A DNA stretch of 64,000 bases from Candidatus Enterousia sp. (GTDB lineage: Bacteria > Pseudomonadota > Alphaproteobacteria > Rs-D84). Numbering within the stretch: the first letter of the stretch is position 1; every line of letters begins with the position of its first letter. The notes under the pieces were generated by a model that did no database searches, had not been told where the DNA came from, and worked only from the letters and a program-made list of their open reading frames with translations. The stretch lies in contig JBGUKY010000017.1 in assembly GCA_045114635.1 (NCBI GenBank), forward strand, positions 4,687-68,686, in the 5' to 3' direction. Positions 1 to 64,000 of the stretch are shown here, one piece after another. The translations under genes and the position numbers were made by a program.

Positions 1-67
1 TAAAAACATTACTTGACTTTTCGCAAATTATAGTATAAATTATTGCCCAGTAATTAAAGGATTTAAA

Positions 68-448
68 ATGCCACGTGTATGTAAAGTAACTGGAAAAAAG
101 ACAATGGTTGGAATGAACGTATCGCATTCTATGCGTCATACAAAACGTACATTCTTGCCAAACTTACAAAAATTATCGTTCCACAGTGATATTTTGGGAC
201 GCGATTTCAGCCTTCGTATTTCTACTGCTGGATTGCGTACATTGACCAAACACGGTGGATTGGATGCCTATGTAATGGCAAAACCTGTATCCCGTTTGAC
301 ACCTGAAATGGCTGCTATTAAAAAAGCTATTGAAAAGAAAAACGGCAAAACAGCTGCACCTGCGAAAAAACCGGTTCACAAACCAACCCGCAGCGCACGC
401 TTGGTAAAAAAGGTCGAAGCCAAAAAAGCAGCCGCAAAAGCAAAATAA
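68..448 (+). CDS. rpmB: 50S ribosomal protein L28 with Lys/Ala-rich C-terminal tail
   Basis: N-terminus MPRVCKVTGKK..VSHSMRHTKRTFLPNLQ is the typical L28 signature. An AAAGGA RBS lies upstream of the ATG. Confidence 0.93.
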   Translation: MPRVCKVTGKKTMVGMNVSHSMRHTKRTFLPNLQKLSFHSDILGRDFSLRISTAGLRTLTKHGGLDAYVMAKPVSRLTPEMAAIKKAIEKKNGKTAAPAKKPVHKPTRSARLVKKVEAKKAAAKAK

Positions 449-467
449 GCGACTGTAATTAAGTTAT

Positions 468-552
468 GGCTCTGTGGCGGAACTGGTAGACGCGCTTGAC
501 TCAAAATCAAGTTCTGAAAGGAGTATCGGTTCGATTCCGATCAGAGCCACCA
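468..552 (+). tRNA. tRNA-Leu(CAA), long variable arm, encoded CCA
   Basis: Acceptor stem GGCTCTG/CAGAGCC. Anticodon stem-loop CTTGA-CTCAAAA-TCAAG gives anticodon CAA. T-arm GGTTCGATTCC. Confidence 0.9.
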
Positions 553-564
553 GAAATAAAGAAA

Positions 565-593
565 TACACACCCTAAGCGGTGTGTATTTTTTT
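565..593 (+). terminator. Rho-independent terminator after tRNA-Leu
   Basis: Stem TACACACC/GGTGTGTA followed by a T-tract. Confidence 0.6.
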
Positions 594-690
594 ATTTATC
601 GTGAATATTGTTTCTAAATCGAACCGATCGGTTCGTAACGTAGCGAAGCGAAGTGAAGGGGGCCCGCAACATTTATGTTGTGGGAATTAC

Positions 691-716
691 ATTCCGATCA
701 GGGCCACCAGAAATAA
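691..716 (+). repeat. Duplicated 3' end of tRNA-Leu (att-like scar)
   Basis: ATTCCGATCAGGGCCACCAGAAATAA matches 534-559 with 1 mismatch in 26 nt. It lies only 131 bp downstream of the first copy. Confidence 0.7.
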
Positions 717-720
717 TAAA

Positions 721-742
721 ATGCCCAAACGGGCATTTTTTA
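721..742. terminator. Bidirectional hairpin terminator
   Basis: ATGCCC-AAAC-GGGCAT flanked by A and T runs. It abuts the stop of the minus-strand ORF at 740. Confidence 0.5.
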
Positions 743-1321
743 TTTTGATTTTTGTTGTTGTAAATAATTTTGTAATAATTTGTAATATTCAGATGGCGAT
801 ATAACTGTGTCTTTGACACCATGACGAACGGTGCATTCAAAATTAAAATGCGTCATTAAATCACACAAAATCTTAACAGATGCCATATTTGCACGTTTAA
901 CGTCATATGGTTGACCATTTATGTCGTATTTGTATTCTATATCTACACTGGCACTTTTATTTACCCTTGTGTCACTTGGATGACTGAAACCGCCAAAATT
1001 AACACCAATATTATTAAAACAAATGTCAGTTAATTCTTTCATTTGATTCAATGTTTCTTTGTTTTTTATATATTGAGATTCAAAAAATACAATTGTGCTT
1101 TGCATCTGATTCACAGAGGAAGCAACCGTATTTATCCTCATTTGACCAATTGAATTCAAAATACCATATGAATATTGTGTTGTTTCTTTGTTGCCAACCT
1201 GGCTGAAAACTTGTGCCATTTCTGTTGATGACATTGGTTTTCCAGTTTGCATATTTAACATTGGTTTAATAAGACCTTTGCGTAATGATTGTGCAATACG
1301 TTGTGTTGAAAATTTTACCAT
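740..1321 (-). CDS. Hypothetical protein, last gene of the nrdD-nrdG transcription unit
   Basis: Long ORF. I prefer the internal ATG at 1321 (MVKFSTQ..) because GGGGGT lies 5 nt upstream. No recognisable motif. Confidence 0.45.
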   Translation of the reverse strand: MVKFSTQRIAQSLRKGLIKPMLNMQTGKPMSSTEMAQVFSQVGNKETTQYSYGILNSIGQMRINTVASSVNQMQSTIVFFESQYIKNKETLNQMKELTDICFNNIGVNFGGFSHPSDTRVNKSASVDIEYKYDINGQPYDVKRANMASVKILCDLMTHFNFECTVRHGVKDTVISPSEYYKLLQNYLQQQKSK

Positions 1322-1396
1322 TGTTACCCCCATTGTTTTTTGAAAATATAGCACAAAATACACATTTGTCAATATATTTTAACAACGGTAATAAAC

Positions 1397-1420
1397 AACC
1401 ACCCAAACGGGTGGTTTTTT
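1397..1420. terminator. Stem-loop between nrdG and the downstream ORF
   Basis: AACCACCC-AAAC-GGGTGGTT followed by TTTTTT. Confidence 0.4.
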
Positions 1421-2123
1421 AACTGTTTCGCCAAACCACAGTTTCAAACAAACTTTCTATTTTTTTCTTTAATTCTTCATCATTGAAAAACTGTTCCCTG
1501 TCCGCTGGCGTGGTCGCATGGCATTCACATTCGTGATATGGTGTGTATTTTTGCACTGCAAAATGTTTTACACCCATTGCTGATGCTGTTGTGGCTATTT
1601 CTAACAAATCTTCCTTGGATACATAACGCGGATCACATGTTGTACGTACTTCCAGTCCCCTGCCCGTTGATAACCAATATTGCAACGATTCAATCATTCG
1701 ATCATATGCGACATCAATACCTGTTAAATCTTTATAGTGTTCCTTGGTCGCCTTGAAATCCATCCCAACCCAATCAACAATATCAGAAACTTTTTTCAAT
1801 AAATCTGGATAAAAGCCGTTTGTATGTAAACCGATTGAAAAACCAAATTCTTTCACGCGTTTCATATAATCTATGGTGACATCTGCCTGCATCAATGCTT
1901 CACCACCAGAAAAGACTATACCCTCTAATTTCCCAACACGCGCCTTGATCCAATCAAATACTTTGTCTGGATCATATTCGCCCTGCTCCACAGCAATAAG
2001 ATGCGAATTCGAACAATATTCGCAATGCAGCGGGCAACCTTTGAGAAATAATACAGCGGCTAATTTCCCAGGATAATCAATAGTCGTAAAGGAAACTAGA
2101 CCGCCGATTTGTAAGTCTTTCAT
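1419..2123 (-). CDS. nrdG: Anaerobic ribonucleotide reductase activating protein (radical SAM)
   Basis: CPLHCEYCSN radical-SAM CxxxCxxC motif within GGLVSFTTIDYPGKLAAVLFLKGC. Located downstream of nrdD. Confidence 0.85.
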   Translation of the reverse strand: MKDLQIGGLVSFTTIDYPGKLAAVLFLKGCPLHCEYCSNSHLIAVEQGEYDPDKVFDWIKARVGKLEGIVFSGGEALMQADVTIDYMKRVKEFGFSIGLHTNGFYPDLLKKVSDIVDWVGMDFKATKEHYKDLTGIDVAYDRMIESLQYWLSTGRGLEVRTTCDPRYVSKEDLLEIATTASAMGVKHFAVQKYTPYHECECHATTPADREQFFNDEELKKKIESLFETVVWRNS

Positions 2124-2138
2124 AAATCACTGTCCAAA

Positions 2139-2318
2139 TTACGCGGCTTTTCTTAACAATTCTTCGTGACGAGCACCAGCAGTCAATGAGTTAGCTTCTG
2201 TAAATGTTTTTCTTTCACAGAATTCAGAATATTTACCAATGTTAAAGTTTTTAACTGGTCTGATATATCCCATCGAGCGTGAAAATGTTTCGCATGGTGT
2301 TCTTTGTTGTGGGTTCAT
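2139..2318 (-). CDS. 59-aa stand-alone glycyl-radical segment of class III RNR (below the ORF-track size cut-off)
   Basis: My translation is MNPQQRTPCETFSRSMGYIRPVKNFNIGKYSEFCERKTFTEANSLTAGARHEELLRKAA. RSMGYIRPV..N.GK..EF..R resembles the C-terminal glycyl-radical motif of NrdD. AAGGAGAG RBS upstream of the ATG. Confidence 0.6.
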   Translation of the reverse strand: MNPQQRTPCETFSRSMGYIRPVKNFNIGKYSEFCERKTFTEANSLTAGARHEELLRKAA

Positions 2319-2354
2319 AGTACTCTCCTTTCCTTTTTTTATTTTTTATTTTTA

Positions 2355-4409
2355 TTATTTGTGGTCGCCGCATTTGCATTGACAATCGTTGTTGTTTGCC
2401 GCAATTTCTGCATCACATTTCGGACAGAAATCGTGACGTCCTGGCAAATAGCCGTGTTTTGGGCAGATTGAAAATGTTGGTGTCAATGTCATATAAGGCA
2501 CTTTGTAATTTTCAAAGATTGTCCGAACAATTTTTTCGGCCGCTTCACCAGATGAAACTGGTTCGCCCATATAAAGGTGTAACATTGTTCCGCCTGTATA
2601 TTTGCGTTGTAAATCTTCCTGGTGTTCCAAAGCGACAAATGGGTCGTCTGTGAAATACACAGGTAATTGTGTGGAATTTGTATAATATGGTGCGTCTTCT
2701 GTTCCAGCAGTTAAAATGTCTGGGAAGTTCTTTTTATCTGTTTTTGCAAAGCGATAAGCACATCCTTCGGCTGGGGTTGCTTCCAAATTATACAAATTGC
2801 CTGTTGTTTCTTGGTAATCAGCAAGGTTTGTTCTGATGAAATCCATCACTTCCAAAACCAAGTTTTTACCAAATACTGTTGCGATATTATCTGAACCATT
2901 TGTGAAATTCATGACCATTTCATTTGCACCGTTAACACCGATGGTTGAAAAGTGATGATTCCAATTGCCCAAATAACGTTTTGTAAATGGATAAAGGCCA
3001 CGTTCCAAATTCTTGGAAATAATTTTACGTTTGATTTCCAAAGAATCACGTGCCAAATCAAGCAAACGTTTCAATTCGCGGAACAAACCTTCACGGTCAC
3101 CCTTGTGTGTATAGCCAAGACGTGCCAGATTAATTGTTACAACGCCGATAGAACCCGTCTTTTCAGCAGATCCAAACAAACCACCACCACGTTTTAATAA
3201 TTCACGAACATCCAAACGTAATCTGCAGCACATTGAACGTACGTCTGTTGGATTAAGATCGGAATTCAAAAAGTTTTGGAAGTTTGGAATACCGTATTTA
3301 GCAGCCAAATCAAACAAAGGTTTCACATTTGGATGTTCCCATGGAAAATCATCTGTGATGTTATATGTTGGAATTGGGAATGTGAATGGACGACCCATTG
3401 CATCACCTTCGGTCATAACTTCCAAGAATGCTTTGTTAATCATATCCATTTCTGGTTGTAAGTCACCATATGTGAAATCAACCATCTTTTTACCAACAAA
3501 AGGACGTTGTTCACGCAAATCTTTTGGACAAGTCCAATCGAATGTAAAGTTAATAAATGGTGTCTGGGTTCCCCAACGGCATGGTACAGAACAATTAAAT
3601 ACCAATGTTTGCATTGCATTTTTAACATCTGCATATGTTAAATTATCAACCCTTACATATGGGGCAAGATAAGTATCTACAGATGAAAATGCCTGGGCCC
3701 CTGCGAATTCGTTCTGTAATGTGCCCAAGAAATTCACCATATGAGAAATTGCAGTAGCCATATGTTTAGCCGGTGCACATTGTAAATATCCAGGAACACC
3801 GTTAAATCCTTCGTATAACAATTCACGCAAAGACCAACCGGCACAATAACCTGTCAACCAACCCAAATCGTGGATATGAAATGCGGCAGATTTATGTGCA
3901 TCAGCGATATCTTTTGGATACAAATTTAACCAATATTCAGCAGTCATACGTTCAGATGAACGCAAAATCAATCCACCAATAGAATAACCAATGTTTGCGT
4001 TTTCTTTTACGCGCCAGTCAGCTTCACTTACATAACCATCAATAATTTCAACCGCATCAACCAATGAATTACGGATTTCTGTACGTTTTTGACGATATAC
4101 TATGTAAGATTCTGCGGTCTTGTAAGCATGAGAATCCATAAGTGTTTGAATAACTATATCTTGGATATCTTCAACAGTTGGGATTTGCCCAGCATATTTC
4201 TTGTCTAATCTTTTTAATACATCTTGTGTTATCTTTACAATATCTGCATCAGATATTTCATGAGTAACCGCAACAGCCTTTTTGATGGCTTCAAAAATCT
4301 TTTTAGCATCAAACGGAACAGTTTCCCCCGAACGCTTTTTAATAGATTCCAATTCGCAAGTCAGCGTCGATATAACCTGAATCTTTGTTTCGTTTTTGTC
4401 ACCAGCCAT
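2355..4409 (-). CDS. nrdD: Anaerobic ribonucleoside-triphosphate reductase large protein (class III), apparently lacking the glycyl-radical tail
   Basis: N-terminal ATP-cone (KKRSGETVPFDAKKIFEAIKKA). Conserved NrdD core (GGLFGSAEKTGSIGVVTINL, YNLEATPAEG). C-terminal metal site CPKH..CPKC. Confidence 0.93.
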   Translation of the reverse strand: MAGDKNETKIQVISTLTCELESIKKRSGETVPFDAKKIFEAIKKAVAVTHEISDADIVKITQDVLKRLDKKYAGQIPTVEDIQDIVIQTLMDSHAYKTAESYIVYRQKRTEIRNSLVDAVEIIDGYVSEADWRVKENANIGYSIGGLILRSSERMTAEYWLNLYPKDIADAHKSAAFHIHDLGWLTGYCAGWSLRELLYEGFNGVPGYLQCAPAKHMATAISHMVNFLGTLQNEFAGAQAFSSVDTYLAPYVRVDNLTYADVKNAMQTLVFNCSVPCRWGTQTPFINFTFDWTCPKDLREQRPFVGKKMVDFTYGDLQPEMDMINKAFLEVMTEGDAMGRPFTFPIPTYNITDDFPWEHPNVKPLFDLAAKYGIPNFQNFLNSDLNPTDVRSMCCRLRLDVRELLKRGGGLFGSAEKTGSIGVVTINLARLGYTHKGDREGLFRELKRLLDLARDSLEIKRKIISKNLERGLYPFTKRYLGNWNHHFSTIGVNGANEMVMNFTNGSDNIATVFGKNLVLEVMDFIRTNLADYQETTGNLYNLEATPAEGCAYRFAKTDKKNFPDILTAGTEDAPYYTNSTQLPVYFTDDPFVALEHQEDLQRKYTGGTMLHLYMGEPVSSGEAAEKIVRTIFENYKVPYMTLTPTFSICPKHGYLPGRHDFCPKCDAEIAANNNDCQCKCGDHK

Positions 4410-4435
4410 ATTTTAACCCCTTAATTTGACAAAAA

Positions 4436-4484
4436 ATACTATATATAGTGTTTTTTAGGTTCCTTTTAACACAATATACAGTAT
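4436..4484 (-). promoter_or_regulatory. Two tandem NrdR-box-like palindromes upstream of nrdD
   Basis: On the minus strand, ACACTATATATAGTAT (4436-4451) and ATACTGTATATTGTGT (4469-4484) fit the NrdR box consensus acaCwAtATaTwGtgt. They are spaced 33 bp apart and each is preceded by GAACCTAAA. Confidence 0.5.
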
Positions 4485-4908
4485 TTAGGTTCAATTCTCA
4501 TTACAAAAAAAATTTTTTTTATGCATTTTGCGCTTGCTTTTTTGTGTTGCCCATCTGATGCGGCTTTCAGGCTGTTTTTTTATAACCGATTCGGTACATT
4601 TTATACACAAAAAAACGGTTTTGTATCCGTTTTAGTCAAAAAAAGGTAAAAAAAACGATTCGGAAATCCAAAAAAATCAAAATATAGATAAAAAACTATC
4701 GATTCGAATCAAGATATTGATTTTTTAACATATTGCATTGATAAAAGGCCATTTTATAATAAAAACATCAGAAAAAAGAAGAAAATGGGATGATGGGACG
4801 ACCCAAACAAAAACTTGACAGATTCGTTGCGAAAGCCACCATCCCATTGATATTCTCTCTCTTCTCTGCTTTCGCATAATGTGATTGTATCATAAAAAAA
4901 TCTTTTTG

Positions 4909-4936
4909 CAAAAAAAGAATGCCGTATTGGCATTCT
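4909..4936 (-). terminator. Terminator of the DUF378 gene
   Basis: AGAATGCC/GGCATTCT stem with an adjacent T-run on the minus strand. Confidence 0.55.
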
Positions 4937-4963
4937 TTCCAAAGATACAAGGTAAAGAAGTCC

Positions 4964-5194
4964 TTAATTACGGTGTCTGTGTTCATATTCACATGTTGGT
5001 TTATCACCGAAAACCCATAAGAATAACCAAATCAAGCCGGCTAAACCGATAACAGCATAAATCAAACGAGACCATATCGTCATTGGACCGAAAATCCAAG
5101 CAACCAAATCGAATCTGAAAAATCCGACCAAGCCCCAGTTCAATGCCCCGATTAAAGACAGAGGTTTTAAGACATAATGTGTAAATGCACCCAT
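4964..5194 (-). CDS. DUF378-family small membrane protein
   Basis: LIGALNWGLVGFFRFDLVAWIFG is the characteristic DUF378 motif. Two TM segments. Confidence 0.8.
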   Translation of the reverse strand: MGAFTHYVLKPLSLIGALNWGLVGFFRFDLVAWIFGPMTIWSRLIYAVIGLAGLIWLFLWVFGDKPTCEYEHRHRN

Positions 5195-5295
5195 TTTTTT
5201 CTCCTGTGGTTATATAAGTGTTAGTCTTTCAAGACATAATCATTATATAGCAACACAATATATAATTCCGCAGGAACGGTTTCATATTCTAAAAA

Positions 5296-5727
5296 CTAGA
5301 TATTTTCTGCCATGCTAATGACATTACCTGATTCATCAAAAACTTGTATTTTCGTTGCTGTTCCATTAACCCAGTCTATTTCCATATATAATTTGCCATT
5401 TTCATTATAAAGTTTGCTTTGGCCATCGGCTTTACCATTTTTGATTTCTGTAACAACACGCAAATTACCGTTTGAGTAGTATTCTTTCTCGGTTCCGTTT
5501 TCAAGACCATCTTTTATATGCATTTCACGTAAAACTTCACCATTTTCATAATACTCAATAACAATACCATTTATAGGAGTATTTTTATCATCAACACAAA
5601 AAACATCTTCGATATCAGTATCTGCTAAACCCGTACAAAAAGCATTTTCACCAACGACATACGTTTTTTCACTACTACATGCACTTACTAATAATAAAGG
5701 CATAAGAAATAACAATATTTTTTTCAT
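5296..5727 (-). CDS. Lipoprotein with MORN-variant (YwqK-like) repeats
   Basis: Start moved to MKKILLFLMPLLLVSAC (lipobox LVSAC). Repeated YYxNGxL/ENGKLY units. Confidence 0.65.
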   Translation of the reverse strand: MKKILLFLMPLLLVSACSSEKTYVVGENAFCTGLADTDIEDVFCVDDKNTPINGIVIEYYENGEVLREMHIKDGLENGTEKEYYSNGNLRVVTEIKNGKADGQSKLYNENGKLYMEIDWVNGTATKIQVFDESGNVISMAENI

Positions 5728-5846
5728 GGTGCTTCCCTTTTTTATACATATGCTAAATTGACAGATACAAAAAGTCAACTTAATAAAAAAAGTTGACATT
5801 TTTATATTTTGTCTTATAATCTCGAATAAGAACAAAGGAAAAAAAT

Positions 5847-6608
5847 ATGGATATTAGATTAGATGGACGAGTTGCTTTAATTACTGGTGCCACAGGTGGC
5901 ATCGGTTCTGCGATTACTAATGAATTCTTTAAATCAGGCGCAACTGTCATTATCAACGGCAGATCTCAAGAAAAAATAGATGCTTTGACAGACAAGTTGT
6001 TAACCGGTGGCGACAAGAAAGATGCAGTGCGCATTATGGGTATCGCAATGGACTTATCTGCATTCGATTCTGAAACAATCATTATTCAACGTGCAATCGA
6101 AAAATTTAAAAAGTTAGATATTTTGGTAAATAATGCTGGGATGGTCGATGGAAATTTGATGATGTGCTCTACACCAGAATTTGTAACACGTATGATGTTA
6201 GTAAATTATGAAAAACCATACCAATTAACAAAAAACGCCTTGGCATATATGCGCAAAGCACGTTATGGTCGTATTATCAATATAACATCTGTATCCGGTC
6301 AATTTGGTGATGCAGGATTATCTGCTTATGCATCAAGCAAAGCAGCATTACATGCAATGTCTCAATCTATCGCAGCAGAATACGGCAGATATAATATTAC
6401 TGCTAACAGTATTGCACCAGGTGTTGTTGATACAGACGCTATCAAGAAAATGCGTGAAGAATATAAACAAGAAACAAAAAAACTTATTCCGTGCCACCGT
6501 TTTGCAAAAACAAATGAAGTTGCAGATTTGGCTACATTTTTAGCTTCTGAACGTGCTGCTTATATTAACGGTCAACAAATTGCGATTAACGGCGGACTTT
6601 ACAGATAA
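5847..6608 (+). CDS. Short-chain dehydrogenase/reductase, FabG-like 3-oxoacyl-ACP reductase
   Basis: TGATGGIGSAI cofactor motif, NNAG, and the YASSKAAL catalytic Y-x3-K. Confidence 0.85.
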   Translation: MDIRLDGRVALITGATGGIGSAITNEFFKSGATVIINGRSQEKIDALTDKLLTGGDKKDAVRIMGIAMDLSAFDSETIIIQRAIEKFKKLDILVNNAGMVDGNLMMCSTPEFVTRMMLVNYEKPYQLTKNALAYMRKARYGRIINITSVSGQFGDAGLSAYASSKAALHAMSQSIAAEYGRYNITANSIAPGVVDTDAIKKMREEYKQETKKLIPCHRFAKTNEVADLATFLASERAAYINGQQIAINGGLYR

Positions 6609-6626
6609 AATTTTCATTGAAAAAAC

Positions 6627-6655
6627 AAACCCCGCAATCGCGGGGTTTTATTTTC
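6627..6655. terminator. Bidirectional terminator between the SDR gene and ppdK
   Basis: CCCCGC-AATC-GCGGGG flanked by A and T runs. Confidence 0.6.
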
Positions 6656-6663
6656 ATTCCACA

Positions 6664-9324
6664 TTATTTTTTACGTGGGTATTTAACAGCAGCTTGTGCA
6701 GCGGCCAAACGTGCAATTGGCACGCGGAACGGAGAACAAGATACTGAATTGAATCCTACACTATGGAAGAATTCAACAGATTCTGGATCGCCACCGTGTT
6801 CGCCACACACCCCAAGATGTATGTCATCGCCTTTGGTGCTACGAGCTTTTGCAACAGCGTCTTTAATCAACAAACCGACGCCCAATTGATCAACAGATGC
6901 AAAAGGATCTGCAACATAAACACCACGTGCACGGTATTCATCCAAGATTTTACCGGTATCATCACGTGACATACCCAATGTTGTTTGTGTCAAATCGTTT
7001 GTTCCGAATTCAAAGAATTCACAACTTTCTGCGATTTCATTAGCAAGCAGCGCGGCACGTGGCAATTCAATCATTGAACCAACCTTGTATTCAACTGTGT
7101 CGCCTGTTTCTGCGAACAATGCAGCAGCTGTCGCATCAATAACAGATTTAACGATATCAACTTCTTTCTTTGATCCAACCAATGGAACTTCGATTTCTGG
7201 GAATACACGAACACCAGCTTTCTTGCATTCAATCGCGGCAGACAAGATAGCACGTGTTTGCATTTCACAGATTTCAGGATATGTTATTGCCAAGCGGCAA
7301 CCACGATGCCCCAACATAGGATTTTGTTCTTTCAATGCTTCGGATCTGGCTTTTACGAATTCAACAGATTTGCCAATATGTTTTGCCAATTCTGCCATAT
7401 CTGCTTCAGTATGAGGCAAGAATTCGTGTAAAGGTGGATCAATCAAACGAATTGTTACTGGCAGACCGTCCATAATTTTGAACAATTCAACAAAGTCTGC
7501 TTTTTGATATGGTAACAATTTATCCAGCGCAGCACGTCTGCCCGCTTCATCATCAGCCAAAATCATTTCGCGCATATCTTGGATACGGCTTGGGTCAAAG
7601 AACATGTGTTCTGTACGTGCCAAACCAATACCTTCTGCACCAAAGTCACGTGCTTGTTTTGCATCTTTTGGTGTTTCCGCATTTGCTTTGACTGTCAAAG
7701 ATTTAATTTCATCAACCCATTTCATCAATGTACCGAAATTACCAGTCAATTCAACAGATACTGTTGGAACTGCACCTTCGATAATTTGACCCTTGGCACC
7801 ATCTATAGAAACCCAATCACCTTCGTGGATAACAGAACCAGAAGTTGTTTTCATTGTTTTTGTTTCATAATCAATTTTGATGTCTGGTGATCCAGATACG
7901 CATGGTGTTCCCATACCACGAGCAACCACAGCTGCGTGTGAAGTCATACCACCACGTGCAGTAATAACACCTTGCGCTGCATTCATACCAGCAATATCTT
8001 CTGGTGATGTTTCAACGCGGATAAGCATAACTTTTTTACCTTCTTTCTTCCAAGCTTCTGCATCTTCTGCGTTAAACACAGCCTGACCAACAGCAGCACC
8101 TGGGGATGCTGGCAAACCAGTTGCGATAACTTTCTTTTCTGCCTTTGGATCCAACATTGGGTGTAACAAGTGATTCAATTGATCTGCACCAACGCGCAAG
8201 ATAGCTTCTTCTTTGGTAAGCAAACCTTCTTCAACCATTTCTACGGCCATACGGACAGCAGCGGCGGCAGTTCTTTTACCATTACGGCATTGCAACATCC
8301 ACAATTTTTTGTGTTCAATTGTGAATTCCATATCTTGCATATCTTTATAGTGTTGTTCCAATTTATCACGAACATCAACCAATTGTGCATAAACTTCTGG
8401 CATAGCTTCTTCCAAAGATGTGCGACCAGAATCATCTTTTGCCATTGGTTGTGGTGTACGAATACCAGCCACAACGTCTTCACCCTGAGCATTAATCAAG
8501 TATTCGCCATAGAACTTGTTTTCACCGGTTGCTGGGTCACGTGAAAAACACACACCAGTTGCAGAATCATCACCAGAATTACCAAATACCATCGCTTGAA
8601 CATTAACAGCAGTACCCCAATCACCAGGTATATTGTTCAATTTACGATATGTGATAGCTTTTTTGGACATCCAAGAACCAAACACAGCCCCGATACCTAA
8701 TTTCAACTGTTCCCATGGATCTTGTGGGAAGACTTTACCGATTTTGACACCGATTTCTTTGAACTTTTCAACCAATTCTTTCAAATCTTCGGCTGTTAAT
8801 TCAGTATCGACTTTATATCCTTTATCTTCTTTCATGCGTTCCAATGTGTGTTCGAACAAATCAATATCCGCACCCAACACAACGTCACTAAACATCATGA
8901 TAAAACGACGATAAGAATCATATGCAAATCTTTCGTTATTAGCAGCCTTTGCCAAAGCTTTTACAGTTTCATCGTTCAAACCCAAATTCAACACTGTATC
9001 CATCATTCCAGGCATGGAAACACGTGCACCAGAACGAACAGATACCAACAAAGGATTTTCGTTATCTGCGAATTTTTTACCCATAATAGATTCAATATGA
9101 GCAACTCCGGCCTTAACCTGATCCATCAAATCGGAAGGATAAGTTTGGCCATTTTCATAATAATAAGTACAAACTTCGGTTGTAACTGTAAAGCCCGCAG
9201 GCACAGGCAATCCAACCAAATTCATTTCTGCCAAATTAGCGCCTTTTCCGCCAAGCAGATTACGCATATCTGCACGACCTTCTGCGGCACCATTTCCAAA
9301 TGTATAAACCCATTTATTTGCCAT
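6664..9324 (-). CDS. ppdK: Pyruvate, phosphate dikinase
   Basis: 886 aa. MANKWVYTFG..GGKGANLAEM N-terminus, phosphohistidine region GGMTSHAAVVARG, and a PEP-utilising C-terminal domain. Confidence 0.95.
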   Translation of the reverse strand: MANKWVYTFGNGAAEGRADMRNLLGGKGANLAEMNLVGLPVPAGFTVTTEVCTYYYENGQTYPSDLMDQVKAGVAHIESIMGKKFADNENPLLVSVRSGARVSMPGMMDTVLNLGLNDETVKALAKAANNERFAYDSYRRFIMMFSDVVLGADIDLFEHTLERMKEDKGYKVDTELTAEDLKELVEKFKEIGVKIGKVFPQDPWEQLKLGIGAVFGSWMSKKAITYRKLNNIPGDWGTAVNVQAMVFGNSGDDSATGVCFSRDPATGENKFYGEYLINAQGEDVVAGIRTPQPMAKDDSGRTSLEEAMPEVYAQLVDVRDKLEQHYKDMQDMEFTIEHKKLWMLQCRNGKRTAAAAVRMAVEMVEEGLLTKEEAILRVGADQLNHLLHPMLDPKAEKKVIATGLPASPGAAVGQAVFNAEDAEAWKKEGKKVMLIRVETSPEDIAGMNAAQGVITARGGMTSHAAVVARGMGTPCVSGSPDIKIDYETKTMKTTSGSVIHEGDWVSIDGAKGQIIEGAVPTVSVELTGNFGTLMKWVDEIKSLTVKANAETPKDAKQARDFGAEGIGLARTEHMFFDPSRIQDMREMILADDEAGRRAALDKLLPYQKADFVELFKIMDGLPVTIRLIDPPLHEFLPHTEADMAELAKHIGKSVEFVKARSEALKEQNPMLGHRGCRLAITYPEICEMQTRAILSAAIECKKAGVRVFPEIEVPLVGSKKEVDIVKSVIDATAAALFAETGDTVEYKVGSMIELPRAALLANEIAESCEFFEFGTNDLTQTTLGMSRDDTGKILDEYRARGVYVADPFASVDQLGVGLLIKDAVAKARSTKGDDIHLGVCGEHGGDPESVEFFHSVGFNSVSCSPFRVPIARLAAAQAAVKYPRKK

Positions 9325-9490
9325 GGTTTCTCCTTTAATAAGTTTATTAAGACGGGCGTATTTTGAAAAAAAAGATTTATAAATGCAAGGATAAAATCAT
9401 AAAAATTCATTTTTCGCAAAAAATACAAATATTGACAATTGATGGGAAATTATGTAACCTGTGCCTGAACAAGTCATAGGTGAAGAAAAA

Positions 9491-11269
9491 ATGAAAAAAT
9501 TAACTGAAAATATGTTCATTAAAAATTACAGACGCATGTGGCCATATATCAAACCATTTTGGGTACGCGCGGTGTTGACAGTGTTGTTAGCAATTCCGGT
9601 TGGTATGTTGGATGCGGTAATCGCATGGGCGATAAAGCCATTTACAGACGGAATGATGACTGAAAACCCAATATTTCCAGCATGGTTATTGCCTATTGTG
9701 ATTGTAAGTTTCACAACTATCCAGGGGGCATTGACATATATTGTTGGCTATTTAAACTCTTGGGTTGGTGGCAAAATTACGAATTTATTAAAAGCAGATT
9801 TGTTCAAAAAATTATTAACATTTGAAACAGAGTTTTTTACATCTAAAAACTCTGGTGATATTTTGGTGAAATTCAGTGGTAACGCAGATACTGCATGTGC
9901 TGGATTATTAAGCAACGTAAAATCATTTGTTCAAAAGTTCTTTACATCAATTTCTTTAATATTCGTATTGTTTTATAATTCATGGCAGTTGGCATTGGTA
10001 TGCGTAACAATATTGTTATGCGCATTTTTGCCAATGATATCTTTGAAAAGACGCATTACACCAGTACTAAACGAGTCCATGAAAGTTGGCGCTTATCTGA
10101 CAACTAAATACACAGAAACATATGCTGGAAACAAAACGATTATTTCGTACAATCTTGAACAATATCAGAACCACAGATATTTAACTGTGTTGAATGAAAC
10201 ATTCGATTTGGGTATGAAATTATTCAAAAGAACACAATGGTTGACACCAGTAATACACATTGTATTGTCTTTTGGTATTGCATTGGCATTATGGTTTGGC
10301 TCTTATTTGATTTCACACGGGCAATTGACTACTGGTGGCTTTGTATCCTTTTTGACATCATTAATCTTGCTGTACACGCCAATAAAAGCGTTAAGTGGCG
10401 ATTATAATTCGATGATGCGTTCGTTCTGGGCGATTGAACAGGTATTTGATTTATTAGATTCAGAACCAACAATTAAAGATTCTCCAAATGCAATTGAAAT
10501 GCCAAAAACACACAAGCAGATCAAATTCAACGATGTATCATTTAATTATCTGCCAGATGTTCCAGTATTAAAAGACATCAATTTGACTGTTAACAAGGGC
10601 GAAACGATTGCGATAGTTGGTAATTCTGGTGGTGGAAAAACAACATTGGTTAATTTGTTGCCACGTTTCTATGACGTCACAGGTGGTTCTGTAACAGTTG
10701 ACGGCACAGACATTCGTGATTTCACACTATATTCATTGCGTCAAAATATCGCGGTTGTTTTCCAAGACAATTTCTTGTTTGAAGGCACAATTCGTGAAAA
10801 CATCATGTTGGGCAATGAAAACGCAAGCGAAGAAGAAGTCAAACGCGCAACAAAATTGGCATATCTTGATGAATTCTTAAAGACATTGAAAGATGGCCTT
10901 GATACCAAGATTGGCGAACGCGGTATAACATTATCTGGTGGTCAACGTCAACGCGTGGCGATTGCACGTGCATTTCTTAAGAACGCACCAATATTGGTAT
11001 TGGACGAAGCAACTTCTGCATTGGATAACAAATCCGAAGCGGTCGTTCAAAAAGCGATTGAAAACCTTATGCACGACAAGACAGTGTTTGTTATCGCGCA
11101 CAGATTATCAACAATTCGCAACGCGACCAAGATTATCGTTGTGAACGATGGACAAATTGTTGAATCTGGTTCACACGAAGAATTATTAAAGATGGAATGT
11201 GGCGCATACAAAACATTGTACGATATGCAATTCAAATCCAAAGAAGAAGAAGAAAATACTAAAAAATAA
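9491..11269 (+). CDS. ABC transporter, fused permease/ATPase (MsbA-like lipid exporter)
   Basis: Six-TM N-terminal domain. Walker A GNSGGGKTT, signature LSGGQRQR, Walker B ILVLDEATSALD. ATG at 9491 preferred (AGGTGA RBS). Confidence 0.88.
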   Translation: MKKLTENMFIKNYRRMWPYIKPFWVRAVLTVLLAIPVGMLDAVIAWAIKPFTDGMMTENPIFPAWLLPIVIVSFTTIQGALTYIVGYLNSWVGGKITNLLKADLFKKLLTFETEFFTSKNSGDILVKFSGNADTACAGLLSNVKSFVQKFFTSISLIFVLFYNSWQLALVCVTILLCAFLPMISLKRRITPVLNESMKVGAYLTTKYTETYAGNKTIISYNLEQYQNHRYLTVLNETFDLGMKLFKRTQWLTPVIHIVLSFGIALALWFGSYLISHGQLTTGGFVSFLTSLILLYTPIKALSGDYNSMMRSFWAIEQVFDLLDSEPTIKDSPNAIEMPKTHKQIKFNDVSFNYLPDVPVLKDINLTVNKGETIAIVGNSGGGKTTLVNLLPRFYDVTGGSVTVDGTDIRDFTLYSLRQNIAVVFQDNFLFEGTIRENIMLGNENASEEEVKRATKLAYLDEFLKTLKDGLDTKIGERGITLSGGQRQRVAIARAFLKNAPILVLDEATSALDNKSEAVVQKAIENLMHDKTVFVIAHRLSTIRNATKIIVVNDGQIVESGSHEELLKMECGAYKTLYDMQFKSKEEEENTKK

Positions 11270-11312
11270 AGCGTTTTGTCATCCTGAGCGAAGTGAAACG
11301 TAGCATAAAGAT

Positions 11313-11340
11313 ACAAAAAAAACGCCGTGGTGGCGTTTTG
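11313..11340. terminator. Bidirectional terminator
   Basis: AACGCC-GTGGT-GGCGTT flanked by an A-run and a T-run. Confidence 0.55.
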
Positions 11341-11790
11341 TTATTCAATCCAAATTGGAACACGACCATTTGGTATTGTCCCTGTAGGTTCACTGGTTGG
11401 TATTGTGACTTCGGCTTTTGCAACGGTGACTGTTCCATTACTTGCAGTAACACCATTTACAATCGCACCAGTTCCGGACGTTTGTACATTGGCATTGTTT
11501 CCAGAAGAGTTTAATTTATTTTGTTTTTGGTCTGCGACCATATTGACCGCTTTGATAGTTGCGTTATACGCGCCCTTTACATAACCAGCAGATGCCGCAT
11601 TACCATCGGTAGCAACGTGTCCATTAACCAATGAATATCCAGGAACATTTGCCGCCTTGTTTGAATCAGTGATTGCTGTGGTTGCACCAGGATCACCAGG
11701 CACAGGTGTTGGATCTGGATCTGGTTCTGGCGCCGCAAAAGCCGGCGACAGAAGAGTTAAAACTGATAAAATACAAAATAGTTTTCTCAT
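11341..11790 (-). CDS. Secreted protein, AGYVKGAYN paralog family
   Basis: Signal peptide MRKLFCILSVLTLLSPAFA. Shared block NAASAGYVKGAYNATIKAVN. Confidence 0.6.
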   Translation of the reverse strand: MRKLFCILSVLTLLSPAFAAPEPDPDPTPVPGDPGATTAITDSNKAANVPGYSLVNGHVATDGNAASAGYVKGAYNATIKAVNMVADQKQNKLNSSGNNANVQTSGTGAIVNGVTASNGTVTVAKAEVTIPTSEPTGTIPNGRVPIWIE

Positions 11791-11870
11791 GAATTAAACA
11801 AATTATTTTTTATTGCATCAATTTATACTCTAATGATTGCGCATTATGCGCAATCATTAGATTTGGTTTA

Positions 11871-12905
11871 TTAGCCACCAATACTTTGACCAATATCATC
11901 TGGTGCAGGAGCATTAGCCGTAGCATAACTTACAGAATTCGCATCTATAGTAGGAGCAGCAACAGAAACATTTGTTGCAAGAGTTCCTTGACCTGTAACA
12001 ACTGTATAGTCTGTCTTTGTTGCATCATCTGCCCAATTTGTCATAATACTAATTGTTCCAGAAGCAAGAGAACCTGTTAAACCTTGTGTAACAGCACCTT
12101 GTGTAAGGGTCACTGCTTTGATTGTGTTATCAACACCAACTTTTGTTGCATAAGTATTACCTAGGCCAGTAACAGCATCATCAACGTAACCTTTGGTTGT
12201 TAACTTATCGTTATTGGCAGTACCTGTTGCCATACTTCCAGTTGCAACTTGCGTCGTTGTGATTGTATTATCAGCGATTTGTGCTGCTGTAACAGCTTTA
12301 TCACCAATCTTTGCTGTTGTTACAGCTTTATCACCAATCTTTGCTGTTGTTACAGCACCATCTTTCAATTGTGTTGTATCAACACCACCATCTTTGATTT
12401 GAACACCATTGGCACCAATCGCAATTGTGCTGTTATCTACATTAACATTAAGGGTTGCACTATCACCACTTCCATCCAATTTCAAACCTTGGCTACCAGC
12501 TGTTGTTGTATAATCAACGCTGATTTTTCCAGTGTTATCCTTGCTGATAGCGGCACCAGCAGATGTTGCTGCCCCTGCTGCTGTATCATATATTTCATTG
12601 ATAGCGCCAACCAAGTTTTCTTTTTGAGTGGTCTTTAAGGTTGATAAATTACCATCTCTTGATATAGAGTTAGCATTAACTTTGTTGACTGCCTTGATCG
12701 CAGCATTATATGCACCCTTTACGTATCCAGCAGATGCTGCATTACCGTCGTTATCATGTGCATCTATCAATGCAAATCCAGGTTCTGCGTCTGCCGATGT
12801 AGCTGGAGTAGCGTTTGTCGGCTCACCAGCAACTGGCGTAGCGTTTGCCATCAATGGCGTTACTGCCAAGACAGCAACCAATGATATTCCAAGTATTTTT
12901 TTCAT
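11871..12905 (-). CDS. Secreted fibre-like repeat protein, AGYVKGAYN paralog family
   Basis: Signal peptide ..PLMANA. NAASAGYVKGAYNAAIKAVNKV block. Tandem GDKAVTTAKI repeats. TKGYVDDAV tail-fibre-like motif. Confidence 0.65.
   Translation of the reverse strand: MKKILGISLVAVLAVTPLMANATPVAGEPTNATPATSADAEPGFALIDAHDNDGNAASAGYVKGAYNAAIKAVNKVNANSISRDGNLSTLKTTQKENLVGAINEIYDTAAGAATSAGAAISKDNTGKISVDYTTTAGSQGLKLDGSGDSATLNVNVDNSTIAIGANGVQIKDGGVDTTQLKDGAVTTAKIGDKAVTTAKIGDKAVTAAQIADNTITTTQVATGSMATGTANNDKLTTKGYVDDAVTGLGNTYATKVGVDNTIKAVTLTQGAVTQGLTGSLASGTISIMTNWADDATKTDYTVVTGQGTLATNVSVAAPTIDANSVSYATANAPAPDDIGQSIGG
12282..12371. repeat. 30-bp in-frame tandem repeat (2 full copies plus 1 diverged) inside the fibre-like gene
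   Basis: TGCTG(C/T)TGT(A/T)ACAGCTTTATCACCAATCTT at 12282 and 12312, with a diverged copy at 12342. Encodes the (I)GDKAVTTAK units. Confidence 0.85.
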
Positions 12906-13044
12906 TTGTTTTCTCCTTTTTGGTTTTATTTTGTTTTTAATAAAATAAAAAGTATTTTTTTATATCGAAATATTTTTTATTTTATCATGGACGAATGGTT
13001 GTTTCCTTTCGTACAACCACCCGTCCAGAATTGTTTGTTTAATC

Positions 13045-13530
13045 TTATATACCTGAGTTATATCCAGATACTTTTGGAGCAATCGTTGCCTGTGTTCCAG
13101 TGAATGTAAATGAATTGCTAGGTATAGTTATAGTACCAGGTGTATCTGAATCCCATGTATCCATCGCCGCTATTGTAACATCAGAAATAGTACCAGCAGG
13201 TGTATAAGATGCAGATGAATTATTAATAGTAGCAACAACACCTGTTTGTGTTGCGACACCTGTTAAATCAATCGCATCAACCTGGGCAGCAACTTTGTTG
13301 ACCGCTTTGATTGCGGCATTATACGCACCCTTTACATAGCCAGCAGTTGCAACCTTGCCATCATTTGTAGGATCAGCCTGCTTCAATGCATAACCCGGGG
13401 CATTCGCTGCCTTTGGAGCAGTTTCCAAAGAAACTGTCGCACCAGGATCACCAGGTACAGGATCAGCATTCGCCATCAATGGCATAGCCGCAAGGACCGC
13501 AACCAATGATATTTTAAGTACTTTATTCAT
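13045..13530 (-). CDS. Secreted protein, AGYVKGAYN paralog family
   Basis: Signal peptide ..MPLMANA. VATAGYVKGAYNAAIKAVNKV block shared with 11341-12905. Confidence 0.6.
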   Translation of the reverse strand: MNKVLKISLVAVLAAMPLMANADPVPGDPGATVSLETAPKAANAPGYALKQADPTNDGKVATAGYVKGAYNAAIKAVNKVAAQVDAIDLTGVATQTGVVATINNSSASYTPAGTISDVTIAAMDTWDSDTPGTITIPSNSFTFTGTQATIAPKVSGYNSGI

Positions 13531-13594
13531 TCTCTTTCTCCCTTTCTTTTTTGTTATTATATCACAAATTCAACCTCTTTCCAAACGGTTTTTT

Positions 13595-13936
13595 TTACCA
13601 TTCAGAATAATCTACCGTATCAGCCGTACTCCAGTCACCCTGGACACCCAATTCAGACCAACCTTCGGATGTATAAACATACACCGCACCTTCGGATGCT
13701 TCACGGTCAAATGTTAAAAACTTATCGTCAGATTCTTTCTTTGTATAAACAGCATTTCTATCTGCTTTTTTATCATAAACATAACGCAAACCATCATCGA
13801 CATATTCTTTGGTAGTTAATACTTCACTTCTATCTGTTTCATCCGGGGTCGAAGAACTAGCAGCACCTTCGGCAAAAGCCGCACCAGATGCAATCAGAAC
13901 TGATAACAATAAAACACCAAATGATATTTTTTTCAT
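13595..13936 (-). CDS. Small secreted protein with tail-fibre-like YTKxExD motif
   Basis: Signal peptide ..ASGAAFA. LTTKEYVDDGL and AVYTKKESDDKF motifs. Confidence 0.5.
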   Translation of the reverse strand: MKKISFGVLLLSVLIASGAAFAEGAASSSTPDETDRSEVLTTKEYVDDGLRYVYDKKADRNAVYTKKESDDKFLTFDREASEGAVYVYTSEGWSELGVQGDWSTADTVDYSEW

Positions 13937-13960
13937 TTGTCTGTCCTTGCCCCTTTTAAC

Positions 13961-14704
13961 CTAGTCCTCAAAAATACCAGGATCAAACGTATCCACAACT
14001 GTTACCCATGCACGATCACCTGTTTGATAATCGTATATTGTCTTTACGTCTGTACCCATATGGTTGTTTATTAATGTTTGAACTTCCTGTTGGTTATAAT
14101 AATTATTAGTTAATACATTATTAACCTCTGACATTGTAACCTTGGAATCAATATTGTTTTCTATCTGTTCAATCCGATTCGGAAGTTGTGTGTAATAATT
14201 ATTCAAATTGATTTCATTGTTTTCGAAAGTCAAACCTGGTCCAACAGATATATTATCTTGCTTGTCATCCATGCCATCTTCCAAATCTTGAACACGATCC
14301 ATCAAATCTGTTAAGTCAACATCCGATGTGTCAGGCTTTACTGGCGCCGCATTAGGTTTTGTTATGCTGTTGGCAGCGTTCGAAGTTGGCGAATGTAAAT
14401 ATTTATTCAAACTTGCATTGCTTAAACTTATACGGGATCCTTCCCCAGATGAAGATGTTAATGTACCCTTGTTTGTTGTCACAGGTACACCACCAGATAG
14501 ATTCTTGGCACGAATACTTCCCAATCTTTGTTGTGATTGTGATGACGCACCAGATGTTTCAGATTTTACCACCGCAGCATTTGTTCCAACACGTGCTGTA
14601 TTTGTTCCCAACATTCTTACGCTTGGCGCAGAAAAAGCGGAACCCATGCCAAACAGGCACAGCACAAACACACTTGAAAAAAGACGCATATTTGTTTGTT
14701 TCAT
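13961..14704 (-). CDS. Secreted protein, paralog of DGR-locus gene 23439-24005
   Basis: Signal peptide then APSVRMLGTNTA, compared with VPSVKKLGNNNL in 23439-24005. Ser/Asn-rich linker. Coiled-coil-like C-terminal half. Confidence 0.55.
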   Translation of the reverse strand: MKQTNMRLFSSVFVLCLFGMGSAFSAPSVRMLGTNTARVGTNAAVVKSETSGASSQSQQRLGSIRAKNLSGGVPVTTNKGTLTSSSGEGSRISLSNASLNKYLHSPTSNAANSITKPNAAPVKPDTSDVDLTDLMDRVQDLEDGMDDKQDNISVGPGLTFENNEINLNNYYTQLPNRIEQIENNIDSKVTMSEVNNVLTNNYYNQQEVQTLINNHMGTDVKTIYDYQTGDRAWVTVVDTFDPGIFED

Positions 14705-14852
14705 GTCTTAAGCTTTTACAATAGTATATCACAAAAATGACATAAAACCAAATACGATTTTTAATTTTTTTATACCAGATTATGTAAAGCACAAAAACAA
14801 TTTGACTTTTGAAACGGCAAAATATAAACTATGCTTGCTGAAAAGCAGTTCA

Positions 14853-14942
14853 GGATGGTTGGCAGAGCGGTCGAATGCGGCGGTCTTGAAAACCGTTGAC
14901 GGGGCAACTCGTCCGGGGGTTCGAATCCCTCACCATCCGCCA
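14853..14942 (+). tRNA. tRNA-Ser(UGA), long variable arm, encoded CCA
   Basis: Acceptor GGATGGT/ACCATCC, anticodon loop CTTGAAA, T-arm GGTTCGAATCC. Confidence 0.9.
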
Positions 14943-14943
14943 G
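14924..14943 (+). repeat. attL core (3' end of tRNA-Ser)
   Basis: Identical to 32548-32567. Confidence 0.8.
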
Positions 14944-14950
14944 GAATATT

Positions 14951-14986
14951 GAACATCCCGGGTCAATCCCCCGGGATGTTCTTTTT
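14951..14986 (+). terminator. Terminator supplied by the island for tRNA-Ser
   Basis: GAACATCCCGG / CCGGGATGTTC 11-bp stem followed by TTTTT. Confidence 0.6.
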
Positions 14987-15175
14987 CGCCCCGTCTCCGG
15001 CGGTTTTTACAGACGACATTACCAGTGTATATCGCCATCCGTACTCAATACGCCCAAGTTCACCGTAATTATATACCTTGACCAATTTCCCGATGCCGGT
15101 TTTTTGCTTGTTAACCTTGAAAATCGGCCAAAAAATCCTATATAAGTACCAAGATTTAAAAAATAGGAGAAAAAA

Positions 15176-16621
15176 TTGGATAATTTGATTAAACCCAAAG
15201 TATTTATTTCTTATAGTTGGTCTAACAAAGAATATGAAAAAAGAATTATGGGAATAGTTGATGCATTAAGAGATGCCGGCATAGATACGGTTTTTGACAA
15301 ATATAATTTAAAAGAAGGCGCAGACCTGAATGTGTTTATGGAAAAAATTGTTAATGATGCTAGTATAACCAAGGTATTAATTTTTTGCGACAAACAGTAC
15401 ACAGAAAAAGCAGATAACAGAAAAGGCGGTGCTGGAACCGAGACATTGATTATATCTCCAAAAGTTTATAATGATACCGATCCGGCCGGAGAAAATAAAA
15501 AATTCATCCCTATAGTCATGGAAAAAGACACAGAAACCGGAGAACCGTATATCCCTATTTATATGACCAGTCGCAAATATTTTGATTTTACAAAACCAAA
15601 TTTTCCTGACGAATTTGAAAAACTTGTAAGGTTTCTATATGGACAATCTGAATATAGAGAGCCGGCTTTGGGACAAGTTCCGTCATATGTCACGGATTTT
15701 AAAAGACCTTATTTTGGCACCACTACAAGAAAAGAGCTTGCAATAAATGCCTTAAAAGAAGAGAAACTATCGGTTTTAAGGTATTGTGAAGATTTCTTTT
15801 CTAAAGTGTATGAGACATTGGATGGTTTTATTATTGATACAGACAAAGAAAAAGTTGATGAGGTAGACGAAGTTGTTTGGAATCATGTTAATGATTTATT
15901 GCCGTTAAGCAGAGATTGTATAGATGTTTTGGAAACAATGATTACTTGCAACAAAAACGAATCTACTGTTAATTGTATCCATAATTTTTTAGAAAAATTA
16001 TTAACATATCGAGAAAAAGCAAAAGGAAACAGACGAATAGATTACCAATCTGATCATTTTCATTTCTTTGTTTATTATTTGTACATGAATTTAGTTAAAT
16101 TTTTAATAACGAAAAATAATTTTGAATTATTAAAACATTTTTTACATAATTATTATATTCGTAATAAATATGTCAATTCAAAATTACAGAATTTCTCCAC
16201 TTTCTATCCGAACACAAGAGCATTTGAAGTACGTAAATCAAAATTACAACTCAATAGACGATCTTTATTGGCAGATCTTTTAAAACAAGGTTGTAAAGAT
16301 GATGAAATAGAAATGGATAATATAATGCAGGCAGACTTATTATTAAAAATGTATGCTTGTAAGGAAGAAAAAAACGAAAGAATTTTTTGGTATCCTGTGT
16401 CTTTGGTATATGCAGAAATGCGAGAACAACCTTTCGAATTGTTTGTTCGTGCAGAGTCAAAAGAATTCTTTAATAACACATTGGGTGTATTAGGATTTAA
16501 TCGGGAAAATTTGGAAAATATCAAAAAACAGCTTTCTGAATTAAGTAGATATAGTTATCATCTTGGTTGGATAGAACCATTACAATTATCCAATATTGAT
16601 AATCTTGCAACAAAAGATTAG
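15176..16621 (+). CDS. TIR/SEFIR-like domain protein with ~340-aa uncharacterised helical C-terminal domain
   Basis: KVFISYSWSNKEYEKRI..VLIFCDKQYTEKADNRKGGAGTE is a bacterial TIR-like layout. TTG start with an AGGAG RBS 7 nt upstream. Confidence 0.75.
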   Translation: MDNLIKPKVFISYSWSNKEYEKRIMGIVDALRDAGIDTVFDKYNLKEGADLNVFMEKIVNDASITKVLIFCDKQYTEKADNRKGGAGTETLIISPKVYNDTDPAGENKKFIPIVMEKDTETGEPYIPIYMTSRKYFDFTKPNFPDEFEKLVRFLYGQSEYREPALGQVPSYVTDFKRPYFGTTTRKELAINALKEEKLSVLRYCEDFFSKVYETLDGFIIDTDKEKVDEVDEVVWNHVNDLLPLSRDCIDVLETMITCNKNESTVNCIHNFLEKLLTYREKAKGNRRIDYQSDHFHFFVYYLYMNLVKFLITKNNFELLKHFLHNYYIRNKYVNSKLQNFSTFYPNTRAFEVRKSKLQLNRRSLLADLLKQGCKDDEIEMDNIMQADLLLKMYACKEEKNERIFWYPVSLVYAEMREQPFELFVRAESKEFFNNTLGVLGFNRENLENIKKQLSELSRYSYHLGWIEPLQLSNIDNLATKD

Positions 16622-16633
16622 AAGCATTATTCA

Positions 16634-18223
16634 TTATATTGATGCTTCTTTCGCAATCTGAAACAAATCATTAACGTTGGTTTTTAATTTCCCAGACAAG
16701 ATTTGATTTATCTTGTCTGGGTTCATATACGCAATATTCAGATAACGATAAAACTGGCGAGATGAAGTGTGATTATTACGTATAACGTTATCTACATTGC
16801 CGTCTTGTTCATATAATTCACGATACTTCCATGCGGTGGCAAAAGCTTTTAGAATCAGATGGTTGTTGTCGGTGACATTTAGAACGCCATTTTTACCACG
16901 GTCGTATGTTGGGTTCACGTATTTTCGCAGAAACACTTTTTCAGTAATTGTTATGCTGTTGTCGCCAATTATATACTCCATTGGTTCTGTGTTTTGATTC
17001 ACATAATTTTCTGTTATAAAAGGTTGTAATTTGGCCGTATCGGTCGTAATTGTATAAATCAGATGCTCTTGAGAATATACAACTTTCTCAATCAGCGCTT
17101 GAATCAAATCGCGCTTTTGCGTATACGTCATATTTGCTATATCTATGCGTTTCAATATAGTGGCCAAATTGATGGGCAGATTAGACATATCACTATCCAG
17201 AAAATCCGTTATAGTTTTTATCGCTATTTCATCCACGCGTGTCGCGGTTAGATAGAACCCCTTAGTCGCGTAATAATACGCGGTCTTTTTGCCTTTACCA
17301 CTGGTGCGTTGGTTTATAAATTTCACACCATTGTGATTAAATAATTTGCCAGTCAATATATTTGGTGCTCGTGTACTCGGCGATTTGTTGTTGGAATTAT
17401 TAGCCAGCGCAATTTGGACACGATTAAATAGTTCTGTAGAAATAATCGGTTCGTGTTCACCTTTTGCGAAAGTGCCTTCTTTTTTATTTTCAATTTGACC
17501 GATGTAAACTTTATCCCGCAGAATGCGATGCATACTCATTTTAGCAATAGGATTGCCACCACGTATTTTTCGTTTATTGGTTTCCCACCGTTTGCCATAT
17601 ATACCATTTTGCCGTGCGTATTCAGTTAAATCATTCACAGATTGCAGTTCTAGATATTTTTCAAACAAATGTCGTACTTGTTCTGCTTCGGTTGGGTTTA
17701 CTACCAATTTTTTGTTTATCAGGTCGTAACCCAGCCGTGGCGCACCACCCATCCATAACCCCTTAGCCTTTGATGCGCGGATTTTATCACGCACACGTTC
17801 ACTTGATACTTCACGTTCGAACTGTGCGAATGATAACAGCATATTAAGTGTTAGTTTACCCATAGATGTACTGGTATCAAATGACTGGGTAATAGACACG
17901 AAATTGGCACCATATTTTTCAAAATATTTCATCATATTGTGGAAATCCAAGATTGAACGCGATAATCGATCAACCTTATACACTACCACTGTATTTACTA
18001 ACCCATGTGCCATATCATCCAACATTTGTTTTAATGCAGGCCGTTCCATAGTCCCGCCAGAAATCGCCGCATCACTGTAAGTCTTGTAATATTGCCAACC
18101 ATTAAACGATTGTGATGCTATATATGCCTTGCACGATTCTTCCTGGTTCTGCAAGGAATTAAACTCCTGTTCCAATCCGTGTTCAGTTGATTTGCGTGTA
18201 TAAATAGCGCATTTAATTGTCAT
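16634..18223 (-). CDS. Large serine recombinase
   Basis: CAIYTRKSTE..SLQNQ catalytic-Ser N-terminal resolvase domain, VYKVDRLSRS, and a long recombinase/zinc-beta-ribbon-type C-terminal extension (529 aa). Confidence 0.9.
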   Translation of the reverse strand: MTIKCAIYTRKSTEHGLEQEFNSLQNQEESCKAYIASQSFNGWQYYKTYSDAAISGGTMERPALKQMLDDMAHGLVNTVVVYKVDRLSRSILDFHNMMKYFEKYGANFVSITQSFDTSTSMGKLTLNMLLSFAQFEREVSSERVRDKIRASKAKGLWMGGAPRLGYDLINKKLVVNPTEAEQVRHLFEKYLELQSVNDLTEYARQNGIYGKRWETNKRKIRGGNPIAKMSMHRILRDKVYIGQIENKKEGTFAKGEHEPIISTELFNRVQIALANNSNNKSPSTRAPNILTGKLFNHNGVKFINQRTSGKGKKTAYYYATKGFYLTATRVDEIAIKTITDFLDSDMSNLPINLATILKRIDIANMTYTQKRDLIQALIEKVVYSQEHLIYTITTDTAKLQPFITENYVNQNTEPMEYIIGDNSITITEKVFLRKYVNPTYDRGKNGVLNVTDNNHLILKAFATAWKYRELYEQDGNVDNVIRNNHTSSRQFYRYLNIAYMNPDKINQILSGKLKTNVNDLFQIAKEASI

Positions 18224-18341
18224 GTTTTATCCTTTTTATTTTGTGTCATTAGTGCTTACAAAGTACCGGAAGTCAAGTTATTACGGTTGATAATTATCAG
18301 TTTTTAAGTTATAATAAATAACATCTAAAAAAGGATGCTTT

Positions 18342-18542
18342 ATGAAACTTTTTCTAATATTTATAACAAGAGTTTTTCTGACACTTGTTGCCTTTGGTGC
18401 TGCTGTGTTGGCTTTAATGATGTTTTCAGAAGATTTGTCTTATTTTCCTACTTGGATGACAATAATAGTATGTGCTTTAATTGTTGTATTTGTAGGCTGG
18501 CCACAAATTAAATGGTGGAAAAAATTTTTGAAAGAAGACTAA
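18342..18542 (+). CDS. Small two-TM membrane protein
   Basis: ORF with an AAGGA RBS and two hydrophobic segments. No homolog recognised. Confidence 0.35.
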   Translation: MKLFLIFITRVFLTLVAFGAAVLALMMFSEDLSYFPTWMTIIVCALIVVFVGWPQIKWWKKFLKED

Positions 18543-18970
18543 TCTGTTTTTTTGTTCACTCCAAAGAAAAAGTTGCCAGACATTTTCATGCCTGCAATCT
18601 TGGTTGCTACCGCCGACAATGTGGAATATTTATCGCCGTTATAAGAAAAACTGCCATCGTCGTTGACTAAGATGGTGTATTTTATCCCTTTGAAATATCT
18701 TGTTAAAATTGTGCCAGGAACGAAATTATACTTATTTGGACATGCATGGTCTAAACATTTTTCTGGATTATCCTTGTATTTTCGAATTTTTACCAAATAT
18801 TTATGTTCAATTCGAAGATTTAACCTATCGCATTGAATATAATACCAAAGTGACCGTATTTGCCGCTTGAATGGATATTGTGAATATTTGGCCCACAATC
18901 GCGCCCGTTCATCAAAGGACAAGGCTTTTAACTCGTTCAGCGTCTTTGGTAGGTTATCTTTATATGACAT
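18539..18970 (-). CDS. DUF2924-like protein (usual partner of phage large serine recombinases)
   Basis: Start moved to MSYKDNL (AAGGGG RBS). C-terminal FSYNGDKYSTLSAVATKIAGMKMSGNFFFG matches the DUF2924 pattern F.Y.G..Y.SLSA.A..ITG..W.G..FFG. Confidence 0.65.
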   Translation of the reverse strand: MSYKDNLPKTLNELKALSFDERARLWAKYSQYPFKRQIRSLWYYIQCDRLNLRIEHKYLVKIRKYKDNPEKCLDHACPNKYNFVPGTILTRYFKGIKYTILVNDDGSFSYNGDKYSTLSAVATKIAGMKMSGNFFFGVNKKTD

Positions 18971-19095
18971 ATTGACCCCTTTATAACATCGTCCAATTAC
19001 CGCTCTAAAGAAGCCAGAAGTCAAGTTAAATAAACCAATATAAGTAAAAAGTTTTTTGTATTGCGTAAAATTTATGAAATCCATATAATGAAATT

Positions 19096-20046
19096 ATGAA
19101 TAACCCGATAGTGTCTATTATCTTACCAAACCGTAATTATTCAGACTTTATTGCTGATGCTATTAATTCTGTTCGGGCACAAACTTTGAAAGATTTTGAA
19201 TGTATAATTATAGATGATGCCAGCACAGATTGTTCGGTTAAGGTTATCAAAGATTTAATTCGTGGCGATAAGCGGTTTAAATTGGTTGAAAATACAGAAT
19301 CTGTTGGGATATCTGCAACCCGTAATATAGGTTTGGATATGGCAACCGGTGAATATATCGCTTTTTTAGATTCAGACGATTGTTATGCGGAATATTTTCT
19401 TGAAATGTTGGTGGATTTGGCACGCAAAGAAAATGTAGATATAGCCGGGGCAACTGCACAAATGGTTAATGCGTATTTTGAATTCAAGCCATCTGGTAAG
19501 CAATGGAATAATAACGATACAATATTTTATGATAACCCGATAGATATGGAAGCTGCACCACAAAACCGTAAATGGATTTGGATATGGCGCAGAATATATA
19601 AGCGTGAGTTATTAAAAGATGTTCGTTTTCGTGAAGAAATGAAAGTGAACGGTGACGATATTACATTTATGTTAGATGTGATTTGGCGGGTTAACCGTGT
19701 AGCAGAATCAAATATGGTTGGCGTTTATCACCGTATACATCCATTATCTATAACATCAGACTATCAAAATTTTAATCTGGAACGCGTCAAAATGTTTCCA
19801 AGATTGTTTAAATATATGCGTGAAAATTTGTTGGACAAATATGAAGAAGATTTTCTGCGCATATTATATAAAAATCTGTTTGGATATATGTTGAATGAAT
19901 GCCTGATTAAAAAGAATTTGAATTTAACAGAACAAAACGAACAAGATTTGCGCGAATTATTATCAGAATCTTGCCAGTTAATAAAAATCGAATATTTACC
20001 AGAAACACATCGTGAATTATGTGAGTTTTTGTCATGGATGAAGTAA
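19096..20046 (+). CDS. Family 2 glycosyltransferase
   Basis: VSIILPNRNYSDFIADAINSVRAQTLKDFECIIIDDASTD and the FLDSDD motif. Confidence 0.85.
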   Translation: MNNPIVSIILPNRNYSDFIADAINSVRAQTLKDFECIIIDDASTDCSVKVIKDLIRGDKRFKLVENTESVGISATRNIGLDMATGEYIAFLDSDDCYAEYFLEMLVDLARKENVDIAGATAQMVNAYFEFKPSGKQWNNNDTIFYDNPIDMEAAPQNRKWIWIWRRIYKRELLKDVRFREEMKVNGDDITFMLDVIWRVNRVAESNMVGVYHRIHPLSITSDYQNFNLERVKMFPRLFKYMRENLLDKYEEDFLRILYKNLFGYMLNECLIKKNLNLTEQNEQDLRELLSESCQLIKIEYLPETHRELCEFLSWMK

Positions 20047-20972
20047 AAATATTATATTGTTTTGATTCTAAATTTTGGCGAATGGCGGCTGTATCCATGG
20101 AATCTGTGTTGGCAACTGCACAGGATTCAACAAAAATAACAGTATATTGTATGGTTGCACCAGGAACCGAAGGTCGTGAACAAATTGAAAATATTATAAA
20201 ATCTCATACCTGCGGGGCAGGTTTAGTATGGCGTGAAATCAAACCAGAAGAAAATCCGTTTCAAAATTATGAATATTCCCGATGGAGTCCTGTGATATTT
20301 TACCGCTGTATCGCGCATAGATTTTTTAAAGATATAGATAAAATATTATATTTGGATTCTGATACTTTGATTTGTCGTGATATTGCTGAATTATATAACA
20401 CCGATATTTCTGATTATGTGTTGGGTGGTGTTCGTGATATGGCGCCGGTTAACGATAAATATCATCCCCAGGGTATATTTATTAAAAACTTTGCGGAAAA
20501 ATATCTGAATAACGGACCGTATATAAACAGTGGCGTTTTGCTGATAAATTTAAAGAAAATGGCAGAATATGAACATTTGATGTTTGAAACAAAAATACCG
20601 TTGTTTTATCCAGACCAAGATTTATTAAATGCTGCATTTGTGGGCAAAATAAAAATATTGCCATTGAAATATAATTTGGCACCGGGGATATTGGTTCCAA
20701 AAACTTTTACCCCCGAAGAAGCACACGAAGCAATGTTTGGTGGACATGTTATAATACATTGTTATTCTGTGAAACCTTTTGATTACGAACACGCACCGGA
20801 CCAGTTGTATGACATGTTTTCAAAACATGCGAAAAATATTGGAATGGAACCCGAAAAGTTTATGGAATGGGATAGGGAATATACACAAAATAAAATCAGA
20901 GACACTTTTATCCCAGAAATAAAAATCCAGGGCACCGATATATTATTCCGTGATACAAGAATTAAATTATAG
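20034..20972 (+). CDS. Family 8 glycosyltransferase (LPS glycosyltransferase-like)
   Basis: ILYLDSDTLI (DxD), NSGVLLINL, and the DQDLLN motifs typical of GT8. Confidence 0.85.
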   Translation: MDEVKILYCFDSKFWRMAAVSMESVLATAQDSTKITVYCMVAPGTEGREQIENIIKSHTCGAGLVWREIKPEENPFQNYEYSRWSPVIFYRCIAHRFFKDIDKILYLDSDTLICRDIAELYNTDISDYVLGGVRDMAPVNDKYHPQGIFIKNFAEKYLNNGPYINSGVLLINLKKMAEYEHLMFETKIPLFYPDQDLLNAAFVGKIKILPLKYNLAPGILVPKTFTPEEAHEAMFGGHVIIHCYSVKPFDYEHAPDQLYDMFSKHAKNIGMEPEKFMEWDREYTQNKIRDTFIPEIKIQGTDILFRDTRIKL

Positions 20973-20994
20973 GAATATCAGCATAAAAAAGCAT

Positions 20995-21023
20995 TTGTGC
21001 TGAGTTTCAAAATGTGATAGAAT
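20995..21023 (+). promoter_or_regulatory. Candidate sigma70-type promoter for the DGR target
   Basis: TTGTGC, then a 17-nt spacer, then TAGAAT, with TG two bases upstream of the -10. Confidence 0.3.
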
Positions 21024-21077
21024 ACACAGGTAAGGCAGAGGAAAGAAAGGAACAAAGACCGTGAAAACCGCAGAAAC

Positions 21078-21113
<36 letters not shown>

Positions 21114-21167
21114 GTAATCCTGCCTAGCAATTTTTGTGCGAACTGTTGTTCGTACTATGGATGAAAA

Positions 21168-21213
21168 ATCGACTGATGATGTTTAAAAGGCATCATTGGT
21201 CGATTTTTTTATT
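21168..21213 (+). terminator. Intrinsic-terminator-like hairpin inside the target gene leader
   Basis: ATCGACTGATGATG / CATCATTGGTCGAT 14-bp stem (2 G-U pairs), followed by TTTTTTTATTT and ending 26 nt before the ATG. Confidence 0.5.
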
Positions 21214-21238
21214 TAACAAACAACCAAAGGAAGGAAAA

Positions 21239-22537
21239 ATGAATAAAAAAATAATCTTAACCAGTTTTATCGCATTGGGCTTTGCGTGTCCAGCGATGGC
21301 GGAACCATCACATACTGATGAATTTCCGTCAAATGGTTTGATGCAAGAAGACTATACATATACAAATTCTGCCAATGAAACAAACATGGCGGGTGTATCT
21401 GGTCATAATGCCACGGTATATGCAAACGCACTTTATAGTAATGCTTCATATGCTGTTGTTGCTGGTGAATATTTGCCGGCAGACGCAGAAGTTGTTGCAA
21501 CATGTACTGCTGGTTCTTTCTGTCCGGGTGGCCAAAGTTATGGTTATAATGCAACAACAGCCCAAGGTATAACAGCGTGTTCTACAGTTGGTGATAATTC
21601 ATTTACTTTATCTGCGGCTGGTGCATCGGCAAATACAGATTGTTATAAAGCTTGTAATATAGCAAATATGGGCCAAGGTGGTTCAATTGCAGATATTCCA
21701 CACGCTGCATCATTAACAGGAAACGATTATTATGGAAACGGTACCGATACTTGTGAACCGGCAACTTGTGTAACAGGATGGCATGTTAAAGATGGTTTAA
21801 ATGTTGCAACAGAAATCGGTACTACAGCTGGTGTAAACAGTGCTTATGTAAATAATTCTGGAACATTTGGTGAAACAGATGCTAATTTCAGTTCTGGAAA
21901 TAATGGTGCGGCCTATTATGGATTAAGTACAAGTAATCATAACACGTGGGCTGTAGAATATGATGGCAAAGGTATAGTTGTTGGTCAAGGTCGTTGTTCT
22001 ACTCGTGGGGTAACAACACCATGGTATGAGACATATGATGAATCAACAGATAGTTATACAGTTCCATCTGATAACATTGTATCAAGTTTAACAGACGAAA
22101 CGGGTCAAACTGGTGCACAATATTGTTATTGTAATGTAACAGGATATAAAGCAAGCAGTAGCTCTGCTTTGCAAAGCTTGTCTTCTTCGTGGGTGTTCCG
22201 GAGCGTTTACGGCGACGCGTCGGATTGCGCTTCGGACTGCGCTTACGACTGTGCGGACAACATGCGTGACACGAGCTCGAGCAGCCTTGCGTTCCGTGGC
22301 GCGTTGCTCGGTTCTGTTGGCGCCTTGCCGGCGAGCTGTGAAGTTAATACAATTAACATTAGTTGGGATGGTGCAACCGCAGCTGCGGTCAGTGCTAATA
22401 ACGCCGCAAGCGTTACATACGGTGGCGATATCAGAACTCCTAAGTCCGCGATACATGTCAAAGGTAAAGTATTCGACGGTTGGGAATTCAGTACAACCGC
22501 ACCGGTCAGCCCGGTTACCGAACCGGTTCAACAATAA
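21239..22537 (+). CDS. DGR target protein: secreted, Cys-rich N-terminal region, C-type-lectin-like variable region, C-terminal Listeria-Bacteroides-repeat-like module
   Basis: Start at MNKKIILTSFIALGFACPAMA (GGAAGGA RBS). Contains the VR. The VR ends in ..LAFRGAL, like CLec/FGE-type VRs. The tail VTYGGDIRTPKSAIHVKGKVFDGWEF is Flg_new-like. Confidence 0.85.
   Translation: MNKKIILTSFIALGFACPAMAEPSHTDEFPSNGLMQEDYTYTNSANETNMAGVSGHNATVYANALYSNASYAVVAGEYLPADAEVVATCTAGSFCPGGQSYGYNATTAQGITACSTVGDNSFTLSAAGASANTDCYKACNIANMGQGGSIADIPHAASLTGNDYYGNGTDTCEPATCVTGWHVKDGLNVATEIGTTAGVNSAYVNNSGTFGETDANFSSGNNGAAYYGLSTSNHNTWAVEYDGKGIVVGQGRCSTRGVTTPWYETYDESTDSYTVPSDNIVSSLTDETGQTGAQYCYCNVTGYKASSSSALQSLSSSWVFRSVYGDASDCASDCAYDCADNMRDTSSSSLAFRGALLGSVGALPASCEVNTINISWDGATAAAVSANNAASVTYGGDIRTPKSAIHVKGKVFDGWEFSTTAPVSPVTEPVQQ
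22176..22325 (+). repeat. DGR variable repeat (VR)
   Basis: 150-nt match to 24087-24236. There are 15 internal mismatches and all fall at TR adenines. GC-rich relative to the flanks. Confidence 0.92.
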
Positions 22538-22548
22538 CGCGTTAAAAT

Positions 22549-22574
22549 GCCTGAACCACGAAAGTGGTTCAGGC
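22549..22574 (+). other. 11-bp GC-rich hairpin with GAAA tetraloop just after the target stop codon
   Basis: GCCTGAACCAC-GAAA-GTGGTTCAGGC with no T-tract after it. Confidence 0.6.
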
Positions 22575-22830
22575 CGTAATGCGTTCAACAAAATGCGTCA
22601 GCATTTTGTTGAAGAAAGGTTTGAAAGATATCGGGATATGTATTTTGTTTTCTCCGTTCAAGAAAAAATATCCCGATAGAGTTTTTTATGATTATGAAAC
22701 AACGATTCGTAATAATAAAAAGCTTTGATAACCAAAGCCGAATAACCAAGGAAAGAAAGGATATAGAAGAATAAATTCGAACCGAAACAATCAATAACTT
22801 CAAATTCAGTGTAGAAAAAATACTGAAAGG

Positions 22831-23436
22831 TTGTCAAGGGACGAATTAAAGGTGCGATTAAAATATACTGCATTTTTAACATTGATGTTTGCAACGGCAA
22901 AGGCTTTTGCCGGGGTGGATGGCGTTGTTATTTCAAACGAATTTCCATCCGACAAATTGATGTTGGAAAATCATGTATATAAAAATGCAGCGGTGTTTGA
23001 AAATCTTGGTGTGTATGATGGAACGGTTTATGCAATTGCCAGATACAGAGATGTTCCATCATATTGTGAGCCAGGATATTATTTACCGGAAAACACCACC
23101 GAATGTGTAATATGTGATGAAAATCATTATTGTGTTGGTGGTGAAAATGCAGTTATGTCGCCGTGTCCAGATGGATTGGTTTCACCTGTTGGAACAACGG
23201 TTGCAGATAATTGTGGTAAGATAATGCGTGTCGGTGAAGATAAGTTGTATTTAACACAAACACAACAAACCCACCCAGCATTAGCGGTAAAAATGGATGG
23301 CAAAATTTATTATGCCAAAACAACACCAGTATCAATGGGCGTAAAACCAATGAATATAAATACAACATATTCTTTGCGCACTATGATAGAAGGCACCGAA
23401 TATTCAATACACGATAATACTATTCCGGGAGAATAA
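22831..23436 (+). CDS. Secreted Cys-rich protein, paralog of the target N-terminal region (not diversified)
   Basis: NEFPSDKLMLENHVYKN and C..G.Y.P....C..C....YC.GG resemble DEFPSNGLMQEDYTYTN and C.AGSFCPGG in the target. The start is uncertain (TTG 22831 or GTG 22852). Confidence 0.55.
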   Translation: MSRDELKVRLKYTAFLTLMFATAKAFAGVDGVVISNEFPSDKLMLENHVYKNAAVFENLGVYDGTVYAIARYRDVPSYCEPGYYLPENTTECVICDENHYCVGGENAVMSPCPDGLVSPVGTTVADNCGKIMRVGEDKLYLTQTQQTHPALAVKMDGKIYYAKTTPVSMGVKPMNINTTYSLRTMIEGTEYSIHDNTIPGE

Positions 23437-23438
23437 TA

Positions 23439-24005
23439 ATGGTTAAAAAATTGGTTTGTTTTTTATCTGTTTTGGTTATTGGTTTATCCCAAAATGCTTT
23501 TGCGGTTCCAAGTGTGAAAAAGTTGGGAAATAATAATTTAACTTCTGCAAATGTTAAGCCTGTTATAAATACATCAAACGGAAACACTGATAATAAAATA
23601 AATAACAAAGCATCAATAGCAAAGGTTGCAAAAACACCAATTGCAAAAGTAACAACAGTTTCTTCTGCGACAAATGGTCGTATCCCAGCAATAACAGGGG
23701 TTAAATCTATCAATACAAAAAAGGTACCGGTTGTTGCAAATAATGATAGCGTAAATAAACCAAACACATCTGGAGTAGGCGAAGATAAATTTAATGAAAT
23801 TGTTGAAAGAATAGAAACACTGGAAACACAAAATGAAAATGCAATAACTGATGTAGTTGAAAATGAATCTGGGACTTATGTGACGGATGTTGCGGTTGAT
23901 GGAAATAAATTAAGTGTAAATAAAACCCGCCTGTTATACGCACCGGTTCGTAACGGAAACAGTGAAGAAATATCAGGTGACGCAGAAATATGGATAGTAA
24001 AATAG
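23439..24005 (+). CDS. Secreted protein, paralog of 13961-14704
   Basis: Signal peptide ..SQNAFA then VPSVKKLGNNN. Asn/Lys-rich linker, then IVERIETLETQNENAI coiled-coil-like segment. Confidence 0.6.
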   Translation: MVKKLVCFLSVLVIGLSQNAFAVPSVKKLGNNNLTSANVKPVINTSNGNTDNKINNKASIAKVAKTPIAKVTTVSSATNGRIPAITGVKSINTKKVPVVANNDSVNKPNTSGVGEDKFNEIVERIETLETQNENAITDVVENESGTYVTDVAVDGNKLSVNKTRLLYAPVRNGNSEEISGDAEIWIVK

Positions 24006-24086
24006 GGGGATAGAAAAGATTCCTAGAATAAAATCTGGGGATAGGTTGCATTGCCGGAAATCCAGTTGGGCGTAGTACTTGTCGGT

Positions 24087-24236
24087 GCTTGTCTTCTTCG
24101 TGGGTGTTCAAGAACGATAACAACGACGCGTCGAATTGCGCTTCGAACTGCGCTAACAACTGTGCGAACAACATGCGTGACACGAACTCGAACAACCTTG
24201 CGTTCCGTGGCGCGTTGCTCGGTTCTGTTGGCTCCT
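24087..24236 (+). repeat. DGR template repeat (TR)
   Basis: Non-coding copy of the VR. In the VR frame it carries 12 AAY codons (..KNDNNDASNCASNCANNCANNMRDTNSNN..). Lies 242 nt upstream of the accessory ORF and RT. Confidence 0.92.
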
Positions 24237-24403
24237 GGTGACAAAAGTTTTGCTGACCTGTGGGACAAAGTGTACAAACACTTTTCAGATGTGAAAGAGG
24301 CATCTGTTTTATAAATTGTGCCGTTTTGTAACTAAGGCGGGGTGATGTAACCTGTTTAGATGCGATGAAAAAAAGTTGCATCTCTACGAATACATTAAGC
24401 AGG

Positions 24404-24447
24404 GAACATCTGGGTTGGTAACCGTTCGGCGAAGACCCCGGATGTTC
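24404..24447 (+). other. Stem-loop in the TR-to-accessory-gene spacer
   Basis: GAACATCTGGG / CCCGGATGTTC 11-bp stem with a 22-nt loop. The stem sequence is nearly identical to the hairpin at 14951-14981. Confidence 0.5.
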
Positions 24448-24477
24448 GATTGTTAATAAAATGGAGAGAGAAAAACC

Positions 24478-24804
24478 ATGACCATTGATGAAATCAAGCG
24501 TTTGAATACTGATGCGCTTGAAAGCTTTTCGGTGTTTGCACATGATAAATTACCAATGCCTGGAAAGAAAAAGAGATTGGATGAAATCTTGGATAAGGTT
24601 ATTTCAGTGGTCGATTTCAGAATTACCAAATCTAACAAGCGTGAAAATTCTGACTGTTTACAAATTCAATTCGTTTTGGATAATGAAGTTTATGTTTTGT
24701 TTACTGGCAGTGTGGTTTTAATTGACCAAATACAATCTGTAAAAGAAAAATTGCCCTTTAAAACAACTATTGTAAAAATTGATAAATATTATTCTTTCTC
24801 GTAA
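24478..24804 (+). CDS. Small DGR-associated accessory ORF in the avd position, not Avd-like by eye
   Basis: 108 aa with a GGAGAGAG RBS. It ends 7 nt before the RT start. Beta-rich-looking segment VVDFRITKSNKRENSDCLQIQFVLDNEVYVLFTGSVVL. Confidence 0.55.
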   Translation: MTIDEIKRLNTDALESFSVFAHDKLPMPGKKKRLDEILDKVISVVDFRITKSNKRENSDCLQIQFVLDNEVYVLFTGSVVLIDQIQSVKEKLPFKTTIVKIDKYYSFS

Positions 24805-24810
24805 AAATTT

Positions 24811-25842
24811 ATGAAACGGTATAAACATCTTTGGGATGATTTTATTTCTATGGAAAATTTGGAATTAGCTGCGAGAAAAGCAGTTAAATCTAAGAAATCA
24901 AGATGGCAATCCCGTGTCTTTGAAGCAAATAAGAAAGATTTCTTGCTTCAATTACAACAAATGTTAATTGATGGAAAATTTAATACTTCGGAATACAGAA
25001 TACGAAGAATATTTGAACCAAAAGAAAGATTGATTTATATTTTACCACTTTATCCGGACCATATTGTACATCATGCGTTAATAAATATTCTTGGACCGAT
25101 TTGGCAAAGTACTTTTATTCGTGATTCTTATGCTTGTATTCCAGGCAAAGGATTACACAAGGCATCTCATGCTATTATGCATTTTATTCGGCGTAATAAA
25201 TATGTTTTACAATGTGATATTCGTAAATTTTATCCGTCCATTAACCATGAATTTATGTTCAAAATTCTGAAAAAGAAAATTGCTGATAAAAGATTGTTGG
25301 ATGTTTTACATAATATTATTTGGTCGTGTGGTGGTGATTCTAATTTGCCAATTGGAAATCTGACTTCACAATGGATGGGCAATGTTTATTTGAATGAACT
25401 GGACCATTTTGTAAAAGAACAATTACATTGTAAAGATTATATTCGGTATTGTGATGATTTCTGTTTGTTCGCAAATGATAAAGAAATCTTGCGTGAATAT
25501 AAAAGAAAATTGGAAGTGTTTATCAATGAAAAATTAAAACTGATTTTTTCTAAGTCTGCAATATATCCAACATCTCGTGGAATCAGTTTTATTGGGTATC
25601 GTCACTTTAAGAAATTTATAATGTTGCGTAAATATGGTGCTAGTAAAATGCGAAGAAGAATTTTAAATATCGCAATTCATAATGATACTTCTGAATGGGC
25701 TGTGGGGCAATTGGCTTCGTATCGTGGTTGGGCAAAATGGTGTTGCAGTTATAATTTTCTTATTGATTTATGTACGCAAGCAAGTTTGATATCACATGAC
25801 AGTGCAAGCTTTATTTATCACAAAATATTCAAAGACGAATAG
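24811..25842 (+). CDS. DGR-type reverse transcriptase
   Basis: RT motifs: QCDIRKFYPSINH, LPIGNLTSQWMGNVYLN (the [ILV]GxxxSQ hallmark of DGR RTs), YIRYCDDFCLF (YxDD), and SFIGYR. Confidence 0.92.
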   Translation: MKRYKHLWDDFISMENLELAARKAVKSKKSRWQSRVFEANKKDFLLQLQQMLIDGKFNTSEYRIRRIFEPKERLIYILPLYPDHIVHHALINILGPIWQSTFIRDSYACIPGKGLHKASHAIMHFIRRNKYVLQCDIRKFYPSINHEFMFKILKKKIADKRLLDVLHNIIWSCGGDSNLPIGNLTSQWMGNVYLNELDHFVKEQLHCKDYIRYCDDFCLFANDKEILREYKRKLEVFINEKLKLIFSKSAIYPTSRGISFIGYRHFKKFIMLRKYGASKMRRRILNIAIHNDTSEWAVGQLASYRGWAKWCCSYNFLIDLCTQASLISHDSASFIYHKIFKDE

Positions 25843-25853
25843 TGTGATAATTG

Positions 25854-27335
25854 TTAAAACATTCCCCTGCGACCACTGATGTGTTCGTTATCAATGTAAA
25901 TAATTCCTTGTGAAAAAGCATCGCATTGGTCTTTGAATACACTTCCTGGGAATGCCAATAATTCTTTTTCAAAATCTGGCCACCATGGTCCTGCATTGTT
26001 TGGAAATAATATCGTTCCTTCGGCAATTAAAGACGTTGTTGCTTCCAATCTGCTTTCTTTATCTCGTTCTGCTTTGATTCCAACAAATGGTGGCGAACCA
26101 AATACATGTGTTGATTTATAATCTCTGCCGACTTGTTGTATAAGTTGTGTACCAGACGAAGCGTCTTCTATCAACGTTTTTACATTACAATAACCAAACT
26201 TTGTTCGTGCCATATCTTCATATTTTTTTTGAAACCCTAAAACTTTATCGTGTAATTCTGGGTATTCTAATCTTGCACGGAATACTTCCATTAAATATAC
26301 TCTGCGTTCTGATTTGTAATATTCTACCCCAAACACACAACATGCAGAATATGCGCAATTATCACCTAATTTTGACGCTGTGTCCCACGATATGTAAATG
26401 TGTATTATTTTGGGTGGCAATTCTTGGTAATAATGCATCCAATCTGATTTCACTAAACCGCCTTCCGTTGGTATAGGTTTTTGTTGGTACTGTCCTGCAA
26501 AAGAATAAGGTCCCAATGCATTGCGCAAACCATCAAGTGTTTCTGGCCCTTCACGATCTGGATGCAGTAATTCGTCTTTTTTACGTTTTATTACACGCAT
26601 TTCGCCGGTATATTTATTTGGGAAAGACCAATCTTCATCTTCTTCCGCAATCAATGGCATTCGTATAAGTTTATAACCTGCATCTAGTTCCGTTAAAAAA
26701 CCGGTAAAATCCATTAAATGTAAACGCTGCATTATTACCAATATACGACCAGTATTTTTATTATTAAGACGTGAATAAAGTGTGCTTTTATACCAATTGT
26801 TTGGTCTTGCACGCAATGTGTCAGAACGAGCTTCATCTGCCTTTAATGGATCGTCTATGATAATCCAATCACCACCTATACCTGTTAATGGTCCGCCAAC
26901 AGATGTTGCAAAACGTCCACCATTACGCGTAGTTCCAAAATCTGTCGTTGAACAATGTTTGGGATCTATTACTGTACGCGGAAACAGTTCTTTATACCAA
27001 CCGCTTGTCATAACTATTTTACAATCATTGGATAACTTTTTTACTAAGTCATCACCATAACTGACACAAATAATTCTTGTTGATGGGTCAAGACCCAACA
27101 AAAATGCTGGTAATGCAACTGAACAGATGATGGATTTCATATTACGTGGCGGAATATTTATTATCAACTTGGTGTTTTTGCCATCAATCATCTGTTCTAT
27201 TTCATTACAAATCACATCTACATGCCAATTATCCATGTATATGTCTTTACCTGAAACTGTATTAAATACTTTTATACAAAATGCTTTAAAATCAGTTCTC
27301 AGTATTGCTGGTAAGATGTTTTGATTTAAATCCAT
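25854..27335 (-). CDS. Phage terminase large subunit
   Basis: LIINIPPRNMKS Walker A-like region, WIIIDDPLKADEA Walker B, and a C-terminal nuclease region ending ..DQCDAFSQG. Confidence 0.85.
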   Translation of the reverse strand: MDLNQNILPAILRTDFKAFCIKVFNTVSGKDIYMDNWHVDVICNEIEQMIDGKNTKLIINIPPRNMKSIICSVALPAFLLGLDPSTRIICVSYGDDLVKKLSNDCKIVMTSGWYKELFPRTVIDPKHCSTTDFGTTRNGGRFATSVGGPLTGIGGDWIIIDDPLKADEARSDTLRARPNNWYKSTLYSRLNNKNTGRILVIMQRLHLMDFTGFLTELDAGYKLIRMPLIAEEDEDWSFPNKYTGEMRVIKRKKDELLHPDREGPETLDGLRNALGPYSFAGQYQQKPIPTEGGLVKSDWMHYYQELPPKIIHIYISWDTASKLGDNCAYSACCVFGVEYYKSERRVYLMEVFRARLEYPELHDKVLGFQKKYEDMARTKFGYCNVKTLIEDASSGTQLIQQVGRDYKSTHVFGSPPFVGIKAERDKESRLEATTSLIAEGTILFPNNAGPWWPDFEKELLAFPGSVFKDQCDAFSQGIIYIDNEHISGRRGMF

Positions 27336-27693
27336 TGTTTTCCATCCATGTTTCCAATACCTGTTTATCGTTTGTATTTAATTGTTTATTTAACGCTTCG
27401 CGTTCAGCTTCTTTTTCATCCATTTTCAGCATATGTGGCATCATAAAATCTATTGCTTTCATATCGCCGGAAACCGCCTGATTACTTGCTTGCAATAAAA
27501 TTGCCTGTTGTTTAGTAATTTGTATTGAGCCCTTATCAGTAGTATTTACTGTGACTTTCTGATTCAATATGTCACGTAATATACTGTATGTGTTTCTGGA
27601 TCCTTTCTTGCGACCTTTTGGATTACCAGATTGGCCGGGCTTAAATCGAGTTGATTTAGGTGGGCGACCATATCCTATTTCATAATCAGACAT
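27292..27693 (-). CDS. DUF5681-like protein (terminase small subunit position)
   Basis: IGYGRPPKSTRFKPGQSGNPKGRKKGSRN is the DUF5681 signature. Overlaps the terL start. Confidence 0.6.
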   Translation of the reverse strand: MSDYEIGYGRPPKSTRFKPGQSGNPKGRKKGSRNTYSILRDILNQKVTVNTTDKGSIQITKQQAILLQASNQAVSGDMKAIDFMMPHMLKMDEKEAEREALNKQLNTNDKQVLETWMENNGFKSKHLTSNTEN

Positions 27694-29005
27694 TGTTACC
27701 CCCTTTGAGTTCTTTCAACAATTCATTGTATGTTTTACCCGTGAATACATTTAACGCATCTATTCCGAATAAATTCTGAAAACGTCGTATTGTTGTATCA
27801 ATGTATAACGGTTCATATTCTATGCCATAACAAATACGCCCAGATTGCTGGCATGCAATCAAAGTGCTGCCTGAACCAAGAAAACAATCCAATACAATAT
27901 CGCCACGTTTAGATACATCCAAGATCGCATCTTTTAACATCTCTACGGGCTTAACCGTCGGGTGCATAATGCCATCTTGTTTATGTTTACCAAAAGCATT
28001 TACACCAGCATATTGCCATACATTGGTTCTGTATCGTCCGTACTTACCAAGTTGTACATTGTTATTATGTGATTCTTTGCCATTTTGGAATATAAAACAC
28101 AGTTCATGTTGACTTCTGTATAAACTGCCCATGCCACCAGACGTTTTTACCCATACACACATATTGATGAATTTATCAAATATGTCCTTGCCTGCGACTG
28201 TGATTTCCAAAACATGACGCCAATCCATAAAGTTATAATGCAAAGAACCATCGTTGGAATACTGTTTACACAGTGCGAAGTTATTCATCAAAAACTTTGT
28301 GAATTCATCCATAGTCATTTCACCAGATGCCATTGCAAATTCTTTGTGTTTAATAGTGCCAGAACCACATACATGACCATCTATTTTGACGTTGTATGGC
28401 GGGTCTTGCAGAATCATATCGGCCTTTTTACCATCAAACAATTTTACAAATGCGTCTGGATTTAAACTGTCACCACAAATAATGCGATGTTTGTCCAATT
28501 GCCATATATCACCAGGTTTGGATATGATTTCATCTTCAGGGATAAATGGCACAGCATTGGTTTTCTGATTGATTGGTTTTATATCTGTAAAGCTAACTAT
28601 AGAATCCAATTCAGCATCATTAAATCCAATATCTTGGATTACAAAGTTATCGTCCAGGCATATTTTTTCTAAATCTTTGATTTCAAGGCTTAGCAATTCT
28701 TTATTCCAGCCGCCGTTTTCAGCAATCTTATTATCTGCCAATCTATAAGCGCGTTTTTGCGTATCCGTTAAATGCGAAAGCTTTATCGTTGGAACGGTTT
28801 CCAGATTCATTGCCTGGGCGGCCATAAAACGACCGTGCCCCGCGATAATTTCATTGTTTTCATCGATTAATATTGGATTATTAAAACCAAATTTGGTTAT
28901 AGAAGATATGATTTGTTGTACCTGAGATTCAGGATGTGTTTTTGCGTTATGTTCATAACCATGAATATCCGCAACTTTCAAATTTTCAAATACTAGTGCA
29001 CCCAT
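27686..29005 (-). CDS. ParB-like nuclease domain fused to N6-adenine/N4-cytosine DNA methyltransferase
   Basis: Start moved to MGALVFENL (AGGAGG RBS). NPILIDENNEIIAGHGR ParB-N motif, LQDPPYN catalytic motif, and the C-terminal FLGSGSTLIA SAM motif. Confidence 0.85.
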   Translation of the reverse strand: MGALVFENLKVADIHGYEHNAKTHPESQVQQIISSITKFGFNNPILIDENNEIIAGHGRFMAAQAMNLETVPTIKLSHLTDTQKRAYRLADNKIAENGGWNKELLSLEIKDLEKICLDDNFVIQDIGFNDAELDSIVSFTDIKPINQKTNAVPFIPEDEIISKPGDIWQLDKHRIICGDSLNPDAFVKLFDGKKADMILQDPPYNVKIDGHVCGSGTIKHKEFAMASGEMTMDEFTKFLMNNFALCKQYSNDGSLHYNFMDWRHVLEITVAGKDIFDKFINMCVWVKTSGGMGSLYRSQHELCFIFQNGKESHNNNVQLGKYGRYRTNVWQYAGVNAFGKHKQDGIMHPTVKPVEMLKDAILDVSKRGDIVLDCFLGSGSTLIACQQSGRICYGIEYEPLYIDTTIRRFQNLFGIDALNVFTGKTYNELLKELKGGNNV

Positions 29006-29314
29006 TGTACACCTCCTTTTCCTTCTTTCTCCCCCTTTTCTCTCCGTATTAAACCTATTAAACAAAAAAGGAAGCGCTGTATTTAGCAATCTTCCTTTCC
29101 TTATATATTTAAAATAGCAAAAATCACGATTCGGTGCAAGAAAGTCCAAAAATATTTTTTTAGATTCGTTTTTTTGTTGAAAACGGTTTTTATAAAATAA
29201 AAAAATTATACGTAATTAATACTTTTATTATAAAAATATTCTTGTATTTACATTTGTTTTTCATAAAATTCAAAAATAAAAAATTATTAATTAAACACAA
29301 TACAGGATTATCAT

Positions 29315-30751
29315 ATGCAAATTACACGTATAAAATTCACCAATCACCCAATATTATCAAATCTTGAATTGAACTTTTGTGATGAACAAGGCAAACCTTA
29401 TAATACAGTTATATTTGCTGGTGAAAATGGTTGTGGCAAAACAACTATACTTAAGTTCATAAGTGATTTATTTAAAAATATGCATGTTTTTCTTAACCAA
29501 AATTTAGATTTCGATTTCTCTATAGATTTTTATTTATCACAACAAGAACAAGATAATATAAAAAATACATTGCGCACAGCAAATATACAATTTGATAACA
29601 CAAAATTATCTGAAGCAATAAATATAACATATAATCATAATGCTCCAAATGTTTATGAACGAGTTACAAGCAATTTTCTTAATCAGACACATTTTACAGC
29701 AATAGTATCTCACATTTATGTATGTTTTTATTCTGTATACTTAAATACAGATATAAATTTTCAAACAGAAAACATAAAATCTATAAGCTCAACAGGATTG
29801 GATAGGGATTTAAATAAAATAAGAAATATGCAACCATGGACTATCGCAAATGATTTAAAACAGTTATTTATAGACATATATGCTCAGGACAGTGAAGAAC
29901 TTAGTTTGTGGTGCAAAGAACATCCTGGCAGTGCACCTTCAACAGATATTATATCAAAACGAATTTCAAGATTTACTGATGCTTTTAGTATTATGTTTAA
30001 AAATATATTCTTTAAAAACATCCAAACAATTAACGAAACAAAACAAGTTGTGTTTACCAAACAAGAAAAAGACGTTTTGATAGACGATCTTAGTTCCGGT
30101 GAAAAACAAATTGTGTTTAGGGGAAGTTATGTTCTTAGAGATATAAGTTCTATAAAAAGCGAAGTTCTATTAATAGATGAACCCGAAATAAGTATGCATC
30201 CAAAATGGCAAAACAAAATATTAGATTTTTATAAACAACTTATTATCGATGAAACAGGCAATCAATCATCGCAATTGTTTGTAGCGACACATTCAGAACA
30301 TATTATAAAAAACGCATATCAAAAAGGTGATTTGATTTTAGTTTTATCTAATTCAGGTTCCGAAATCAACGTAAAACCTATTCAAGATTTAAAAACATTC
30401 AGTTTTAGCCCGACATATCCAGAAATAAAATATTTCGCGTTCAATATATCATCAATAGAATTCCATGACGAACTATATGGTTATATTAAAGAAATGAATA
30501 ACCTTGTACAAGAAAAAGATGTAGAAAATTTCTTTCTTCAAAAAAGGGAAAAACAAACTAAAAAATGGGCAAGATTGAAAAATAATATTTTTAACACCCC
30601 AGAAGAAGTGACTCTTATGACATATATACGCAATGTTATTCATCATCCTGAAGCAGCTAACAAAACAGATAACCCTTTGGGAAAATGTAATTTCACAGAT
30701 GAAGAATTGGCACAATCTATTGGAATTATGTTAGATATACTCAAAAGTTAA
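29315..30751 (+). CDS. ABC/SMC-like ATPase (AAA_15/AAA_21-type) with uncharacterised C-terminal domain
   Basis: Walker A GENGCGKTT, signature-like LSSGEKQ, Walker B LLIDEPEISMHP, and the H-loop ATHSEH. Confidence 0.75.
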   Translation: MQITRIKFTNHPILSNLELNFCDEQGKPYNTVIFAGENGCGKTTILKFISDLFKNMHVFLNQNLDFDFSIDFYLSQQEQDNIKNTLRTANIQFDNTKLSEAINITYNHNAPNVYERVTSNFLNQTHFTAIVSHIYVCFYSVYLNTDINFQTENIKSISSTGLDRDLNKIRNMQPWTIANDLKQLFIDIYAQDSEELSLWCKEHPGSAPSTDIISKRISRFTDAFSIMFKNIFFKNIQTINETKQVVFTKQEKDVLIDDLSSGEKQIVFRGSYVLRDISSIKSEVLLIDEPEISMHPKWQNKILDFYKQLIIDETGNQSSQLFVATHSEHIIKNAYQKGDLILVLSNSGSEINVKPIQDLKTFSFSPTYPEIKYFAFNISSIEFHDELYGYIKEMNNLVQEKDVENFFLQKREKQTKKWARLKNNIFNTPEEVTLMTYIRNVIHHPEAANKTDNPLGKCNFTDEELAQSIGIMLDILKS

Positions 30752-32097
30752 TGTTCCATATTTAACAACCATTCCAAAACATTCAAACGTTTTATACCGT
30801 TTTGTTCGCCAGAACCATAATCCATAGTTAACAAGTATTTTGGATAATTATCTTTTATTTGTTCCAATGACGCATATTCGCGTTTAGCAACATCTTCATT
30901 ATTCAAAACACCCCATGCAACTTGATAATATTCTACCTGTCCACCCGGCTTAGTTGCCACGAAATCGACTTCTATTGTTTTGCGTTCAGCCTTGCCTTCT
31001 TCGTTTCTTACTTGTGTTTGTATTTTGCCCACAGACACATTATATCCACGACGTATCAATTCAAGATATACAACATTTTCCAGTATACGACCAGCATCTG
31101 TGTCTTTATCACCCAATAATGCATAACGCAAACCTGCATCAACAACGTAATATTTTGCATTGCCACTTAATATTTTTTTACCTTTGATATCGTATCTTTC
31201 ACATTTATACATTAAAAAGCTGTCTAACAATCCTTTGATGTATATATCTATTGTTGGTGCTGATATATTATAACCAGCATCTTTTAAACAGCGTTCTATA
31301 TTACGCACAGAGGTATCACGCCCTATATTATCAAACAAATATCTTGTCACGACATCTAATTTATTGTCGCTGGCTATATTAAAACGTTTTACAATGTCTT
31401 TCTGTATAGTATTTTGGAACACGGTATCCATCAGATAATCTGTTATAACCTGTTTATCATCCATGTGCACCAATTTTTGCACCTGTGGAAAGCCACTTTC
31501 GTGGATATAATCTTCATATATAGCATAAGGATTACGATGTTTTTCTAAATCTTCGCGTTTCATTATTTGATGATTAAAGCTTTGGCTGTAAAAACTAAAA
31601 TATTCTGAAAACGATAATGGTTGCATTTTTATTTCAACATAACGTCCGCCAAAAGAATTTGCTATATCACTAGAAAACATATATGCATTAGACCCTGTTA
31701 AATATACATCTATGTTGCCACGCATACGTAATCCATTAGCTACCATCTGCCAATTTTCTACAAGTTGAACCTCATCTATGAATACATAATATGTCTTGTT
31801 ATCTTTGACTTTTGATAATATATAGTCCAATAATGTTTGATGATTTTCTAATAAACCATCAGAATTCAGTTTCAAACCCATTTTGCCTGTCAAAACCGGA
31901 TCTTCCAGATTTATAGATATTATATGGTCACTAGTGGCAACGTTATCAAACAAAAGATCCAAACCAAACAATTCTAATAATTTAGATTTTCCGCAACGAC
32001 GAACCCCTGTCACTATTTTTACAAGATCTGTTTGTCCAAGCCAGTTTTTCAACTTTCTTGTATAATCCGGGCGAGATATAAGTGTTTCTGTAGCCAT
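30748..32097 (-). CDS. AAA+ ATPase with DUF4143-type C-terminal domain
   Basis: Walker A GVRRCGKSKLL, Walker B YVFIDEVQ, and a C-terminal DUF4143-like region (..EVDFVA..). Confidence 0.8.
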   Translation of the reverse strand: MATETLISRPDYTRKLKNWLGQTDLVKIVTGVRRCGKSKLLELFGLDLLFDNVATSDHIISINLEDPVLTGKMGLKLNSDGLLENHQTLLDYILSKVKDNKTYYVFIDEVQLVENWQMVANGLRMRGNIDVYLTGSNAYMFSSDIANSFGGRYVEIKMQPLSFSEYFSFYSQSFNHQIMKREDLEKHRNPYAIYEDYIHESGFPQVQKLVHMDDKQVITDYLMDTVFQNTIQKDIVKRFNIASDNKLDVVTRYLFDNIGRDTSVRNIERCLKDAGYNISAPTIDIYIKGLLDSFLMYKCERYDIKGKKILSGNAKYYVVDAGLRYALLGDKDTDAGRILENVVYLELIRRGYNVSVGKIQTQVRNEEGKAERKTIEVDFVATKPGGQVEYYQVAWGVLNNEDVAKREYASLEQIKDNYPKYLLTMDYGSGEQNGIKRLNVLEWLLNMEH

Positions 32098-32547
32098 ATA
32101 AAGACCTCTTTTATTTTGATTCTATTATACTTTACAAAAACACAAATGTCAACATTTTTGTTAAACGCATTTTACAAAACTGTGATTTTTGCAAAATTGT
32201 AAAGTAAAAATCCCTGTTTATACAAAAATAATTCCCTGCTTTTTGAGTAGGGAATTTTGGGTAAAAGTGGCGAATTTTTGTCACAATTCTAATGTTAAAC
32301 ACGGTAAAACTAGTTGTTTTTCATAAAAATTCCCTGTAAATACCCTGTATTTATCATATATAATACCGTCAAAAATTACAACTCCGCCATAAAAATTAAA
32401 TGCCCGTTTGGGCATTTTATTTTTATCGTGATTGTGGCTTTGGATTAGTCACTATAACAAAGTTATTGGGTTCGACAACAAGTAGATTTTGCAAGCAAAG
32501 CGCAGCGAAATCGTCACGGTTGCAACGCAGGCACGAAGTGCCAAGAT

Positions 32548-32567
32548 AATCCCTCACCATCCGCCAG
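32548..32567 (+). repeat. attR core (displaced tRNA-Ser 3' end)
   Basis: Identical to 14924-14943 and followed by what appears to be the original tRNA terminator. Confidence 0.8.
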
Positions 32568-32574
32568 TAATAAA

Positions 32575-32600
32575 AAACGCACTTTTCAGTGCGTTTTTTT
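32575..32600 (+). terminator. Probable original chromosomal terminator of tRNA-Ser
   Basis: AACGCACT-TTTC-AGTGCGTT followed by TTTTTTT. Confidence 0.6.
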
Positions 32601-32678
32601 AATCTTGGTTATCATCACGTAAAAATTCAATCTCTTTCTTTATTGTCATGGCATACTCCTTTTCCATCTGTATTTAAA

Positions 32679-33503
32679 TTATATATTCTTTTTACGATAT
32701 GCGCAATATAAAACAGTTATCCCGATTACAAATACAAGCGCAGAAAGCAACGTTCCCATCGTCAATCCCCAACTGGTAAGAAAGCCAATTTGTGCATCTG
32801 GCTGACGGAATTGTTCACAGAATATTCTGAATACCGCATAAAGAATACAAAAGATTCCTGATAATGCGCCGGTATGTTTGCGCAAATTCGTTTTACAATA
32901 AAGTAACATCATAACTGTGAATAAAACAACACCTTCAAGCGCGAATTCGTAAAGTGGGCTTGGGTGACGCGGAATATCTGTTTGTCCAACAAATACTACA
33001 CCCAACGGCGAATTAGTTGTGCGCCCCATTATTTCCATATTTATAAAATTTGCTATACGTCCCAATCCCAAACCTATCGGCGAAAGCACAGCCAATATAT
33101 CCAATATCTTGAAAGAATTCCTAACAATTGAACCCGATTCGAATTTCTGATTCTTTACAAATAAAAATGTGGTTGCTATCGCACCAAGAAATCCACCATG
33201 AAAACTCATCCCACCATGCCAAAGTGCGAATATTTCCAATGGATTATGTAAAAAGAACGGCAAATTATAAAACAACACATATCCCAAACGCCCACCTATT
33301 ATTGTTCCCAATACAAAATAACTTAAAAAATCATCCATCTGCTTTTTCGATAATGGTATTTCGGTGTTTTTCCTGCTTGTGAAAAATTTCATCAAAAAAA
33401 AGCCCGCTGTGAACGCAACTATATACGCCAGCGCATACCACCGAATCGGTAAACCGAATACAGAAAACGCAACTGGGTTGATTGGATTTATGATTATTGC
33501 CAT
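32679..33503 (-). CDS. lgt: Prolipoprotein diacylglyceryl transferase
   Basis: RWYALAYIVAF, GGRLGYVLFYN, WHGGMSFHGG, GRIANFINMEIMGR and RHPSPLYEFALEG. Confidence 0.92.
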   Translation of the reverse strand: MAIIINPINPVAFSVFGLPIRWYALAYIVAFTAGFFLMKFFTSRKNTEIPLSKKQMDDFLSYFVLGTIIGGRLGYVLFYNLPFFLHNPLEIFALWHGGMSFHGGFLGAIATTFLFVKNQKFESGSIVRNSFKILDILAVLSPIGLGLGRIANFINMEIMGRTTNSPLGVVFVGQTDIPRHPSPLYEFALEGVVLFTVMMLLYCKTNLRKHTGALSGIFCILYAVFRIFCEQFRQPDAQIGFLTSWGLTMGTLLSALVFVIGITVLYCAYRKKNI

Positions 33504-33608
33504 GGTTATATTCCTTTTGATTTATTTTATTATCAAAGGAAATATCTTTTCAACCAAAAATTAAAGCCGCCAAAAAAGCGGCTTTTACAATAAATATGTT
33601 TTATGTTC

Positions 33609-34064
33609 TTACATTTCCATGCCATAAAATTGTTTTGCGACATATTTTACATATCTTGGCATGAAAGCTGTACTGAAACGACCTTCGCTAATAACACCAG
33701 CCTGCTTAGGTTTCCTCATTTGCAACACAGCACTCACTATTATATGCGAAAAGATTTCATCGCAACGTGTCAAAAATGCCGTTTTAACCAATTGCATATC
33801 TGCCTGGGATACTGGTTTTTTCTTTAAAGCCATGCGACGTTCCAATTCGAACAAATAACTTTTAAGAACTTCGTCTTTTTTCGCTTCGCATCTTTTTGGA
33901 TCAGAAATACCCAATGCGCGTTTCAATTCATTGTGAACATATGATAAATGTTCGCCATCAATTGCTGCCAATGCTTCTGAACGTGAACCCAAAATTGTTT
34001 TATCACTTTTTGATGCAAATCTTGGTCTGTTAACGCCATCACTGTAATTATGTACGTATGCCAT
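33609..34064 (-). CDS. Hypothetical protein
   Basis: ORF with a plausible start. No motif recognised. Confidence 0.4.
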   Translation of the reverse strand: MAYVHNYSDGVNRPRFASKSDKTILGSRSEALAAIDGEHLSYVHNELKRALGISDPKRCEAKKDEVLKSYLFELERRMALKKKPVSQADMQLVKTAFLTRCDEIFSHIIVSAVLQMRKPKQAGVISEGRFSTAFMPRYVKYVAKQFYGMEM

Positions 34065-34092
34065 ATTTTTTCCTTTTACTTTTTATAGCTGA

Positions 34093-34401
34093 TTATAAAC
34101 CACGAAATCTTTCGTGTGTTTGTAAATTCATTTGTTGCTGCATCACAAAAATACCCTGTTCGCAGTCTTTAATTATTGCCTGACGTTTTGCTATTTTCTT
34201 TTGATATGATGCATATTCCAAATGCGCAGGCCCCATAACTGTCATAGATTTTTCCAATGACGCTATTTCTTTTTTCATTTTAGAAATTGTATCGCGACAT
34301 TGTTCTATGTATTTATCCTTTGGTGTAGCATACAAACCAGACGCCACAGATATTACACTTCCTGAACGACTAAGTGTTTCTTGTAATACAATTTTTTCCA
34401 T
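34093..34401 (-). CDS. Hypothetical protein
   Basis: ORF. No motif recognised. Confidence 0.4.
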   Translation of the reverse strand: MEKIVLQETLSRSGSVISVASGLYATPKDKYIEQCRDTISKMKKEIASLEKSMTVMGPAHLEYASYQKKIAKRQAIIKDCEQGIFVMQQQMNLQTHERFRGL

Positions 34402-34560
34402 ATCAGATCCTTTTTTGGATTATTATAACCTAAATATAATTGACAAAAATACATTTGTCAAGACTTTTATTAAAAATTATTTTTTATGTGCGTTCGTTAT
34501 CCCTTGAATTATTACCCATTGTGTATTATATTTCCGACATATGAACAAAGGAGAATCATT

Positions 34561-35262
34561 ATGGTCGCAAAGAAATCTGTATCCAAAGCAATCGGTGGTA
34601 TGGAATTATATCTTAAAAAGATTTTTGGGCTTATGACCGGCGCTGTCGGTATCACTGCACTAACAACTTTCATTATGGTGGCCACCGGCGCATGGACTGC
34701 ATTGATTAGCAAGGGCGGTTTATCAATAACATATTATATTATCGCTTTTGGCGGACTTGGTTTGTCCCTTTGGGCCCAGGCACGTGCTTTTTCAATGAAA
34801 CCATCTACTGCAAAGATATTATTATTCTTGTATTCGGTTTTGATGGGTGTCGCTTTAACACCTATGATTCTGGTATCAAGTTTTTCAACAATAATTATCG
34901 CCCTTATCTTGGCCGCAGTTATGTTTGCTTGTATGGCAATGTTTGGATATAAAACTGCGAAAGACCTTTCTTTCCTTGGCATATTCTTGTTCTTGGGCAT
35001 GATTGGTTTGTTGTTGGTTGGCATAGTTTCTATATTCACAGGTCCAATGGGTGTAGTATTTAATCAAATCATATGCTTAATCGGCGTATTAGTTTTTGCT
35101 TTATTTGCTGCCTACGATATGCAAACATTGAAAAACGCTTATTATGCTGTTGGTAATGGCGAACAAAAAGATCAATTGGCGGTCCTTGGTGCATTGCACA
35201 TGTATATTTCATTCGTAGCAATGTTTGAATATATACTTGGCCTGTTAAACAGCAGAGATTAA
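34561..35262 (+). CDS. Bax inhibitor-1/YccA family membrane protein
   Basis: Start moved to MVAKKS (AAGGAG RBS). Seven TM segments. C-terminal ..AAYDMQTLK..GALHMYISFVAMF is typical of the BI-1 family. Confidence 0.85.
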   Translation: MVAKKSVSKAIGGMELYLKKIFGLMTGAVGITALTTFIMVATGAWTALISKGGLSITYYIIAFGGLGLSLWAQARAFSMKPSTAKILLFLYSVLMGVALTPMILVSSFSTIIIALILAAVMFACMAMFGYKTAKDLSFLGIFLFLGMIGLLLVGIVSIFTGPMGVVFNQIICLIGVLVFALFAAYDMQTLKNAYYAVGNGEQKDQLAVLGALHMYISFVAMFEYILGLLNSRD

Positions 35263-35289
35263 AAAAACAAAAAAAGAAAGGAAAACAAA

Positions 35290-35475
35290 ATGGCTAATAC
35301 TTATAAAATAGATCAAATGAATTGTATCGGTTGTCACAGCTGTATGGCAGTATGTCCAGCAATGGCTATCGCAGAATCTTTGGGCGGTAAATGCAAAATT
35401 GATAAAGACAACTGTATGGGATGCGGAACCTGTGCATCTATTTGTCCTGCTGGTGCAATCGAACCAGATTTATAA
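35290..35475 (+). CDS. 2x[4Fe-4S] ferredoxin
   Basis: CIGCHSCMAVCP and CMGCGTCASICP motifs. Confidence 0.88.
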   Translation: MANTYKIDQMNCIGCHSCMAVCPAMAIAESLGGKCKIDKDNCMGCGTCASICPAGAIEPDL

Positions 35476-35482
35476 AAATAAA

Positions 35483-35509
35483 AAAAAACGTGCAAATGCA
35501 CGTTTTTTA
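35483..35509. terminator. Bidirectional terminator
   Basis: AACGTGCA-AA-TGCACGTT flanked by A and T runs. Confidence 0.6.
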
Positions 35510-36121
35510 TCTCTGTTTTAAACTTCTGTTAAATTTATGAGTGTAATACATTCGCGGTAATGTCACAAACCCAAGCAATCCCAAATCTATACCTAAAAAT
35601 AAAACACACCAATACATAACAATATCTTTGACCTGTTCTGGTGTAATTCCCAATTTATTGTAAGTTAATATCAAGACCACTAAAGCCATAGCTGTTGACA
35701 TTACAGATATATAAAACCACCACAGTTTTTTCCACGCATCTGCTGGCGATGATTTTGCAAGTATTTTATGCAGATATTTACGTTGTTCATCTGTTATATC
35801 ACCATGTTCCAAATAATACAGAGCAAACGCAATCACTTCATCAGCAACATCCTGTTTTAAAAGGAAATTCATTTTTAACGGTTCTTTTTTTACATCTGTT
35901 TCCTTATCAAAATCAGGCACTGGTGCGCCAATATGGTCATACCATAATGAAACGATACTGCGCGCTGTATTTTTTGAATATTCAGCACTTTTTGCTTCTG
36001 GTTTTGAAAAATCTTTTATCCATTTGTATATTGGATCATGCATAAAGTCTTTAGCGCGTTTTTCATTTAGCCTGAAAGCATCAAAAGCCGGATGATTTGG
36101 ATATTTATTTTGTGACATCAA
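35507..36121 (-). CDS. Hypothetical membrane protein (two C-terminal TM segments)
   Basis: ORF. Hydrophobic segments WWFYISVMSTAMALVVLIL and WCVLFLGIDLGLLGFV. Confidence 0.45.
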   Translation of the reverse strand: MMSQNKYPNHPAFDAFRLNEKRAKDFMHDPIYKWIKDFSKPEAKSAEYSKNTARSIVSLWYDHIGAPVPDFDKETDVKKEPLKMNFLLKQDVADEVIAFALYYLEHGDITDEQRKYLHKILAKSSPADAWKKLWWFYISVMSTAMALVVLILTYNKLGITPEQVKDIVMYWCVLFLGIDLGLLGFVTLPRMYYTHKFNRSLKQR

Positions 36122-36243
36122 TAACCCCTTGTTTAAAAAGTAATTTAATAAACGAAATAAATATTGTCAAATAATTGTATTGCAAATCATTTAAATCGGT
36201 ATAAAATACGCTTAGTAAAAATTTAATATGGAGATATTTAAAA

Positions 36244-37605
36244 ATGCCAGCAAAATCAGTTAATGACATAGTCGCACTTTGCAAAAGACGTGGTTTTATT
36301 TTCACAGGTTCTGAAATTTATGGGGGACTTGGTGGGGCTTACGATTACGGTCCATATGGTGTTGAATTGATGCGCAACATCCGCAATGCATGGTGGAACG
36401 CAATGATTTATGCACGTAATGATATCGAAGGATTGGATGCCGCTTTGATTTCAAATCGTTTAATGTGGAAATATTCTGGCCACGAAAGCAGTTTTTCTGA
36501 TCCATTGGTTGAATGTAAGAAATGTGGTGCCCGCATGCGCCAAGATAAAATGAAAGATCCAACAAAATGCGATAACTGTGGCAGCACTGATATCACAGAA
36601 CCACGCGCATATCAATTGATGATGGGCTTATCAATTGGTGCAATGGCAGACGGTGCGATTAACGCATATTTGCGTCCAGAAACCGCAACAACAACTTATG
36701 TTAATTTCAAAAATGTTTTGGATTCAAAACCACATAAATTACCATTTGGAATTGCCCAGATTGGAAAGGCTTTCCGTAATGAAATATCACCACGTGGATT
36801 TGTGTTCCGTATGCGTGAATTTGAACAGGCTGAAATGCAATATTTTGTAAACCCAAGTGAAGATGAAAAATATTTTGAATATTGGAAGGCAACACGTCTT
36901 GCATGGTGGACAAATGTTTTGGGTATTCCATCTGAAAAACTTCGTTTCTTGCCACATGTAAAATTGGCACATTATGCGAAAGCTGCGGTTGACATTGAAT
37001 ATGCTTTCCCAGATGGTTTTGACGAAGTCGAAGGTGTTCATAACCGTCAAGATTTCGACCTTGGATCACATACCAAGGCACAAAACGAATTCAAATTGGC
37101 GGCCCACGTTTTGGAAAACAAAGATTCCACAACAAAACTGTCTTACAGTGATGCACAAACAGGCGAAAACTTTATCCCATATGTAATTGAAACAGCAATG
37201 GGTGTAAATCGTGCTATGTTGGCTGTTATGATAGAAGCGTATGATGAAGAAGACCTTGGCGATGGCAAATCACGTACAGTTTTGAAATTAAAACCTTGGT
37301 TATCACCTGTGAAAGCAGCGGTTATTCCATTGGTTCGCAATGTTCCAGAAATCGTGGATTTATCAAATAAAATTGTTGATGATTTGCGCGGTCTTGCTAT
37401 TGGTAAAATCGAATTAGAAAACTCTGGTAACATTGGTAAAAACTATCGTCGTCATGATGAAATTGGAACACCAATTTGTATAACGGTTGACCATCAAACA
37501 TTGGAAGACGGCACAGTTACAATTCGTTATCGTGATACAATGGAACAAGAACGTATAAAGACAACAGACGTCGCAAAACGTTTATTGGAAATTGTAAAAC
37601 ACTAA
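36244..37605 (+). CDS. glyQS: Glycine--tRNA ligase (dimeric GlyQS type)
   Basis: KRRGFIFTGSEIYGGLGGAYDYGPYGVEL, FRNEISPRGFVFRMREFEQAEMQYF (motif 2), and an anticodon-binding C-terminus. Confidence 0.93.
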   Translation: MPAKSVNDIVALCKRRGFIFTGSEIYGGLGGAYDYGPYGVELMRNIRNAWWNAMIYARNDIEGLDAALISNRLMWKYSGHESSFSDPLVECKKCGARMRQDKMKDPTKCDNCGSTDITEPRAYQLMMGLSIGAMADGAINAYLRPETATTTYVNFKNVLDSKPHKLPFGIAQIGKAFRNEISPRGFVFRMREFEQAEMQYFVNPSEDEKYFEYWKATRLAWWTNVLGIPSEKLRFLPHVKLAHYAKAAVDIEYAFPDGFDEVEGVHNRQDFDLGSHTKAQNEFKLAAHVLENKDSTTKLSYSDAQTGENFIPYVIETAMGVNRAMLAVMIEAYDEEDLGDGKSRTVLKLKPWLSPVKAAVIPLVRNVPEIVDLSNKIVDDLRGLAIGKIELENSGNIGKNYRRHDEIGTPICITVDHQTLEDGTVTIRYRDTMEQERIKTTDVAKRLLEIVKH

Positions 37606-37608
37606 AAT

Positions 37609-37636
37609 AAAAACCGCCAAATTGGCGGTTTTTTTA
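37609..37636. terminator. Bidirectional terminator
   Basis: AAACCGCC-AAATT-GGCGGTTT followed by TTTTT. Confidence 0.6.
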
Positions 37637-38206
37637 AGCGGCATGTTGATATACCATCTGTTGTAATAACATTCGTTGAATATTCTGTTTTGCTATGTCA
37701 AAAGAGTTTATACCTGTCTTTTGTTGTACATTTTGTTTTGGCATATACTTTTGATAAAGGTTATTCAGCACGCCTTTTGTTTCTTTAACGCGCTTTGTTC
37801 CATACGCCATAAAACACTTTGTAAGACGTGGGTTTAGTTTTTCTTCGGAATATTGATTTGTCATTATAGTTTTCGACATATCGCGACGAAATTCTGTATG
37901 CATTTTTACTAATTCTTGATTGATCGGATGATTTTGAATCTTTGTTTTCGATGCAACAAAAGCATCCATTTGACGTAATGCTTTTTGCCACGCCATACCC
38001 AAACTCATACCTTGAGCCCAATTGATAGCAGCCAACGCATAAAACATACCAACATAGTTTTGTTTTATTTTTTTGATTTCTTCTTTGGACAATTTAATTT
38101 GATTTTTTTGCATGCCCATCAACATCATTTGTTTTTGTTGGACTTCTAAAAAATCTGGATTTGAATTTAAGTTCTGTATCATGGCGAACTCCTTTGGTTT
38201 CTGCAC
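37634..38206 (-). CDS. Hypothetical protein
   Basis: ORF. Gln/Met/Lys-rich. No motif recognised. Confidence 0.4.
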   Translation of the reverse strand: MQKPKEFAMIQNLNSNPDFLEVQQKQMMLMGMQKNQIKLSKEEIKKIKQNYVGMFYALAAINWAQGMSLGMAWQKALRQMDAFVASKTKIQNHPINQELVKMHTEFRRDMSKTIMTNQYSEEKLNPRLTKCFMAYGTKRVKETKGVLNNLYQKYMPKQNVQQKTGINSFDIAKQNIQRMLLQQMVYQHAA

Positions 38207-38242
38207 GGTTCACCCCTCTCCAGACAATATATAGGATGCGAT

Positions 38243-38293
38243 TGACATATTTCAAGTGACATGTCAAGGTAATTTATTTTTTGACATATGTCA
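38243..38293. promoter_or_regulatory. Three TGACAT-based palindromic sites in a divergent promoter region
   Basis: TGACATATTTCA (38243), TGACATGTCA (38257) and TGACATATGTCA (38282). The last one abuts TATAAT. Confidence 0.3.
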
Positions 38294-38424
38294 TATAATA
38301 TACAACAATACGTAATGCTATACCGCAAAGCATGCTATTGCCAATAATGGGTGGTATGGGTATGGCGCCAATCTTGCCAATAATGGGGGTTGGTAATTTC
38401 ATCAAATAACAAAGGAGAAAAAGG

Positions 38425-39465
38425 ATGAAAAAATCTTTGAAATATTTGGTGGCTGCAACTGCATCTGTTATTACAACAGCTGGCTTTGCTGCATCGAATT
38501 TAGAAAATCCGCTTTATATGCCAAAAGCTAATGACGTGTATGTAAAAGCTGGCGCAGGTTATATGTACAAACGTACTGATCACACAGCCGCATTAAAAGA
38601 TAAAAATATGGATGGTATGGAAATATCACCTGTATGGCGTTTAGCCGGAGATTTAGGCTATGGTATCACAGACAGACTTGATATCCATGGCCATTTTGGA
38701 TACACCAAAGATCATAAAACAAGCCGCGAAGGTATGCATCGTGGTCGTATTGGTTTGATGTTGCGTGCTTTGACTGAAAAAGATCCTATCATTTTAGATT
38801 TCTATGCTGATGGTTTCTTGTCTATCGTAACCCCAATGAAAGGAACTTATAAACGTTACGGTAATAAAGGGGCGTTTGATTTTGCAAACTATTCAAATGG
38901 TCGTTTTGGTATAATCACCGGAACCCGTTTTGGAAAAACATGGGATAAATTTACATTGGCAGGACATTTCGAATACTTACAAACATTCGGAAATCATAAC
39001 AATGAAATAAATATCGATTCAACAATTCCTATTCCAGGTTATCCTTATACTATGGGCGACGTATTGCCAGGTCAAATTTCTGTTGATTTGAAAGGAACAA
39101 ATGAAATTTGTGCTGGATTTGATACGTTTTACCAGATGGACACAAAATGGTCATTTGGCGCAGGATTTGAATATTATCAACATTCTGACAATGGTGTAGT
39201 TGGTATTCATACAGAATTACCTAAGGTAGCAGCAGGTCTTCAACCATTGCAAGAAGGTGTTGTTAACAAATTGTTAGCAGACACAGCAAATATGGAAGAC
39301 GGTTGGGATGAATATATTATAAAGGCATCTGTAGCAAATCAGATTACAGAAACTGTTCAGGTGGCTTTGTATGGTGAATACACAATCGATGATTCACATC
39401 CTAAATCCCAAAACGGAACTGATGTCAAGGCAGAAGTTGGTGTTCGTTTGAACGCACAATTCTAA
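38425..39465 (+). CDS. Outer-membrane beta-barrel protein
   Basis: Signal peptide ..TAGFA. Alternating amphipathic strands. C-terminal ..VGVRLNAQF. Confidence 0.6.
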   Translation: MKKSLKYLVAATASVITTAGFAASNLENPLYMPKANDVYVKAGAGYMYKRTDHTAALKDKNMDGMEISPVWRLAGDLGYGITDRLDIHGHFGYTKDHKTSREGMHRGRIGLMLRALTEKDPIILDFYADGFLSIVTPMKGTYKRYGNKGAFDFANYSNGRFGIITGTRFGKTWDKFTLAGHFEYLQTFGNHNNEINIDSTIPIPGYPYTMGDVLPGQISVDLKGTNEICAGFDTFYQMDTKWSFGAGFEYYQHSDNGVVGIHTELPKVAAGLQPLQEGVVNKLLADTANMEDGWDEYIIKASVANQITETVQVALYGEYTIDDSHPKSQNGTDVKAEVGVRLNAQF

Positions 39466-39608
39466 AACAATCTGTAAAATAACTTATATTGGACATTTGC
39501 GCCCGAATTTTCGGGTGCATTTTTATTTTATTAAACAAATATTATTTTAAGGCTTTTTTTAAGACCCAATTTATGATATAATATTCACAAAGGAAGTCTG
39601 AAGGAAAG

Positions 39609-40778
39609 ATGAAAAAAACCAAGATTCTTGCGGTTTTGACCGGTATTATGGCAACATGTTCGTTTGGGGCACGTGCCGCCTATCCTGTGTATAATCCACA
39701 ACAATTGGCACGTCAGGGATATGTTATAAACAACTATCCACAACAACAAAATGCCAGGTATTCTCAACAACCACAAATGGTTGGCCGCACAAACATAACA
39801 ACACAGCAACTGGTTGCTGCGTCTGCTGTAAACGGCCGTCCAATGAATGCAAGTGTTGGCGCAACCAACCCCAATCGTATAACAGGCGCTCTGCCACGTG
39901 TTGGTTCTTCCGCGACAAATGCTGGGCGTCAATATTATCAGGCATCTGACTATGATAGATTGGCAGACAGTGGTTTATATATCGGTTTGTCTGCTGGATA
40001 CAGCACTATGTTCAAAGGGCAAATGTCTGCAGATTATTCAGACCAACAAAATTCTTTCTTTGCACCCGGTTCTTTCCGTGCGTCAGACATTAAATCAGAT
40101 AATATTATTCCTTTGGAAATTTCTGTCGGGGCAGCTATTAACAGTGATATTCGTGTAGACTTTTCTTTCTCACGCTATTCTGGAATGTCTTATGCGGATA
40201 ATGTACAAACATCAACTGGTGACGGATATACAGACGCTACCGTATCTGGTGGTGCAATCACCGCAAGCGCAACAATGTTAAATGTTTATTATAACATTGA
40301 TTCATTCACTGGTTATGTTGCTGGCGGATCTTTGCGTCCGTACGTTGGTGCTGGTATTGGTTTATCTTTGAATACAATTGCTGATTATGTTGTATTTGAT
40401 AACAGTTTTTATGATGAAACTGGTGGGCTTGGACCTGGCAGCGTTCCTGCTGGTGGTCTTACCGCAATTTCTGATGTATATGCATACCATAATGGCGGAA
40501 CAATGGAACAATTGGCGTTCCAGCTAGAAGGTGGTGTCACAACAGCTATGAACGATGGCTTGAAACTCGATTTCTTCGTCAGATATGCTAACCTTGGTAA
40601 GGTAAAAACATCTGGTTCTATTGTTGTTTCACAAACAGAATGGTTAAGTGACGGAAGTGGTGCATCTGACGGTGAATATGAAGCGCCATATGACAGTGTA
40701 TTCCATTATACAAACTGGTTTGAAAGCGGAACATTATCAAGTTTAGATGTTGGCGTCAGATTAAGATTGGAATTTTAA
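39609..40778 (+). CDS. Outer-membrane beta-barrel protein (OmpA-beta-barrel/porin-like) with Gln-rich N-terminal linker
   Basis: Signal peptide ..FGARA. YIGLSAGYS strand motif. C-terminal DVGVRLRLEF. Confidence 0.65.
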   Translation: MKKTKILAVLTGIMATCSFGARAAYPVYNPQQLARQGYVINNYPQQQNARYSQQPQMVGRTNITTQQLVAASAVNGRPMNASVGATNPNRITGALPRVGSSATNAGRQYYQASDYDRLADSGLYIGLSAGYSTMFKGQMSADYSDQQNSFFAPGSFRASDIKSDNIIPLEISVGAAINSDIRVDFSFSRYSGMSYADNVQTSTGDGYTDATVSGGAITASATMLNVYYNIDSFTGYVAGGSLRPYVGAGIGLSLNTIADYVVFDNSFYDETGGLGPGSVPAGGLTAISDVYAYHNGGTMEQLAFQLEGGVTTAMNDGLKLDFFVRYANLGKVKTSGSIVVSQTEWLSDGSGASDGEYEAPYDSVFHYTNWFESGTLSSLDVGVRLRLEF

Positions 40779-40783
40779 CATAA

Positions 40784-42496
40784 ATGACAAATAAATTATG
40801 TAAAATATCTTTATTTTCTGCGATTTTGGCAAGCGTTACAACATTGCCAGTTGACGCACGCGTAACCACCCATAATTCAAATCGTTCTTATGCCGAAGCT
40901 TATAATCAAGTTAATGCATTGCGCTATCAACAAGAATATTTAGATGCAACTGCGACAACAGCAACAACAGCATCTGCAACGGCTACTTTACCAGTTATGG
41001 TATCTGATGAAAAATTAGCATCTGCAATATTGAATAATACTTCGGAAACGACTGTTGGTGATTTGGATGCATGTGCAATGATTTATCCAAATGGTGTTTT
41101 CAGATGGCAAACACCAGAATCTGGAATACGTCTTAATCAATACGATCAGTGTGTTGCGGTTGTTTCTTTGATTGATGCAAATACGAACACTGTGTTGGCA
41201 ACAACAACTGTGGCTGCAGGCGACAGTTTTAAATGCAATATTGATAATTTCCCAGAATCTGGAATGAACGCTGTTGCTTTGTCAAATACATTATTACCTG
41301 CGGACAAGGCCCCATCAATGGAAGATGTTGAAGCCGTGATGAATGAAGAACAAAAACAAAACGCAGGCCTTAAAATCGCGGCTGGTGCAATTATCGCGGG
41401 CATAGCCGGAAATATGTTAGCTCCAAAAGAAGCCGGTAATTCAAAAATGTTTGGAACAAGTTCACAACAACTTATTGGAACAGCAGCTGGTGTAGCAACA
41501 GGCGCTGGTGTTATGGCTGCAAGTTCTTATGGTGGTAAAGTAGCCGGAGACACCATCAAATCAACCGCTGTCAATGCAGCATCTGGTATGATTGTTGGTA
41601 ATATGTTGGCTGGTTCACAAAAAGGTGACAGTTACATTGATATAAAAAAATGTAATATAACCGATGCAAAAAATGGCTATAGCGGTGAAAGAGATTGCGT
41701 TGCTGGAAAAATAGAGGAAAAAGGCACAGAACAGTTTACATCCGATACAACAACAAAGTATTTGATTAATGCGTCTGGCGATATAAAAAAATGCGAATAC
41801 GACGGTGAATATAAATGCGATCGTTACCCAGGTGGTTTTGTGGATATTCAACTTAAACTTAAAAGCGGTGGCTCCAAGGCTTATAAGTCTATTTTCGGAC
41901 CATCTTTACAAACTTCTGAATTCGACTCACTGACAAGATATTATAGACCAGATGGTTCTGATTATATTTTTGAACTGTACGACGGCGACCAAAAAGAGAA
42001 CACATATTATGAAATAGAAAGCGCATACGAAGCCAAAAATGCAAAATCTGCATATATTGTTTTCAAATCAAGCGTTAGCAGTTTAAAAGGATATAAAAAA
42101 TCAGAATTTTCCAATTTAATTGCTGGCAAAGAATTTGAATATTTTAATCGCAACAGCAATGGAACAGTTGGATCAATGCTGATTGCAACAAAAGAAGATA
42201 AAGAAGCTGGCAAATATGTATTTACACCATTGTCCAAAGATGCAGATGACGGGGGATTAATTGACATGTCGAACAAAGCCCGTGCCAAAGGGACTGCTAT
42301 CGGGGCTGCTGCAGGTGGTGCAATGGGTGGCTTTGCAGGATACCAGGGCGCACAATCTGAAATCACAGATCGTTGGACAAGTGCAATCCGTGAATATAAT
42401 GATTCGCTTTCTAATTTTGTATGTATGACTGGGACACGTTATTTAAGCAAATACAATGATTATGTTGAAATCCCAGAACCAAGAAAATCTGAATAA
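40784..42496 (+). CDS. Secreted protein with glycine-zipper segments
   Basis: Signal peptide. Several GxxxG-rich segments (IAAGAIIAGIAGNM, AAGVATGAGVMAA, GAAAGGAMGGFAGY). Confidence 0.5.
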   Translation: MTNKLCKISLFSAILASVTTLPVDARVTTHNSNRSYAEAYNQVNALRYQQEYLDATATTATTASATATLPVMVSDEKLASAILNNTSETTVGDLDACAMIYPNGVFRWQTPESGIRLNQYDQCVAVVSLIDANTNTVLATTTVAAGDSFKCNIDNFPESGMNAVALSNTLLPADKAPSMEDVEAVMNEEQKQNAGLKIAAGAIIAGIAGNMLAPKEAGNSKMFGTSSQQLIGTAAGVATGAGVMAASSYGGKVAGDTIKSTAVNAASGMIVGNMLAGSQKGDSYIDIKKCNITDAKNGYSGERDCVAGKIEEKGTEQFTSDTTTKYLINASGDIKKCEYDGEYKCDRYPGGFVDIQLKLKSGGSKAYKSIFGPSLQTSEFDSLTRYYRPDGSDYIFELYDGDQKENTYYEIESAYEAKNAKSAYIVFKSSVSSLKGYKKSEFSNLIAGKEFEYFNRNSNGTVGSMLIATKEDKEAGKYVFTPLSKDADDGGLIDMSNKARAKGTAIGAAAGGAMGGFAGYQGAQSEITDRWTSAIREYNDSLSNFVCMTGTRYLSKYNDYVEIPEPRKSE

Positions 42497-42524
42497 AAAA
42501 CGCCATCATGGCGTTTTTATTTTA
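42495..42524. terminator. Bidirectional terminator
   Basis: AAAACGCC-ATCAT-GGCGTTTT. Confidence 0.6.
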
Positions 42525-43086
42525 CCAACTGTTTTTCCCAAGTAATTATATCTGCTTTACAAGAATTACGTTCAGATATTTTCACACCATATTCTATACA
42601 TTTTTTCTTGTATCCATTTCGAACAGCAGCAATTCTTACACTTCTGTTCGCAACTTGTGTTTTCGCATATAAAGAAGTCAATTTTTTGTCTTTTATACAA
42701 TAATCTTCAATTATTTTTACACTTTCATTGACAGTCTCGACTGGTTTATGGGCATCTGCAATCCACCCCCAAAGTTCAGCATTATTTCTTACATTATCTA
42801 TTTTATCAAGCCCTATCATTCCACTAAATACGTCGTCAGCATAAATAAGGAATTGTTCATCGTATAATTTCTTAAAATTAAATTTATGTGCGATTTCTTT
42901 ACCTTTTGTTTCACACAAATAGAGCATTATAAACAATGCAAATCTAAACTTATTCGGTGTAACTTTTTCATTTGCCCACCAAAACCAAGGTTTTAACCTG
43001 ACACGATTTGCAGATAAAACTCCATAAAATTCATCCAATTTTGGATAAACCGTTGAAAAAGTCATTTTTTGTAATTTGACAGACAT
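42517..43086 (-). CDS. GNAT acetyltransferase, RimJ/RimL-like
   Basis: GMIGLDKIDNVRNNAELWGWI...VANRSVRIAAVRNGY fits the Acetyltransf_3 pattern. Confidence 0.5.
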   Translation of the reverse strand: MSVKLQKMTFSTVYPKLDEFYGVLSANRVRLKPWFWWANEKVTPNKFRFALFIMLYLCETKGKEIAHKFNFKKLYDEQFLIYADDVFSGMIGLDKIDNVRNNAELWGWIADAHKPVETVNESVKIIEDYCIKDKKLTSLYAKTQVANRSVRIAAVRNGYKKKCIEYGVKISERNSCKADIITWEKQLVK

Positions 43087-43137
43087 TATTGCCTCTACTT
43101 ATTATATAACTAAGACACAAAATAACACTTGTCAACA

Positions 43138-44418
43138 TTATTTGTGTTTATATGCTAAAACAAGCGGAACTATTTTATCATGATATTGTGATGGGATTTT
43201 TTCAAAAGGAATTACCAGTGAATTACCCTGACCTGCCGACATTTTAGGCAACTCAGCACCATCTTTGACGTTTATAATCTTATCTAGAACGACAGAAACT
43301 TTTTCTTGGGTATAAGGCAAAACAAAATTGATTGTGTCGCCCTGCTTTATTTCATTACGCAATTCAAAGATTATATTTTTATCGTCAATACTGGTTACAA
43401 CACCTGCAACACAATAATCAGAATTAGAATGCGTTGTTTCATAATCGTGCGCATCCGGTGGCAACGGTCCATCAAAGAACGCTGTTGTATATCCGCGTGT
43501 TTCAAGCAGGTTTAAATCATCCATAAATGGAGTTGGATCAAAATGTTCTGGATCTTTAGCATAGGCATCCAGCGCATTACGATATGCACGTGTCACCATA
43601 CCAACATAATATTCGCTACGGTTGCGCCCTTCGATTTTAAGCGTGTCTGGGCCCGCCTCTACAACTTCTTTTAAACGTGGCATAAGGCACAAATCCTTGC
43701 TGTTCATAATATATGCGCCACGATCATCTTCTTCGATTGGCATTTCAATTCCAGATTCTTTTTCACGCAAAATCACATCATATTTCCAACGACATAACTG
43801 CGCACATGCGCCACGGTTAGAAGGACGTCCGGTAATATAATTAGACAACAAACAACGTCCAGAATAAGACATACACATTGCCCCGTGAATAAATATTTCC
43901 AGGCCTATATCAGGACATTGTTCACGTATAGATTTGAATTCATTATGGGAAACTTCACGCGCTAACACACATTGCACCGCACCCGCATTTTGCCAAAACT
44001 TAACAGTAGCCGCACTACAAATATTCGCCTGGGTTGATATATGAATTGGAATATCAGGATGGTGTTCGCGAACCCACATTAAAACACCCGCATCCGATAT
44101 AATTAACACATCAGGACGCAGATAATTTAAAACTTCGCTTACACGGCCCATATTTTCATAATCGCGATCGTGAGCGAATAAATTGAACGCTAAATAGACT
44201 TTTTTGCCGTGTTCATGTGCAAAATCTATACCCTGCTTTACTTCGTCCACTGTGATTTTAGCACGTGCACGCATTGAAAAACCCGGCAAACCGGCATAAA
44301 TTGCATCTGCGCCATAAAGTATGGCTGTTTTAAAAGCGTCCAAGGTGCCACCTGGCGCCAAAAGTTCCGGTATTTTTGTCATGGTGCTTATTTTATCAAT
44401 GATTTTTACGATTTCCAC
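43138..44418 (-). CDS. Peptidase U32 family protein
   Basis: ELLAPGGTLDAFKTAILYGADAIYAG N-terminus and the central E..IHGAMCMSYSGRCLLS motif. Confidence 0.88.
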   Translation of the reverse strand: MEIVKIIDKISTMTKIPELLAPGGTLDAFKTAILYGADAIYAGLPGFSMRARAKITVDEVKQGIDFAHEHGKKVYLAFNLFAHDRDYENMGRVSEVLNYLRPDVLIISDAGVLMWVREHHPDIPIHISTQANICSAATVKFWQNAGAVQCVLAREVSHNEFKSIREQCPDIGLEIFIHGAMCMSYSGRCLLSNYITGRPSNRGACAQLCRWKYDVILREKESGIEMPIEEDDRGAYIMNSKDLCLMPRLKEVVEAGPDTLKIEGRNRSEYYVGMVTRAYRNALDAYAKDPEHFDPTPFMDDLNLLETRGYTTAFFDGPLPPDAHDYETTHSNSDYCVAGVVTSIDDKNIIFELRNEIKQGDTINFVLPYTQEKVSVVLDKIINVKDGAELPKMSAGQGNSLVIPFEKIPSQYHDKIVPLVLAYKHK

Positions 44419-44469
44419 ATCAAAATTAAAAAGATTGACAATTTGTATATTTGTGTCACAATCTCGATC

Positions 44470-44838
44470 ATGAACAAAGAATTCAAAAGAAATCTTTTAA
44501 ACGCGATAAAAAACAATATTGTTCGGGTTACCTATTTATCCGGATCTCATTACACATATACATTATTCGGCAAAAACAACAAAGAGTTAATGGTTATTGA
44601 CTGTCATGATGGAAACTTGCCACGCATAAGTATTTATGTAAACGGCGAAAATGTCGCACACATCAACCATTTCGCAAGAACAAAAAAACAATTCCAAGAC
44701 AATTATGATGTTTCAATGATTGCGAACAGAATGTTCTTGAAAAATGCCGAACAACATGGTCTGGTCAGAACAACTATGAATAAACAACAGTTTTTATTGT
44801 CACTGTTTTTGAAAAATAACACTACAAAAAGAAAATAA
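44470..44838 (+). CDS. Hypothetical protein
   Basis: ORF. ATG at 44470 (MNKEFKRN) preferred. Confidence 0.4.
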   Translation: MNKEFKRNLLNAIKNNIVRVTYLSGSHYTYTLFGKNNKELMVIDCHDGNLPRISIYVNGENVAHINHFARTKKQFQDNYDVSMIANRMFLKNAEQHGLVRTTMNKQQFLLSLFLKNNTTKRK

Positions 44839-44841
44839 ACA

Positions 44842-45441
44842 ATGATGGATAAAGAACAAGAAAAATTTACTTTATTATTCAGCAGTGTATTAGCAAACTC
44901 TTGTATTAAATATACAAGTGAAAGAAATGGTGATGCATACGTTGTGTACGATGACAATGGCGTCTTGTTTACTATTATCTTTGATAAAGATAAACATGCT
45001 TACATTTTTGAAGCCACCAATTTACTTAAATCTCTGTATACAAAATATGGATTAACACCTGAATCCAAACCAAATCCAAGCATGGTTTATGAAACAGTAG
45101 CCTTTGCTTATAAAACATATGATATGATCAAGTATGCAAAACAAGACATTTCATTCATTTATAACAAAAGCCTTATTGATTCAGACATAATCTTTCAAAT
45201 GCGTGGCAATTTCGAAACATACGTTGTTATGAACGCCGGAATCACAAGTTATGCCATAGGATATGATAAAAAAACCGGAAAATATGGCTTTAAACGATAT
45301 GAATTGGTAAAAACCCTTTATAAAATTTGTGGTATCTCGGAAGAAAAAAAGCCAAATTATGCGTCTTTGTACCAACGCGCCAAAGATTATTATTTGGCCC
45401 AGGTTGCTGTGGAAAATATTAAACATCTGTATGATTTCTAA
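44842..45441 (+). CDS. Hypothetical protein with internal two-fold duplication
   Basis: YVVYDDNG..FDKDKHAYIF..LLKSLYTKYGLTPESKPN is repeated as YVVMNAG..YDKKTGKYGF..LVKTLYKICGISEEKKPN. Confidence 0.45.
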   Translation: MMDKEQEKFTLLFSSVLANSCIKYTSERNGDAYVVYDDNGVLFTIIFDKDKHAYIFEATNLLKSLYTKYGLTPESKPNPSMVYETVAFAYKTYDMIKYAKQDISFIYNKSLIDSDIIFQMRGNFETYVVMNAGITSYAIGYDKKTGKYGFKRYELVKTLYKICGISEEKKPNYASLYQRAKDYYLAQVAVENIKHLYDF

Positions 45442-45501
45442 ATAATTTTTATATTTTTTGCTTGCAAAACCTTTTATTTAACTATAATATATGCGTTGCC
45501 T

Positions 45502-45577
45502 GCCGGTTTAGCTCAGTTGGTAGAGCATCTGATTTGTAATCAGAGGGTCGTTGGTTCAAGTCCGACAACCGGCACCA
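45502..45577 (+). tRNA. tRNA-Thr(UGU), encoded CCA
   Basis: Acceptor GCCGGTT/AACCGGC, anticodon loop TTTGTAA, T-loop TTCAAGT. Confidence 0.9.
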
Positions 45578-45585
45578 GAAATAAA

Positions 45586-45612
45586 AACGCACCAAACGGT
45601 GCGCTTTTTTAT
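45586..45612. terminator. Bidirectional terminator
   Basis: CGCACC-AAAC-GGTGCG followed by TTTTTT. Confidence 0.6.
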
Positions 45613-46637
45613 TTCTGACGTTTTATCCTTTCCAGAACAAACATATTTTGCTTCATACCTATTTGACTTTCACGTGTTTGAATCAAAGATTTTTCAGCGA
45701 TTGTATTTTGGAATTTTAATACATCAGATTCTAATTCTGGCCACATTGATGGTTTCATTTTTAAATTGGCTAACGATTCTGGTTGCAAATACCTTATATT
45801 ATTAATGTTACCCTTTTGAAAGAAAACCCCACCAGTTCCATTATCAGGATTATAACTGTGTTCTGTTAGATATCGCCATGCCGAACTATTATCTTTGGAG
45901 GATGCAATTTCGTGATACATTGGCTGATAGAAAGTGACGGATTCAGAATGAGGTATAAAACCTTTGACAACAGGATTTATAATTTTCTGATTTCCCAATT
46001 CAATCTCCGCACAAAAACGCCCTGTATCTTCGTCAAAAATTTCTGGTTTGCGTATAACTGGGAAACCCAAATGTTGTGATACCAGGCCATTTGTCGAAGC
46101 ATTCATAAAATAATAGTCGTTTATAACCATTGTAAATGCACTTGGGCAATAATTAAACCATGTGCTATTTGTCCCCAAAAACAAAATCCCTTTGTTTTCT
46201 TTATCAGACAAATTTAATTTACGAATATTCAACATTCTGTCACTTGTACCAACACGAGAATTGATAAAAAAATGAGGTTGAACGGCAGCTTTTAATTTTG
46301 GATCATAATACATCCACGATAACCATAAACCAACACGTACTTTATCGAACCAATCCATCAAAACACTTGCTTCTGTACCAGAAATTTTACCGCCAGCTAA
46401 TACTTTTTCCATTACCGCTTTGGCTGCTATTTCCAACGCAGAATAATCAGAATTACATTTTTCACATGCTGGAAAAGTAAAATTCATAAAAGCCATATGT
46501 TTTGCGTCTTCAGGAAATTCTGTGAAAACATCTTTTTTTTCACGGCCCGTCATATGAATTAGCCATTGAGGAATAACATGTTCCCTATTTTTTTTCTGGG
46601 GTTTTCCACCACAAAATATACAAAATTTTTCAGACAT
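45609..46637 (-). CDS. HNH-endonuclease-like protein with large uncharacterised C-terminal domain
   Basis: CIFCGG..NREHVIPQWL...ACEKCNSDYS follows the HNH zinc-finger layout (CxxC..EHxxP..CxxCN). ATG at 46637 preferred. Confidence 0.5.
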   Translation of the reverse strand: MSEKFCIFCGGKPQKKNREHVIPQWLIHMTGREKKDVFTEFPEDAKHMAFMNFTFPACEKCNSDYSALEIAAKAVMEKVLAGGKISGTEASVLMDWFDKVRVGLWLSWMYYDPKLKAAVQPHFFINSRVGTSDRMLNIRKLNLSDKENKGILFLGTNSTWFNYCPSAFTMVINDYYFMNASTNGLVSQHLGFPVIRKPEIFDEDTGRFCAEIELGNQKIINPVVKGFIPHSESVTFYQPMYHEIASSKDNSSAWRYLTEHSYNPDNGTGGVFFQKGNINNIRYLQPESLANLKMKPSMWPELESDVLKFQNTIAEKSLIQTRESQIGMKQNMFVLERIKRQK

Positions 46638-46695
46638 ATATATATATTTCCTGTTTTTGTACAAGAAACATAATACAAAAAATATATTTTGTCAA

Positions 46696-47109
46696 TCAAC
46701 TTTTTGAACTGGTGTTATTCTGTTCAAATGCACTTAAAATATTATCAAAAGTTTCTTTTGCCTTTGGATGATTTGTGGCAAATTTTTGTATTCCCATAAC
46801 TATCGCAGCCGTTATTAAACGTTCTATGTCTTGTTTCGTTACTATTTCCTTTAAAATACCATTTATAGACATATCTTCTTGGACTTCACATTGACATTTT
46901 TTACAAAACAATCTTGATATTTCTGGCATCCACCATATCAGCAAACCAAAAGACACAGGAACAATGACACACATTAAAAAATACCTAAAAGGAACAATAC
47001 AGAAATCAATATTAAAAAAGCCGATGCAATAATTTGGGATTTGCAATATTGTTATTATCGCAAATTCGTACAATACTAAAATCGTTGTATATATCTTTAT
47101 TTTTCGCAT
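46696..47109 (-). CDS. Hypothetical membrane protein
   Basis: ORF with two N-terminal TM segments. Confidence 0.4.
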   Translation of the reverse strand: MRKIKIYTTILVLYEFAIITILQIPNYCIGFFNIDFCIVPFRYFLMCVIVPVSFGLLIWWMPEISRLFCKKCQCEVQEDMSINGILKEIVTKQDIERLITAAIVMGIQKFATNHPKAKETFDNILSAFEQNNTSSKS

Positions 47110-47188
47110 ACACTATTATAAAAACACAGATAAAGATATTACAACAGGACACTATTCCAAATAAAAACCGACCAAATGGTCGGTTTAA

Positions 47189-47890
47189 TTATTTTTCTTC
47201 TTGGATAACATTTGCCACAGATTCTATTTGCAACAACTGATTTTCTAATGCCGCACGTTCTGAAGATTTATATCCCGTTTCCGCCTGTTTATTCGCATCA
47301 GCATCATCAAGTTTCTTTTTCTCAACCATAGGGTTGATTAAATTAGTATGCTGCTTTTGATCTTGTTCCAAATCTTTCTGTAACAACTTACTATTTCCAA
47401 AGAAGAACCAATCATCCATTTTAATAGCAGTCAATTGCATAACGGGACGCGTTCTTGCTTCACTTACCCACTTTGGTAAACCGCGTGGGACATCGGAATA
47501 ATACCAAAGAACACCCCAATATACGAAACCCATTACAACAACACTGCGAACAATACCAAAGACTACACCCAATGTTCTGTCTGTAACAGACAAAAAGCTG
47601 TCTTGTATTCTTTCACGAAGTTTTTGATTGATGAAACCAACTATCACCAAAATGACAAAAAATACTATGAAATAAGATGCAACCAATGTTACAACCGTAG
47701 AATCTGGTAAATGAAACCATTTCTGCAACAGACCATCTAAATATGGAGATACAAATCTTGCAGATATAGCCGCAACAACCCAAGATAATGTAGCAATTGT
47801 TTCATATACACCGCCGCGTACAGTAGCCCAAACGGTTGAAGCCAAAATAACTACAACATAAATATAATCAAGAATTGTTAAATCAAACAT
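47189..47890 (-). CDS. cvpA: CvpA family membrane protein
   Basis: ILDYIYVVVILASTVWATVRGGVYE N-terminus and four TM segments. Confidence 0.8.
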   Translation of the reverse strand: MFDLTILDYIYVVVILASTVWATVRGGVYETIATLSWVVAAISARFVSPYLDGLLQKWFHLPDSTVVTLVASYFIVFFVILVIVGFINQKLRERIQDSFLSVTDRTLGVVFGIVRSVVVMGFVYWGVLWYYSDVPRGLPKWVSEARTRPVMQLTAIKMDDWFFFGNSKLLQKDLEQDQKQHTNLINPMVEKKKLDDADANKQAETGYKSSERAALENQLLQIESVANVIQEEK

Positions 47891-47899
47891 CGTTTATGC

Positions 47900-48460
47900 C
47901 TATTTATGTTTCTTAAATAAAACTATTCCCAATCCAGCCAACAATAAAACCAAGAAACCATATAACAATATATTGGATGTATTGTTTGTTTTATTCGTTA
48001 TTTTTTTTTTAGTATCTTTTTCCGATACAGCATTTTTTCTATCACTGTGCGCAGCTACAAAAGCTTCTTTATCTTTTTCAATTTCCGCTTTATTTGCAGA
48101 GGCAGCATTTTTTTGTTCAGCTGTTAAATCAATTTCAACAGCAGCACGCAAATCATCTTGTCTTGCGTTTGAATATCCTTGAAAACATTTTTCACCAACA
48201 ACTAACACAGGAACACCACCTGATTCATAACCACATTTTTTAAGTGTATCAAAAAATTCCTTACGATTATCAGCATTCATAACATTTACTTCTGATACTT
48301 TTAATGTTTCATATTCATAAATCAAAGTATTTTCGACAAAATCACGCGCATGATGACAATGTGGACATGTTGGCGAATAATAAATAGTTATATCTGCAGC
48401 ATTTGCACCACTAATAAAAGCACCACAGAAGAAAGCGAATAATAATTTTGATAATTTCAT
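47900..48460 (-). CDS. Exported thioredoxin-fold (glutaredoxin/DsbA-like) protein with C-terminal TM anchor
   Basis: Start moved to MKLSKLLFAFF (AAGGAG RBS). Signal peptide, CPHC active site, and GGVPVLVV cis-Pro loop. Confidence 0.65.
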   Translation of the reverse strand: MKLSKLLFAFFCGAFISGANAADITIYYSPTCPHCHHARDFVENTLIYEYETLKVSEVNVMNADNRKEFFDTLKKCGYESGGVPVLVVGEKCFQGYSNARQDDLRAAVEIDLTAEQKNAASANKAEIEKDKEAFVAAHSDRKNAVSEKDTKKKITNKTNNTSNILLYGFLVLLLAGLGIVLFKKHK

Positions 48461-48587
48461 GAAAAAACTCCTTTGAATCCTTGATGAAGAAATTATAGAA
48501 AAAACAAACAAACAAAAGCAAGCGTTTTTTATTTTTCCCTTGCGAAAAAAAAGCAAAGATTATAGAATATTCAGCAAGGTAAGGAAC

Positions 48588-49370
48588 ATGAACCATTTCG
48601 GCAATTTTTTATGGAAATTATTTAGTGTGACAATGGTATTTTTATGTCATATTGGTCCTAATAATACTTTTGCAGAATCCTCTACTACTGACGAACAAAC
48701 GCCACCAACTCAATACATTGCCGACGATCCAAAGATGACATCAGATTATTTTGTATCCACAACAGAGGTTGGAAATCGCATAACAAGAACTATTCGTTTA
48801 TGCCCATCTGGACAATATTTATCTGGTTGTGGGGATGCTAGTTTTGGAACAAATTTATTAAAAGGCATGAAAAAAACAGGTGATATAAAAACCCCGGACT
48901 ATTACTCTTATGACACAGTGGCTTCTGATACTATACATATGGAAAATTTAAGGAAGTTCTTTGCTCATACAGAACCAATTAACTTCAGATCACAAACAGA
49001 ACTTTCTAATGGTAATCATATATTTGCTGATGAAACTGTTCCTGCATCTACATATAAAACATACCTTTATCAAATATTATCCAATTTTTGTACAAACAAA
49101 GAAGGCGACAAAGGGGACATTCATTGTTCAAAATGCCCAAATAACGCATCGGTTGAAAGCTCGACAGTCAAAGAAGATTCTTATAAAACAACAAAACTGT
49201 TGTGGGACTCTTGGAATGTACATACTATTGCAGATTGCTATATGAACGAATTTTCTGATGAAGAAGGCACATATATTTATGTTGCAGACAATGTTCAAAA
49301 TGACACAAATGGAACCAAGTGTTATTATACAAAAAACATTCATGGAACATCATCTCTTTTTTACAAATAA
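48588..49370 (+). CDS. Secreted Cys-rich protein
   Basis: Start at MNHFGNFLWKLFSV... Signal-like segment and several Cys pairs (CPSGQYLSGCGD, CSKCPNN). Confidence 0.45.
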   Translation: MNHFGNFLWKLFSVTMVFLCHIGPNNTFAESSTTDEQTPPTQYIADDPKMTSDYFVSTTEVGNRITRTIRLCPSGQYLSGCGDASFGTNLLKGMKKTGDIKTPDYYSYDTVASDTIHMENLRKFFAHTEPINFRSQTELSNGNHIFADETVPASTYKTYLYQILSNFCTNKEGDKGDIHCSKCPNNASVESSTVKEDSYKTTKLLWDSWNVHTIADCYMNEFSDEEGTYIYVADNVQNDTNGTKCYYTKNIHGTSSLFYK

Positions 49371-49385
49371 ACGTAATAAATATAT

Positions 49386-50171
49386 ATGAACGAAAAAAAG
49401 ATAAGTATCATTGTAAAATCAAATTGCGATATATCAGCAATCACTTCTTTGATGCAACAAACAAATAATTATTGGGAATGTTTTATCGCTAATAACACGA
49501 TAAAAAACATAGAACAATATATTATCAATGACAAAAGATTCAAAATATTAAATAACGAAACAATAAAAGAAGCAATAAGTCGTTCAAGTGGGGATTACAT
49601 CCTTTTTATTGATGCGCAAGACATATTGACTAACAATGCTGTAGATAATATATTGCGCATCATTAATTTTACAAATGCAGATATTATAAAATTTGAATCA
49701 AAACTGTTACCAGAAGAAATACCGAACAATCCTGATACAAAATGTATGTTTAAATATATATTTAAGAAAGAGAATATTATGGATTATGTTTGGGACAATC
49801 TTTCTGAATTTTGTTTTAAAAAAGATATTGTTTCTATGATTGATCCAAAACAATCTGAACATGCGTTTTTGATACAAACACTGGCAAATGCGAAAGATAT
49901 GGCTGTAACAAAAAAAACATTTATTATAAAAAAACAAAATGCCAGTATTTCAACAACTGATATTATCTGTAATTATGAACAGAATAATAAAAAATTATCA
50001 AAATCTTTTTGGAAAGAGTATTTTAAAGAAATAACACCAAAAATTGTATCACAAACAGTAAAAAATAATGACAAATCATCGTTTATAAGCTTCTGCCATA
50101 ATATTCCATTATATTTAATACCGTTGCGATACAGAATAATATGCTATATACTTAAAAAAACTAACAAATAA
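49386..50171 (+). CDS. Divergent GT2-like glycosyltransferase
   Basis: ISIIVKS..SGDYILFIDAQD resembles a GT-A N-terminal half. The match is weak. Confidence 0.4.
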   Translation: MNEKKISIIVKSNCDISAITSLMQQTNNYWECFIANNTIKNIEQYIINDKRFKILNNETIKEAISRSSGDYILFIDAQDILTNNAVDNILRIINFTNADIIKFESKLLPEEIPNNPDTKCMFKYIFKKENIMDYVWDNLSEFCFKKDIVSMIDPKQSEHAFLIQTLANAKDMAVTKKTFIIKKQNASISTTDIICNYEQNNKKLSKSFWKEYFKEITPKIVSQTVKNNDKSSFISFCHNIPLYLIPLRYRIICYILKKTNK

Positions 50172-50909
50172 ATGAAAATTAAGTTACACAAACATCTTGA
50201 TCAAAAAATGTGGGACAAAGAAGACAATATAAGGTCCGAAGTGTCTGACATGCTTTTATCAATTGCTTGGGCATATATTGACTATATTCGTAACGAATAT
50301 GATATGCCGATATACAACAGTGATATTGCCGATATATTTGTTTTCGGTTCAATGACACAACTTTTTTATGACAAACAATCTGATATCGACGTATGCATTG
50401 TTTTAAACCTGGACAAGGTCACACAACAATTTCCAAACCTTAATATTCAAAAAACATTGAAACTTTATTACTACGATTGGGCAATGGTTCATATTTGTAA
50501 TATTTATGGTCGTAAAATTGATTTGAATTTCCAAGATGTAAAAACGCCAGAACACAATGGCAGATACAGACGCGGTCCTATTTATTCTTTGATCACACAA
50601 AGTTGGGTTTTCAGACCAGTATCTTTATCACAAAAAGATCTGAAACATATAGAACATCAAGCAGATATTGTTTATAAACAAATTTTACAAGATTATAAAA
50701 CTGTTAAAAAAAATGGTTTTAAACTGAATGAAATGACTAATTTATATAACAATATTATAACTTCAAAACGACATAGCGCAGAAGAAAACCCTGATATTAT
50801 AATAAATCCTGTATATATGGCCATACGAGAATTTAAACGTGATGGTTATATAAAAAAGCTGCACGACGAAGCTGTTCAGAAAGAAACACAAAAATATGTA
50901 TTAAAATAA
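50172..50909 (+). CDS. Nucleotidyltransferase-fold (Pol-beta superfamily) protein
   Basis: FGSMTQLFYDKQSDIDVCIV is the GS-x(n)-DxD motif. Confidence 0.5.
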   Translation: MKIKLHKHLDQKMWDKEDNIRSEVSDMLLSIAWAYIDYIRNEYDMPIYNSDIADIFVFGSMTQLFYDKQSDIDVCIVLNLDKVTQQFPNLNIQKTLKLYYYDWAMVHICNIYGRKIDLNFQDVKTPEHNGRYRRGPIYSLITQSWVFRPVSLSQKDLKHIEHQADIVYKQILQDYKTVKKNGFKLNEMTNLYNNIITSKRHSAEENPDIIINPVYMAIREFKRDGYIKKLHDEAVQKETQKYVLK

Positions 50910-50910
50910 A

Positions 50911-51237
50911 TTAGTGTCCGTGCGCAAAAATATGTAAAATCACACTGACTACAAATAAAGTAGTTATTACAGCCAAAATTATTTTCTGTGTTTTATGAGA
51001 TTTTTCATTTTCGCATTCTGCACAAGGGCAGTCTTGAAAAGTCAAAACCCACGACAATCCCAACATCAATGCAGAAAATACAAACAACCACGGTTCAACC
51101 CATTCTGGAATAAATGTTGTGTGTGCAACTTCTGGTGCAAACAAACCAATCAAAGATAATACTATCGGTAAAACACAACAAAACAGATGTGGCAATATTG
51201 ATGCAACAATTCCAATTTTAACTGCTTTATTTTTCAT
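50911..51237 (-). CDS. Small Cys-motif membrane protein (possible metal-handling, MerC/MerT-like layout)
   Basis: Three to four TM segments. LFCCVLP in TM1 and a CPCAEC loop. Confidence 0.4.
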   Translation of the reverse strand: MKNKAVKIGIVASILPHLFCCVLPIVLSLIGLFAPEVAHTTFIPEWVEPWLFVFSALMLGLSWVLTFQDCPCAECENEKSHKTQKIILAVITTLFVVSVILHIFAHGH

Positions 51238-51254
51238 TTCTTTAACCCTTTTTA

Positions 51255-51330
51255 TGGCGTCCCCAGCAGAACTCGAATCTGCATCTAATCCTTAGGAGGG
51301 ATTTGTTCTATCCAATTGAACTATGAGGAC
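51255..51330 (-). tRNA. tRNA-Arg(CCU), encoded CCA
   Basis: The reverse complement gives acceptor GTCCTCA/TGGGGAC, anticodon loop CTCCTAA and T-loop TTCGAGT. Confidence 0.85.
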
Positions 51331-51438
51331 GAGCGGTTTAGATTCTACAACAATAAAAAAATAAATCAATATTTAGTAATTGCTTTATTAAAAAGACCCT
51401 GTATAATATTCAATATATGGCAAAAAAACGAGAACATT

Positions 51439-51726
51439 ATGGCAACAATAACACGTATGGATTTAGCAAACGCTTTACGCAACCGATTTGGATTGACTGC
51501 TGCTGATTCTTATCGAATGATAGACATAATCTTTGATGAAATCGGTGAATCTTTAGTAAATGGTGAAGATGTAAAAATTACTGGATTCGGGACATTCAGG
51601 GTGCTGTCAAAATCAGCCCGTATCGGTCGCAATCCAAAGACAGGTGTCCCTGCTGTGATATCTGCACGTCGTGTTGCATCTTTTCGTCCAAGCACAGATT
51701 TCAGAAAAATCGTTTCTGAAAAATAA
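51439..51726 (+). CDS. HU/IHF family DNA-binding protein (IHF-alpha-like)
   Basis: Start at MATITRMDLA. GFGTFRVLSKSARIGRNPKTGVPAVISARRV. Confidence 0.85.
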   Translation: MATITRMDLANALRNRFGLTAADSYRMIDIIFDEIGESLVNGEDVKITGFGTFRVLSKSARIGRNPKTGVPAVISARRVASFRPSTDFRKIVSEK

Positions 51727-51736
51727 AAGGACCATT

Positions 51737-51997
51737 ATGGTAAAAACTGATAAATATGAAGGCATGGCAGATATGTTTGAACAATTGGACAAACAGCAAT
51801 TAATCGCTCAAAAAACAGCCGAATTTAATAAATCATGCGCACAAATCGAAGCTGAAATCAGAAGCAACAGAGAAAACATCAATTTTGCAGACCCTAATGA
51901 TGCGCGCGAAACAGAAAACGATATAATGTTTCTTGAAAGAAAATTGGATACATTAAGAAAAGAATACGAACAAGAAATTGCTTCTTTAAAAAGATAA
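51737..51997 (+). CDS. Hypothetical coiled-coil protein
   Basis: ORF from MVKTDKYEG. Charged heptad-like sequence. Confidence 0.4.
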   Translation: MVKTDKYEGMADMFEQLDKQQLIAQKTAEFNKSCAQIEAEIRSNRENINFADPNDARETENDIMFLERKLDTLRKEYEQEIASLKR

Positions 51998-51999
51998 TA

Positions 52000-52026
52000 A
52001 AAAAACGCCGTTATGGCGTTTTTTAT
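52000..52026. terminator. Bidirectional terminator
   Basis: AACGCC-GTTAT-GGCGTT flanked by A and T runs. Confidence 0.6.
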
Positions 52027-54008
52027 TACCAAAGATTTACACGTTTATCTGGTGCGATATATAATGCATCACCTTCTTTGATATCAAACACATCATACCA
52101 AGCATTAACATGCGGCAATATACCATTTACGCGCCAACGCGACAATGAATGTTCATTTGTTTTTGTCATTCTTAAAACTTCCGCATCACGTATATTACCA
52201 GCTTCGGTCATAGCATATGCGATAAAGAATCTTTGGTCAGCTGTCATTCCTGGTACATCTTCAGATTTTTCACCAAACTTTTTATACGCATCAAAGGCAA
52301 CTGTCACGCCACCATAATCAGCCAAGTTTTCACCCAAAGTAAATTCTCCATTTGCGTGTGTATTTGGCGCAACAATGATGTTATTAAAATGTTCTTTCAT
52401 AATATTTGCATGAACATCAAACTTTTTTGCATCTTCTTCGGTCCACCATTCTTTCATATTTCCATCCTTGTCAAAATGGCGACCTGAATCATCAAAACCA
52501 TGTGTCATTTCATGCCCAATTACTGAACCAATTGCACCATAATTAAACGCATCGTCCGCATTCATATCAAAGAAAGGATATTGTAATATACCTGCTGGAA
52601 AACATATTTCATTTGTCGAAGGATCATAATACGCATTTATTTCATGTGCATTCATATACCAAATCGCAGGATCTTTTTCTTTACCTATTTTTTCCAACCA
52701 GAAAGCATCTTCAAACGCCGCGACACGCATCATATTAGCAAACAAAGAATCATCTTTGATTTCCAGTTTTGAATAATCGCGCCACTTATCTGGATACCCG
52801 ATTTTTGCTTTGAATGTATGTAATTTATTCAACGCCTGTTTTTTTGTATCATCACTCATCCAATCAAGATTTTTAATACGTAATTCCAATGCGCGCTTCA
52901 AATTATCAACTAATGTTTCCATACGTTTCTTTGCAGCAGATGGAAAATATTGTTTTACATACAATTGCCCTATTTCTTCGCCCAAAGAACCGTCTAATAT
53001 TCCTACAGCTCTTTTCCAACGAGGTTTCTTTTCTTTTTGATCTGATAAAACACGATTGTAAAAATCAAAAGCGATATCATAAGTTTTTTCGTCTAACAAA
53101 GATGCAGAAGAATTAATCACACGGTATTTCAAATATGTTTTTATCAAATCCATATCTGTATCATTCATAATTGATATTGATTCTTTGACAGGTTCAATTT
53201 GTTCGATATTTATATTTTCAATTTTTACACCACGCGCATCAAAAAATATATCCCAATCAAAATCAGGTAAATCTTGTTTTAATTCATCGACAGATTTTTT
53301 ATGATAGTTTATCAATGGATTACGTAATTGTTCTTTTGTAAAGAAAGATTTTGCCATTCTTTCTTCCAGCGCATAAAGTTTTTCAACATCAACCTTTACA
53401 CCAAAGTTATTCATAATGTCTTTGATATACTTTTTGTATTTTGTTCGAACTTCTTTCGATTTATCGTCGTCATCAAAATAATAATCACGCGCCAACCCAA
53501 TGCCAGATTGTCCAATTACAAAAATATAATGAGTGCTGTCTTTATCATCCAACAAAACACCATCACTCCAGAAAGAACTTGAAAAAGTATGACTTTTACC
53601 AAGATACCGTGCAAGATCTTGTTTTGTTTTTATATTATCTATTTCATCCAAGAAAGGTTTTACAGGATTTGTTTTTTCTGCGTTTAATTTTTCTTCATTC
53701 ATCGCAATTTTATAAAGCATACCTATTTTACCGTTATCTTTTTCTGCGATATCACGAACACGTTCCAAATTCATCGCATCCAATGTATGGAATGATGTCC
53801 ATCTTGTATAATCATCTGGAATTGGATTATTTTTACGCCATCCGGCTGTCGCAAAATCATAAAAATCCGTTCCTGGCTTAACTGTCAAATCCATATTTTC
53901 AGTTTTTATTCCAACTTGCATTTCTTTCCCCTTTGTAAAAAAAATAGCGGCAATCACTGAAATACATACAGCAATTATTCCGATAATATTTAAAAACTTG
54001 TTTTTCAT
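52026..54008 (-). CDS. M13 family metalloendopeptidase (PepO/neprilysin-like)
   Basis: VIGHEMTHGFDD (HExxH), NAYY, and the GENLADYGG motif. N-terminal membrane anchor. Confidence 0.9.
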   Translation of the reverse strand: MKNKFLNIIGIIAVCISVIAAIFFTKGKEMQVGIKTENMDLTVKPGTDFYDFATAGWRKNNPIPDDYTRWTSFHTLDAMNLERVRDIAEKDNGKIGMLYKIAMNEEKLNAEKTNPVKPFLDEIDNIKTKQDLARYLGKSHTFSSSFWSDGVLLDDKDSTHYIFVIGQSGIGLARDYYFDDDDKSKEVRTKYKKYIKDIMNNFGVKVDVEKLYALEERMAKSFFTKEQLRNPLINYHKKSVDELKQDLPDFDWDIFFDARGVKIENINIEQIEPVKESISIMNDTDMDLIKTYLKYRVINSSASLLDEKTYDIAFDFYNRVLSDQKEKKPRWKRAVGILDGSLGEEIGQLYVKQYFPSAAKKRMETLVDNLKRALELRIKNLDWMSDDTKKQALNKLHTFKAKIGYPDKWRDYSKLEIKDDSLFANMMRVAAFEDAFWLEKIGKEKDPAIWYMNAHEINAYYDPSTNEICFPAGILQYPFFDMNADDAFNYGAIGSVIGHEMTHGFDDSGRHFDKDGNMKEWWTEEDAKKFDVHANIMKEHFNNIIVAPNTHANGEFTLGENLADYGGVTVAFDAYKKFGEKSEDVPGMTADQRFFIAYAMTEAGNIRDAEVLRMTKTNEHSLSRWRVNGILPHVNAWYDVFDIKEGDALYIAPDKRVNLW

Positions 54009-55081
54009 TTTGTTAAATCCACTATGATATCGTCTAGTAATAACAAACCAGCATTCGTAGTATGCAAATATTCACCATTTATTTCAACTAAATCTTTGTG
54101 GTTTTCTATCCAATCAAAATTGATTTTATTTTTTACATCGTCACTTAAACGAACCCCACGCATTGTTCGCATACCAGTTAATATTTTTTCAATTGCACGT
54201 GTTTCATTTGATATTTTTTCAAAACATTCGTTATTACCGCGTTCTTCATACCAAACACCATCTATACAAATGCGACCCGCTGCACCACGACCAATACCGA
54301 CGTACGCATCTCCATTCCAAACATTTACATTATGCCGACATTCTTCGCCTGGTTTTGCATAATTAGAAACTTCATATCGCGGCAAAGATAAATATCTGGG
54401 GATAACTTCATACATTTGTGCTATCGTATCATTATCAGGCATATCCAAATTCATTTTTCCAAAAGGTGTATTTGTTTCAATTGTCAATTCATACATCGAC
54501 ACATGTGATAATCCAAATTTATTTATGCCATTACACATTTCGATAACAGCATCAACTGTTTGATTTGGTAAACCATAAATAAAGTCCGCATTAACGCGCA
54601 ATCCTTTGTTCATCGCAACATCTAACAAAGCCACCGCTGTTTTCACATCGTGGCGGCGCCCAAGAAATTGTAAATCATTATCATCAAGAGATTGAACACC
54701 AACAGACAAACGATTTATACCACAAGAAATAAATCCTGATAATTTATCGGCATCAATTGTCCCTGGGTTTGATTCCAGTGTTATTTCACAATTTGTATCA
54801 ACGGAAAAACACTGATTTATACAATTCATTATCTTTTCAAAAACCCCTACAGGCATCAAAGATGGGGTTCCTCCACCAAAAAATATCGTCGGAATATTTA
54901 TTTTTCCTAACTTTTGTGACCAAAATTGTAATTCTTTACAAATATCATCTGCATATCCTGACCAATCTGGATTTTTACAAGCAAAAGAATAAAAAGCACA
55001 ATAATTGCACTTTGACACACAAAAAGGGACATGGATATATAAATTATGCGGCATATTCATAACAAAACCATAATAAATCAT
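54005..55081 (-). CDS. hemW: Radical SAM heme chaperone HemW / oxygen-independent coproporphyrinogen oxidase-like
   Basis: LYIHVPFCVSKCNYCAFYS and GGGTPSL. The start may be the internal Met at 55054. Confidence 0.85.
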   Translation of the reverse strand: MIYYGFVMNMPHNLYIHVPFCVSKCNYCAFYSFACKNPDWSGYADDICKELQFWSQKLGKINIPTIFFGGGTPSLMPVGVFEKIMNCINQCFSVDTNCEITLESNPGTIDADKLSGFISCGINRLSVGVQSLDDNDLQFLGRRHDVKTAVALLDVAMNKGLRVNADFIYGLPNQTVDAVIEMCNGINKFGLSHVSMYELTIETNTPFGKMNLDMPDNDTIAQMYEVIPRYLSLPRYEVSNYAKPGEECRHNVNVWNGDAYVGIGRGAAGRICIDGVWYEERGNNECFEKISNETRAIEKILTGMRTMRGVRLSDDVKNKINFDWIENHKDLVEINGEYLHTTNAGLLLLDDIIVDLTK

Positions 55082-55157
55082 GAAAAATAAAATTCAATAT
55101 AAACAAACGCTTTTTTTAAAATCTTTTTTATGATATAATGAGATATACGAAAGGAAG

Positions 55158-56636
55158 ATGAAAAATACATTTTTGGCATTTTTCTGCTTATTTGCGGCTT
55201 CGTCTGCGTGTTTTGCGTCAAACGAAGGGGTTCCGTCATATTATTCAAACAACACAACTATGAACGCAAACCGTGCGGCATACAGCAAGTACAAAAACTA
55301 TGGTTATACCAAATATGTTGGTAATTCTGGCAAAAAACAGATTGTTTCTTCTAAAAGTTATTCTTATCAGGTTCCACGCGCCCAATTACCTACCTACACA
55401 GGTTCTATGACAACAAATGGCATAGCGGAACCTTCAACACATAAAACCACTTTTTACGCTGATTATTCACGCCGTTTCGCTGATTTTGAATTCAAAACCG
55501 GTGTAAATTCAATTTTGGAATGGGACGATATGGTTTTTAACGAAATCAATGTCGGCGCAAAACATGTTTTTGATATTCACGGATTTGATCTTGCTGTGTA
55601 TGGCGGATATACATACGGTAAAATGGCCGGCGGTGGTTTATCAATGGATTATGACTTGGAACCATATGATTATTCATATCCTTCGGAAGGTATTTTCACA
55701 ATATCTATGGGTAACCAAAGTGGTGAAACAAGTAAGTTAAAATTTGGTGTTGCTGCTCACAATATTTGGAATGTTGGCGGATGGAAATTTACCCCTCATA
55801 TTGGTTATGAAATATTCAAACACAACTTAAAAATGGGGGATCACATATACCCTAACCCTGGTGTATATTTGCCTTTGATGACCGTAAACGGTGATTATGT
55901 GTTTGGTGACAGCGCTGGAAATTATTTTTCTGTACCACAAGATGTAAGCGTTGCTAATGATTCAGACTTATACCAAGTATGTATGGGACCAGAAGACATC
56001 AAAGTTGTCGCAACTTCAGCGGGTGGCACAGATCTTGGTGGTGGCATTTCATTGATAGGAACATCTTTGACAACCGTTGAATATAACACATCTATGGGCG
56101 ATTTACCTTGGGGTGTTGTTCAGGGTGACTGTATCGTTATTGGTGGTGATGGCATCATAAGGGTTGATGGCACAACACATATTTACAACACTACATGGTC
56201 TGGTTTCTATCTTGGATTAGAAATGGAAAAACAAATGACATTGTCGGATATATTACGTTTCTATGTCCAGGTAAGCATGCCAAAATATTCATCAGAAGGA
56301 ACATGGCCAAATCGTGACGATTGGCAACAAAATCCAAGCTTCTTGGATGAAGGTAGCAATGGTTCATTTGCTTATGAAGCAGAAATGGAATACATCTATA
56401 ATCTGTCTGATCGTATGCAATTATCTTTAAAAGCAGATACAAATTATTTTCATGTAGGAAAAATACCTGGTGAATTGTATGTTGCAGAAACTCTTGTATA
56501 CATTGAAGATCCAAACAATCCTGGTAACTTCATTATTGAAAAACAACCCGCTTATACTGAACACATTTCAGAATCTTTGAAAGAAGCCTCATGGCAATCT
56601 TTCGGTTTACACATCGGGTTGAAATATTCTTTTTAA
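55158..56636 (+). CDS. Outer-membrane beta-barrel protein
   Basis: Signal peptide ..SSACFA and C-terminal ..GLHIGLKYSF. Confidence 0.55.
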   Translation: MKNTFLAFFCLFAASSACFASNEGVPSYYSNNTTMNANRAAYSKYKNYGYTKYVGNSGKKQIVSSKSYSYQVPRAQLPTYTGSMTTNGIAEPSTHKTTFYADYSRRFADFEFKTGVNSILEWDDMVFNEINVGAKHVFDIHGFDLAVYGGYTYGKMAGGGLSMDYDLEPYDYSYPSEGIFTISMGNQSGETSKLKFGVAAHNIWNVGGWKFTPHIGYEIFKHNLKMGDHIYPNPGVYLPLMTVNGDYVFGDSAGNYFSVPQDVSVANDSDLYQVCMGPEDIKVVATSAGGTDLGGGISLIGTSLTTVEYNTSMGDLPWGVVQGDCIVIGGDGIIRVDGTTHIYNTTWSGFYLGLEMEKQMTLSDILRFYVQVSMPKYSSEGTWPNRDDWQQNPSFLDEGSNGSFAYEAEMEYIYNLSDRMQLSLKADTNYFHVGKIPGELYVAETLVYIEDPNNPGNFIIEKQPAYTEHISESLKEASWQSFGLHIGLKYSF

Positions 56637-56654
56637 TTGGTTAAAAGGGTAGAT

Positions 56655-57713
56655 ATGAAGTATAAACTGCCTATATTTTTTGGGATATTCTGTTTTTGTA
56701 TAACAAACGCATCTTTTGCTAACAAAGGCGCTTTTGACTTGGAAAGATGGGACAGCGTTATAGAAAACATTCGCACAAAAGCAACAGAACAAAAAATAAG
56801 CCAATCTGTAATTGATGAAACACTTAAATCGCCATCGATTATTCCGGGAATAATAAAATCAGATAAAAACCAATCTGAATTCACACTAACACTTGAAGAA
56901 TATTTGAATCGCACAGTAAGCCCATCAAGAATAAAAAACGGACGTCAAAAGGCAGCCGAATATCCAACACTTCTGGGACGTGTCGAAGCAAAATATGGCA
57001 TACCAAGAAATGTTATATTGGCCTTTTGGGGAATGGAATCTAATTATGGCGCTGTGAAATCTAAACACCAACTAACAAATGCTTTTTTAACATTGATTTA
57101 TGATGGTCGTCGCGAGGAATTTTTTACAAAACAATTACTTAGTTTAATGAAAATCGCAGATAAAAATAAGCTGGCTATCAATTCCATTTATGGTTCATGG
57201 GCTGGTGCAATGGGACACTTTCAATTTATACCCACAACTTTAAGCCAATACGGTGTTGATGGAAATAACGACAAGCGCATAGATATTATACACAGCGTTG
57301 GCGATGCGATGTACAGTGCTGGTAACTACTTAAACAAACTGGGGTGGAATAAAAAAGAACCAATTATTTATCACGTTACTTTGCCAAGTGATTTTGACAG
57401 AAGCCTCCTTAATGGAGATGTGAAAAAATCATTCACAGAATGGTCAAAAATGGGTGTCATGAAAAAAGATGGAACAGCATTACCACAAACAGACGTTGTC
57501 GTTGGTTTAATAGCCGACACAAAAGAAATTGCAAAGCAAGATTTATATCAACCTCAACATCTTGATTCATCAGAAACACTTGATACAGATGTTGCACCAA
57601 CACCAGTTATAAAAGCGTATTTAACATACCCTAATTTTTATAGAATAAAAAAGTGGAATAATTCATCTTGGTATGCAATCGCAATAGGCGAATTGTCTGA
57701 AAAATTAAAATAA
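56655..57713 (+). CDS. Lytic murein transglycosylase (MltB family)
   Basis: ILAFWGMESNYG (catalytic Glu) and GSWAGAMGHFQFIPTT. ATG at 56655 with an AAGGG RBS. Confidence 0.85.
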   Translation: MKYKLPIFFGIFCFCITNASFANKGAFDLERWDSVIENIRTKATEQKISQSVIDETLKSPSIIPGIIKSDKNQSEFTLTLEEYLNRTVSPSRIKNGRQKAAEYPTLLGRVEAKYGIPRNVILAFWGMESNYGAVKSKHQLTNAFLTLIYDGRREEFFTKQLLSLMKIADKNKLAINSIYGSWAGAMGHFQFIPTTLSQYGVDGNNDKRIDIIHSVGDAMYSAGNYLNKLGWNKKEPIIYHVTLPSDFDRSLLNGDVKKSFTEWSKMGVMKKDGTALPQTDVVVGLIADTKEIAKQDLYQPQHLDSSETLDTDVAPTPVIKAYLTYPNFYRIKKWNNSSWYAIAIGELSEKLK

Positions 57714-57824
57714 AAAAATCTCTTATATATCAAAAAAAATAAAAGTCCAGCAAAAATAAAAAACATTGCTTATGAAGCTTTTCTTTGGTACTATTTAGGG
57801 TGTACATATTAAAGGGAATATATT

Positions 57825-58784
57825 ATGGCTATAAAAGTTCGTGATTACGAAGTTCGTTTAACCCGCACAAAAGAAGAACGCAGACAGGTACGTCAGTTGC
57901 GATATGAAGTGTTTTGCTTGGAAGAAAATGCATCTGCAACTGAAGAACAAAAAAATCTTGGTGAAGAATACGATTCTTATGACACATATGCTGATTATAT
58001 GGCAGTGTTTCACAATAATAAAATTGTTGGAACATATCGTATTATCGATCGCGAAGCGGCTGAAAAAATGGGCGGTTTTTACACAGAAAGCGAATATAAT
58101 TTATCAAAAATCAAACGCGTAAATGGAAATATTGCAGAAATGTCACGCGCATGCGTTAACGCAGAATATCGCGAAAACGGTCTTGTTATGCGTTTGCTTT
58201 GGGCTGGACTTTGTGAATATGTTGTAAAACGCAAAGTTGTAATTTTATTTGGTGTCCCTTCTTTTGTTGGAACAAATCCTGCAATGTCTGCCCAGGCGAT
58301 ATCTTATTTGTACTATAATTGTTTATCCCCTCTTAATTTACGTGCAACAGTGTTAAAAGAAAATCTTGATCCAAGTGTTGATCCACGTATGACACAGATG
58401 AATATTTTACCACGCGCATTTGTTGATGAAGATGAAGCAAGAAAACAAATGACACCTTTGATCAAGGGCTATTTGCGTCTTGGCGCAACATTTGGTCGCG
58501 GTGTCTTTATTGATAAACCTTTTGGAACATATGATGTGTTTGTGATGTTACAAACAAAAAATATTGATAAAACATATCAAAAACATTTTACAGGTTCTGA
58601 AAACGCATTTGATGATTTGGAAATCAAAGAAGGTCCATTACACATACTTGGTAAAATCATCATGTCTCCTATTACCGGAACAGCCAAGGCTATTCGTTCA
58701 TTTGCTGAATTGTTTATGCGCGAAGATGCGGATGATATCGAATACATTGATAAAGAAAACGAAGAAGAAACCGGGGAAAAATAA
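57825..58784 (+). CDS. GNAT-type lipid N-acyltransferase, OlsB-like (ornithine lipid synthesis)
   Basis: RQLRYEVFCLEE..YDSYDTYADYMAVFHNNKIVGTYRI fits the OlsB/hemolysin-like acyltransferase pattern. Followed by an acyltransferase gene. Confidence 0.65.
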   Translation: MAIKVRDYEVRLTRTKEERRQVRQLRYEVFCLEENASATEEQKNLGEEYDSYDTYADYMAVFHNNKIVGTYRIIDREAAEKMGGFYTESEYNLSKIKRVNGNIAEMSRACVNAEYRENGLVMRLLWAGLCEYVVKRKVVILFGVPSFVGTNPAMSAQAISYLYYNCLSPLNLRATVLKENLDPSVDPRMTQMNILPRAFVDEDEARKQMTPLIKGYLRLGATFGRGVFIDKPFGTYDVFVMLQTKNIDKTYQKHFTGSENAFDDLEIKEGPLHILGKIIMSPITGTAKAIRSFAELFMREDADDIEYIDKENEEETGEK

Positions 58785-58787
58785 CAA

Positions 58788-59597
58788 ATGAAAATTCGCA
58801 AACAGAATATTTTTAATACAACATGGGCTTTAGTTAGATTCATTGCAGGCTGGTTGTTTGTATTTTCTGGCGCAATTGTTCTTTGTTTTATTCCAAAGGG
58901 AAAAATGTCTGTCAAATACATGCAATCTTTCATGCGTCGATTTAATTGGTTTATGGGGGTCCGTTATAAAGTAAAAGGAAAATTATCATCAAAACGTCCT
59001 TTGCTTTGTGTTTGTAATCACATTTCTGTTTTTGAATTATCAACAATATCTGCTGCGTTGGGCGCTTCTTTCTTTGGCAAAAAAGAAGTTGAATCTTGGG
59101 CATTGATTGGATGGATGGCAAAAAAATTCGGTGTTATATTTATTGATCGTCGCCCATCACACGCTGTTGAAGCACTAACAGCAATAAAAAATGAACTAGA
59201 TAATGTTGACCATCCTATGTTCATTTTTCCAGAAGGCACATCAACAAATGGCGCATATGTAAAACAATTTAAAAGTTCGCTTTTTGATGTGATTGAAAAA
59301 ACTGGCGCAACAGTACAACCTGTGGTTATTCATTATCGCTTGAAAGACGGAACAAAAATAAACGATGAAGATTTGGCAAACCATTTTGCTTATTTTTCCA
59401 ACAGCAAAATGGATTGTGGCCCATACTGTAAAATTGAACGCAATGCATTTATGCAAGTATTCCACGTAATGGTATTGGGTGGCTTTTTGGTAGAAATTGA
59501 AATCTTACCAGTTCCCGATTTGTCGGGTATGGACAGAAAACAAATGGCAGAAACCCTGCATAAAATAGTTTCAGATAAATATATGGCAAACAAATAA
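58788..59597 (+). CDS. Lysophospholipid/lyso-ornithine-lipid acyltransferase (PlsC/OlsA-like)
   Basis: N-terminal TM segment. CNHISVFE (HX4D/E-like box) and FPEGTSTNG. Confidence 0.65.
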   Translation: MKIRKQNIFNTTWALVRFIAGWLFVFSGAIVLCFIPKGKMSVKYMQSFMRRFNWFMGVRYKVKGKLSSKRPLLCVCNHISVFELSTISAALGASFFGKKEVESWALIGWMAKKFGVIFIDRRPSHAVEALTAIKNELDNVDHPMFIFPEGTSTNGAYVKQFKSSLFDVIEKTGATVQPVVIHYRLKDGTKINDEDLANHFAYFSNSKMDCGPYCKIERNAFMQVFHVMVLGGFLVEIEILPVPDLSGMDRKQMAETLHKIVSDKYMANK

Positions 59598-59620
59598 AAA
59601 ACATAGAGTGGTAACAAAAA

Positions 59621-60901
59621 ATGAAAATAGAAAATTTATGTGTTAGCAGATTATACGGTGATGTTGCTGGTGCAGCTACACGTGGTCATAAAATTGCAGT
59701 AAAAGGTGGATACGTATATCAAACATTCCAAGGTGGATATACACTTACACCATTGGGATGGAGTGTTGTTCGCAAAATTGAAAATATAATTCGTGAAGAA
59801 ATGAATGCTATTGATGGGCAAGAATTATTATTACCTGTGGTATGTAGTGCAGATTTATGGAAAGAAACTGGTCGATATGATTCCATGGATAACATTGCTA
59901 AATTCAAAGGTAGATCTGGTGCAGATTATGTTATATGCCCAACACACGAAGAAGTCATTACAGATTATGCACGTTCTGTTATTACCTCATATCGTCAATT
60001 GCCTTTTATGCTTTATCAAATTCAAACTAAATATCGCGATGAATTGCGTGTTCGCGCAGGGTTGATTCGTACACGTGAATTTATTATGAAAGACGCTTAT
60101 TCTTTCCACGAAACTCAGGAAGATTTGGAAAAATACTACAAACGTTGTTTTGATGCATATTACAGAATCTTCAAAAGATGTGGTTTGAAAAACGTAACAG
60201 ATGTTATGTCTTCTACTGGCGATATGGGTGGTAAAGTTGCACATGAATTTCAATTGATAAATGAAATGGGTGAAGATACTTTATACATCTGTGATTGTGG
60301 TTTCCGTGCAAATAAAGAATTGGAAGAAACAGATTCTACAGTATGTCCAAAATGCGGGAAACAATTAAATAAAGTTCGTGGTATAGAAATTGGTAATATT
60401 TTCCAATTGGGTAAAAAATATACAGATTCTATGCATATGACCTACACAGCTCAAGACGGTAGTGAAAAAACACCTATTATGGGTTGTTATGGTATTGGTG
60501 TCGGCCGTACAATGGCTGCTATCATCGAAGAAAGCGCTGATGATAACGGACCTGTTTGGAATATGGAAACAGCGCCTTTTGCTGTTGAAGTAATTGGTTT
60601 ACCAGACAAAGAAAATAAAACCTTACCTTTGGCAGAAAAAATCTATAATGATTTGAAAAATGCCGGTATCGAAGTTTTGTTGGACGCACGCGATAATCGC
60701 GCTGGCGAAAAATTCGCAGATGCAGATTTAATCGCTGCCCCAATACGTTTAATTGTATCACAAAAGAATTTGGCAAATAATCAAATAGAAGTAAAATATC
60801 GTGTAAATGATTACGATACATCTGATTTACCAAATACAATAGATATAAATAATTACATGGATACTATTAAGAATCTGATTACTAAAATGTTACACAAATA
60901 A
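59621..60901 (+). CDS. proS: Proline--tRNA ligase, short form without INS editing domain
   Basis: CPTHEEVIT and YQIQTKYRDELRVRAGLIRTREFIMKDAYSF (motif 2). GIEIGNIFQLGKKYT follows directly after a 26-aa CxC..CxxC insert. Confidence 0.92.
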   Translation: MKIENLCVSRLYGDVAGAATRGHKIAVKGGYVYQTFQGGYTLTPLGWSVVRKIENIIREEMNAIDGQELLLPVVCSADLWKETGRYDSMDNIAKFKGRSGADYVICPTHEEVITDYARSVITSYRQLPFMLYQIQTKYRDELRVRAGLIRTREFIMKDAYSFHETQEDLEKYYKRCFDAYYRIFKRCGLKNVTDVMSSTGDMGGKVAHEFQLINEMGEDTLYICDCGFRANKELEETDSTVCPKCGKQLNKVRGIEIGNIFQLGKKYTDSMHMTYTAQDGSEKTPIMGCYGIGVGRTMAAIIEESADDNGPVWNMETAPFAVEVIGLPDKENKTLPLAEKIYNDLKNAGIEVLLDARDNRAGEKFADADLIAAPIRLIVSQKNLANNQIEVKYRVNDYDTSDLPNTIDINNYMDTIKNLITKMLHK

Positions 60902-60926
60902 AAAACGGGCATTGCCCGTTTTTTAT
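60901..60926. terminator. Bidirectional terminator
   Basis: ACGGGC-ATT-GCCCGT followed by TTTTT. Confidence 0.6.
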
Positions 60927-61672
60927 TTGCACGCCATAATTATATTTTGCATCAATGCGTATTCATTGGCACTGCGTGAATTTAATATAACTGTATTTTT
61001 TGCACCGATTAAAAAACCAACTGCATACCAATCATTACTTAATACAGTCAAAGATTTTAATATTGCATTCCCTGTATTGATATTATCAACAACTATTATA
61101 TCTGCAATATCACCAAATATATGTTTTTCAATTCTGACATTCAAATCCAGCGCAACATCCAATTGTTCAATTCGCACAGTATGTGTTGGAAAATTATTTA
61201 CATTAGATTCATACCAAGAATGTAACAAAGGTGATATTTTTGTATTCGTATCACCACCCGCTGATATCAAAGATATATATGGTTCACGTGTATTATCTAA
61301 CACTTTAGCAAATAACAATACTGCATTGTTAACAATATGTGTTAATTGATTTTCATCTGGTGTTGGAATACATGCTGCATCAGTTAAAACAAAAGGTTTA
61401 TGTTGACCAGATTTATCATACATAATAAAACAATGTGTTAAATAAAACTTTTCTCCATTTAATAATCTTTTATTTATAGCGATTACTCTACGTAAGAAAT
61501 TATCAGAATGAATATCACATTTCATCAAAATAAAGTCATCATTTGTATTTGGTAATTCATCACCTTCTGGTGCTTGTTCATAACCAGCAATATTTGAACA
61601 TTCGCGCATAGCGTTTTCGATTGCGTTTTTGTATTTATCGCTAACGTTTCCAAAACATAGTATTTTTTTCAT
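60923..61672 (-). CDS. Phosphate acetyl/butyryl-transferase family (PTA_PTB) protein, short and divergent
   Basis: GDIADIIVVDNINTGNAILKSL...GAKNTVILNSRS matches the C-terminal PTA_PTB pattern. Start at MKKILCFG preferred. Confidence 0.5.
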   Translation of the reverse strand: MKKILCFGNVSDKYKNAIENAMRECSNIAGYEQAPEGDELPNTNDDFILMKCDIHSDNFLRRVIAINKRLLNGEKFYLTHCFIMYDKSGQHKPFVLTDAACIPTPDENQLTHIVNNAVLLFAKVLDNTREPYISLISAGGDTNTKISPLLHSWYESNVNNFPTHTVRIEQLDVALDLNVRIEKHIFGDIADIIVVDNINTGNAILKSLTVLSNDWYAVGFLIGAKNTVILNSRSANEYALMQNIIMACK

Positions 61673-61764
61673 ATTCCTAACCTTTGTGGGCATATTAAAA
61701 AATATAAATATTTTTATCAAATACTTTTTATGGTATAATGTTTATGTTAAAAATGGAGAGATTT

Positions 61765-62694
61765 ATGAAGATAGCAATTATTGGTGTTGGTTCTGTTGGT
61801 TCGGCTGTTGCGACAGCAGTTCAAAACACAGGACTTGCCCACGAAATAGTTTTGTTTGATCGTGACGGTGTTCGTGCGCGCGCCGCCGCAGAAGATTTGG
61901 GACACGCCGGGGCGTTTTCTTATGATATAAAAATCACAGCGGTAAGCACATACCGCGCTATTCGTGGAAGTGATATCGTTATTATTGCTGCCGGCGCAAA
62001 TCAAAAACCAGGCGAAACACGCACAGACTTATTACATAAAAATGCGGCCGTTATCGAAGATATTGTTCCACGCGTTATGGCAAACGTTGATGCGAAAAAA
62101 GTAAAAATTATTGTTGTCACAAATCCTTTGGACGTAATGGTTATGTTGGCACAAAAATTATCTAAATTACCAGCATCACGCGTCATAGGTACAGGCACAA
62201 TGTTAGATTCTGCACGTTTACGTGTTATATTGTCACGACACCTTGGCGTATCAACACGTTCTATCAACGCATATGTATTGGGTGAACATGGTGATTCTTC
62301 GGTGGTAAATTGGGAATCAGCATCTGTTGGTGCTATCGCACTGGATGATTTTTGCAAACAAACAAAAACAACCTTGCCCCAAACCACACGCAAAACAATT
62401 GAACATCGTGTTCGCGGTGCAGCATATGAAATCATTCGTGGCCGCGGTGCAACTTGGGACGGCATTGGCGCCGCTGTTGCAGATTTGTTGCATGCGATAA
62501 TTAACGATGAAAAACGTATATTAACTACATCGATTGTTGATGGCGTTGGTAAAAGTGCGCTTGCTATGTCTATGCCGCGCATTGTTGGTGAAAACGGTGT
62601 TGAAAAAAGCCTTCATACAAAATTAGGCAAAGACGAAGCATTAGCACTTCGCAAAAGCGCAAAAATCATACGCAAAAACTTTGATATGATTTAA
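61765..62694 (+). CDS. ldh: L-lactate dehydrogenase
   Basis: IIGVGSVGSA, GANQKPGETRTDLL (Gln rather than Arg at the specificity position, which favours LDH over MDH), VVTNPLDVM and GEHGDS. ATG at 61765 with a GGAGAG RBS. Confidence 0.85.
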   Translation: MKIAIIGVGSVGSAVATAVQNTGLAHEIVLFDRDGVRARAAAEDLGHAGAFSYDIKITAVSTYRAIRGSDIVIIAAGANQKPGETRTDLLHKNAAVIEDIVPRVMANVDAKKVKIIVVTNPLDVMVMLAQKLSKLPASRVIGTGTMLDSARLRVILSRHLGVSTRSINAYVLGEHGDSSVVNWESASVGAIALDDFCKQTKTTLPQTTRKTIEHRVRGAAYEIIRGRGATWDGIGAAVADLLHAIINDEKRILTTSIVDGVGKSALAMSMPRIVGENGVEKSLHTKLGKDEALALRKSAKIIRKNFDMI

Positions 62695-62763
62695 AGAAAT
62701 CAATCTTATAGTCTTTCAAATATCCCGTGTTATATTCTGTATTAGAACACACGGGATTTTTTG

Positions 62764-63069
62764 ATGGATAAAAAAGATTTAACTTTTCAAATTGGCGATA
62801 ACGGCTGTCGAATATATGCGATTTGTAACGGGAAAAGAATTGGCAATATATTTTTTGTTCGTGTTGGAAATGATAAAATAATGATAAGCGAAGCAGAAAT
62901 AGACCCATCATATCAAACCAAAGACATTGAATTATACCTTGTTCAAGAAATTATAAACATTGCGCGCGAACAACACCGCAAAGTTATGTCTATATGTCCA
63001 TATATCTCAAAAATATTTTTCGAACATCCAGAATTTGACGATGTCCGCATGTTAAATAAAGGCCGATAA
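62764..63069 (+). CDS. Small GNAT-like protein (YjdJ/Acetyltransf_CG type)
   Basis: ~100 aa ending in MSICPYISKIFFEHPEFDDV, which is characteristic of this family. Confidence 0.6.
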   Translation: MDKKDLTFQIGDNGCRIYAICNGKRIGNIFFVRVGNDKIMISEAEIDPSYQTKDIELYLVQEIINIAREQHRKVMSICPYISKIFFEHPEFDDVRMLNKGR

Positions 63070-63075
63070 AAAAGT

Positions 63076-63099
63076 CCGCCACAGTATAATCTGTGGCGG
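63076..63099. terminator. Stem-loop between convergent genes
   Basis: CCGCCACAG-TATAAT-CTGTGGCGG. Confidence 0.5.
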
Positions 63100-63131
63100 G
63101 GCTCCCTTCCTTCCGATAAACGGAAACTGTT

Positions 63132-63461
63132 TTAGGCTGCTTTACGGTGACTTTCTTCAACTTCGCCAGCATCCATAATTTTCTTTGCTTCTGCAAAAAC
63201 CATTTCTTTGACACGCAGTGCCAAATCTGGTGTTTCCAAAGTTTCAGCAGCAACATCAAAATTGTCTGTTCTGATTTGTAATGAAACATAAGCACCAATC
63301 AAAGCAGCACGAGACAAATCTTCGATTGAACGTGGCGCATTGTTTTTACCGATATGCAATTCATCACTTAAAGACACAATTTGACGGTCCCCATTAACCC
63401 ATACTGTTGTGGTCAATACTTTGTTAAGGGCAATCATTATTTCTTTAATATTTTTTGGCAT
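63132..63461 (-). CDS. Hypothetical protein
   Basis: ORF. No motif recognised. Confidence 0.4.
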   Translation of the reverse strand: MPKNIKEIMIALNKVLTTTVWVNGDRQIVSLSDELHIGKNNAPRSIEDLSRAALIGAYVSLQIRTDNFDVAAETLETPDLALRVKEMVFAEAKKIMDAGEVEESHRKAA

Positions 63462-63816
63462 GTGGTTATCCCCCCTTTCATATTGTTTTTTTGCAAAAAA
63501 GTAAAATTTTTTGTATTTACCTATGTATTTACAAATTATTATTTTTACTTTTTGTTATTTTTTGTTTTTTCCCAGATTTCTAGTTTTTTCTAGATTTCCG
63601 GGGGTTTTATTTGTCTTTTCCCTTGTCTATACAAACATCTTAAAACAAAAACGATTCGCAGGTCAAGCATAAAAATGAATATTTTTTAATTTTTTTTCGT
63701 CCGGTTTAAAAACAAGCACTTTATATGACAAAAAAATTCTTAATAAAAATGTTTTTTATGCTTGTGAAAAAGTCTGGTTTATGATAAAATTGTTCAATAA
63801 GGAAGGATGTTTACAC

Positions 63817-64000
63817 ATGAAAAGATTTATAACTGTATTAAGTAGTTTGTTGGTTTTGCCAGCTTTTGCAGAGGTTGCACCGGTTTATTACGAAGAAAAT
63901 GTCGAATACACCGATGACATGCTTGGTGGCGAAGAAATTGCTGCCGAAGAAGCACAAAACGTCGTTCAACAAAAAAGTGTCGCACAACGTAACACGATTA
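63817..64000 (+). CDS. Partial ORF for a secreted protein (runs off the window)
   Basis: ATG at 63817 with an AAGGAAGGA RBS. MKRFITVLSSLLVLPAFA signal peptide. Open to the window end. Confidence 0.4.
   Translation, partial: MKRFITVLSSLLVLPAFAEVAPVYYEENVEYTDDMLGGEEIAAEEAQNVVQQKSVAQRNTI

Follow-up and report, generated by a model that had tools for sequence, protein, structure and literature searches.

A class III ribonucleotide reductase with its predicted glycyl-radical loop encoded by a separate small gene

The locus described here very probably encodes a class III ribonucleotide reductase made of two polypeptides, in which a small protein of 59 residues would serve as an obligate, non-covalently bound radical subunit activated by NrdG. 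In the window, by which we mean the whole 64,000-nt stretch of DNA that was analysed, the gene for the NrdD body ends just past its Zn ribbon. The segment that forms the glycyl-radical loop of one-piece NrdDs is encoded by a gene of its own, and nrdG starts 15 nt past the stop codon of that gene. All features of the locus are on the minus strand:

1397..1416, minus strand: terminator-like hairpin directly 3' of nrdG (consensus scan only)
1419..2123, minus strand: nrdG, radical-SAM activase, 234 aa (TIGR02495 NrdG2, E 7.9e-54, 181.9 bits against a cut-off of 131.15)
2139..2318, stop codon included, minus strand: gene of the 59-aa small subunit, MNPQQRTPCETFSRSMGYIRPVKNFNIGKYSEFCERKTFTEANSLTAGARHEELLRKAA, a homologue of the glycyl-radical loop at the very C-terminus of one-piece NrdD
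2268..2270, minus strand: codon of Gly17, the predicted radical glycine, from the alignment with T. maritima NrdD
2319..2354, minus strand: A-rich spacer of 36 nt, holding two more TAA codons in frame and the Shine-Dalgarno sequence of the small gene
2330..2323, minus strand: Shine-Dalgarno sequence of the small gene, AAGGAGAG
2355..4409, stop codon included, minus strand: nrdD body, 684 aa, including ATP-cone, ten-stranded barrel, finger loop and Zn ribbon
2358..2396, minus strand: Cys-rich tail at the very C-terminus of the body, NNNDCQCKCGDHK, beyond the Zn ribbon

The two parts of NrdD

The 684-residue protein matches positions 1-529 of the 562 in the Pfam NRDD profile (PF13597; 565.8 bits, cut-off 26.2), and the ATP-cone as well. 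Its best NCBIfam family, NF006126, is matched at positions 3-654 of 684 (1030 bits, cut-off 548), and its matches in the PDB are 8P23, 4COI and 4U3E. The finger-loop motif SMCCRL is present in the body, and M393, C394, C395 and R396 are invariant among 61 aligned bodies; in the same alignment C649, H652 and C662 of the Zn ribbon (C-x2-H...C-x2-C) are invariant and C665 is nearly so. This predicted ribbon aligns with the CEDGH...CPVC site of T. maritima NrdD. Just past it the chain reads ...SICPKHGYLPGRHDFCPKCDAEIAANNNDCQCKCGDHK and then stops. A reading of the DNA made earlier from its letters and open reading frames (the sequence-only reading) had stated that the protein ends after its metal site and has no radical motif; indeed, the NRDD match goes no further than position 529 of 562, and a motif scan found no R-x-x-G-[YF] anywhere in the 684 residues. 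Of 101 split bodies, 12 have a Cys-rich tail like that of the window, as do 12 of 125 small subunits.

The spacer, written with the flanking stop and start codons, is taa TAA AAA TAA AAA ATA AAA AAA GGA AAG GAG AGT ACT atg. The extra in-frame stops and the ribosome-binding site that had been read in it are both there: two TAA codons, which with the gene's own stop make three, and the Shine-Dalgarno sequence given above. TAA is the usual stop codon in the window, where 37 of the 45 open frames with 200 codons or more end in it. The ORFs of the body and of the small protein share one frame here, by chance.

The NRDD match of the 59-aa ORF covers positions 530-562 of 562 only, that is, the last 33 (E 5e-5), and in NF006126 the match is to positions 646-682 of 684. 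Taken alone, the small protein scores under the family cut-offs in Pfam and NCBIfam (22.6 bits against 26.2), and we therefore base its identity on profile position, motif conservation and context. Residues C9, R14, G17, R20, P21, N26, G28, K29, E32 and R36 do not vary across a diverse set of 34 small proteins, whose identity to that of the window is 39-57%. The sequence-only reading had taken this ORF, with nrdG 15 nt on, for the radical segment of the NrdD C-terminus, and alignment with a full-length NrdD bears this out. The NRDD profile aligns to residues 615-645 of T. maritima NrdD, and G17 falls on the G of RIVGYL, which is Gly621, the radical site of that enzyme (PMC4493059). The Gly_radical family of pyruvate formate-lyase and GrcA (PF01228) gave no match to the 59-aa protein at E≤1. 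The small gene is under purifying selection, with a dN/dS of 0.11 over 150 same-genus pairs (dS ~1.4).

Two other features were considered for these proteins and rejected. A C-terminal '-AA' degron on the small protein is not a general feature, AA being the ending in just 9 of 125 representatives. Neither a split intein nor a trans-spliced protein fits the junction, which has no intein blocks and at which the tail of the body and the leader of the small protein vary in length and sequence; Pfam and NCBIfam profile searches found no intein or Hint domain in the 684-aa or the 59-aa ORF.

AlphaFold2 was run on a read-through pseudo-fusion of the two ORFs (TAA read as Q) with alignments of 61 and of 126 rows. 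The body was predicted with confidence, while pLDDT was below 50 in the finger loop and 29-74 in the radical segment, so that no docking was seen. At this low confidence the radical segment forms a beta-hairpin with G714, the equivalent of G17, at the turn.

The consensus scan placed the terminator-like hairpin after nrdG and none between nrdD and the small gene, a pattern suggesting a single predicted operon of nrdD, the small gene and nrdG.

Conservation and breadth of the split

The separation of body and small protein is found in all 29 relatives with data, which span four families of the order. In each of the 29 the body ends just after CPKCDAE or CPICDEE, and the small ORF is conserved beside it. 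The spacers measure 25-92 nt, with one of 421 nt, and the frame offset is 0, 1 or 2; GGAGG is kept 5-9 nt upstream of the ATG of the small gene. One relative (G025) has an inserted gene between body and small gene, where the window has none. The same short gene is present in 31 of 41 related genomes, and the small protein forms 254 stand-alone clusters of 54-92 aa, numbers well above what chance would give. A natural split, rather than a frameshift, had been proposed from the sequence, and these varied spacers and offsets agree with it, as does the occurrence of the split far beyond the window's genome.

In an even sample of the phylum, 15 of the 57 NrdD-bearing genomes, about a quarter, have the split form. 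Searching with the small protein gave 1036 cluster representatives at E≤1e-3, the best 150 of which are all 47-118 aa long. Its matches in species-representative genomes number at least 600, and 68 of the best 80 lie directly behind an NrdD body. Complete genomes and plasmids in RefSeq show the layout too. In Cupriavidus necator H16, pHG1 encodes a body of 676 aa together with a CDS of 66 aa and nrdG, and the nrdDG genes of this strain are reported as needed for anaerobic growth (PMC2864759). RefSeq labels the small CDS 'nrdD' in C. necator H16 and in Bradyrhizobium; in the window's lineage it is a 'hypothetical protein', and annotation treats the body by itself as the whole reductase. Records of Ralstonia (R. 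solanacearum), Paracoccus (P. denitrificans) and C. metallidurans match the small protein in sequence and carry no usable annotation. Our literature searches, whose scope did not include Siedow et al. (1999) on A. eutrophus nrdDG, found no paper describing a two-piece NrdD. The arrangement thus appears to be undescribed, as the sequence-only reading had supposed and in agreement with a 2026 review; RefSeq, however, already lists the small CDS under the name of the reductase.

One clade comprises 102 split bodies, with one apparent re-fusion (G120, L129) nested inside it, and this suggests that the two pieces are compatible with a one-piece enzyme. Apart from this case, the only clean fusions are outgroup forms. 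Frames of 715-798 aa in L043, L073 and L103 were rejected as fusions, being chance open frames in GC-rich DNA, as was L085, a frameshifted long-read MAG. No close one-piece relatives were found among the best 120 matches to a query of Zn ribbon plus loop, all of which are body-only chains.

The small gene lies 9.5 kb from the body or is unlinked to it in some genomes, and it occurs alone in some bacterial genomes and in many phage contigs of a viral-contig collection; the GenBank phage collection gave only 2 weak matches to the small protein. A 93-aa ORF in G239 (103-aa open frame, NRDD 498-562), beside a complete NrdD, was examined as a true spare part and rejected as a C-terminal remnant of an E. 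coli-type NrdD; it is probably a gene relic.

The source organism is a small-genome gut bacterium, represented by a gut anaerobe-type MAG. Its genome has one NrdD locus, that of the window, whose NrdD has no radical domain, and no second NrdD. A search for PF02867 (class I and II reductases), positive in 12 of 14 known genomes used as controls, found none in this genome or in 24 others of the genus. Since class I and II reductases are absent from all 25 genomes, the two-piece enzyme would have to work, and it may be essential, as apparently the only source of DNA precursors in the genus. Essentiality is tempered by the 89.7% completeness of the window's genome and by the chance that so small a genome might salvage deoxynucleosides.

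A proposed two-piece enzyme and its alternatives

We propose that the 684-residue chain would provide the ATP-cone, the catalytic barrel, the cysteine finger loop and the Zn ribbon, and that the 59-residue protein, translated separately from a strong Shine-Dalgarno sequence of the same operon, would provide the glycyl-radical loop, equivalent to the last ~35-40 residues of a one-piece NrdD. The adjacently encoded NrdG would take a hydrogen from Gly17 of the small protein. The latter would sit non-covalently in the barrel, where its glycyl radical would make a thiyl radical on the finger loop as in an ordinary NrdD. We infer assembly of the two chains, the action of NrdG on the small one and catalysis by the complex from sequence. 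We regard the small protein as the regular radical subunit because the body itself lacks a radical domain and no other reductase was found in the genome or genus.

A stronger form of this proposal is that the small subunit is an exchangeable cartridge, activated by NrdG off the body, reversibly bound, and replaced after cleavage by oxygen. We consider this conceivable but doubtful. Named matches include Cupriavidus, Paracoccus, Ralstonia, Bradyrhizobium and Castellaniella, among which are well-known aerobes and denitrifiers, and unlinked and phage-borne solo copies of the small gene occur. Furthermore, activation of the one-piece enzymes needs a large movement of the buried Gly loop (PMC4493059), which a separate chain would make trivial. 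On the other hand, the organism of the window is of the gut anaerobe type and its operon is tightly linked, and one lineage has apparently re-fused the two pieces with no obvious loss. We are equally tentative in suggesting that such a diffusible cartridge might be discarded after oxygen cleavage and that the phage copies, which come with neither body nor activase, might load or re-arm the reductase of the host in the course of an infection.

The sequence-only reading had offered two roles for the small protein, action in trans or service as a spare part like GrcA/YfiD, and the evidence separates them. A spare part would only rescue an enzyme whose own radical domain had been cleaved by oxygen. 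Like GrcA, the small protein is a free-standing glycyl-radical segment, and its gene is found solo in some bacterial genomes and many phage contigs; but the body here has no radical domain to lose, the genome has no second NrdD to be rescued, and the small protein does not match the family of PFL and GrcA. We therefore think a mere spare very unlikely, and action in trans is the role that stands.

It is even less likely that stop-codon read-through or ribosomal frameshifting yields a one-piece NrdD, with no separate translation of the small ORF. Body and small ORF do share a frame in the window, as in a small number of relatives (G018, G022, G005 and G040), but in the window three in-frame TAA codons, its ordinary stop, would have to be passed, and most relatives have an offset of +1 or +2. 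With spacers of up to 92, 221 or 421 nt, and a small gene 9.5 kb away or unlinked in some genomes, no single mechanism fits, and a canonical Shine-Dalgarno sequence and ATG are always there. Finally, an artefact or decaying pseudogene, that is, a one-piece nrdD broken by assembly or sequencing error or by recent mutation, is conceivable from two window ORFs in one frame with just 36 A-rich nucleotides between them, but has almost no probability left given a split in 29 of 29 relatives with differing spacer lengths and all three frame offsets, its presence in complete RefSeq genomes and plasmids, a dN/dS of 0.11, a conserved Shine-Dalgarno sequence and ATG, and its position as the sole reductase of the genus.

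Comparison with known systems and implications

One-piece NrdDs with their NrdG (T. maritima 4COI/4U3E, subclass NrdDh; phage T4 1H78; Prevotella copri 8P23) have the same barrel and ATP-cone as the enzyme of the window, the same double-Cys finger loop SMCCR, Zn ribbon and radical-loop sequence, and the same NrdG2-type activase. They differ from it in having the Zn ribbon and the Gly loop on one chain; in the window the chain is interrupted between the two, and the radical loop is a gene product of its own. To our knowledge, all studied NrdDs, and indeed every studied glycyl-radical enzyme, carry the radical glycine on the catalytic chain.

GrcA/YfiD of E. coli and Y06I of phage T4, which serve pyruvate formate-lyase, are likewise small free-standing glycyl-radical segments and are also found solo in phages. 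However, GrcA is the PFL-type domain PF01228, absent from the small ORF of the window, and it backs up an enzyme with its own radical domain, whereas the small protein of the window is the only radical domain. The class I reductases (NrdAB) also keep a stable radical on a separate small subunit (beta) and perform the chemistry in the large one (alpha). Their small subunit, a ferritin-like metalloprotein that holds a tyrosyl or metal radical and relies on long-range transfer, is unrelated to the ~60-residue peptide loop of the window, which would have to insert into the barrel. The class I reductase of Aeromonas phage Aeh1, whose nrdA is split by a homing endonuclease, is reportedly functional as an assembly of two catalytic-chain fragments made by separate translation. 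There a mobile element has recently interrupted the body itself, whereas the split described here is of old date, runs through a whole clade and removes precisely the radical module.

A split NrdD matters for annotation, given the labels that the small gene carries and the listing of the body as complete. The detached loop also bears on how the buried loop meets the activase, and on whether proteins like spare parts exist outside PFL; in a review of June 2026 such proteins are known only for formate lyases and the wider question is undetermined. As C. necator H16 and Bradyrhizobium have the split form, existing strains allow tests of whether NrdG activates a free ~7-kDa substrate, whether docking is reversible and whether oxygen damage is repaired. 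If the small subunit were indeed an exchangeable cartridge, only ~60 residues would have to be remade after oxygen damage. Pyruvate formate-lyase would then no longer be the only glycyl-radical enzyme known to have a spare-part-like system, and the small subunit would offer a natural test of the model in which activation requires the radical domain to move out of the barrel.

The nrdD cluster and its small protein

Three ORFs lie consecutively on the minus strand of the window:

4409..2355, minus strand: nrdD body (684-aa ORF)
2358-2396, minus strand: Cys-rich C-terminal tail of the body, NNNDCQCKCGDHK
2318..2139, minus strand: small gene (59-aa ORF)
2123..1419, minus strand: nrdG (234-aa ORF)

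The body contains an ATP-cone, and its closest solved structures are NrdD from Prevotella copri and from Thermotoga maritima. It matches positions 3-654 of the 684 in NCBIfam NF006126 (1030 bits) and 1-529 of the 562 in Pfam NRDD, ends in ...SICPKHGYLPGRHDFCPKCDAEIAANNNDCQCKCGDHK, and nowhere in its 684 residues contains R-x-x-G-[YF]. The 59-aa ORF aligns to the last 33 positions of NRDD only (530-562, E 5e-5) and to positions 646-682 of NF006126. Within the 36-nt spacer (taa TAA AAA TAA AAA ATA AAA AAA GGA AAG GAG AGT ACT atg) are two extra in-frame TAA codons and AAGGAGAG; nrdG (TIGR02495) starts 15 nt past the small gene. A terminator-like hairpin lies 3' of nrdG, and none was found inside the cluster. 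The sequence-only reading (a body without a glycyl-radical motif, extra stops in the spacer, a 59-aa extreme C-terminal segment, nrdG 15 nt downstream) was correct in all its sequence statements.

Comparing 34 diverse small proteins (39-57% identity to the window's), we observed that C9, R14, G17, R20, P21, N26, G28, K29, E32 and R36 are invariant. Aligned to full-length T. maritima NrdD, the small-protein profile covers residues 615-645 and places G17 on the G of RIVGYL. This is Gly621, the radical site, which is buried in the barrel and whose activation is thought to require a large movement (PMC4493059). Judged by this homology, the small protein is the glycyl-radical loop of NrdD.

We also observed that Cys-rich extreme C-terminal tails recur at the free ends made by the split (12 of 101 bodies, including loci L134-L136, L141, L022 and L056; 12 of 125 small proteins, including L057, L058 and L079). 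Body tails elsewhere read QKQQCCGACGG, QQSCCA and KKCMCCDDC, and one small-protein tail, ...ESKCGCGDHK, has an ending identical to that of the window's body. By analogy with the C-terminal Cys pairs of class I/II RNRs, these might be redox-shuttle or metal tails.

Breadth and history of the split

Searched exhaustively with phmmer, 1.84 billion cluster representatives gave 1036 matches (E<=1e-3). All of the best 150 measure 47-118 aa; among the best matches, 125 of 149 have the full core motif in at most 100 aa, and two are fragments from the C-terminus of one-piece enzymes, which carry the radical loop on the catalytic chain. The motif CE[VI]WTRVM was matched at least 600 times in species-representative genomes; at the best 80 of these loci, the small gene lies directly 3' of an NrdD body in 68 (gap -14 to +221 nt, frequently an ATGA overlap), lacks a body out to 3.5 kb in 11, and belongs to a frameshifted MAG in one. 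The hosts are mainly Burkholderiales (Castellaniella, Sutterella, Massilia, Janthinobacterium, Acidovorax, Alcaligenes), with Acidithiobacillus, Alphaproteobacteria and Elusimicrobiota. Matching plasmid or chromid records number 161, with Ralstonia, Bradyrhizobium, Cupriavidus and Paracoccus among them. An even phylum sample of 401 genomes held 57 with NrdD, 15 of them (26%) split.

RefSeq annotation already makes the split visible: C. necator H16 pHG1 carries a 676-aa 'ribonucleoside triphosphate reductase', a 66-aa 'nrdD' and an activase, with profile coordinates identical to the window's, and Bradyrhizobium is annotated similarly. The passage on NrdDG in the C. metallidurans genome paper (PMC2864759) gives Rmet_5137 and Rmet_5139, skipping 5138, and cites work in which pHG1 nrdDG was required for denitrifying growth. 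The RNR-family analyses consulted describe the radical domain as C-terminal, and a June 2026 review knows spare-part proteins for formate lyases only, their existence elsewhere being undetermined. Searches confined to open full-text literature turned up no account of an NrdD divided in this way. Given the RefSeq annotation and this scope, we regard the split as a widespread variant that has been overlooked, rather than as a novel type of system.

For many split bodies from betaproteobacteria (Castellaniella, Janthinobacterium, Alcaligenes), alignment to the window's body begins only at its residue ~117. These bodies, L044, L045, L053, L066, L075, L076, L080, L082 and L089 among them, have no ATP-cone, so loss of activity regulation varies inside the split clade.

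In a FastTree phylogeny of 108 bodies, for which one-piece rows were trimmed of their radical segment, all 102 split bodies form one clade (SH-like support 81), with the window's genus as its deepest branch and one-piece enzymes as sister and outgroups. We read this provisionally as a single origin, because the tree is a quick one with long outgroup branches. Genome G120 has a clean one-piece enzyme (linker ...CDEEAKAAGRYDPDNRQACEVWTRVMGY...) nested among split alphaproteobacterial bodies, most simply a re-fusion.

Two other NrdD variants were seen. At L127 (G239:C2), 2949-3230 encodes a 93-aa ORF ending ...RRICGYLGSPDTRPFNAGKQEEVKRKVKHL, a remnant of an E. coli-type Zn-ribbon plus radical loop. 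The intact NrdD of that genome belongs to a different type; the remnant is probably left over from gene replacement, though it may be a true spare part. In G034:C62:1186-4353 (same order as the window, family f2), an additional 1193-aa NrdD-like frame matches NRDD positions 2-250 and 275-541 with ~500 aa between, which looks like an intein-type insertion; the contig may be a contaminant.

The small gene also occurs without a body. Relatives are encoded on 347 viral contigs, and for 77 of the best 80 the retrieved flanks contain no NrdD body and no NrdG (35 of these 77 have 2.5 kb or more on each side); neighbours on three examined contigs are tape-measure, tail-fibre and primase genes. On L163 (IMGVR_UViG_3300045988_068991, 1270-3497) it lies immediately 3' of a pair of radical-SAM genes (phrog_1802, E 3e-17 and 8.5e-53), which do not match NrdG at 1e-8 and might encode a phage-specific activase. 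Solo small genes of bacterial genomes have ordinary chromosomal surroundings. Unlinked copies lie between uvrD and a rubrerythrin gene (L091 and L102, 3706-4239) and, in Sutterella (L050/L051/L067), between a phosphoribosyltransferase gene and M20 peptidase/DcuC genes; in G417 the small gene is 9.5 kb from the body.

A proposed two-chain enzyme and its alternatives

A read-through pseudo-fusion of body and small protein, folded twice, gave a confidently predicted body in both folds; the radical segment formed a low-confidence hairpin with the glycine at its turn, and the finger loop was also uncertain. From homology, we infer that the small protein docks in the body barrel. The likeliest reading, which we hold with considerable confidence, is an obligate two-chain enzyme, in which Gly17 of the small chain would receive its radical from NrdG and that chain would sit in the barrel where one-piece enzymes have their C-terminal loop.

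Several split-bearing hosts are well-known aerobes and denitrifiers. Their possession of the split, and the solo and phage copies, would fit a less likely reading, namely that a small chain damaged by oxygen is swapped for a fresh one and that host bodies can be loaded with phage copies; the close linkage of the operon in the window's anaerobe-type genome and the re-fusion in G120 speak against it. Of the two roles first proposed, the in-trans subunit survives as the two-chain enzyme, whereas the analogy to a GrcA-like spare part fails at the window locus, where the body has no radical domain of its own that a spare could replace.

In 22 of 25 same-genus genomes the small gene occurs as a short open frame (in two of the other three a contig end truncates nrdD, and the third gave no nrdD match); three further families of the order have it too. 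In all 29 relatives with both genes readable, the body stops right after CPKCDAE/CPICDEE and GGAGG lies 5-9 nt upstream of the small-gene ATG. The spacer is 25-92 nt long, or 421 nt in G025 (L024, same order), where an extra ORF of ~115-120 aa with its own SD (MALKEVTVDGEVRERDREFKKYTNHHFEVGSWKTT...) lies between body stop 3133 and small-gene ATG 3557. The frame offset is 0, 1 or 2, and the shared frame in the window is therefore coincidental. The small gene's 54-codon core has a dN/dS of 0.11 (150 same-genus pairs, dS ~1.4). Recoding into a one-piece product is contradicted by the offsets, by the GGAGG and by TAA, an ordinary stop here since it ends 37 of the window's 45 long frames. The split's presence in every readable relative, the variable spacer and offset, and the dN/dS dispose of an artefact, upholding the earlier view that this is no simple frameshift.

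Neither the window's genome nor any of the 24 others of the genus has a member of PF02867, the class I/II large-subunit family, in a search positive in 12 of 14 control genomes, and the window's genome has a single NrdD locus. Given this genome's completeness (89.7%) and very small size (0.87 Mb), the organism could depend on salvage; even then, selection on both genes argues that body and small gene are functional.

Follow-up and report, generated by a model that had tools for sequence, protein, structure and literature searches.

A diversity-generating retroelement without recognizable Avd, with a conserved small protein gene beside its reverse transcriptase, in a tRNA-Ser island of Candidatus Enterousia

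Diversity-generating retroelements (DGRs), which are being engineered as tools for directed evolution, are to our knowledge the only natural prokaryotic systems that target proteins for hypermutation. What is known of their mechanism derives almost entirely from the element of Bordetella phage BPP-1 (mtd-avd-TR-brt), where the accessory protein Avd is essential. Avd is a helical-bundle protein of ~128 aa that forms a pentameric barrel; about 74% of DGRs encode it, not all of them. Typically, the target ORF carries the variable repeat (VR) at its 3′ end, with an IMH and a hairpin just downstream, and the adenines of the template repeat (TR) occupy codon positions 1 and 2 (AAY), which makes variation non-synonymous and avoids stop codons. 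DGRs of architecture A, or 'Lineage 3', have no avd, and a variant mechanism has been proposed for them (Wu et al., 2018; PMC5758913). The accessory classes recognized in the same study are Avd, HRDC, MSL and CH1, together with the tentative genes PAG1-4 (PMC5758913). [quoted passage not shown]

In the current study, we characterized a window of 64,000 nt from a Candidatus Enterousia genome (Rs-D84, Alphaproteobacteria). We put at roughly 85% the probability that it holds a complete DGR, on a 17.6-kb island in tRNA-Ser, that works by the mechanism proposed below. The cassette is a genuine DGR, a known kind of element in a new form: it has no recognizable Avd, an unnamed small protein (ORF108) is encoded beside its reverse transcriptase (RT), and its VR region looks unlike the usual C-type-lectin scaffold. 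The original prediction, made from the sequence alone, had proposed a tRNA-integrated island in a poorly characterized lineage. Both points hold: a 25-nt repeat of the tRNA-Ser 3′ end lies at both flanks, and the lineage is Candidatus Enterousia, of the order Rs-D84, with genomes <1 Mb and neither TCA cycle nor respiratory chain (PMC12306168). The island and its borders comprise:

14853-14942, tRNA-Ser(tga) gene
14924-14948, plus strand, attL-like repeat formed by the 3′ end of tRNA-Ser(tga), a 25-nt direct repeat with 96% identity to 32548-32572
16634-18223, minus strand, large serine recombinase (Pfam Resolvase and Recombinase, E = 1e-39)
18539-19084, DUF2924 gene adjoining the recombinase gene
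32548-32572, plus strand, attR-like 25-nt direct repeat of the tRNA-Ser 3′ end, closing the island
32679-33503, housekeeping gene lgt, beyond the attR-like repeat

The gene order of the cassette is target-(two ORFs)-TR-spacer-ORF108-RT, and VR and TR are 1.7 kb apart, i.e., three ORFs' worth of DNA:

21061-21117, plus strand, short leader ORF with (AC)16 at 21080-21111 (TRF and translation), terminated in this assembly
21239-22537, plus strand, DGR target gene, an ORF for a 432-aa secreted Cys-rich protein whose signal peptide ends AMA/EP
22176-22325, plus strand, VR (target residues about 313-362)
22285-22321, plus strand, adenine-free, G+C-rich 37-nt 3′ segment of VR, identical to TR 24196-24232
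22852-23436, plus strand, orfB, a signal-peptide protein without a VR, its N-terminal part a paralogue of the target N-terminus
23439-24005, plus strand, orfC, a 188-aa signal-peptide protein with no family match
24087-24236, plus strand, TR (31 adenines, 12 AAY codons)
24478-24804, plus strand, ORF108, a conserved non-Avd DGR accessory protein of 108 aa between TR and RT, predicted to form an OB-fold-like beta-barrel
24811-25842, plus strand, DGR RT of 343 aa with IGNLTSQ and YCDD motifs

Like the BPP-1 element, this cassette shows adenine-specific flow from TR to VR, a same-clade RT that has IGxxxSQ and residues equivalent to R74 and I181, and an adenine-free, G+C-rich 3′ end of the repeat. 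Unlike it, the cassette has the above gene order, a predicted OB-fold-like protein of 108 aa where BPP-1 has Avd, a secreted cellular target instead of a phage tail fiber, an internal VR with no detectable C-type-lectin fold, and no significant hairpin after the VR.

Exact re-alignment of VR and TR reproduced what had been claimed for them: an ungapped match over 150 nt with 16 mismatches, 15 of which fall at TR adenines (11 A>G, 3 A>T, 1 A>C), the sole exception being T>G at TR 24233 (VR 22322). An independent repeat search returned the same pair at 89% identity. The adenine bias has a hypergeometric p of ~2e-12, and 48% of the 31 TR adenines are substituted. Across 23 related loci, 292 of 310 TR/VR mismatches occur at TR adenines with a mean substitution of 49%; both percentages match the ~50% density reported for active DGRs (PMC11601372). 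By codon position in the target frame, TR adenines number 15, 16, and 0. The predicted count of 12 AAY codons and the TR and VR translations were also correct, as was the statement that the AAY codons alone cannot give stops, although a single AAG codon could become TAG and the TR as a whole is therefore not strictly stop-proof. The T/G difference directly follows the 37-nt adenine-free segment, which is a candidate IMH-like homing segment; its recurrence in four related loci fits a TR/VR boundary difference, as had been anticipated. A hairpin downstream of the VR was not significant in this window (z = -0.43), and clear hairpins occur at that place in several related loci. No second VR was found within the window.

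As judged by search scores and motifs, the RT is a member of the DGR clade, in keeping with the original prediction of a DGR-type enzyme with LPIGNLTSQ and YCDD. Its best solved relative is the Bordetella phage bRT (PDB 8ub7; E = 2e-48, full length), vs. E = 5e-16 for group II-like RTs, the next class, and PHROG 1423 matches it at E = 4e-99. Within the full motif LPIGNLTSQ, IGNLTSQ aligns to the IGSLTSQ of bRT, and the residues corresponding to bRT R74 and I181 are conserved (for the roles of these residues and the DGR RT motif definition, [I/V/L]GxxxSQ, see PMC7826257).

The TR is enclosed by a structured RNA of ~400 nt with strong covariation, which supplies construct boundaries for reconstitution work:

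24047-24055, plus strand, 5′ arm of a long-range duplex bracketing the TR, pairing with 24341-24349 (9 bp)
24237-24447, plus strand, structured spacer RNA 3′ of the TR (RNAalifold, 23 loci)
24257-61/24399-403, 24267-73/24278-84, 24286-91/24301-06, 24320-22/24336-38, 24404-13/24437-47 and 24421-23/24428-30, spacer helices

Over the 23 loci, RNAalifold gave 37 pairs, with compensatory changes in 18 and 97.8% of cells paired, whereas none of 500 shuffles reached the observed values and slid controls gave 3-5 pairs. The bracketing duplex has 97% of cells paired and 16 extra pair types; its 3′ arm competes with a weaker predicted local helix (24339-41/24351-53). The spacer RNA had no match in Rfam.

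We propose that an RNA of ~400 nt, comprising an upstream segment, the TR and the structured spacer, would be transcribed and folded around the TR by the long-range duplex and local helices. The RT, most likely complexed with ORF108, would copy the TR into cDNA by a priming mechanism that we infer, misincorporating opposite adenines. ORF108 would fill the place of Avd in the Bordetella phage element and presumably bind both RT and RNA. The cDNA would then replace the VR of the secreted target, the 37-nt adenine-free segment providing homing homology. Eighteen positions would be recoded, some in a loop, others along one side of a helix that three invariant cysteines staple, and the rest in the inter-helix loop, giving ~1e18 theoretical protein variants; the target itself would be a ligand-binding protein of the cell surface. 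The element is apparently active at present. The 1.7 kb between VR and TR and the lack of a significant hairpin after the VR in this window speak against this reading.

Two alternatives bear on these points. The repeats could be an ordinary duplication or gene-conversion tract beside an RT from a retron, group II intron or defense system; the RT indeed matches NCBIfam models for group II, retron, and DRT, each with a score far under its cut-off, and TIR and AAA_15 defense-like genes lie on the island. We regard this explanation as ruled out for practical purposes by adenine specificity that is repeated in dozens of related loci, by a bRT match 32 orders of magnitude better than that of any group II-like or retron RT, and by IGxxxSQ in place of QGxxxSP. 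Alternatively, the genuine DGR could be a fossil, its VR diversified formerly and its VR/TR differences now frozen. Terminated as it is, the leader ORF would suit such a history, as would the look of the island, which resembles a degraded prophage or satellite with terL, DUF5681, and ParB-MTase as its only phage-like genes. A scan of JGI metagenomes with an A-to-N pattern likewise had no match, and the public assembly (Logan contigs) of the source sample (SRR25030098) is broken at both VR and TR, for which the 37-mer they share would be reason enough. Nevertheless, all ORFs and the flanking RNA structure are intact, the residues for catalysis and mutagenesis are conserved, and the level of adenine substitution is that expected after recent homing. 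Decay would also add non-A differences, so the single one in 150 nt, itself a conserved boundary difference, counts against a fossil, which we consider unlikely.

ORF108 is conserved as well as the RT itself. In about 51 of 53 related RT loci, a homologue (51-82% identity) directly precedes the RT; among 80 viral contigs that encode one, 73 include a DGR-type RT within the fetched locus, and adenine-biased TR/VR pairs are seen in 60. The linkage is kept from 81% down to 28% RT identity and spans Alphaproteobacteria, Bacteroidota, and bacterial and archaeal viruses with differing surrounding genes. The homologue is fused to the RT in P0262, P0338, and P0334, and the RT ORFs of L054 and L055 contain an ORF108 part (local hmmsearch E = 1.7e-9 and 5e-4, respectively). 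In phage contigs, it overlaps the RT stop codon by 8 nt, which suggests translational coupling. Homologues also adjoin the RTs of a Methanosarcinales virus and of the archaeal virus ANMV-1 (Paul et al., 2015; KP703175). The ANMV-1 homologue (AJP62065.1, 40% identity), annotated merely as a hypothetical protein, directly follows the RT, and as in our cassette no Avd is detected by homology in the annotation, yet the paper's figure marks an 'Avd' ORF. ANMV-1 differs in its order, target-TR-RT-ORF108, and in a tail-fiber-like target with a C-terminal VR.

The AF2 model of ORF108 (pLDDT 89.7) has the element order beta1-beta2-beta3-helix-beta4-beta5, which fits a five-stranded OB barrel whose helix falls between strands 3 and 4, and its best Foldseek matches are OB folds (HIN-200, RPA, SSB, RuvBL2 domain II), albeit weak ones (E = 0.047-0.3, TM 0.36-0.50). 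Hence an OB-fold-like beta-barrel is predicted. When all PDB sequences were searched with the single sequence and with a profile, nothing matched significantly and no bRT-Avd entry was among the matches, nor did Pfam, NCBIfam, or PHROG match the protein. In Pfam terms the cassette is without Avd, as no Avd match occurred among cassette ORFs or any island ORF of 75-230 aa. We rejected ORF108 itself as an Avd since its model is beta-rich, not a helical bundle, and it has no sequence match to the Avd family. The resemblance is functional, confined to small size (about 95-110 aa in the family), a basic family (mean pI 8.4 ± 0.7; 7.8 for ORF108), and a cassette position by TR and RT. None of the sources gives the family a name. 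Our cassette shares the absence of avd with architecture A/'Lineage 3' of Wu et al. (2018), and by that study's descriptions ORF108 falls outside all four named accessory classes (CH1 proteins are acidic and 160-169 aa long, MSL resembles MutS, and both HRDC and Avd are helical), a comparison that covers these four.

The target is a secreted protein, as had been predicted, and belongs to a family of >150 members in which Flg_new is the sole Pfam match; in the target, a Flg_new-like domain follows the VR at the C-terminus. The VR is internal, with 70 codons between its end and the stop codon. In the AF2 model (mean pLDDT 82, 88-96 over the VR region), the VR forms a strand (318-323) and two helices (327-343 and 347-358), a predicted non-C-type-lectin scaffold. 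Within the VR, positions templated by A-containing codons have a family entropy of 3.23 bits, vs. 1.60 bits for the others (p = 4e-8). A 4-residue periodicity, NCAS-NCAN-NCAN, puts the variable Asn on one face and Cys/Ala on the other, the pattern expected for a helix. An invariant W stands at the start of the VR and an invariant F-R ~34 residues on. The original prediction had pointed to a C-type-lectin/FGE fold; on the predicted model and by profile search the outcome was negative. Foldseek of the VR region against PDB and BFVD found no match at E < 0.9, the presence of solved DGR variable proteins in the searched library being assumed. Among 62 target-family members there was no lectin-type Pfam family, and hhalign gave the family profile 0.1% probability against two C-terminal viral VR families that match each other at 72%.

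For both proteins a more conventional reading has to be weighed. The W to F-R spacing may resemble that of lectin-type VRs, and the control viral VR families likewise have no Pfam or PDB sequence match, which makes sequence methods weak for VR folds. C-Lec variants are moreover expected in unannotated VRs (PMC8144416). A highly divergent C-type-lectin fold, with the two helices a modeling artifact, is accordingly a possibility to be taken seriously, but model confidence across the whole VR, the negative fold and profile searches, and the helix-like periodicity make it doubtful. It is still less probable that ORF108 is a mere passenger, carried by phages and islands near RTs by chance and with no role in mutagenic retrohoming. 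Its position relative to the RT does vary (upstream, downstream, or between VR and TR), and it has neither a named family nor a significant structural match; nonetheless, the linkage persists over great RT divergence and among differing neighbors, the protein is conserved to the same degree as the RT, fusions to the RT C-terminus number at least five, and the ORF overlap suggests coupling. Most likely, ORF108 would take Avd's place in the RT complex; it could instead act after cDNA synthesis or as a regulator.

We give even odds to the wider proposition that ORF108 represents an unrecognized, widespread accessory class replacing Avd in a whole branch of DGRs and that Enterousia VRs sit on a cysteine-stapled, non-C-type-lectin helical hairpin. 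If so, the branch would include Enterousia genomes, hundreds of phage contigs, archaeal viruses (ANMV-1), and Bacteroidota elements with RT fusions, and many DGRs now classed as accessory-less would therefore have an accessory protein. For the approximately one quarter of DGRs that have no Avd, ORF108 is a concrete candidate for how they work. The hairpin would break with the current view, in which every VR occurs on a C-Lec fold, and its confirmation would add to the folds known to tolerate massive variation.

Two neighboring ORFs also recur in related loci. In L015 and L019, DGR target genes carry this leader in frame, and orfB, with about 33-36% identity to the target N-terminus, is found at the same place in L006-L012. 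The host, an alphaproteobacterium of animal guts, echoes the episymbiotic CPR bacteria and DPANN archaea in combining a very small genome with DGRs that are common in the lineage, and differs from them in host type, accessory gene, and target family. This parallel suggests that surface-protein diversification may have a role in dependent lifestyles. Despite genomes of <1 Mb, DGRs are common across Enterousia, and three sampled MAGs have two RT loci each.

The element analyzed here is a genuine and complete diversity-generating retroelement (DGR), as the original prediction held. As a DGR it belongs to an already known kind; its novelty lies in its accessory protein family, in the RNA that flanks its template repeat (TR) and in the internal, apparently non-lectin scaffold of its variable repeat (VR). 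The cassette comprises the following features:

21239-22537, target gene, encoding a 432-aa secreted Cys-rich protein
22176-22325, VR, inside the target gene
22852-23436, orfB, encoding a signal-peptide paralogue of the target without a VR
23439-24005, orfC, encoding a 188-aa signal-peptide protein
24087-24236, TR
24478-24804, ORF108, encoding a 108-aa non-Avd protein
24811-25842, reverse transcriptase (RT) gene, encoding a 343-aa protein

A repeat search of the window returned a single 150-nt direct pair (22176-22325 and 24087-24236, 89% identity), in agreement with the repeat coordinates originally claimed, and no further TR copy or remote second VR was found within the window. Exact ungapped comparison gave 16 mismatches, 15 of which lie at TR adenines (11 A>G, 3 A>T and 1 A>C), the remaining one being T>G at TR 24233. 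The claimed restriction to adenines thus holds on realignment, with a random probability of ~2e-12 for a TR with 31 adenines, 48% of which are substituted. In the frame of the target gene, these adenines occupy codon positions 1, 2, and 3 in 15, 16, and 0 cases, respectively. The TR contains 12 AAY codons, its sole codon convertible to a stop is AAG, and ~1.4e18 protein variants are theoretically available. The final 37 nt of the common sequence (TR 24196-24232) are adenine-free and identical in both copies. Directly 3′ of the common repeat, all Enterousia-clade TRs read TCCT, as opposed to G or A in the VRs, and the T/G difference of the window (24233/22322) is also present in four related RT loci (L008, L010, L015, and L022). 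This recurrence fits the earlier suggestion that the 3′ edge carries a functional distinction between TR and VR boundaries. A hairpin or cruciform 3′ of the VR, a frequent DGR feature, was not significant in the window; hairpins are clear downstream of the VR in several related loci.

The RT was likewise confirmed to be of DGR type. It aligns over its full length to bRT, the RT of the Bordetella phage BPP-1 DGR (PDB 8ub7, E 2e-48); among solved structures, group II-like and retron-type enzymes come next (E 5e-16 or worse). Its IGNLTSQ motif aligns to IGSLTSQ of bRT, the DGR signature [I/V/L]GxxxSQ, its catalytic motif is YCDD, and it matches PHROG 1423 (reverse transcriptase) at E 4e-99. It also keeps the equivalents of bRT R74 and I181, both of which have been shown to favour mutagenesis at adenines (PMC7826257). 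Since NCBIfam group II, retron, and DRT models match it only at scores far below their cut-offs, and given the DGR motif and the margin of the bRT match, a retron or group II RT can be ruled out.

A scan of one genome per species identified 53 loci with an RT at 50-81% identity over the best aligned segment. Nearly all lie in metagenome-assembled genomes (MAGs) that derive from human or animal guts and bear the name Candidatus Enterousia or unclassified Alphaproteobacteria, and three MAGs carry two RT loci apiece. Enterousia belongs to the order Rs-D84, with genomes of <1 Mb that lack a TCA cycle and respiratory chain (PMC12306168). Two short contigs from MAGs labelled Treponema (L038) and Muribaculaceae (L041) also carry an Enterousia-type RT and ORF108 (50-60% and 58-64% identity); these may be mis-binned contigs or products of horizontal transfer.

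Self-comparison revealed adenine-biased TR/VR pairs in >30 related loci. In the 23 that were tabulated, 292 of 310 mismatches fall at TR adenines, with an average of 49% of adenines substituted (range 29-68%); a similar density has been reported for active DGRs of Bordetella and Bacteroides (PMC11601372). When 62 target homologues were aligned, entropy was 3.23 bits at positions templated by A-containing TR codons, compared to 1.60 bits at other VR positions and 1.59 bits in the remaining protein (p = 4e-8). Confinement of high entropy to the templated positions indicates that the family has diversified at exactly those positions over evolutionary time. The DGR of the window is probably active at present. 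JGI metagenomes yielded no VR variants when scanned with the full VR/TR as a degenerate A-to-N pattern, and exact-protein look-ups recovered solely an independent Logan assembly of SRR25030098, the source sample, in fragments (L056, L057, and L058). Its breaks fall exactly at an (AC)n tract, within the VR and within the TR. The latter two breaks say nothing about heterogeneity, because the common 37-nt stretch is sufficient to produce them; variation in tract length could account for the break at (AC)n. One related locus of the same clade, L015, is a multi-target DGR in which a single TR (2928-3066) serves two VRs in different target genes ~7 kb apart (2306-2444 and 9196-9320), with 13/14 and 15/15 mismatches at adenines, respectively.

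The protein encoded directly 5′ of the RT, ORF108, retains this position in ~51 of the 53 related loci at 51-82% identity, a conservation equal to that of the RT. Neither the single sequence nor a 61-sequence profile gave a significant Pfam, NCBIfam, PHROG, or PDB sequence match. An AF2 model built with 61 homologues (pLDDT 89.7) shows a short N-terminal segment followed by strand-strand-strand-helix-strand-strand, the order of an OB-fold. Foldseek returned weak matches to OB-fold domains (HIN-200, RPA, SSB, and RuvBL2 domain II; E >= 0.047, TM 0.36-0.50); given the weakness of these matches, we can only infer the fold class, and describe ORF108 as putatively OB-fold-like and unlike Avd, the accessory protein of the BPP-1 DGR. 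An assignment as Avd was rejected, as ORF108 has no Avd family match and its predicted topology differs from the Avd helical bundle. Across the island that carries the cassette, 20 ORFs of 75-230 aa were compared to the Pfam Avd family, and none matched at a threshold as permissive as E <= 1. Four accessory classes have been published (Avd, HRDC, MSL, and CH1; PMC5758913). By its size, charge, and fold, ORF108 belongs to none of these, and it may correspond to one of the tentative PAG1-4 genes of the same study.

ORF108 represents a widespread family without a name. When 1.84 billion representative proteins were searched with a profile, 826 clusters passed E <= 1e-3 and 318 passed E <= 1e-10. 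The proteins are almost all 95-110 aa long; every source calls them hypothetical, and no Pfam domain was found in any member. IMG/VR contains 153 viral-contig stretches that code for a homologue. Among 80 of these loci that were fetched, 73 contain a DGR-type RT and 60 an adenine-biased TR/VR pair. Gene order varies: Enterousia loci are arranged TR-ORF108-RT, the commonest order on viral contigs is VR-TR-RT-ORF108, and six viral contigs show VR-ORF108-TR-RT, i.e., the classical avd position. Homologues also lie directly 3′ of the RT in a Methanosarcinales virus and in the archaeal virus ANMV-1, where the published figure shows an "Avd" arrow and the homologue (AJP62065.1) is annotated only as a hypothetical protein. 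Gene calls on three further phage-like contigs place it just 3′ of the RT, overlapping the RT stop codon by 8 nt in two, one of which has a target like Mtd, the BPP-1 target. Moreover, the ORF108 domain is fused to the RT C-terminus in three cluster representatives (P0262, P0338, and P0334) and occurs C-terminally in the RT ORFs of two loci (Prevotellaceae, E 1.7e-9; unclassified bacterium, E 5e-4). The RTs of these two loci share 28% identity with that of the window, and one locus is without a separate accessory ORF between VR and TR. Linkage across domains of life despite low RT identity, together with shuffled positions and fusions, is a pattern typical of functional partners, and on this sequence evidence ORF108 would be one for the DGR RT. 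Its predicted fold class, linkage, and fusions further suggest that it may bind the RT and either the spacer RNA or the cDNA. Another architecture is found in P0258 (233 aa), where two tandem ORF108-like domains follow an acidic N-terminal segment.

The target has a signal peptide and Cys-rich modules, which in its paralogue orfB bear a faint ephrin-receptor or TNFR-like similarity. Pfam, NCBIfam, and PHROG searches returned no significant match to the target, orfB, or orfC, and PDB sequence searches returned none to the target. The VR encodes residues ~313-362 and is followed by a low-confidence linker and a 60-aa C-terminal domain that matches Flg_new in 15 of 62 homologues. The VR is therefore internal, which is unusual for a DGR, as VRs are normally C-terminal, leaving room for cis elements between genes (PMC8144416). 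In the related loci L015 (8488-9333) and L019 (188-1138), the domain order of the target superfamily is shuffled, with an N-terminal Flg_new-like domain and a Cys-stapled VR domain (SPSWVF..A.NCA..CA..CA...FR) at or near the C-terminus; the window family has the Flg_new-like domain after the VR.

A C-type-lectin (C-Lec) or FGE fold, raised in the original prediction for the VR region, was not borne out. The AF2 model (mean pLDDT 82; VR 88-96) predicts a strand (318-323) and two helices (327-343 and 347-358). Foldseek found no match at E < 0.9 in the PDB or BFVD library searched, and the family profile matched no PDB sequence and no lectin-type Pfam family. By hhalign, the profile scored 0.1% against two C-terminal VR domain families of ORF108-linked viral DGRs, which match each other at 72% and serve as typical C-terminal DGR VR families, neither being positively labelled a C-type lectin. 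Since these controls themselves resisted lectin labelling and the fold rests on the AF2 model, a very divergent C-Lec variant deserves consideration; we regard it as unlikely in view of the failed searches and of a helix-like period in the TR itself. The TR-encoded NCAS-NCAN-NCAN-NM repeats every four residues, so that the first helix would carry its three invariant cysteines (C330, C334, and C338) and its alanines along one face, with the variable Asn-templated positions (329, 333, 336/337, and 340/341) on the opposite face. This period offers sequence-level support for the predicted helix that is independent of the model, and the VR scaffold is apparently non-lectin.

Across loci with differing TRs, the 240-nt interval from TR to ORF108 shows high conservation. 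RNAalifold on 23 loci predicted seven helices with 37 pairs, 18 of which show compensatory double changes, and pairing holds in 97.8% of cells. In 500 column shuffles, the real alignment was never equalled in its paired fraction, its count of covarying pairs, or its covariation score, and sliding the partners by 1-3 columns reduced covarying pairs to 3-5. When the region 5′ of the TR was searched for pairing with the spacer, a single strong result emerged, a 9-bp duplex between 24047-24055 (TGCATTGCC) and 24341-24349 (GGTGATGTA), in which 97% of cells pair and 16 additional pair types occur. The TR would thereby be enclosed by a long-range duplex, and a flanking RNA structure around it is strongly supported by covariation. 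No Rfam family matched in or around the TR at gathering thresholds or E <= 1. A conserved spacer hairpin, CAGATG...CATCTG (24286-24306), followed by TTTT, scores as terminator-like and could attenuate read-through from the TR into ORF108 and the RT.

The cassette lies on a 17.6-kb island bounded by repeats of a tRNA-Ser end, with the following features:

14924-14948, attL-like repeat, 25 nt of the tRNA-Ser 3′ end, with a copy at 32548-32572
15176-16621, TIR/SEFIR-domain protein
within the island, large serine recombinase, DUF2924, two glycosyltransferases, and the DGR
25854-29149, minus strand, terminase large subunit, DUF5681, and ParB-N6/N4 methyltransferase, the only phage-like island genes
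29315-30751, AAA_15/AAA_21 (AbiEii-like) ATPase
30748-32097, AAA_14/DUF4143 ATPase

The repeat on both sides, with the housekeeping gene lgt beyond the second copy, supports the proposed tRNA-integrated island. No Pfam match to a portal or capsid was found among the island ORFs scanned, and the island resembles a satellite or a decayed prophage more than it does an intact phage. In related DGR loci, this terminase does not adjoin the cassette. The TIR/SEFIR protein and the two ATPases are possible anti-phage defence cargo. At the DNA level, phage similarity of the cassette was limited to short RT-gene stretches in crAss-like phages (68-71% identity), and in two of these a local HMM found no ORF108 within the RT-gene neighbourhoods that were retrieved.

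A conserved leader, MK[ATP]AE[ITL], followed by (AC)14-16, precedes DGR target genes in three independent loci (the window, L015, and L019). In the window it is located as follows:

21061-21117, leader, with (AC)16 at 21080-21111

In L015 (8488-9333) and L019 (188-1138), the tract follows the start codon in frame (as YTHTHTH...) and precedes the target signal peptide, a layout that would suit slipped-strand translational phase variation. The leader of the window closes at a stop (VKTAETYTHTHTHTHTHG*), and all three frames are closed before the target ATG at 21239. A 20-bp terminator-like hairpin (21164-21208) lies between this leader and the target ATG.

Follow-up and report, generated by a model that had tools for sequence, protein, structure and literature searches.

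Between the template repeat (TR) and the reverse transcriptase (RT) gene of a DGR cassette found in Candidatus Enterousia sp. lies a small open reading frame (ORF) of 108 codons, and the question that this locus raises is what the encoded protein is and what it may be doing beside a DGR RT. One would think first of Avd, the accessory variability determinant, which is encoded by gene bbp7 of Bordetella phage BPP-1 and is a pentameric, PF05635-like four-helix bundle. The initial annotation of the window, by which we mean the whole stretch of 64,000 nucleotides that was analysed (contig JBGUKY010000017.1), had indeed placed the ORF in an ‘avd slot’. It had also judged by eye that the protein does not resemble Avd, and had suggested that it may be a distinct class of DGR accessory factor.

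The DGR cassette and its surroundings

The element in the window is a textbook DGR. Its target gene (21134-22537, + strand), which encodes 467 amino acids if read from the first TTG, contains the variable repeat (VR; 22176-22325, +), a 150-nt direct repeat of the TR (24087-24236, +) with 89% identity. The TR has 31 adenines; 15 of the 16 mismatches between the two repeats are at TR adenines (A>G in 11 cases, A>T in 3 and A>C in 1), and each of the 16 affects the first or second position of a codon in the target frame. The adenine pattern is found inside the target ORF, and the RT (24811-25842, +; 343 aa) belongs to the DGR clade: it matches phrog_1423 (E 4e-99) and RVT_1 (E 8e-15) and is 34% identical to BPP-1 Brt (tblastn). 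In short, adenine-specific mismatches between TR and VR, the trace of past mutagenic retrohoming, are present in a cassette where no Avd was detected.

The target protein, for which no Pfam family was matched, has a signal-peptide-like stretch (MNKKIILTSFIALGFACPAMA) about 35 codons after the first TTG. Its VR is not at the C-terminus, about 70 residues more being encoded after it (22326-22537, +); in C-type-lectin-type DGR targets, residues beyond the VR are unusual. Two further ORFs, both with signal-peptide-like N-termini, are found on the + strand between the target and the TR, at 22831-23436 (201 aa) and 23439-24005 (188 aa). Neither is Avd-like, the sole matches being weak ones of the first ORF to Cys-rich TNFR/ephrin-receptor-like sequences; the ORFs of the 22831-24005 interval may be passengers or further surface proteins.

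The DGR is carried by an integrated island of about 17.6 kb, bounded on one side by a tRNA-Ser(UGA) gene (14853-14942, +) and on the other by a second copy, at 32548-32566, of the 19 nt at the 3′ end of this tRNA. Besides a serine recombinase (16634-18223) and a terminase remnant (25854-27335), the island genes include DUF2924, two glycosyltransferases, DUF5681, a ParB-N6 methylase and two AAA ATPases. At the tRNA-proximal end there is a gene for a 481-aa protein with an N-terminal TIR/SEFIR domain (15176-16621, +), which is a possible defence gene. Location on an island agrees with the uneven occurrence of the cassette in the genus, 6 of 25 species having it.

Conservation and expression of the accessory gene

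The 108-aa ORF (24478-24804, +), which starts with an ATG and will be called the accessory gene, was found exactly where it had been annotated, between the TR and the RT. Judged by its conservation, it is a real gene and not a chance reading frame, because homologues abound: a word-indexed search gave 124 close ones (55-100% identity, nearly all of exactly 108 aa), from gut and rumen Alphaproteobacteria MAGs of which many are labelled Candidatus Enterousia, and a profile search against 1.84 billion cluster representatives gave 804 clusters at 50% identity with E<=1e-3, or 310 with E<=1e-10, mostly of 95-110 aa.

A purine-rich Shine-Dalgarno sequence, GGAGAGAG, is located about 8 nt 5′ of the accessory ATG; a similar sequence was looked for ahead of the RT ATG and none is present there. 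The TAA stop of the accessory gene is at 24802-24804 and the RT ATG at 24811, i.e. the spacer is of 6 nt and not of 7 nt as first stated. The accompanying proposal that translation of the RT is coupled to that of the accessory gene gains support from the spacing kept among relatives. In 55 of 59 loci where the accessory gene comes first, the distance from the accessory stop to the RT start is between -4 and +24 nt, and in 15 of these the two genes share an ATGA overlap, a typical sign of translational coupling. With its 6-nt spacer and no ribosome-binding site before the RT, the window matches the coupling pattern of these loci. As for transcription, a promoter scan returned sites no more numerous than in shuffled sequence.

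The interval between the TR and the accessory gene holds a conserved structured RNA (24240-24457, +), which begins just 3′ of the TR. In an alignment of 18 related loci, RNAalifold predicts 37 pairs in this segment, of which 18 show compensatory double changes; the structure comprises a long-range helix (CCTGY/RCAGG) and a 3′ hairpin at about 24393-24447 (GGGAACATCTGGG...CCCGGATGTTC). No Rfam family matches this RNA, in which we see the probable spacer domain of the DGR RNA. About 50 nt past the TR and within the conserved segment, a terminator-like hairpin (24286-24306, +), the stem of which covaries among relatives, is followed by a T-run, TTTTATAAAT. It could act as an attenuator of read-through into the accessory and RT genes, or it could be purely structural.

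Sequence, predicted fold and charge of the accessory protein

The accessory protein gave no match to Pfam or NCBIfam families at E<=1, and none to PHROGs or to PDB chain sequences, whether the single sequence or a 42-sequence profile was used for the search. When the search was extended to 45 diverse members of the family, again there was no match to PF05635, HRDC (PF00570) or MutS_I (PF01624). An AlphaFold2 model built from the 42-sequence alignment, with a mean pLDDT of 88.8, has short helices within residues 3-20, strands at 41-51, 59-67 and 70-76, a helix at 79-87 and strands at 94-101 and 104-107 (DSSP). This agrees with the first reading by eye of a short helical N-terminal part followed by a beta core. 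The predicted structure is a barrel of five strands in which a helix separates strand 3 from strand 4, and b1-b2-b3-helix-b4-b5 is the strand order of the OB-fold. Foldseek comparison with the PDB yielded weak matches (E 0.05-0.4, TM 0.3-0.5), the top 50 being dominated by OB proteins and the best being HIN-200, RPA, hSSB1, RuvBL2 domain II and PrgE, all of which have an OB-fold. Among viral predicted structures, the best matches were phage proteins annotated as reverse transcriptase (E 1.2e-6 and 1.9e-6), and the next were small phage proteins labelled ssDNA-binding. The assignment of the predicted barrel to the OB-fold thus rests on its topology and on the consistency of weak fold matches.

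The residues kept in at least 95% of 213 diverse members (F17, G29, K31, S52, Q64, F75, S78, P93 and F94) sit, on the model, in the N-terminal segment, which carries the conserved F-S-x-F-A ... G-x-K pattern, in the b1-b2 loop, in b2, at the end of b3 and at the start of b4. Such a placement is compatible with a putative ligand-binding face, of which it is not proof. Charge was to be compared as well, Avd being strongly basic: the accessory protein has a pI of 7.8 and a net charge of +0.6 at pH 7, and the family a pI of 8.1 +/- 1.4 (range 5.0-10.1, with 26% of 125 diverse members below 7), as against 9.5 +/- 0.7 for published Avd proteins (PMC5758913). By sequence and by predicted fold, the accessory protein is not Avd. 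The early judgement by eye is borne out, neither profile nor fold searches having returned an Avd-like four-helix bundle.

Could a genuine Avd be encoded elsewhere? The window cassette has no other small helical ORF, and a PF05635 search of the assembly from which it comes (873 kb, 89.7% complete) detected no Avd. PF05635 is likewise absent from 24 of 32 genomes carrying the accessory gene, and no Avd appears in the Pfam tables of six family loci that were looked up. We also built a small Avd HMM from 8 PF05635 hits, which recognised an Avd-like gene in 1 of 91 family loci; as it missed the Avd of BPP-1, this is a weak negative. Altogether, the case for absence of Avd from the flanks of the loci is only moderately strong, PF05635 being a profile that misses some Avds.

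The single positive locus (L022; CADBDF010000009.1, 2250-4081) is the only one of the 91 where both an Avd-like gene and the accessory gene were detected. It consists of a TR, a 126-aa PF05635 Avd-like gene, the accessory gene and the RT, the start of which is overlapped by the accessory gene. Avd and the accessory protein can share one cassette, and maybe they are complementary and not alternatives. The notion of an ‘avd slot’ holds, therefore, as regards the position next to the TR and the RT, and fails in so far as the gene found there does not always replace Avd. The same locus bears on another idea, that the accessory protein could be a highly diverged Avd four-helix bundle. Its position beside the RT and its small size are the only points in favour of this idea, which we find scarcely credible in view of the confident beta-barrel models obtained for the protein alone and for a fusion with an RT (see below), of the lack of any match to PF05635 or to TIGR four-helix-bundle models, and of the true PF05635 gene adjoining the accessory gene in L022.

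A family linked to DGR reverse transcriptases

Whether homologues co-occur with DGR RTs in other genomes was one of the checks suggested at the outset. We assembled 91 family loci through exact-protein look-up, from a phage collection and from one genome per species (for the latter, the search used the close-family alignment), and scanned them for RT and accessory genes. A DGR-type RT is present within 150 nt and on the same strand in 78 of them, with the accessory gene first in 63 and the RT first in 15; it is farther off on the same strand in 7 loci, on the opposite strand in 3, and in the last 3 there is no RT within 4 kb. The accessory-first order is confined to an alphaproteobacterial clade that includes the window. 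In the RT-first loci the two genes usually overlap by 14-26 nt, and the carriers are phage contigs with Mtd-like targets, the archaeal viruses ANMV-1 and vir525, and MAGs labelled Nitrospirae, Bacillota, Omnitrophica, Woesearchaeota, Treponema and Saccharibacteria, among others. A PHROG, phrog_19665, is matched by 19 of 45 diverse family members (best E 7e-11); the accessory protein of the window does not reach E 0.01 against it.

Presence and absence give the same picture at closer range. Among 41 genomes, i.e. that of the window and those of the 40 nearest species, 6 have the accessory gene and in all 6 the RT adjoins it; none has the accessory gene without the RT. A seventh close RT starts 138 nt from a contig end, so that an upstream gene would be lost. 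On a maximum-likelihood tree of 58 RTs, association with the accessory gene requires 5 changes, versus 25.8 with shuffled labels; the clade with the accessory gene first falls within RT-first lineages, and the fusions described below form one supported clade. This tree is effectively unrooted and has several long branches, and we have used its clustering but not its deep order. RT-first is the widespread arrangement, and the tree, read in this manner, shows the accessory-first order of the window as derived.

In several proteins the link is covalent. The accessory domain forms the C-terminus of an RVT_1 protein in P0142 (507 aa) and in P0217, P0356, P0357 and P0358 (413-414 aa), and P0223 is a fragment of such an RT-accessory fusion; P0357 is annotated in an isolate genome, that of Labilibaculum euxinus. 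In a model of a fusion the RT and the barrel are both confident (pLDDT 92.2), and the predicted barrel has the same fold as in the stand-alone model. The best match of the RT part is the solved DGR RT of BPP-1, 8ub7_A (31% identity, TM 0.87 on the target), which has no counterpart of the extra barrel domain. The N-terminal segment of the accessory domain directly follows the RT thumb in the fusions.

The accessory family is, then, co-localised, co-inherited and sometimes fused with DGR RTs, in bacteria, in phages and in archaeal viruses. Its members did not turn out to be common phage proteins devoid of DGR association, and adjacency, fusions and presence/absence all tie them to DGR RTs. An unrelated small gene of phages or mobile elements that merely travels with DGR cassettes might still be imagined, considering that many family members are on phage contigs and that the window DGR itself is on an integrated island with phage remnants. 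We hold this to be very improbable: adjacency to the RT is kept across unrelated chromosomal, phage and archaeal-virus contexts and in two gene orders, fusions with the RT exist, and among relatives presence and absence track the RT exactly.

More serious is the idea that the accessory protein is really a C-terminal RT domain that became detached, i.e. a structural subunit that completes the polymerase (e.g. through extension of the thumb or of a DNA-binding region), and not an independent analogue of Avd. In several lineages the RT polypeptide itself ends with this domain, the accessory gene overlaps the RT 3′ end in most loci outside the Alphaproteobacteria, and the separate upstream gene is nested within RT-first lineages on the RT tree, hence derived. 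Yet the solved bRT (328 aa) and the RTs of crAss-like DGRs lacking the accessory gene are complete without such a domain, and in the great majority of the 804 clusters the gene is separate. We regard this idea as unlikely on the whole, and it differs mostly in wording from the explanation that we favour, namely a dedicated protein partner of the RT.

Some observations made on the way concern neighbouring genes. Four relatives have an extra ORF between the accessory gene and the RT (L035, 992-1279; L038, 4306-4620; L039, 4305-4622; L071, 1047-1337); it encodes an acidic, Cys-rich product of 83-95 aa with a pI of about 4.1 and a signal-peptide-like N-terminus. In other DGR phages, small ORFs that are not homologous to the family overlap the 3′ end of the RT: bbp4 of BPP-1 (L103, 3962-4210) and ORFs of cr10_1 (L102, 4013-4360) and vir215 (L104, 4002-4418). 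BPP-1 Bbp4, cr10_1 gp19802 and vir215_00063 had been considered as distant family members and were rejected (E > 0.4). It seems that unrelated small genes have repeatedly come to occupy the slot immediately after the RT. In the crAss-like phages cr53_1 (L100, 3001-4023) and cr60_1 (L101, 3001-4026), the annotated RT is interrupted, if read with table 11, by an in-frame stop, a hint of stop-codon recoding; neither Avd nor an accessory gene is annotated in the DGRs of these two phages.

Proposed role of the accessory protein

What could the accessory protein be doing? The explanation that we favour, and deem a fairly likely one, is that the 108-aa protein is a dedicated, non-Avd partner of the DGR RT that acts as a nucleic-acid-binding component of the DGR ribonucleoprotein. 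The accessory protein and the RT would be produced from one transcript, most probably by translational coupling, and the former would join the RT and the structured TR-spacer RNA in a ribonucleoprotein. Its N-terminal segment (F17-S-x-F20-A ... G29-x-K31) may tether the barrel to the RT. The barrel would bind single-stranded nucleic acid, which could be the template or spacer RNA or else the nascent adenine-mutagenised cDNA, and the protein would in this manner support either the making of the cDNA or its transfer to the VR. Avd does this job, wholly or in part, for the Bordetella phage. Binding of nucleic acid, contact with the RT and the step of action are all inferred. Points against this explanation are the weakness of the fold matches to solved OB proteins, the charge of the family, which is not uniformly basic, its pI extending over the range given above, and the six of 91 loci that have no RT within 4 kb on the strand of the accessory gene.

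Another possibility is that the protein comes into play once the cDNA has been made, protecting or annealing this single strand in the manner of an SSB and promoting its incorporation at the VR (the retrohoming step), and stays outside the RT-RNA priming complex. The predicted OB topology would suit such a function, as would the fold matches to ssDNA binders (RPA, hSSB1 and PrgE) and to phage proteins labelled ssDNA-binding, and the co-occurrence with an Avd-like gene in L022 could mean that the two proteins have separate jobs. Fusion with the RT and translational coupling suggest instead a 1:1 complex with the polymerase and not a coating protein, and we consider an action of this late kind to be quite improbable.

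A broader claim can be put forward, to which we give somewhat less than even credence: the family may be the functional counterpart of Avd, that is, an OB-fold subunit that forms, together with the RT and a spacer RNA of different structure, a second architectural class of ribonucleoprotein in a large and ancient DGR lineage of bacteria, archaea and their viruses, and its existence might explain much of the 25-40% of DGRs in which no Avd can be recognised. That fraction was 26% in the survey of Wu et al. 2018 (PMC5758913), and in the myRT study no Avd was found for 38% of the DGR RTs of complete genomes. The accessory protein is a strong candidate for a helper protein of such DGRs, and a partner of different fold that is tied to the RT, and at times fused to it, offers a concrete candidate for how they work. 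From a practical viewpoint, a model of the family would improve annotation of DGRs, since there is no Pfam model and only an unnamed PHROG. The family may also yield compact modules for targeted mutagenesis, made of two proteins or of a single fusion; tools of this type are now under construction from the Bordetella DGR system.

Comparison with known systems

Like Avd, the accessory protein is a small protein encoded beside the TR and the RT in a DGR cassette, and by analogy it is presumably needed along with the RT and the structured TR-spacer RNA. Unlike Avd, to which it has no sequence similarity, it is predicted to be a beta-barrel instead of a four-helix bundle, its pI is lower (7.8 versus 9.5 +/- 0.7), and members of its family are often fused to the RT C-terminus or overlap the RT 3′ end. 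With OB-fold binders of single-stranded nucleic acid such as bacterial and phage SSB, RPA, hSSB1, HIN-200 and RuvBL domain II it would share the five-stranded barrel and the helix that separates strands 3 and 4. It differs from them in that the profiles of SSB and of other OB Pfam families do not match it and that structural scores are weak, and in consisting, on the model, of a single barrel of about 70 residues preceded by an N-terminal segment of its own (FSxFA...GxK).

In the literature searched, which included PMC5758913, PMC4372165, PMC8867640, PMC8144416, PMC8934634, PMC10053308 and bioRxiv 2024.11.15.621889, we found no description of an OB-fold, SSB-like or beta-barrel DGR accessory protein. 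The ANMV-1 paper draws an ‘Avd’ arrow, and the name Avd-like is given there to ORFs on no other grounds than size and pI. Within the accessory family, the phage members correspond to phrog_19665, a PHROGs v4 entry of unknown function that bears no annotation and no link to DGRs.

The accessory classes published for DGRs are Avd, HRDC, MSL (MutS-like), CH1 and the tentative PAG1-4 (Wu et al. 2018, PMC5758913). Like HRDC, MSL, CH1 and PAG1-4, the accessory gene is a small alternative gene kept in a subset of DGR cassettes, some of them in Avd-less lineages. It is unlike HRDC and MSL in that its product has no HRDC (PF00570) or MutS_I (PF01624) domain. From CH1 (160-169 aa, pI 4.7 +/- 0.2) it is set apart by description, its members having about 95-110 aa and a pI of about 8. 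Set apart in this way from Avd, HRDC, MSL and CH1, it may be identical with one of the tentative PAG1-4. The suggestion of a distinct class of DGR accessory factor, made when the ORF was first noticed, is supported by the predicted non-Avd fold and by the linkage to DGR RTs. The DGR of the window carries, as we see it, a different class of accessory protein, the family of which is represented by an unnamed PHROG and by no Pfam model.
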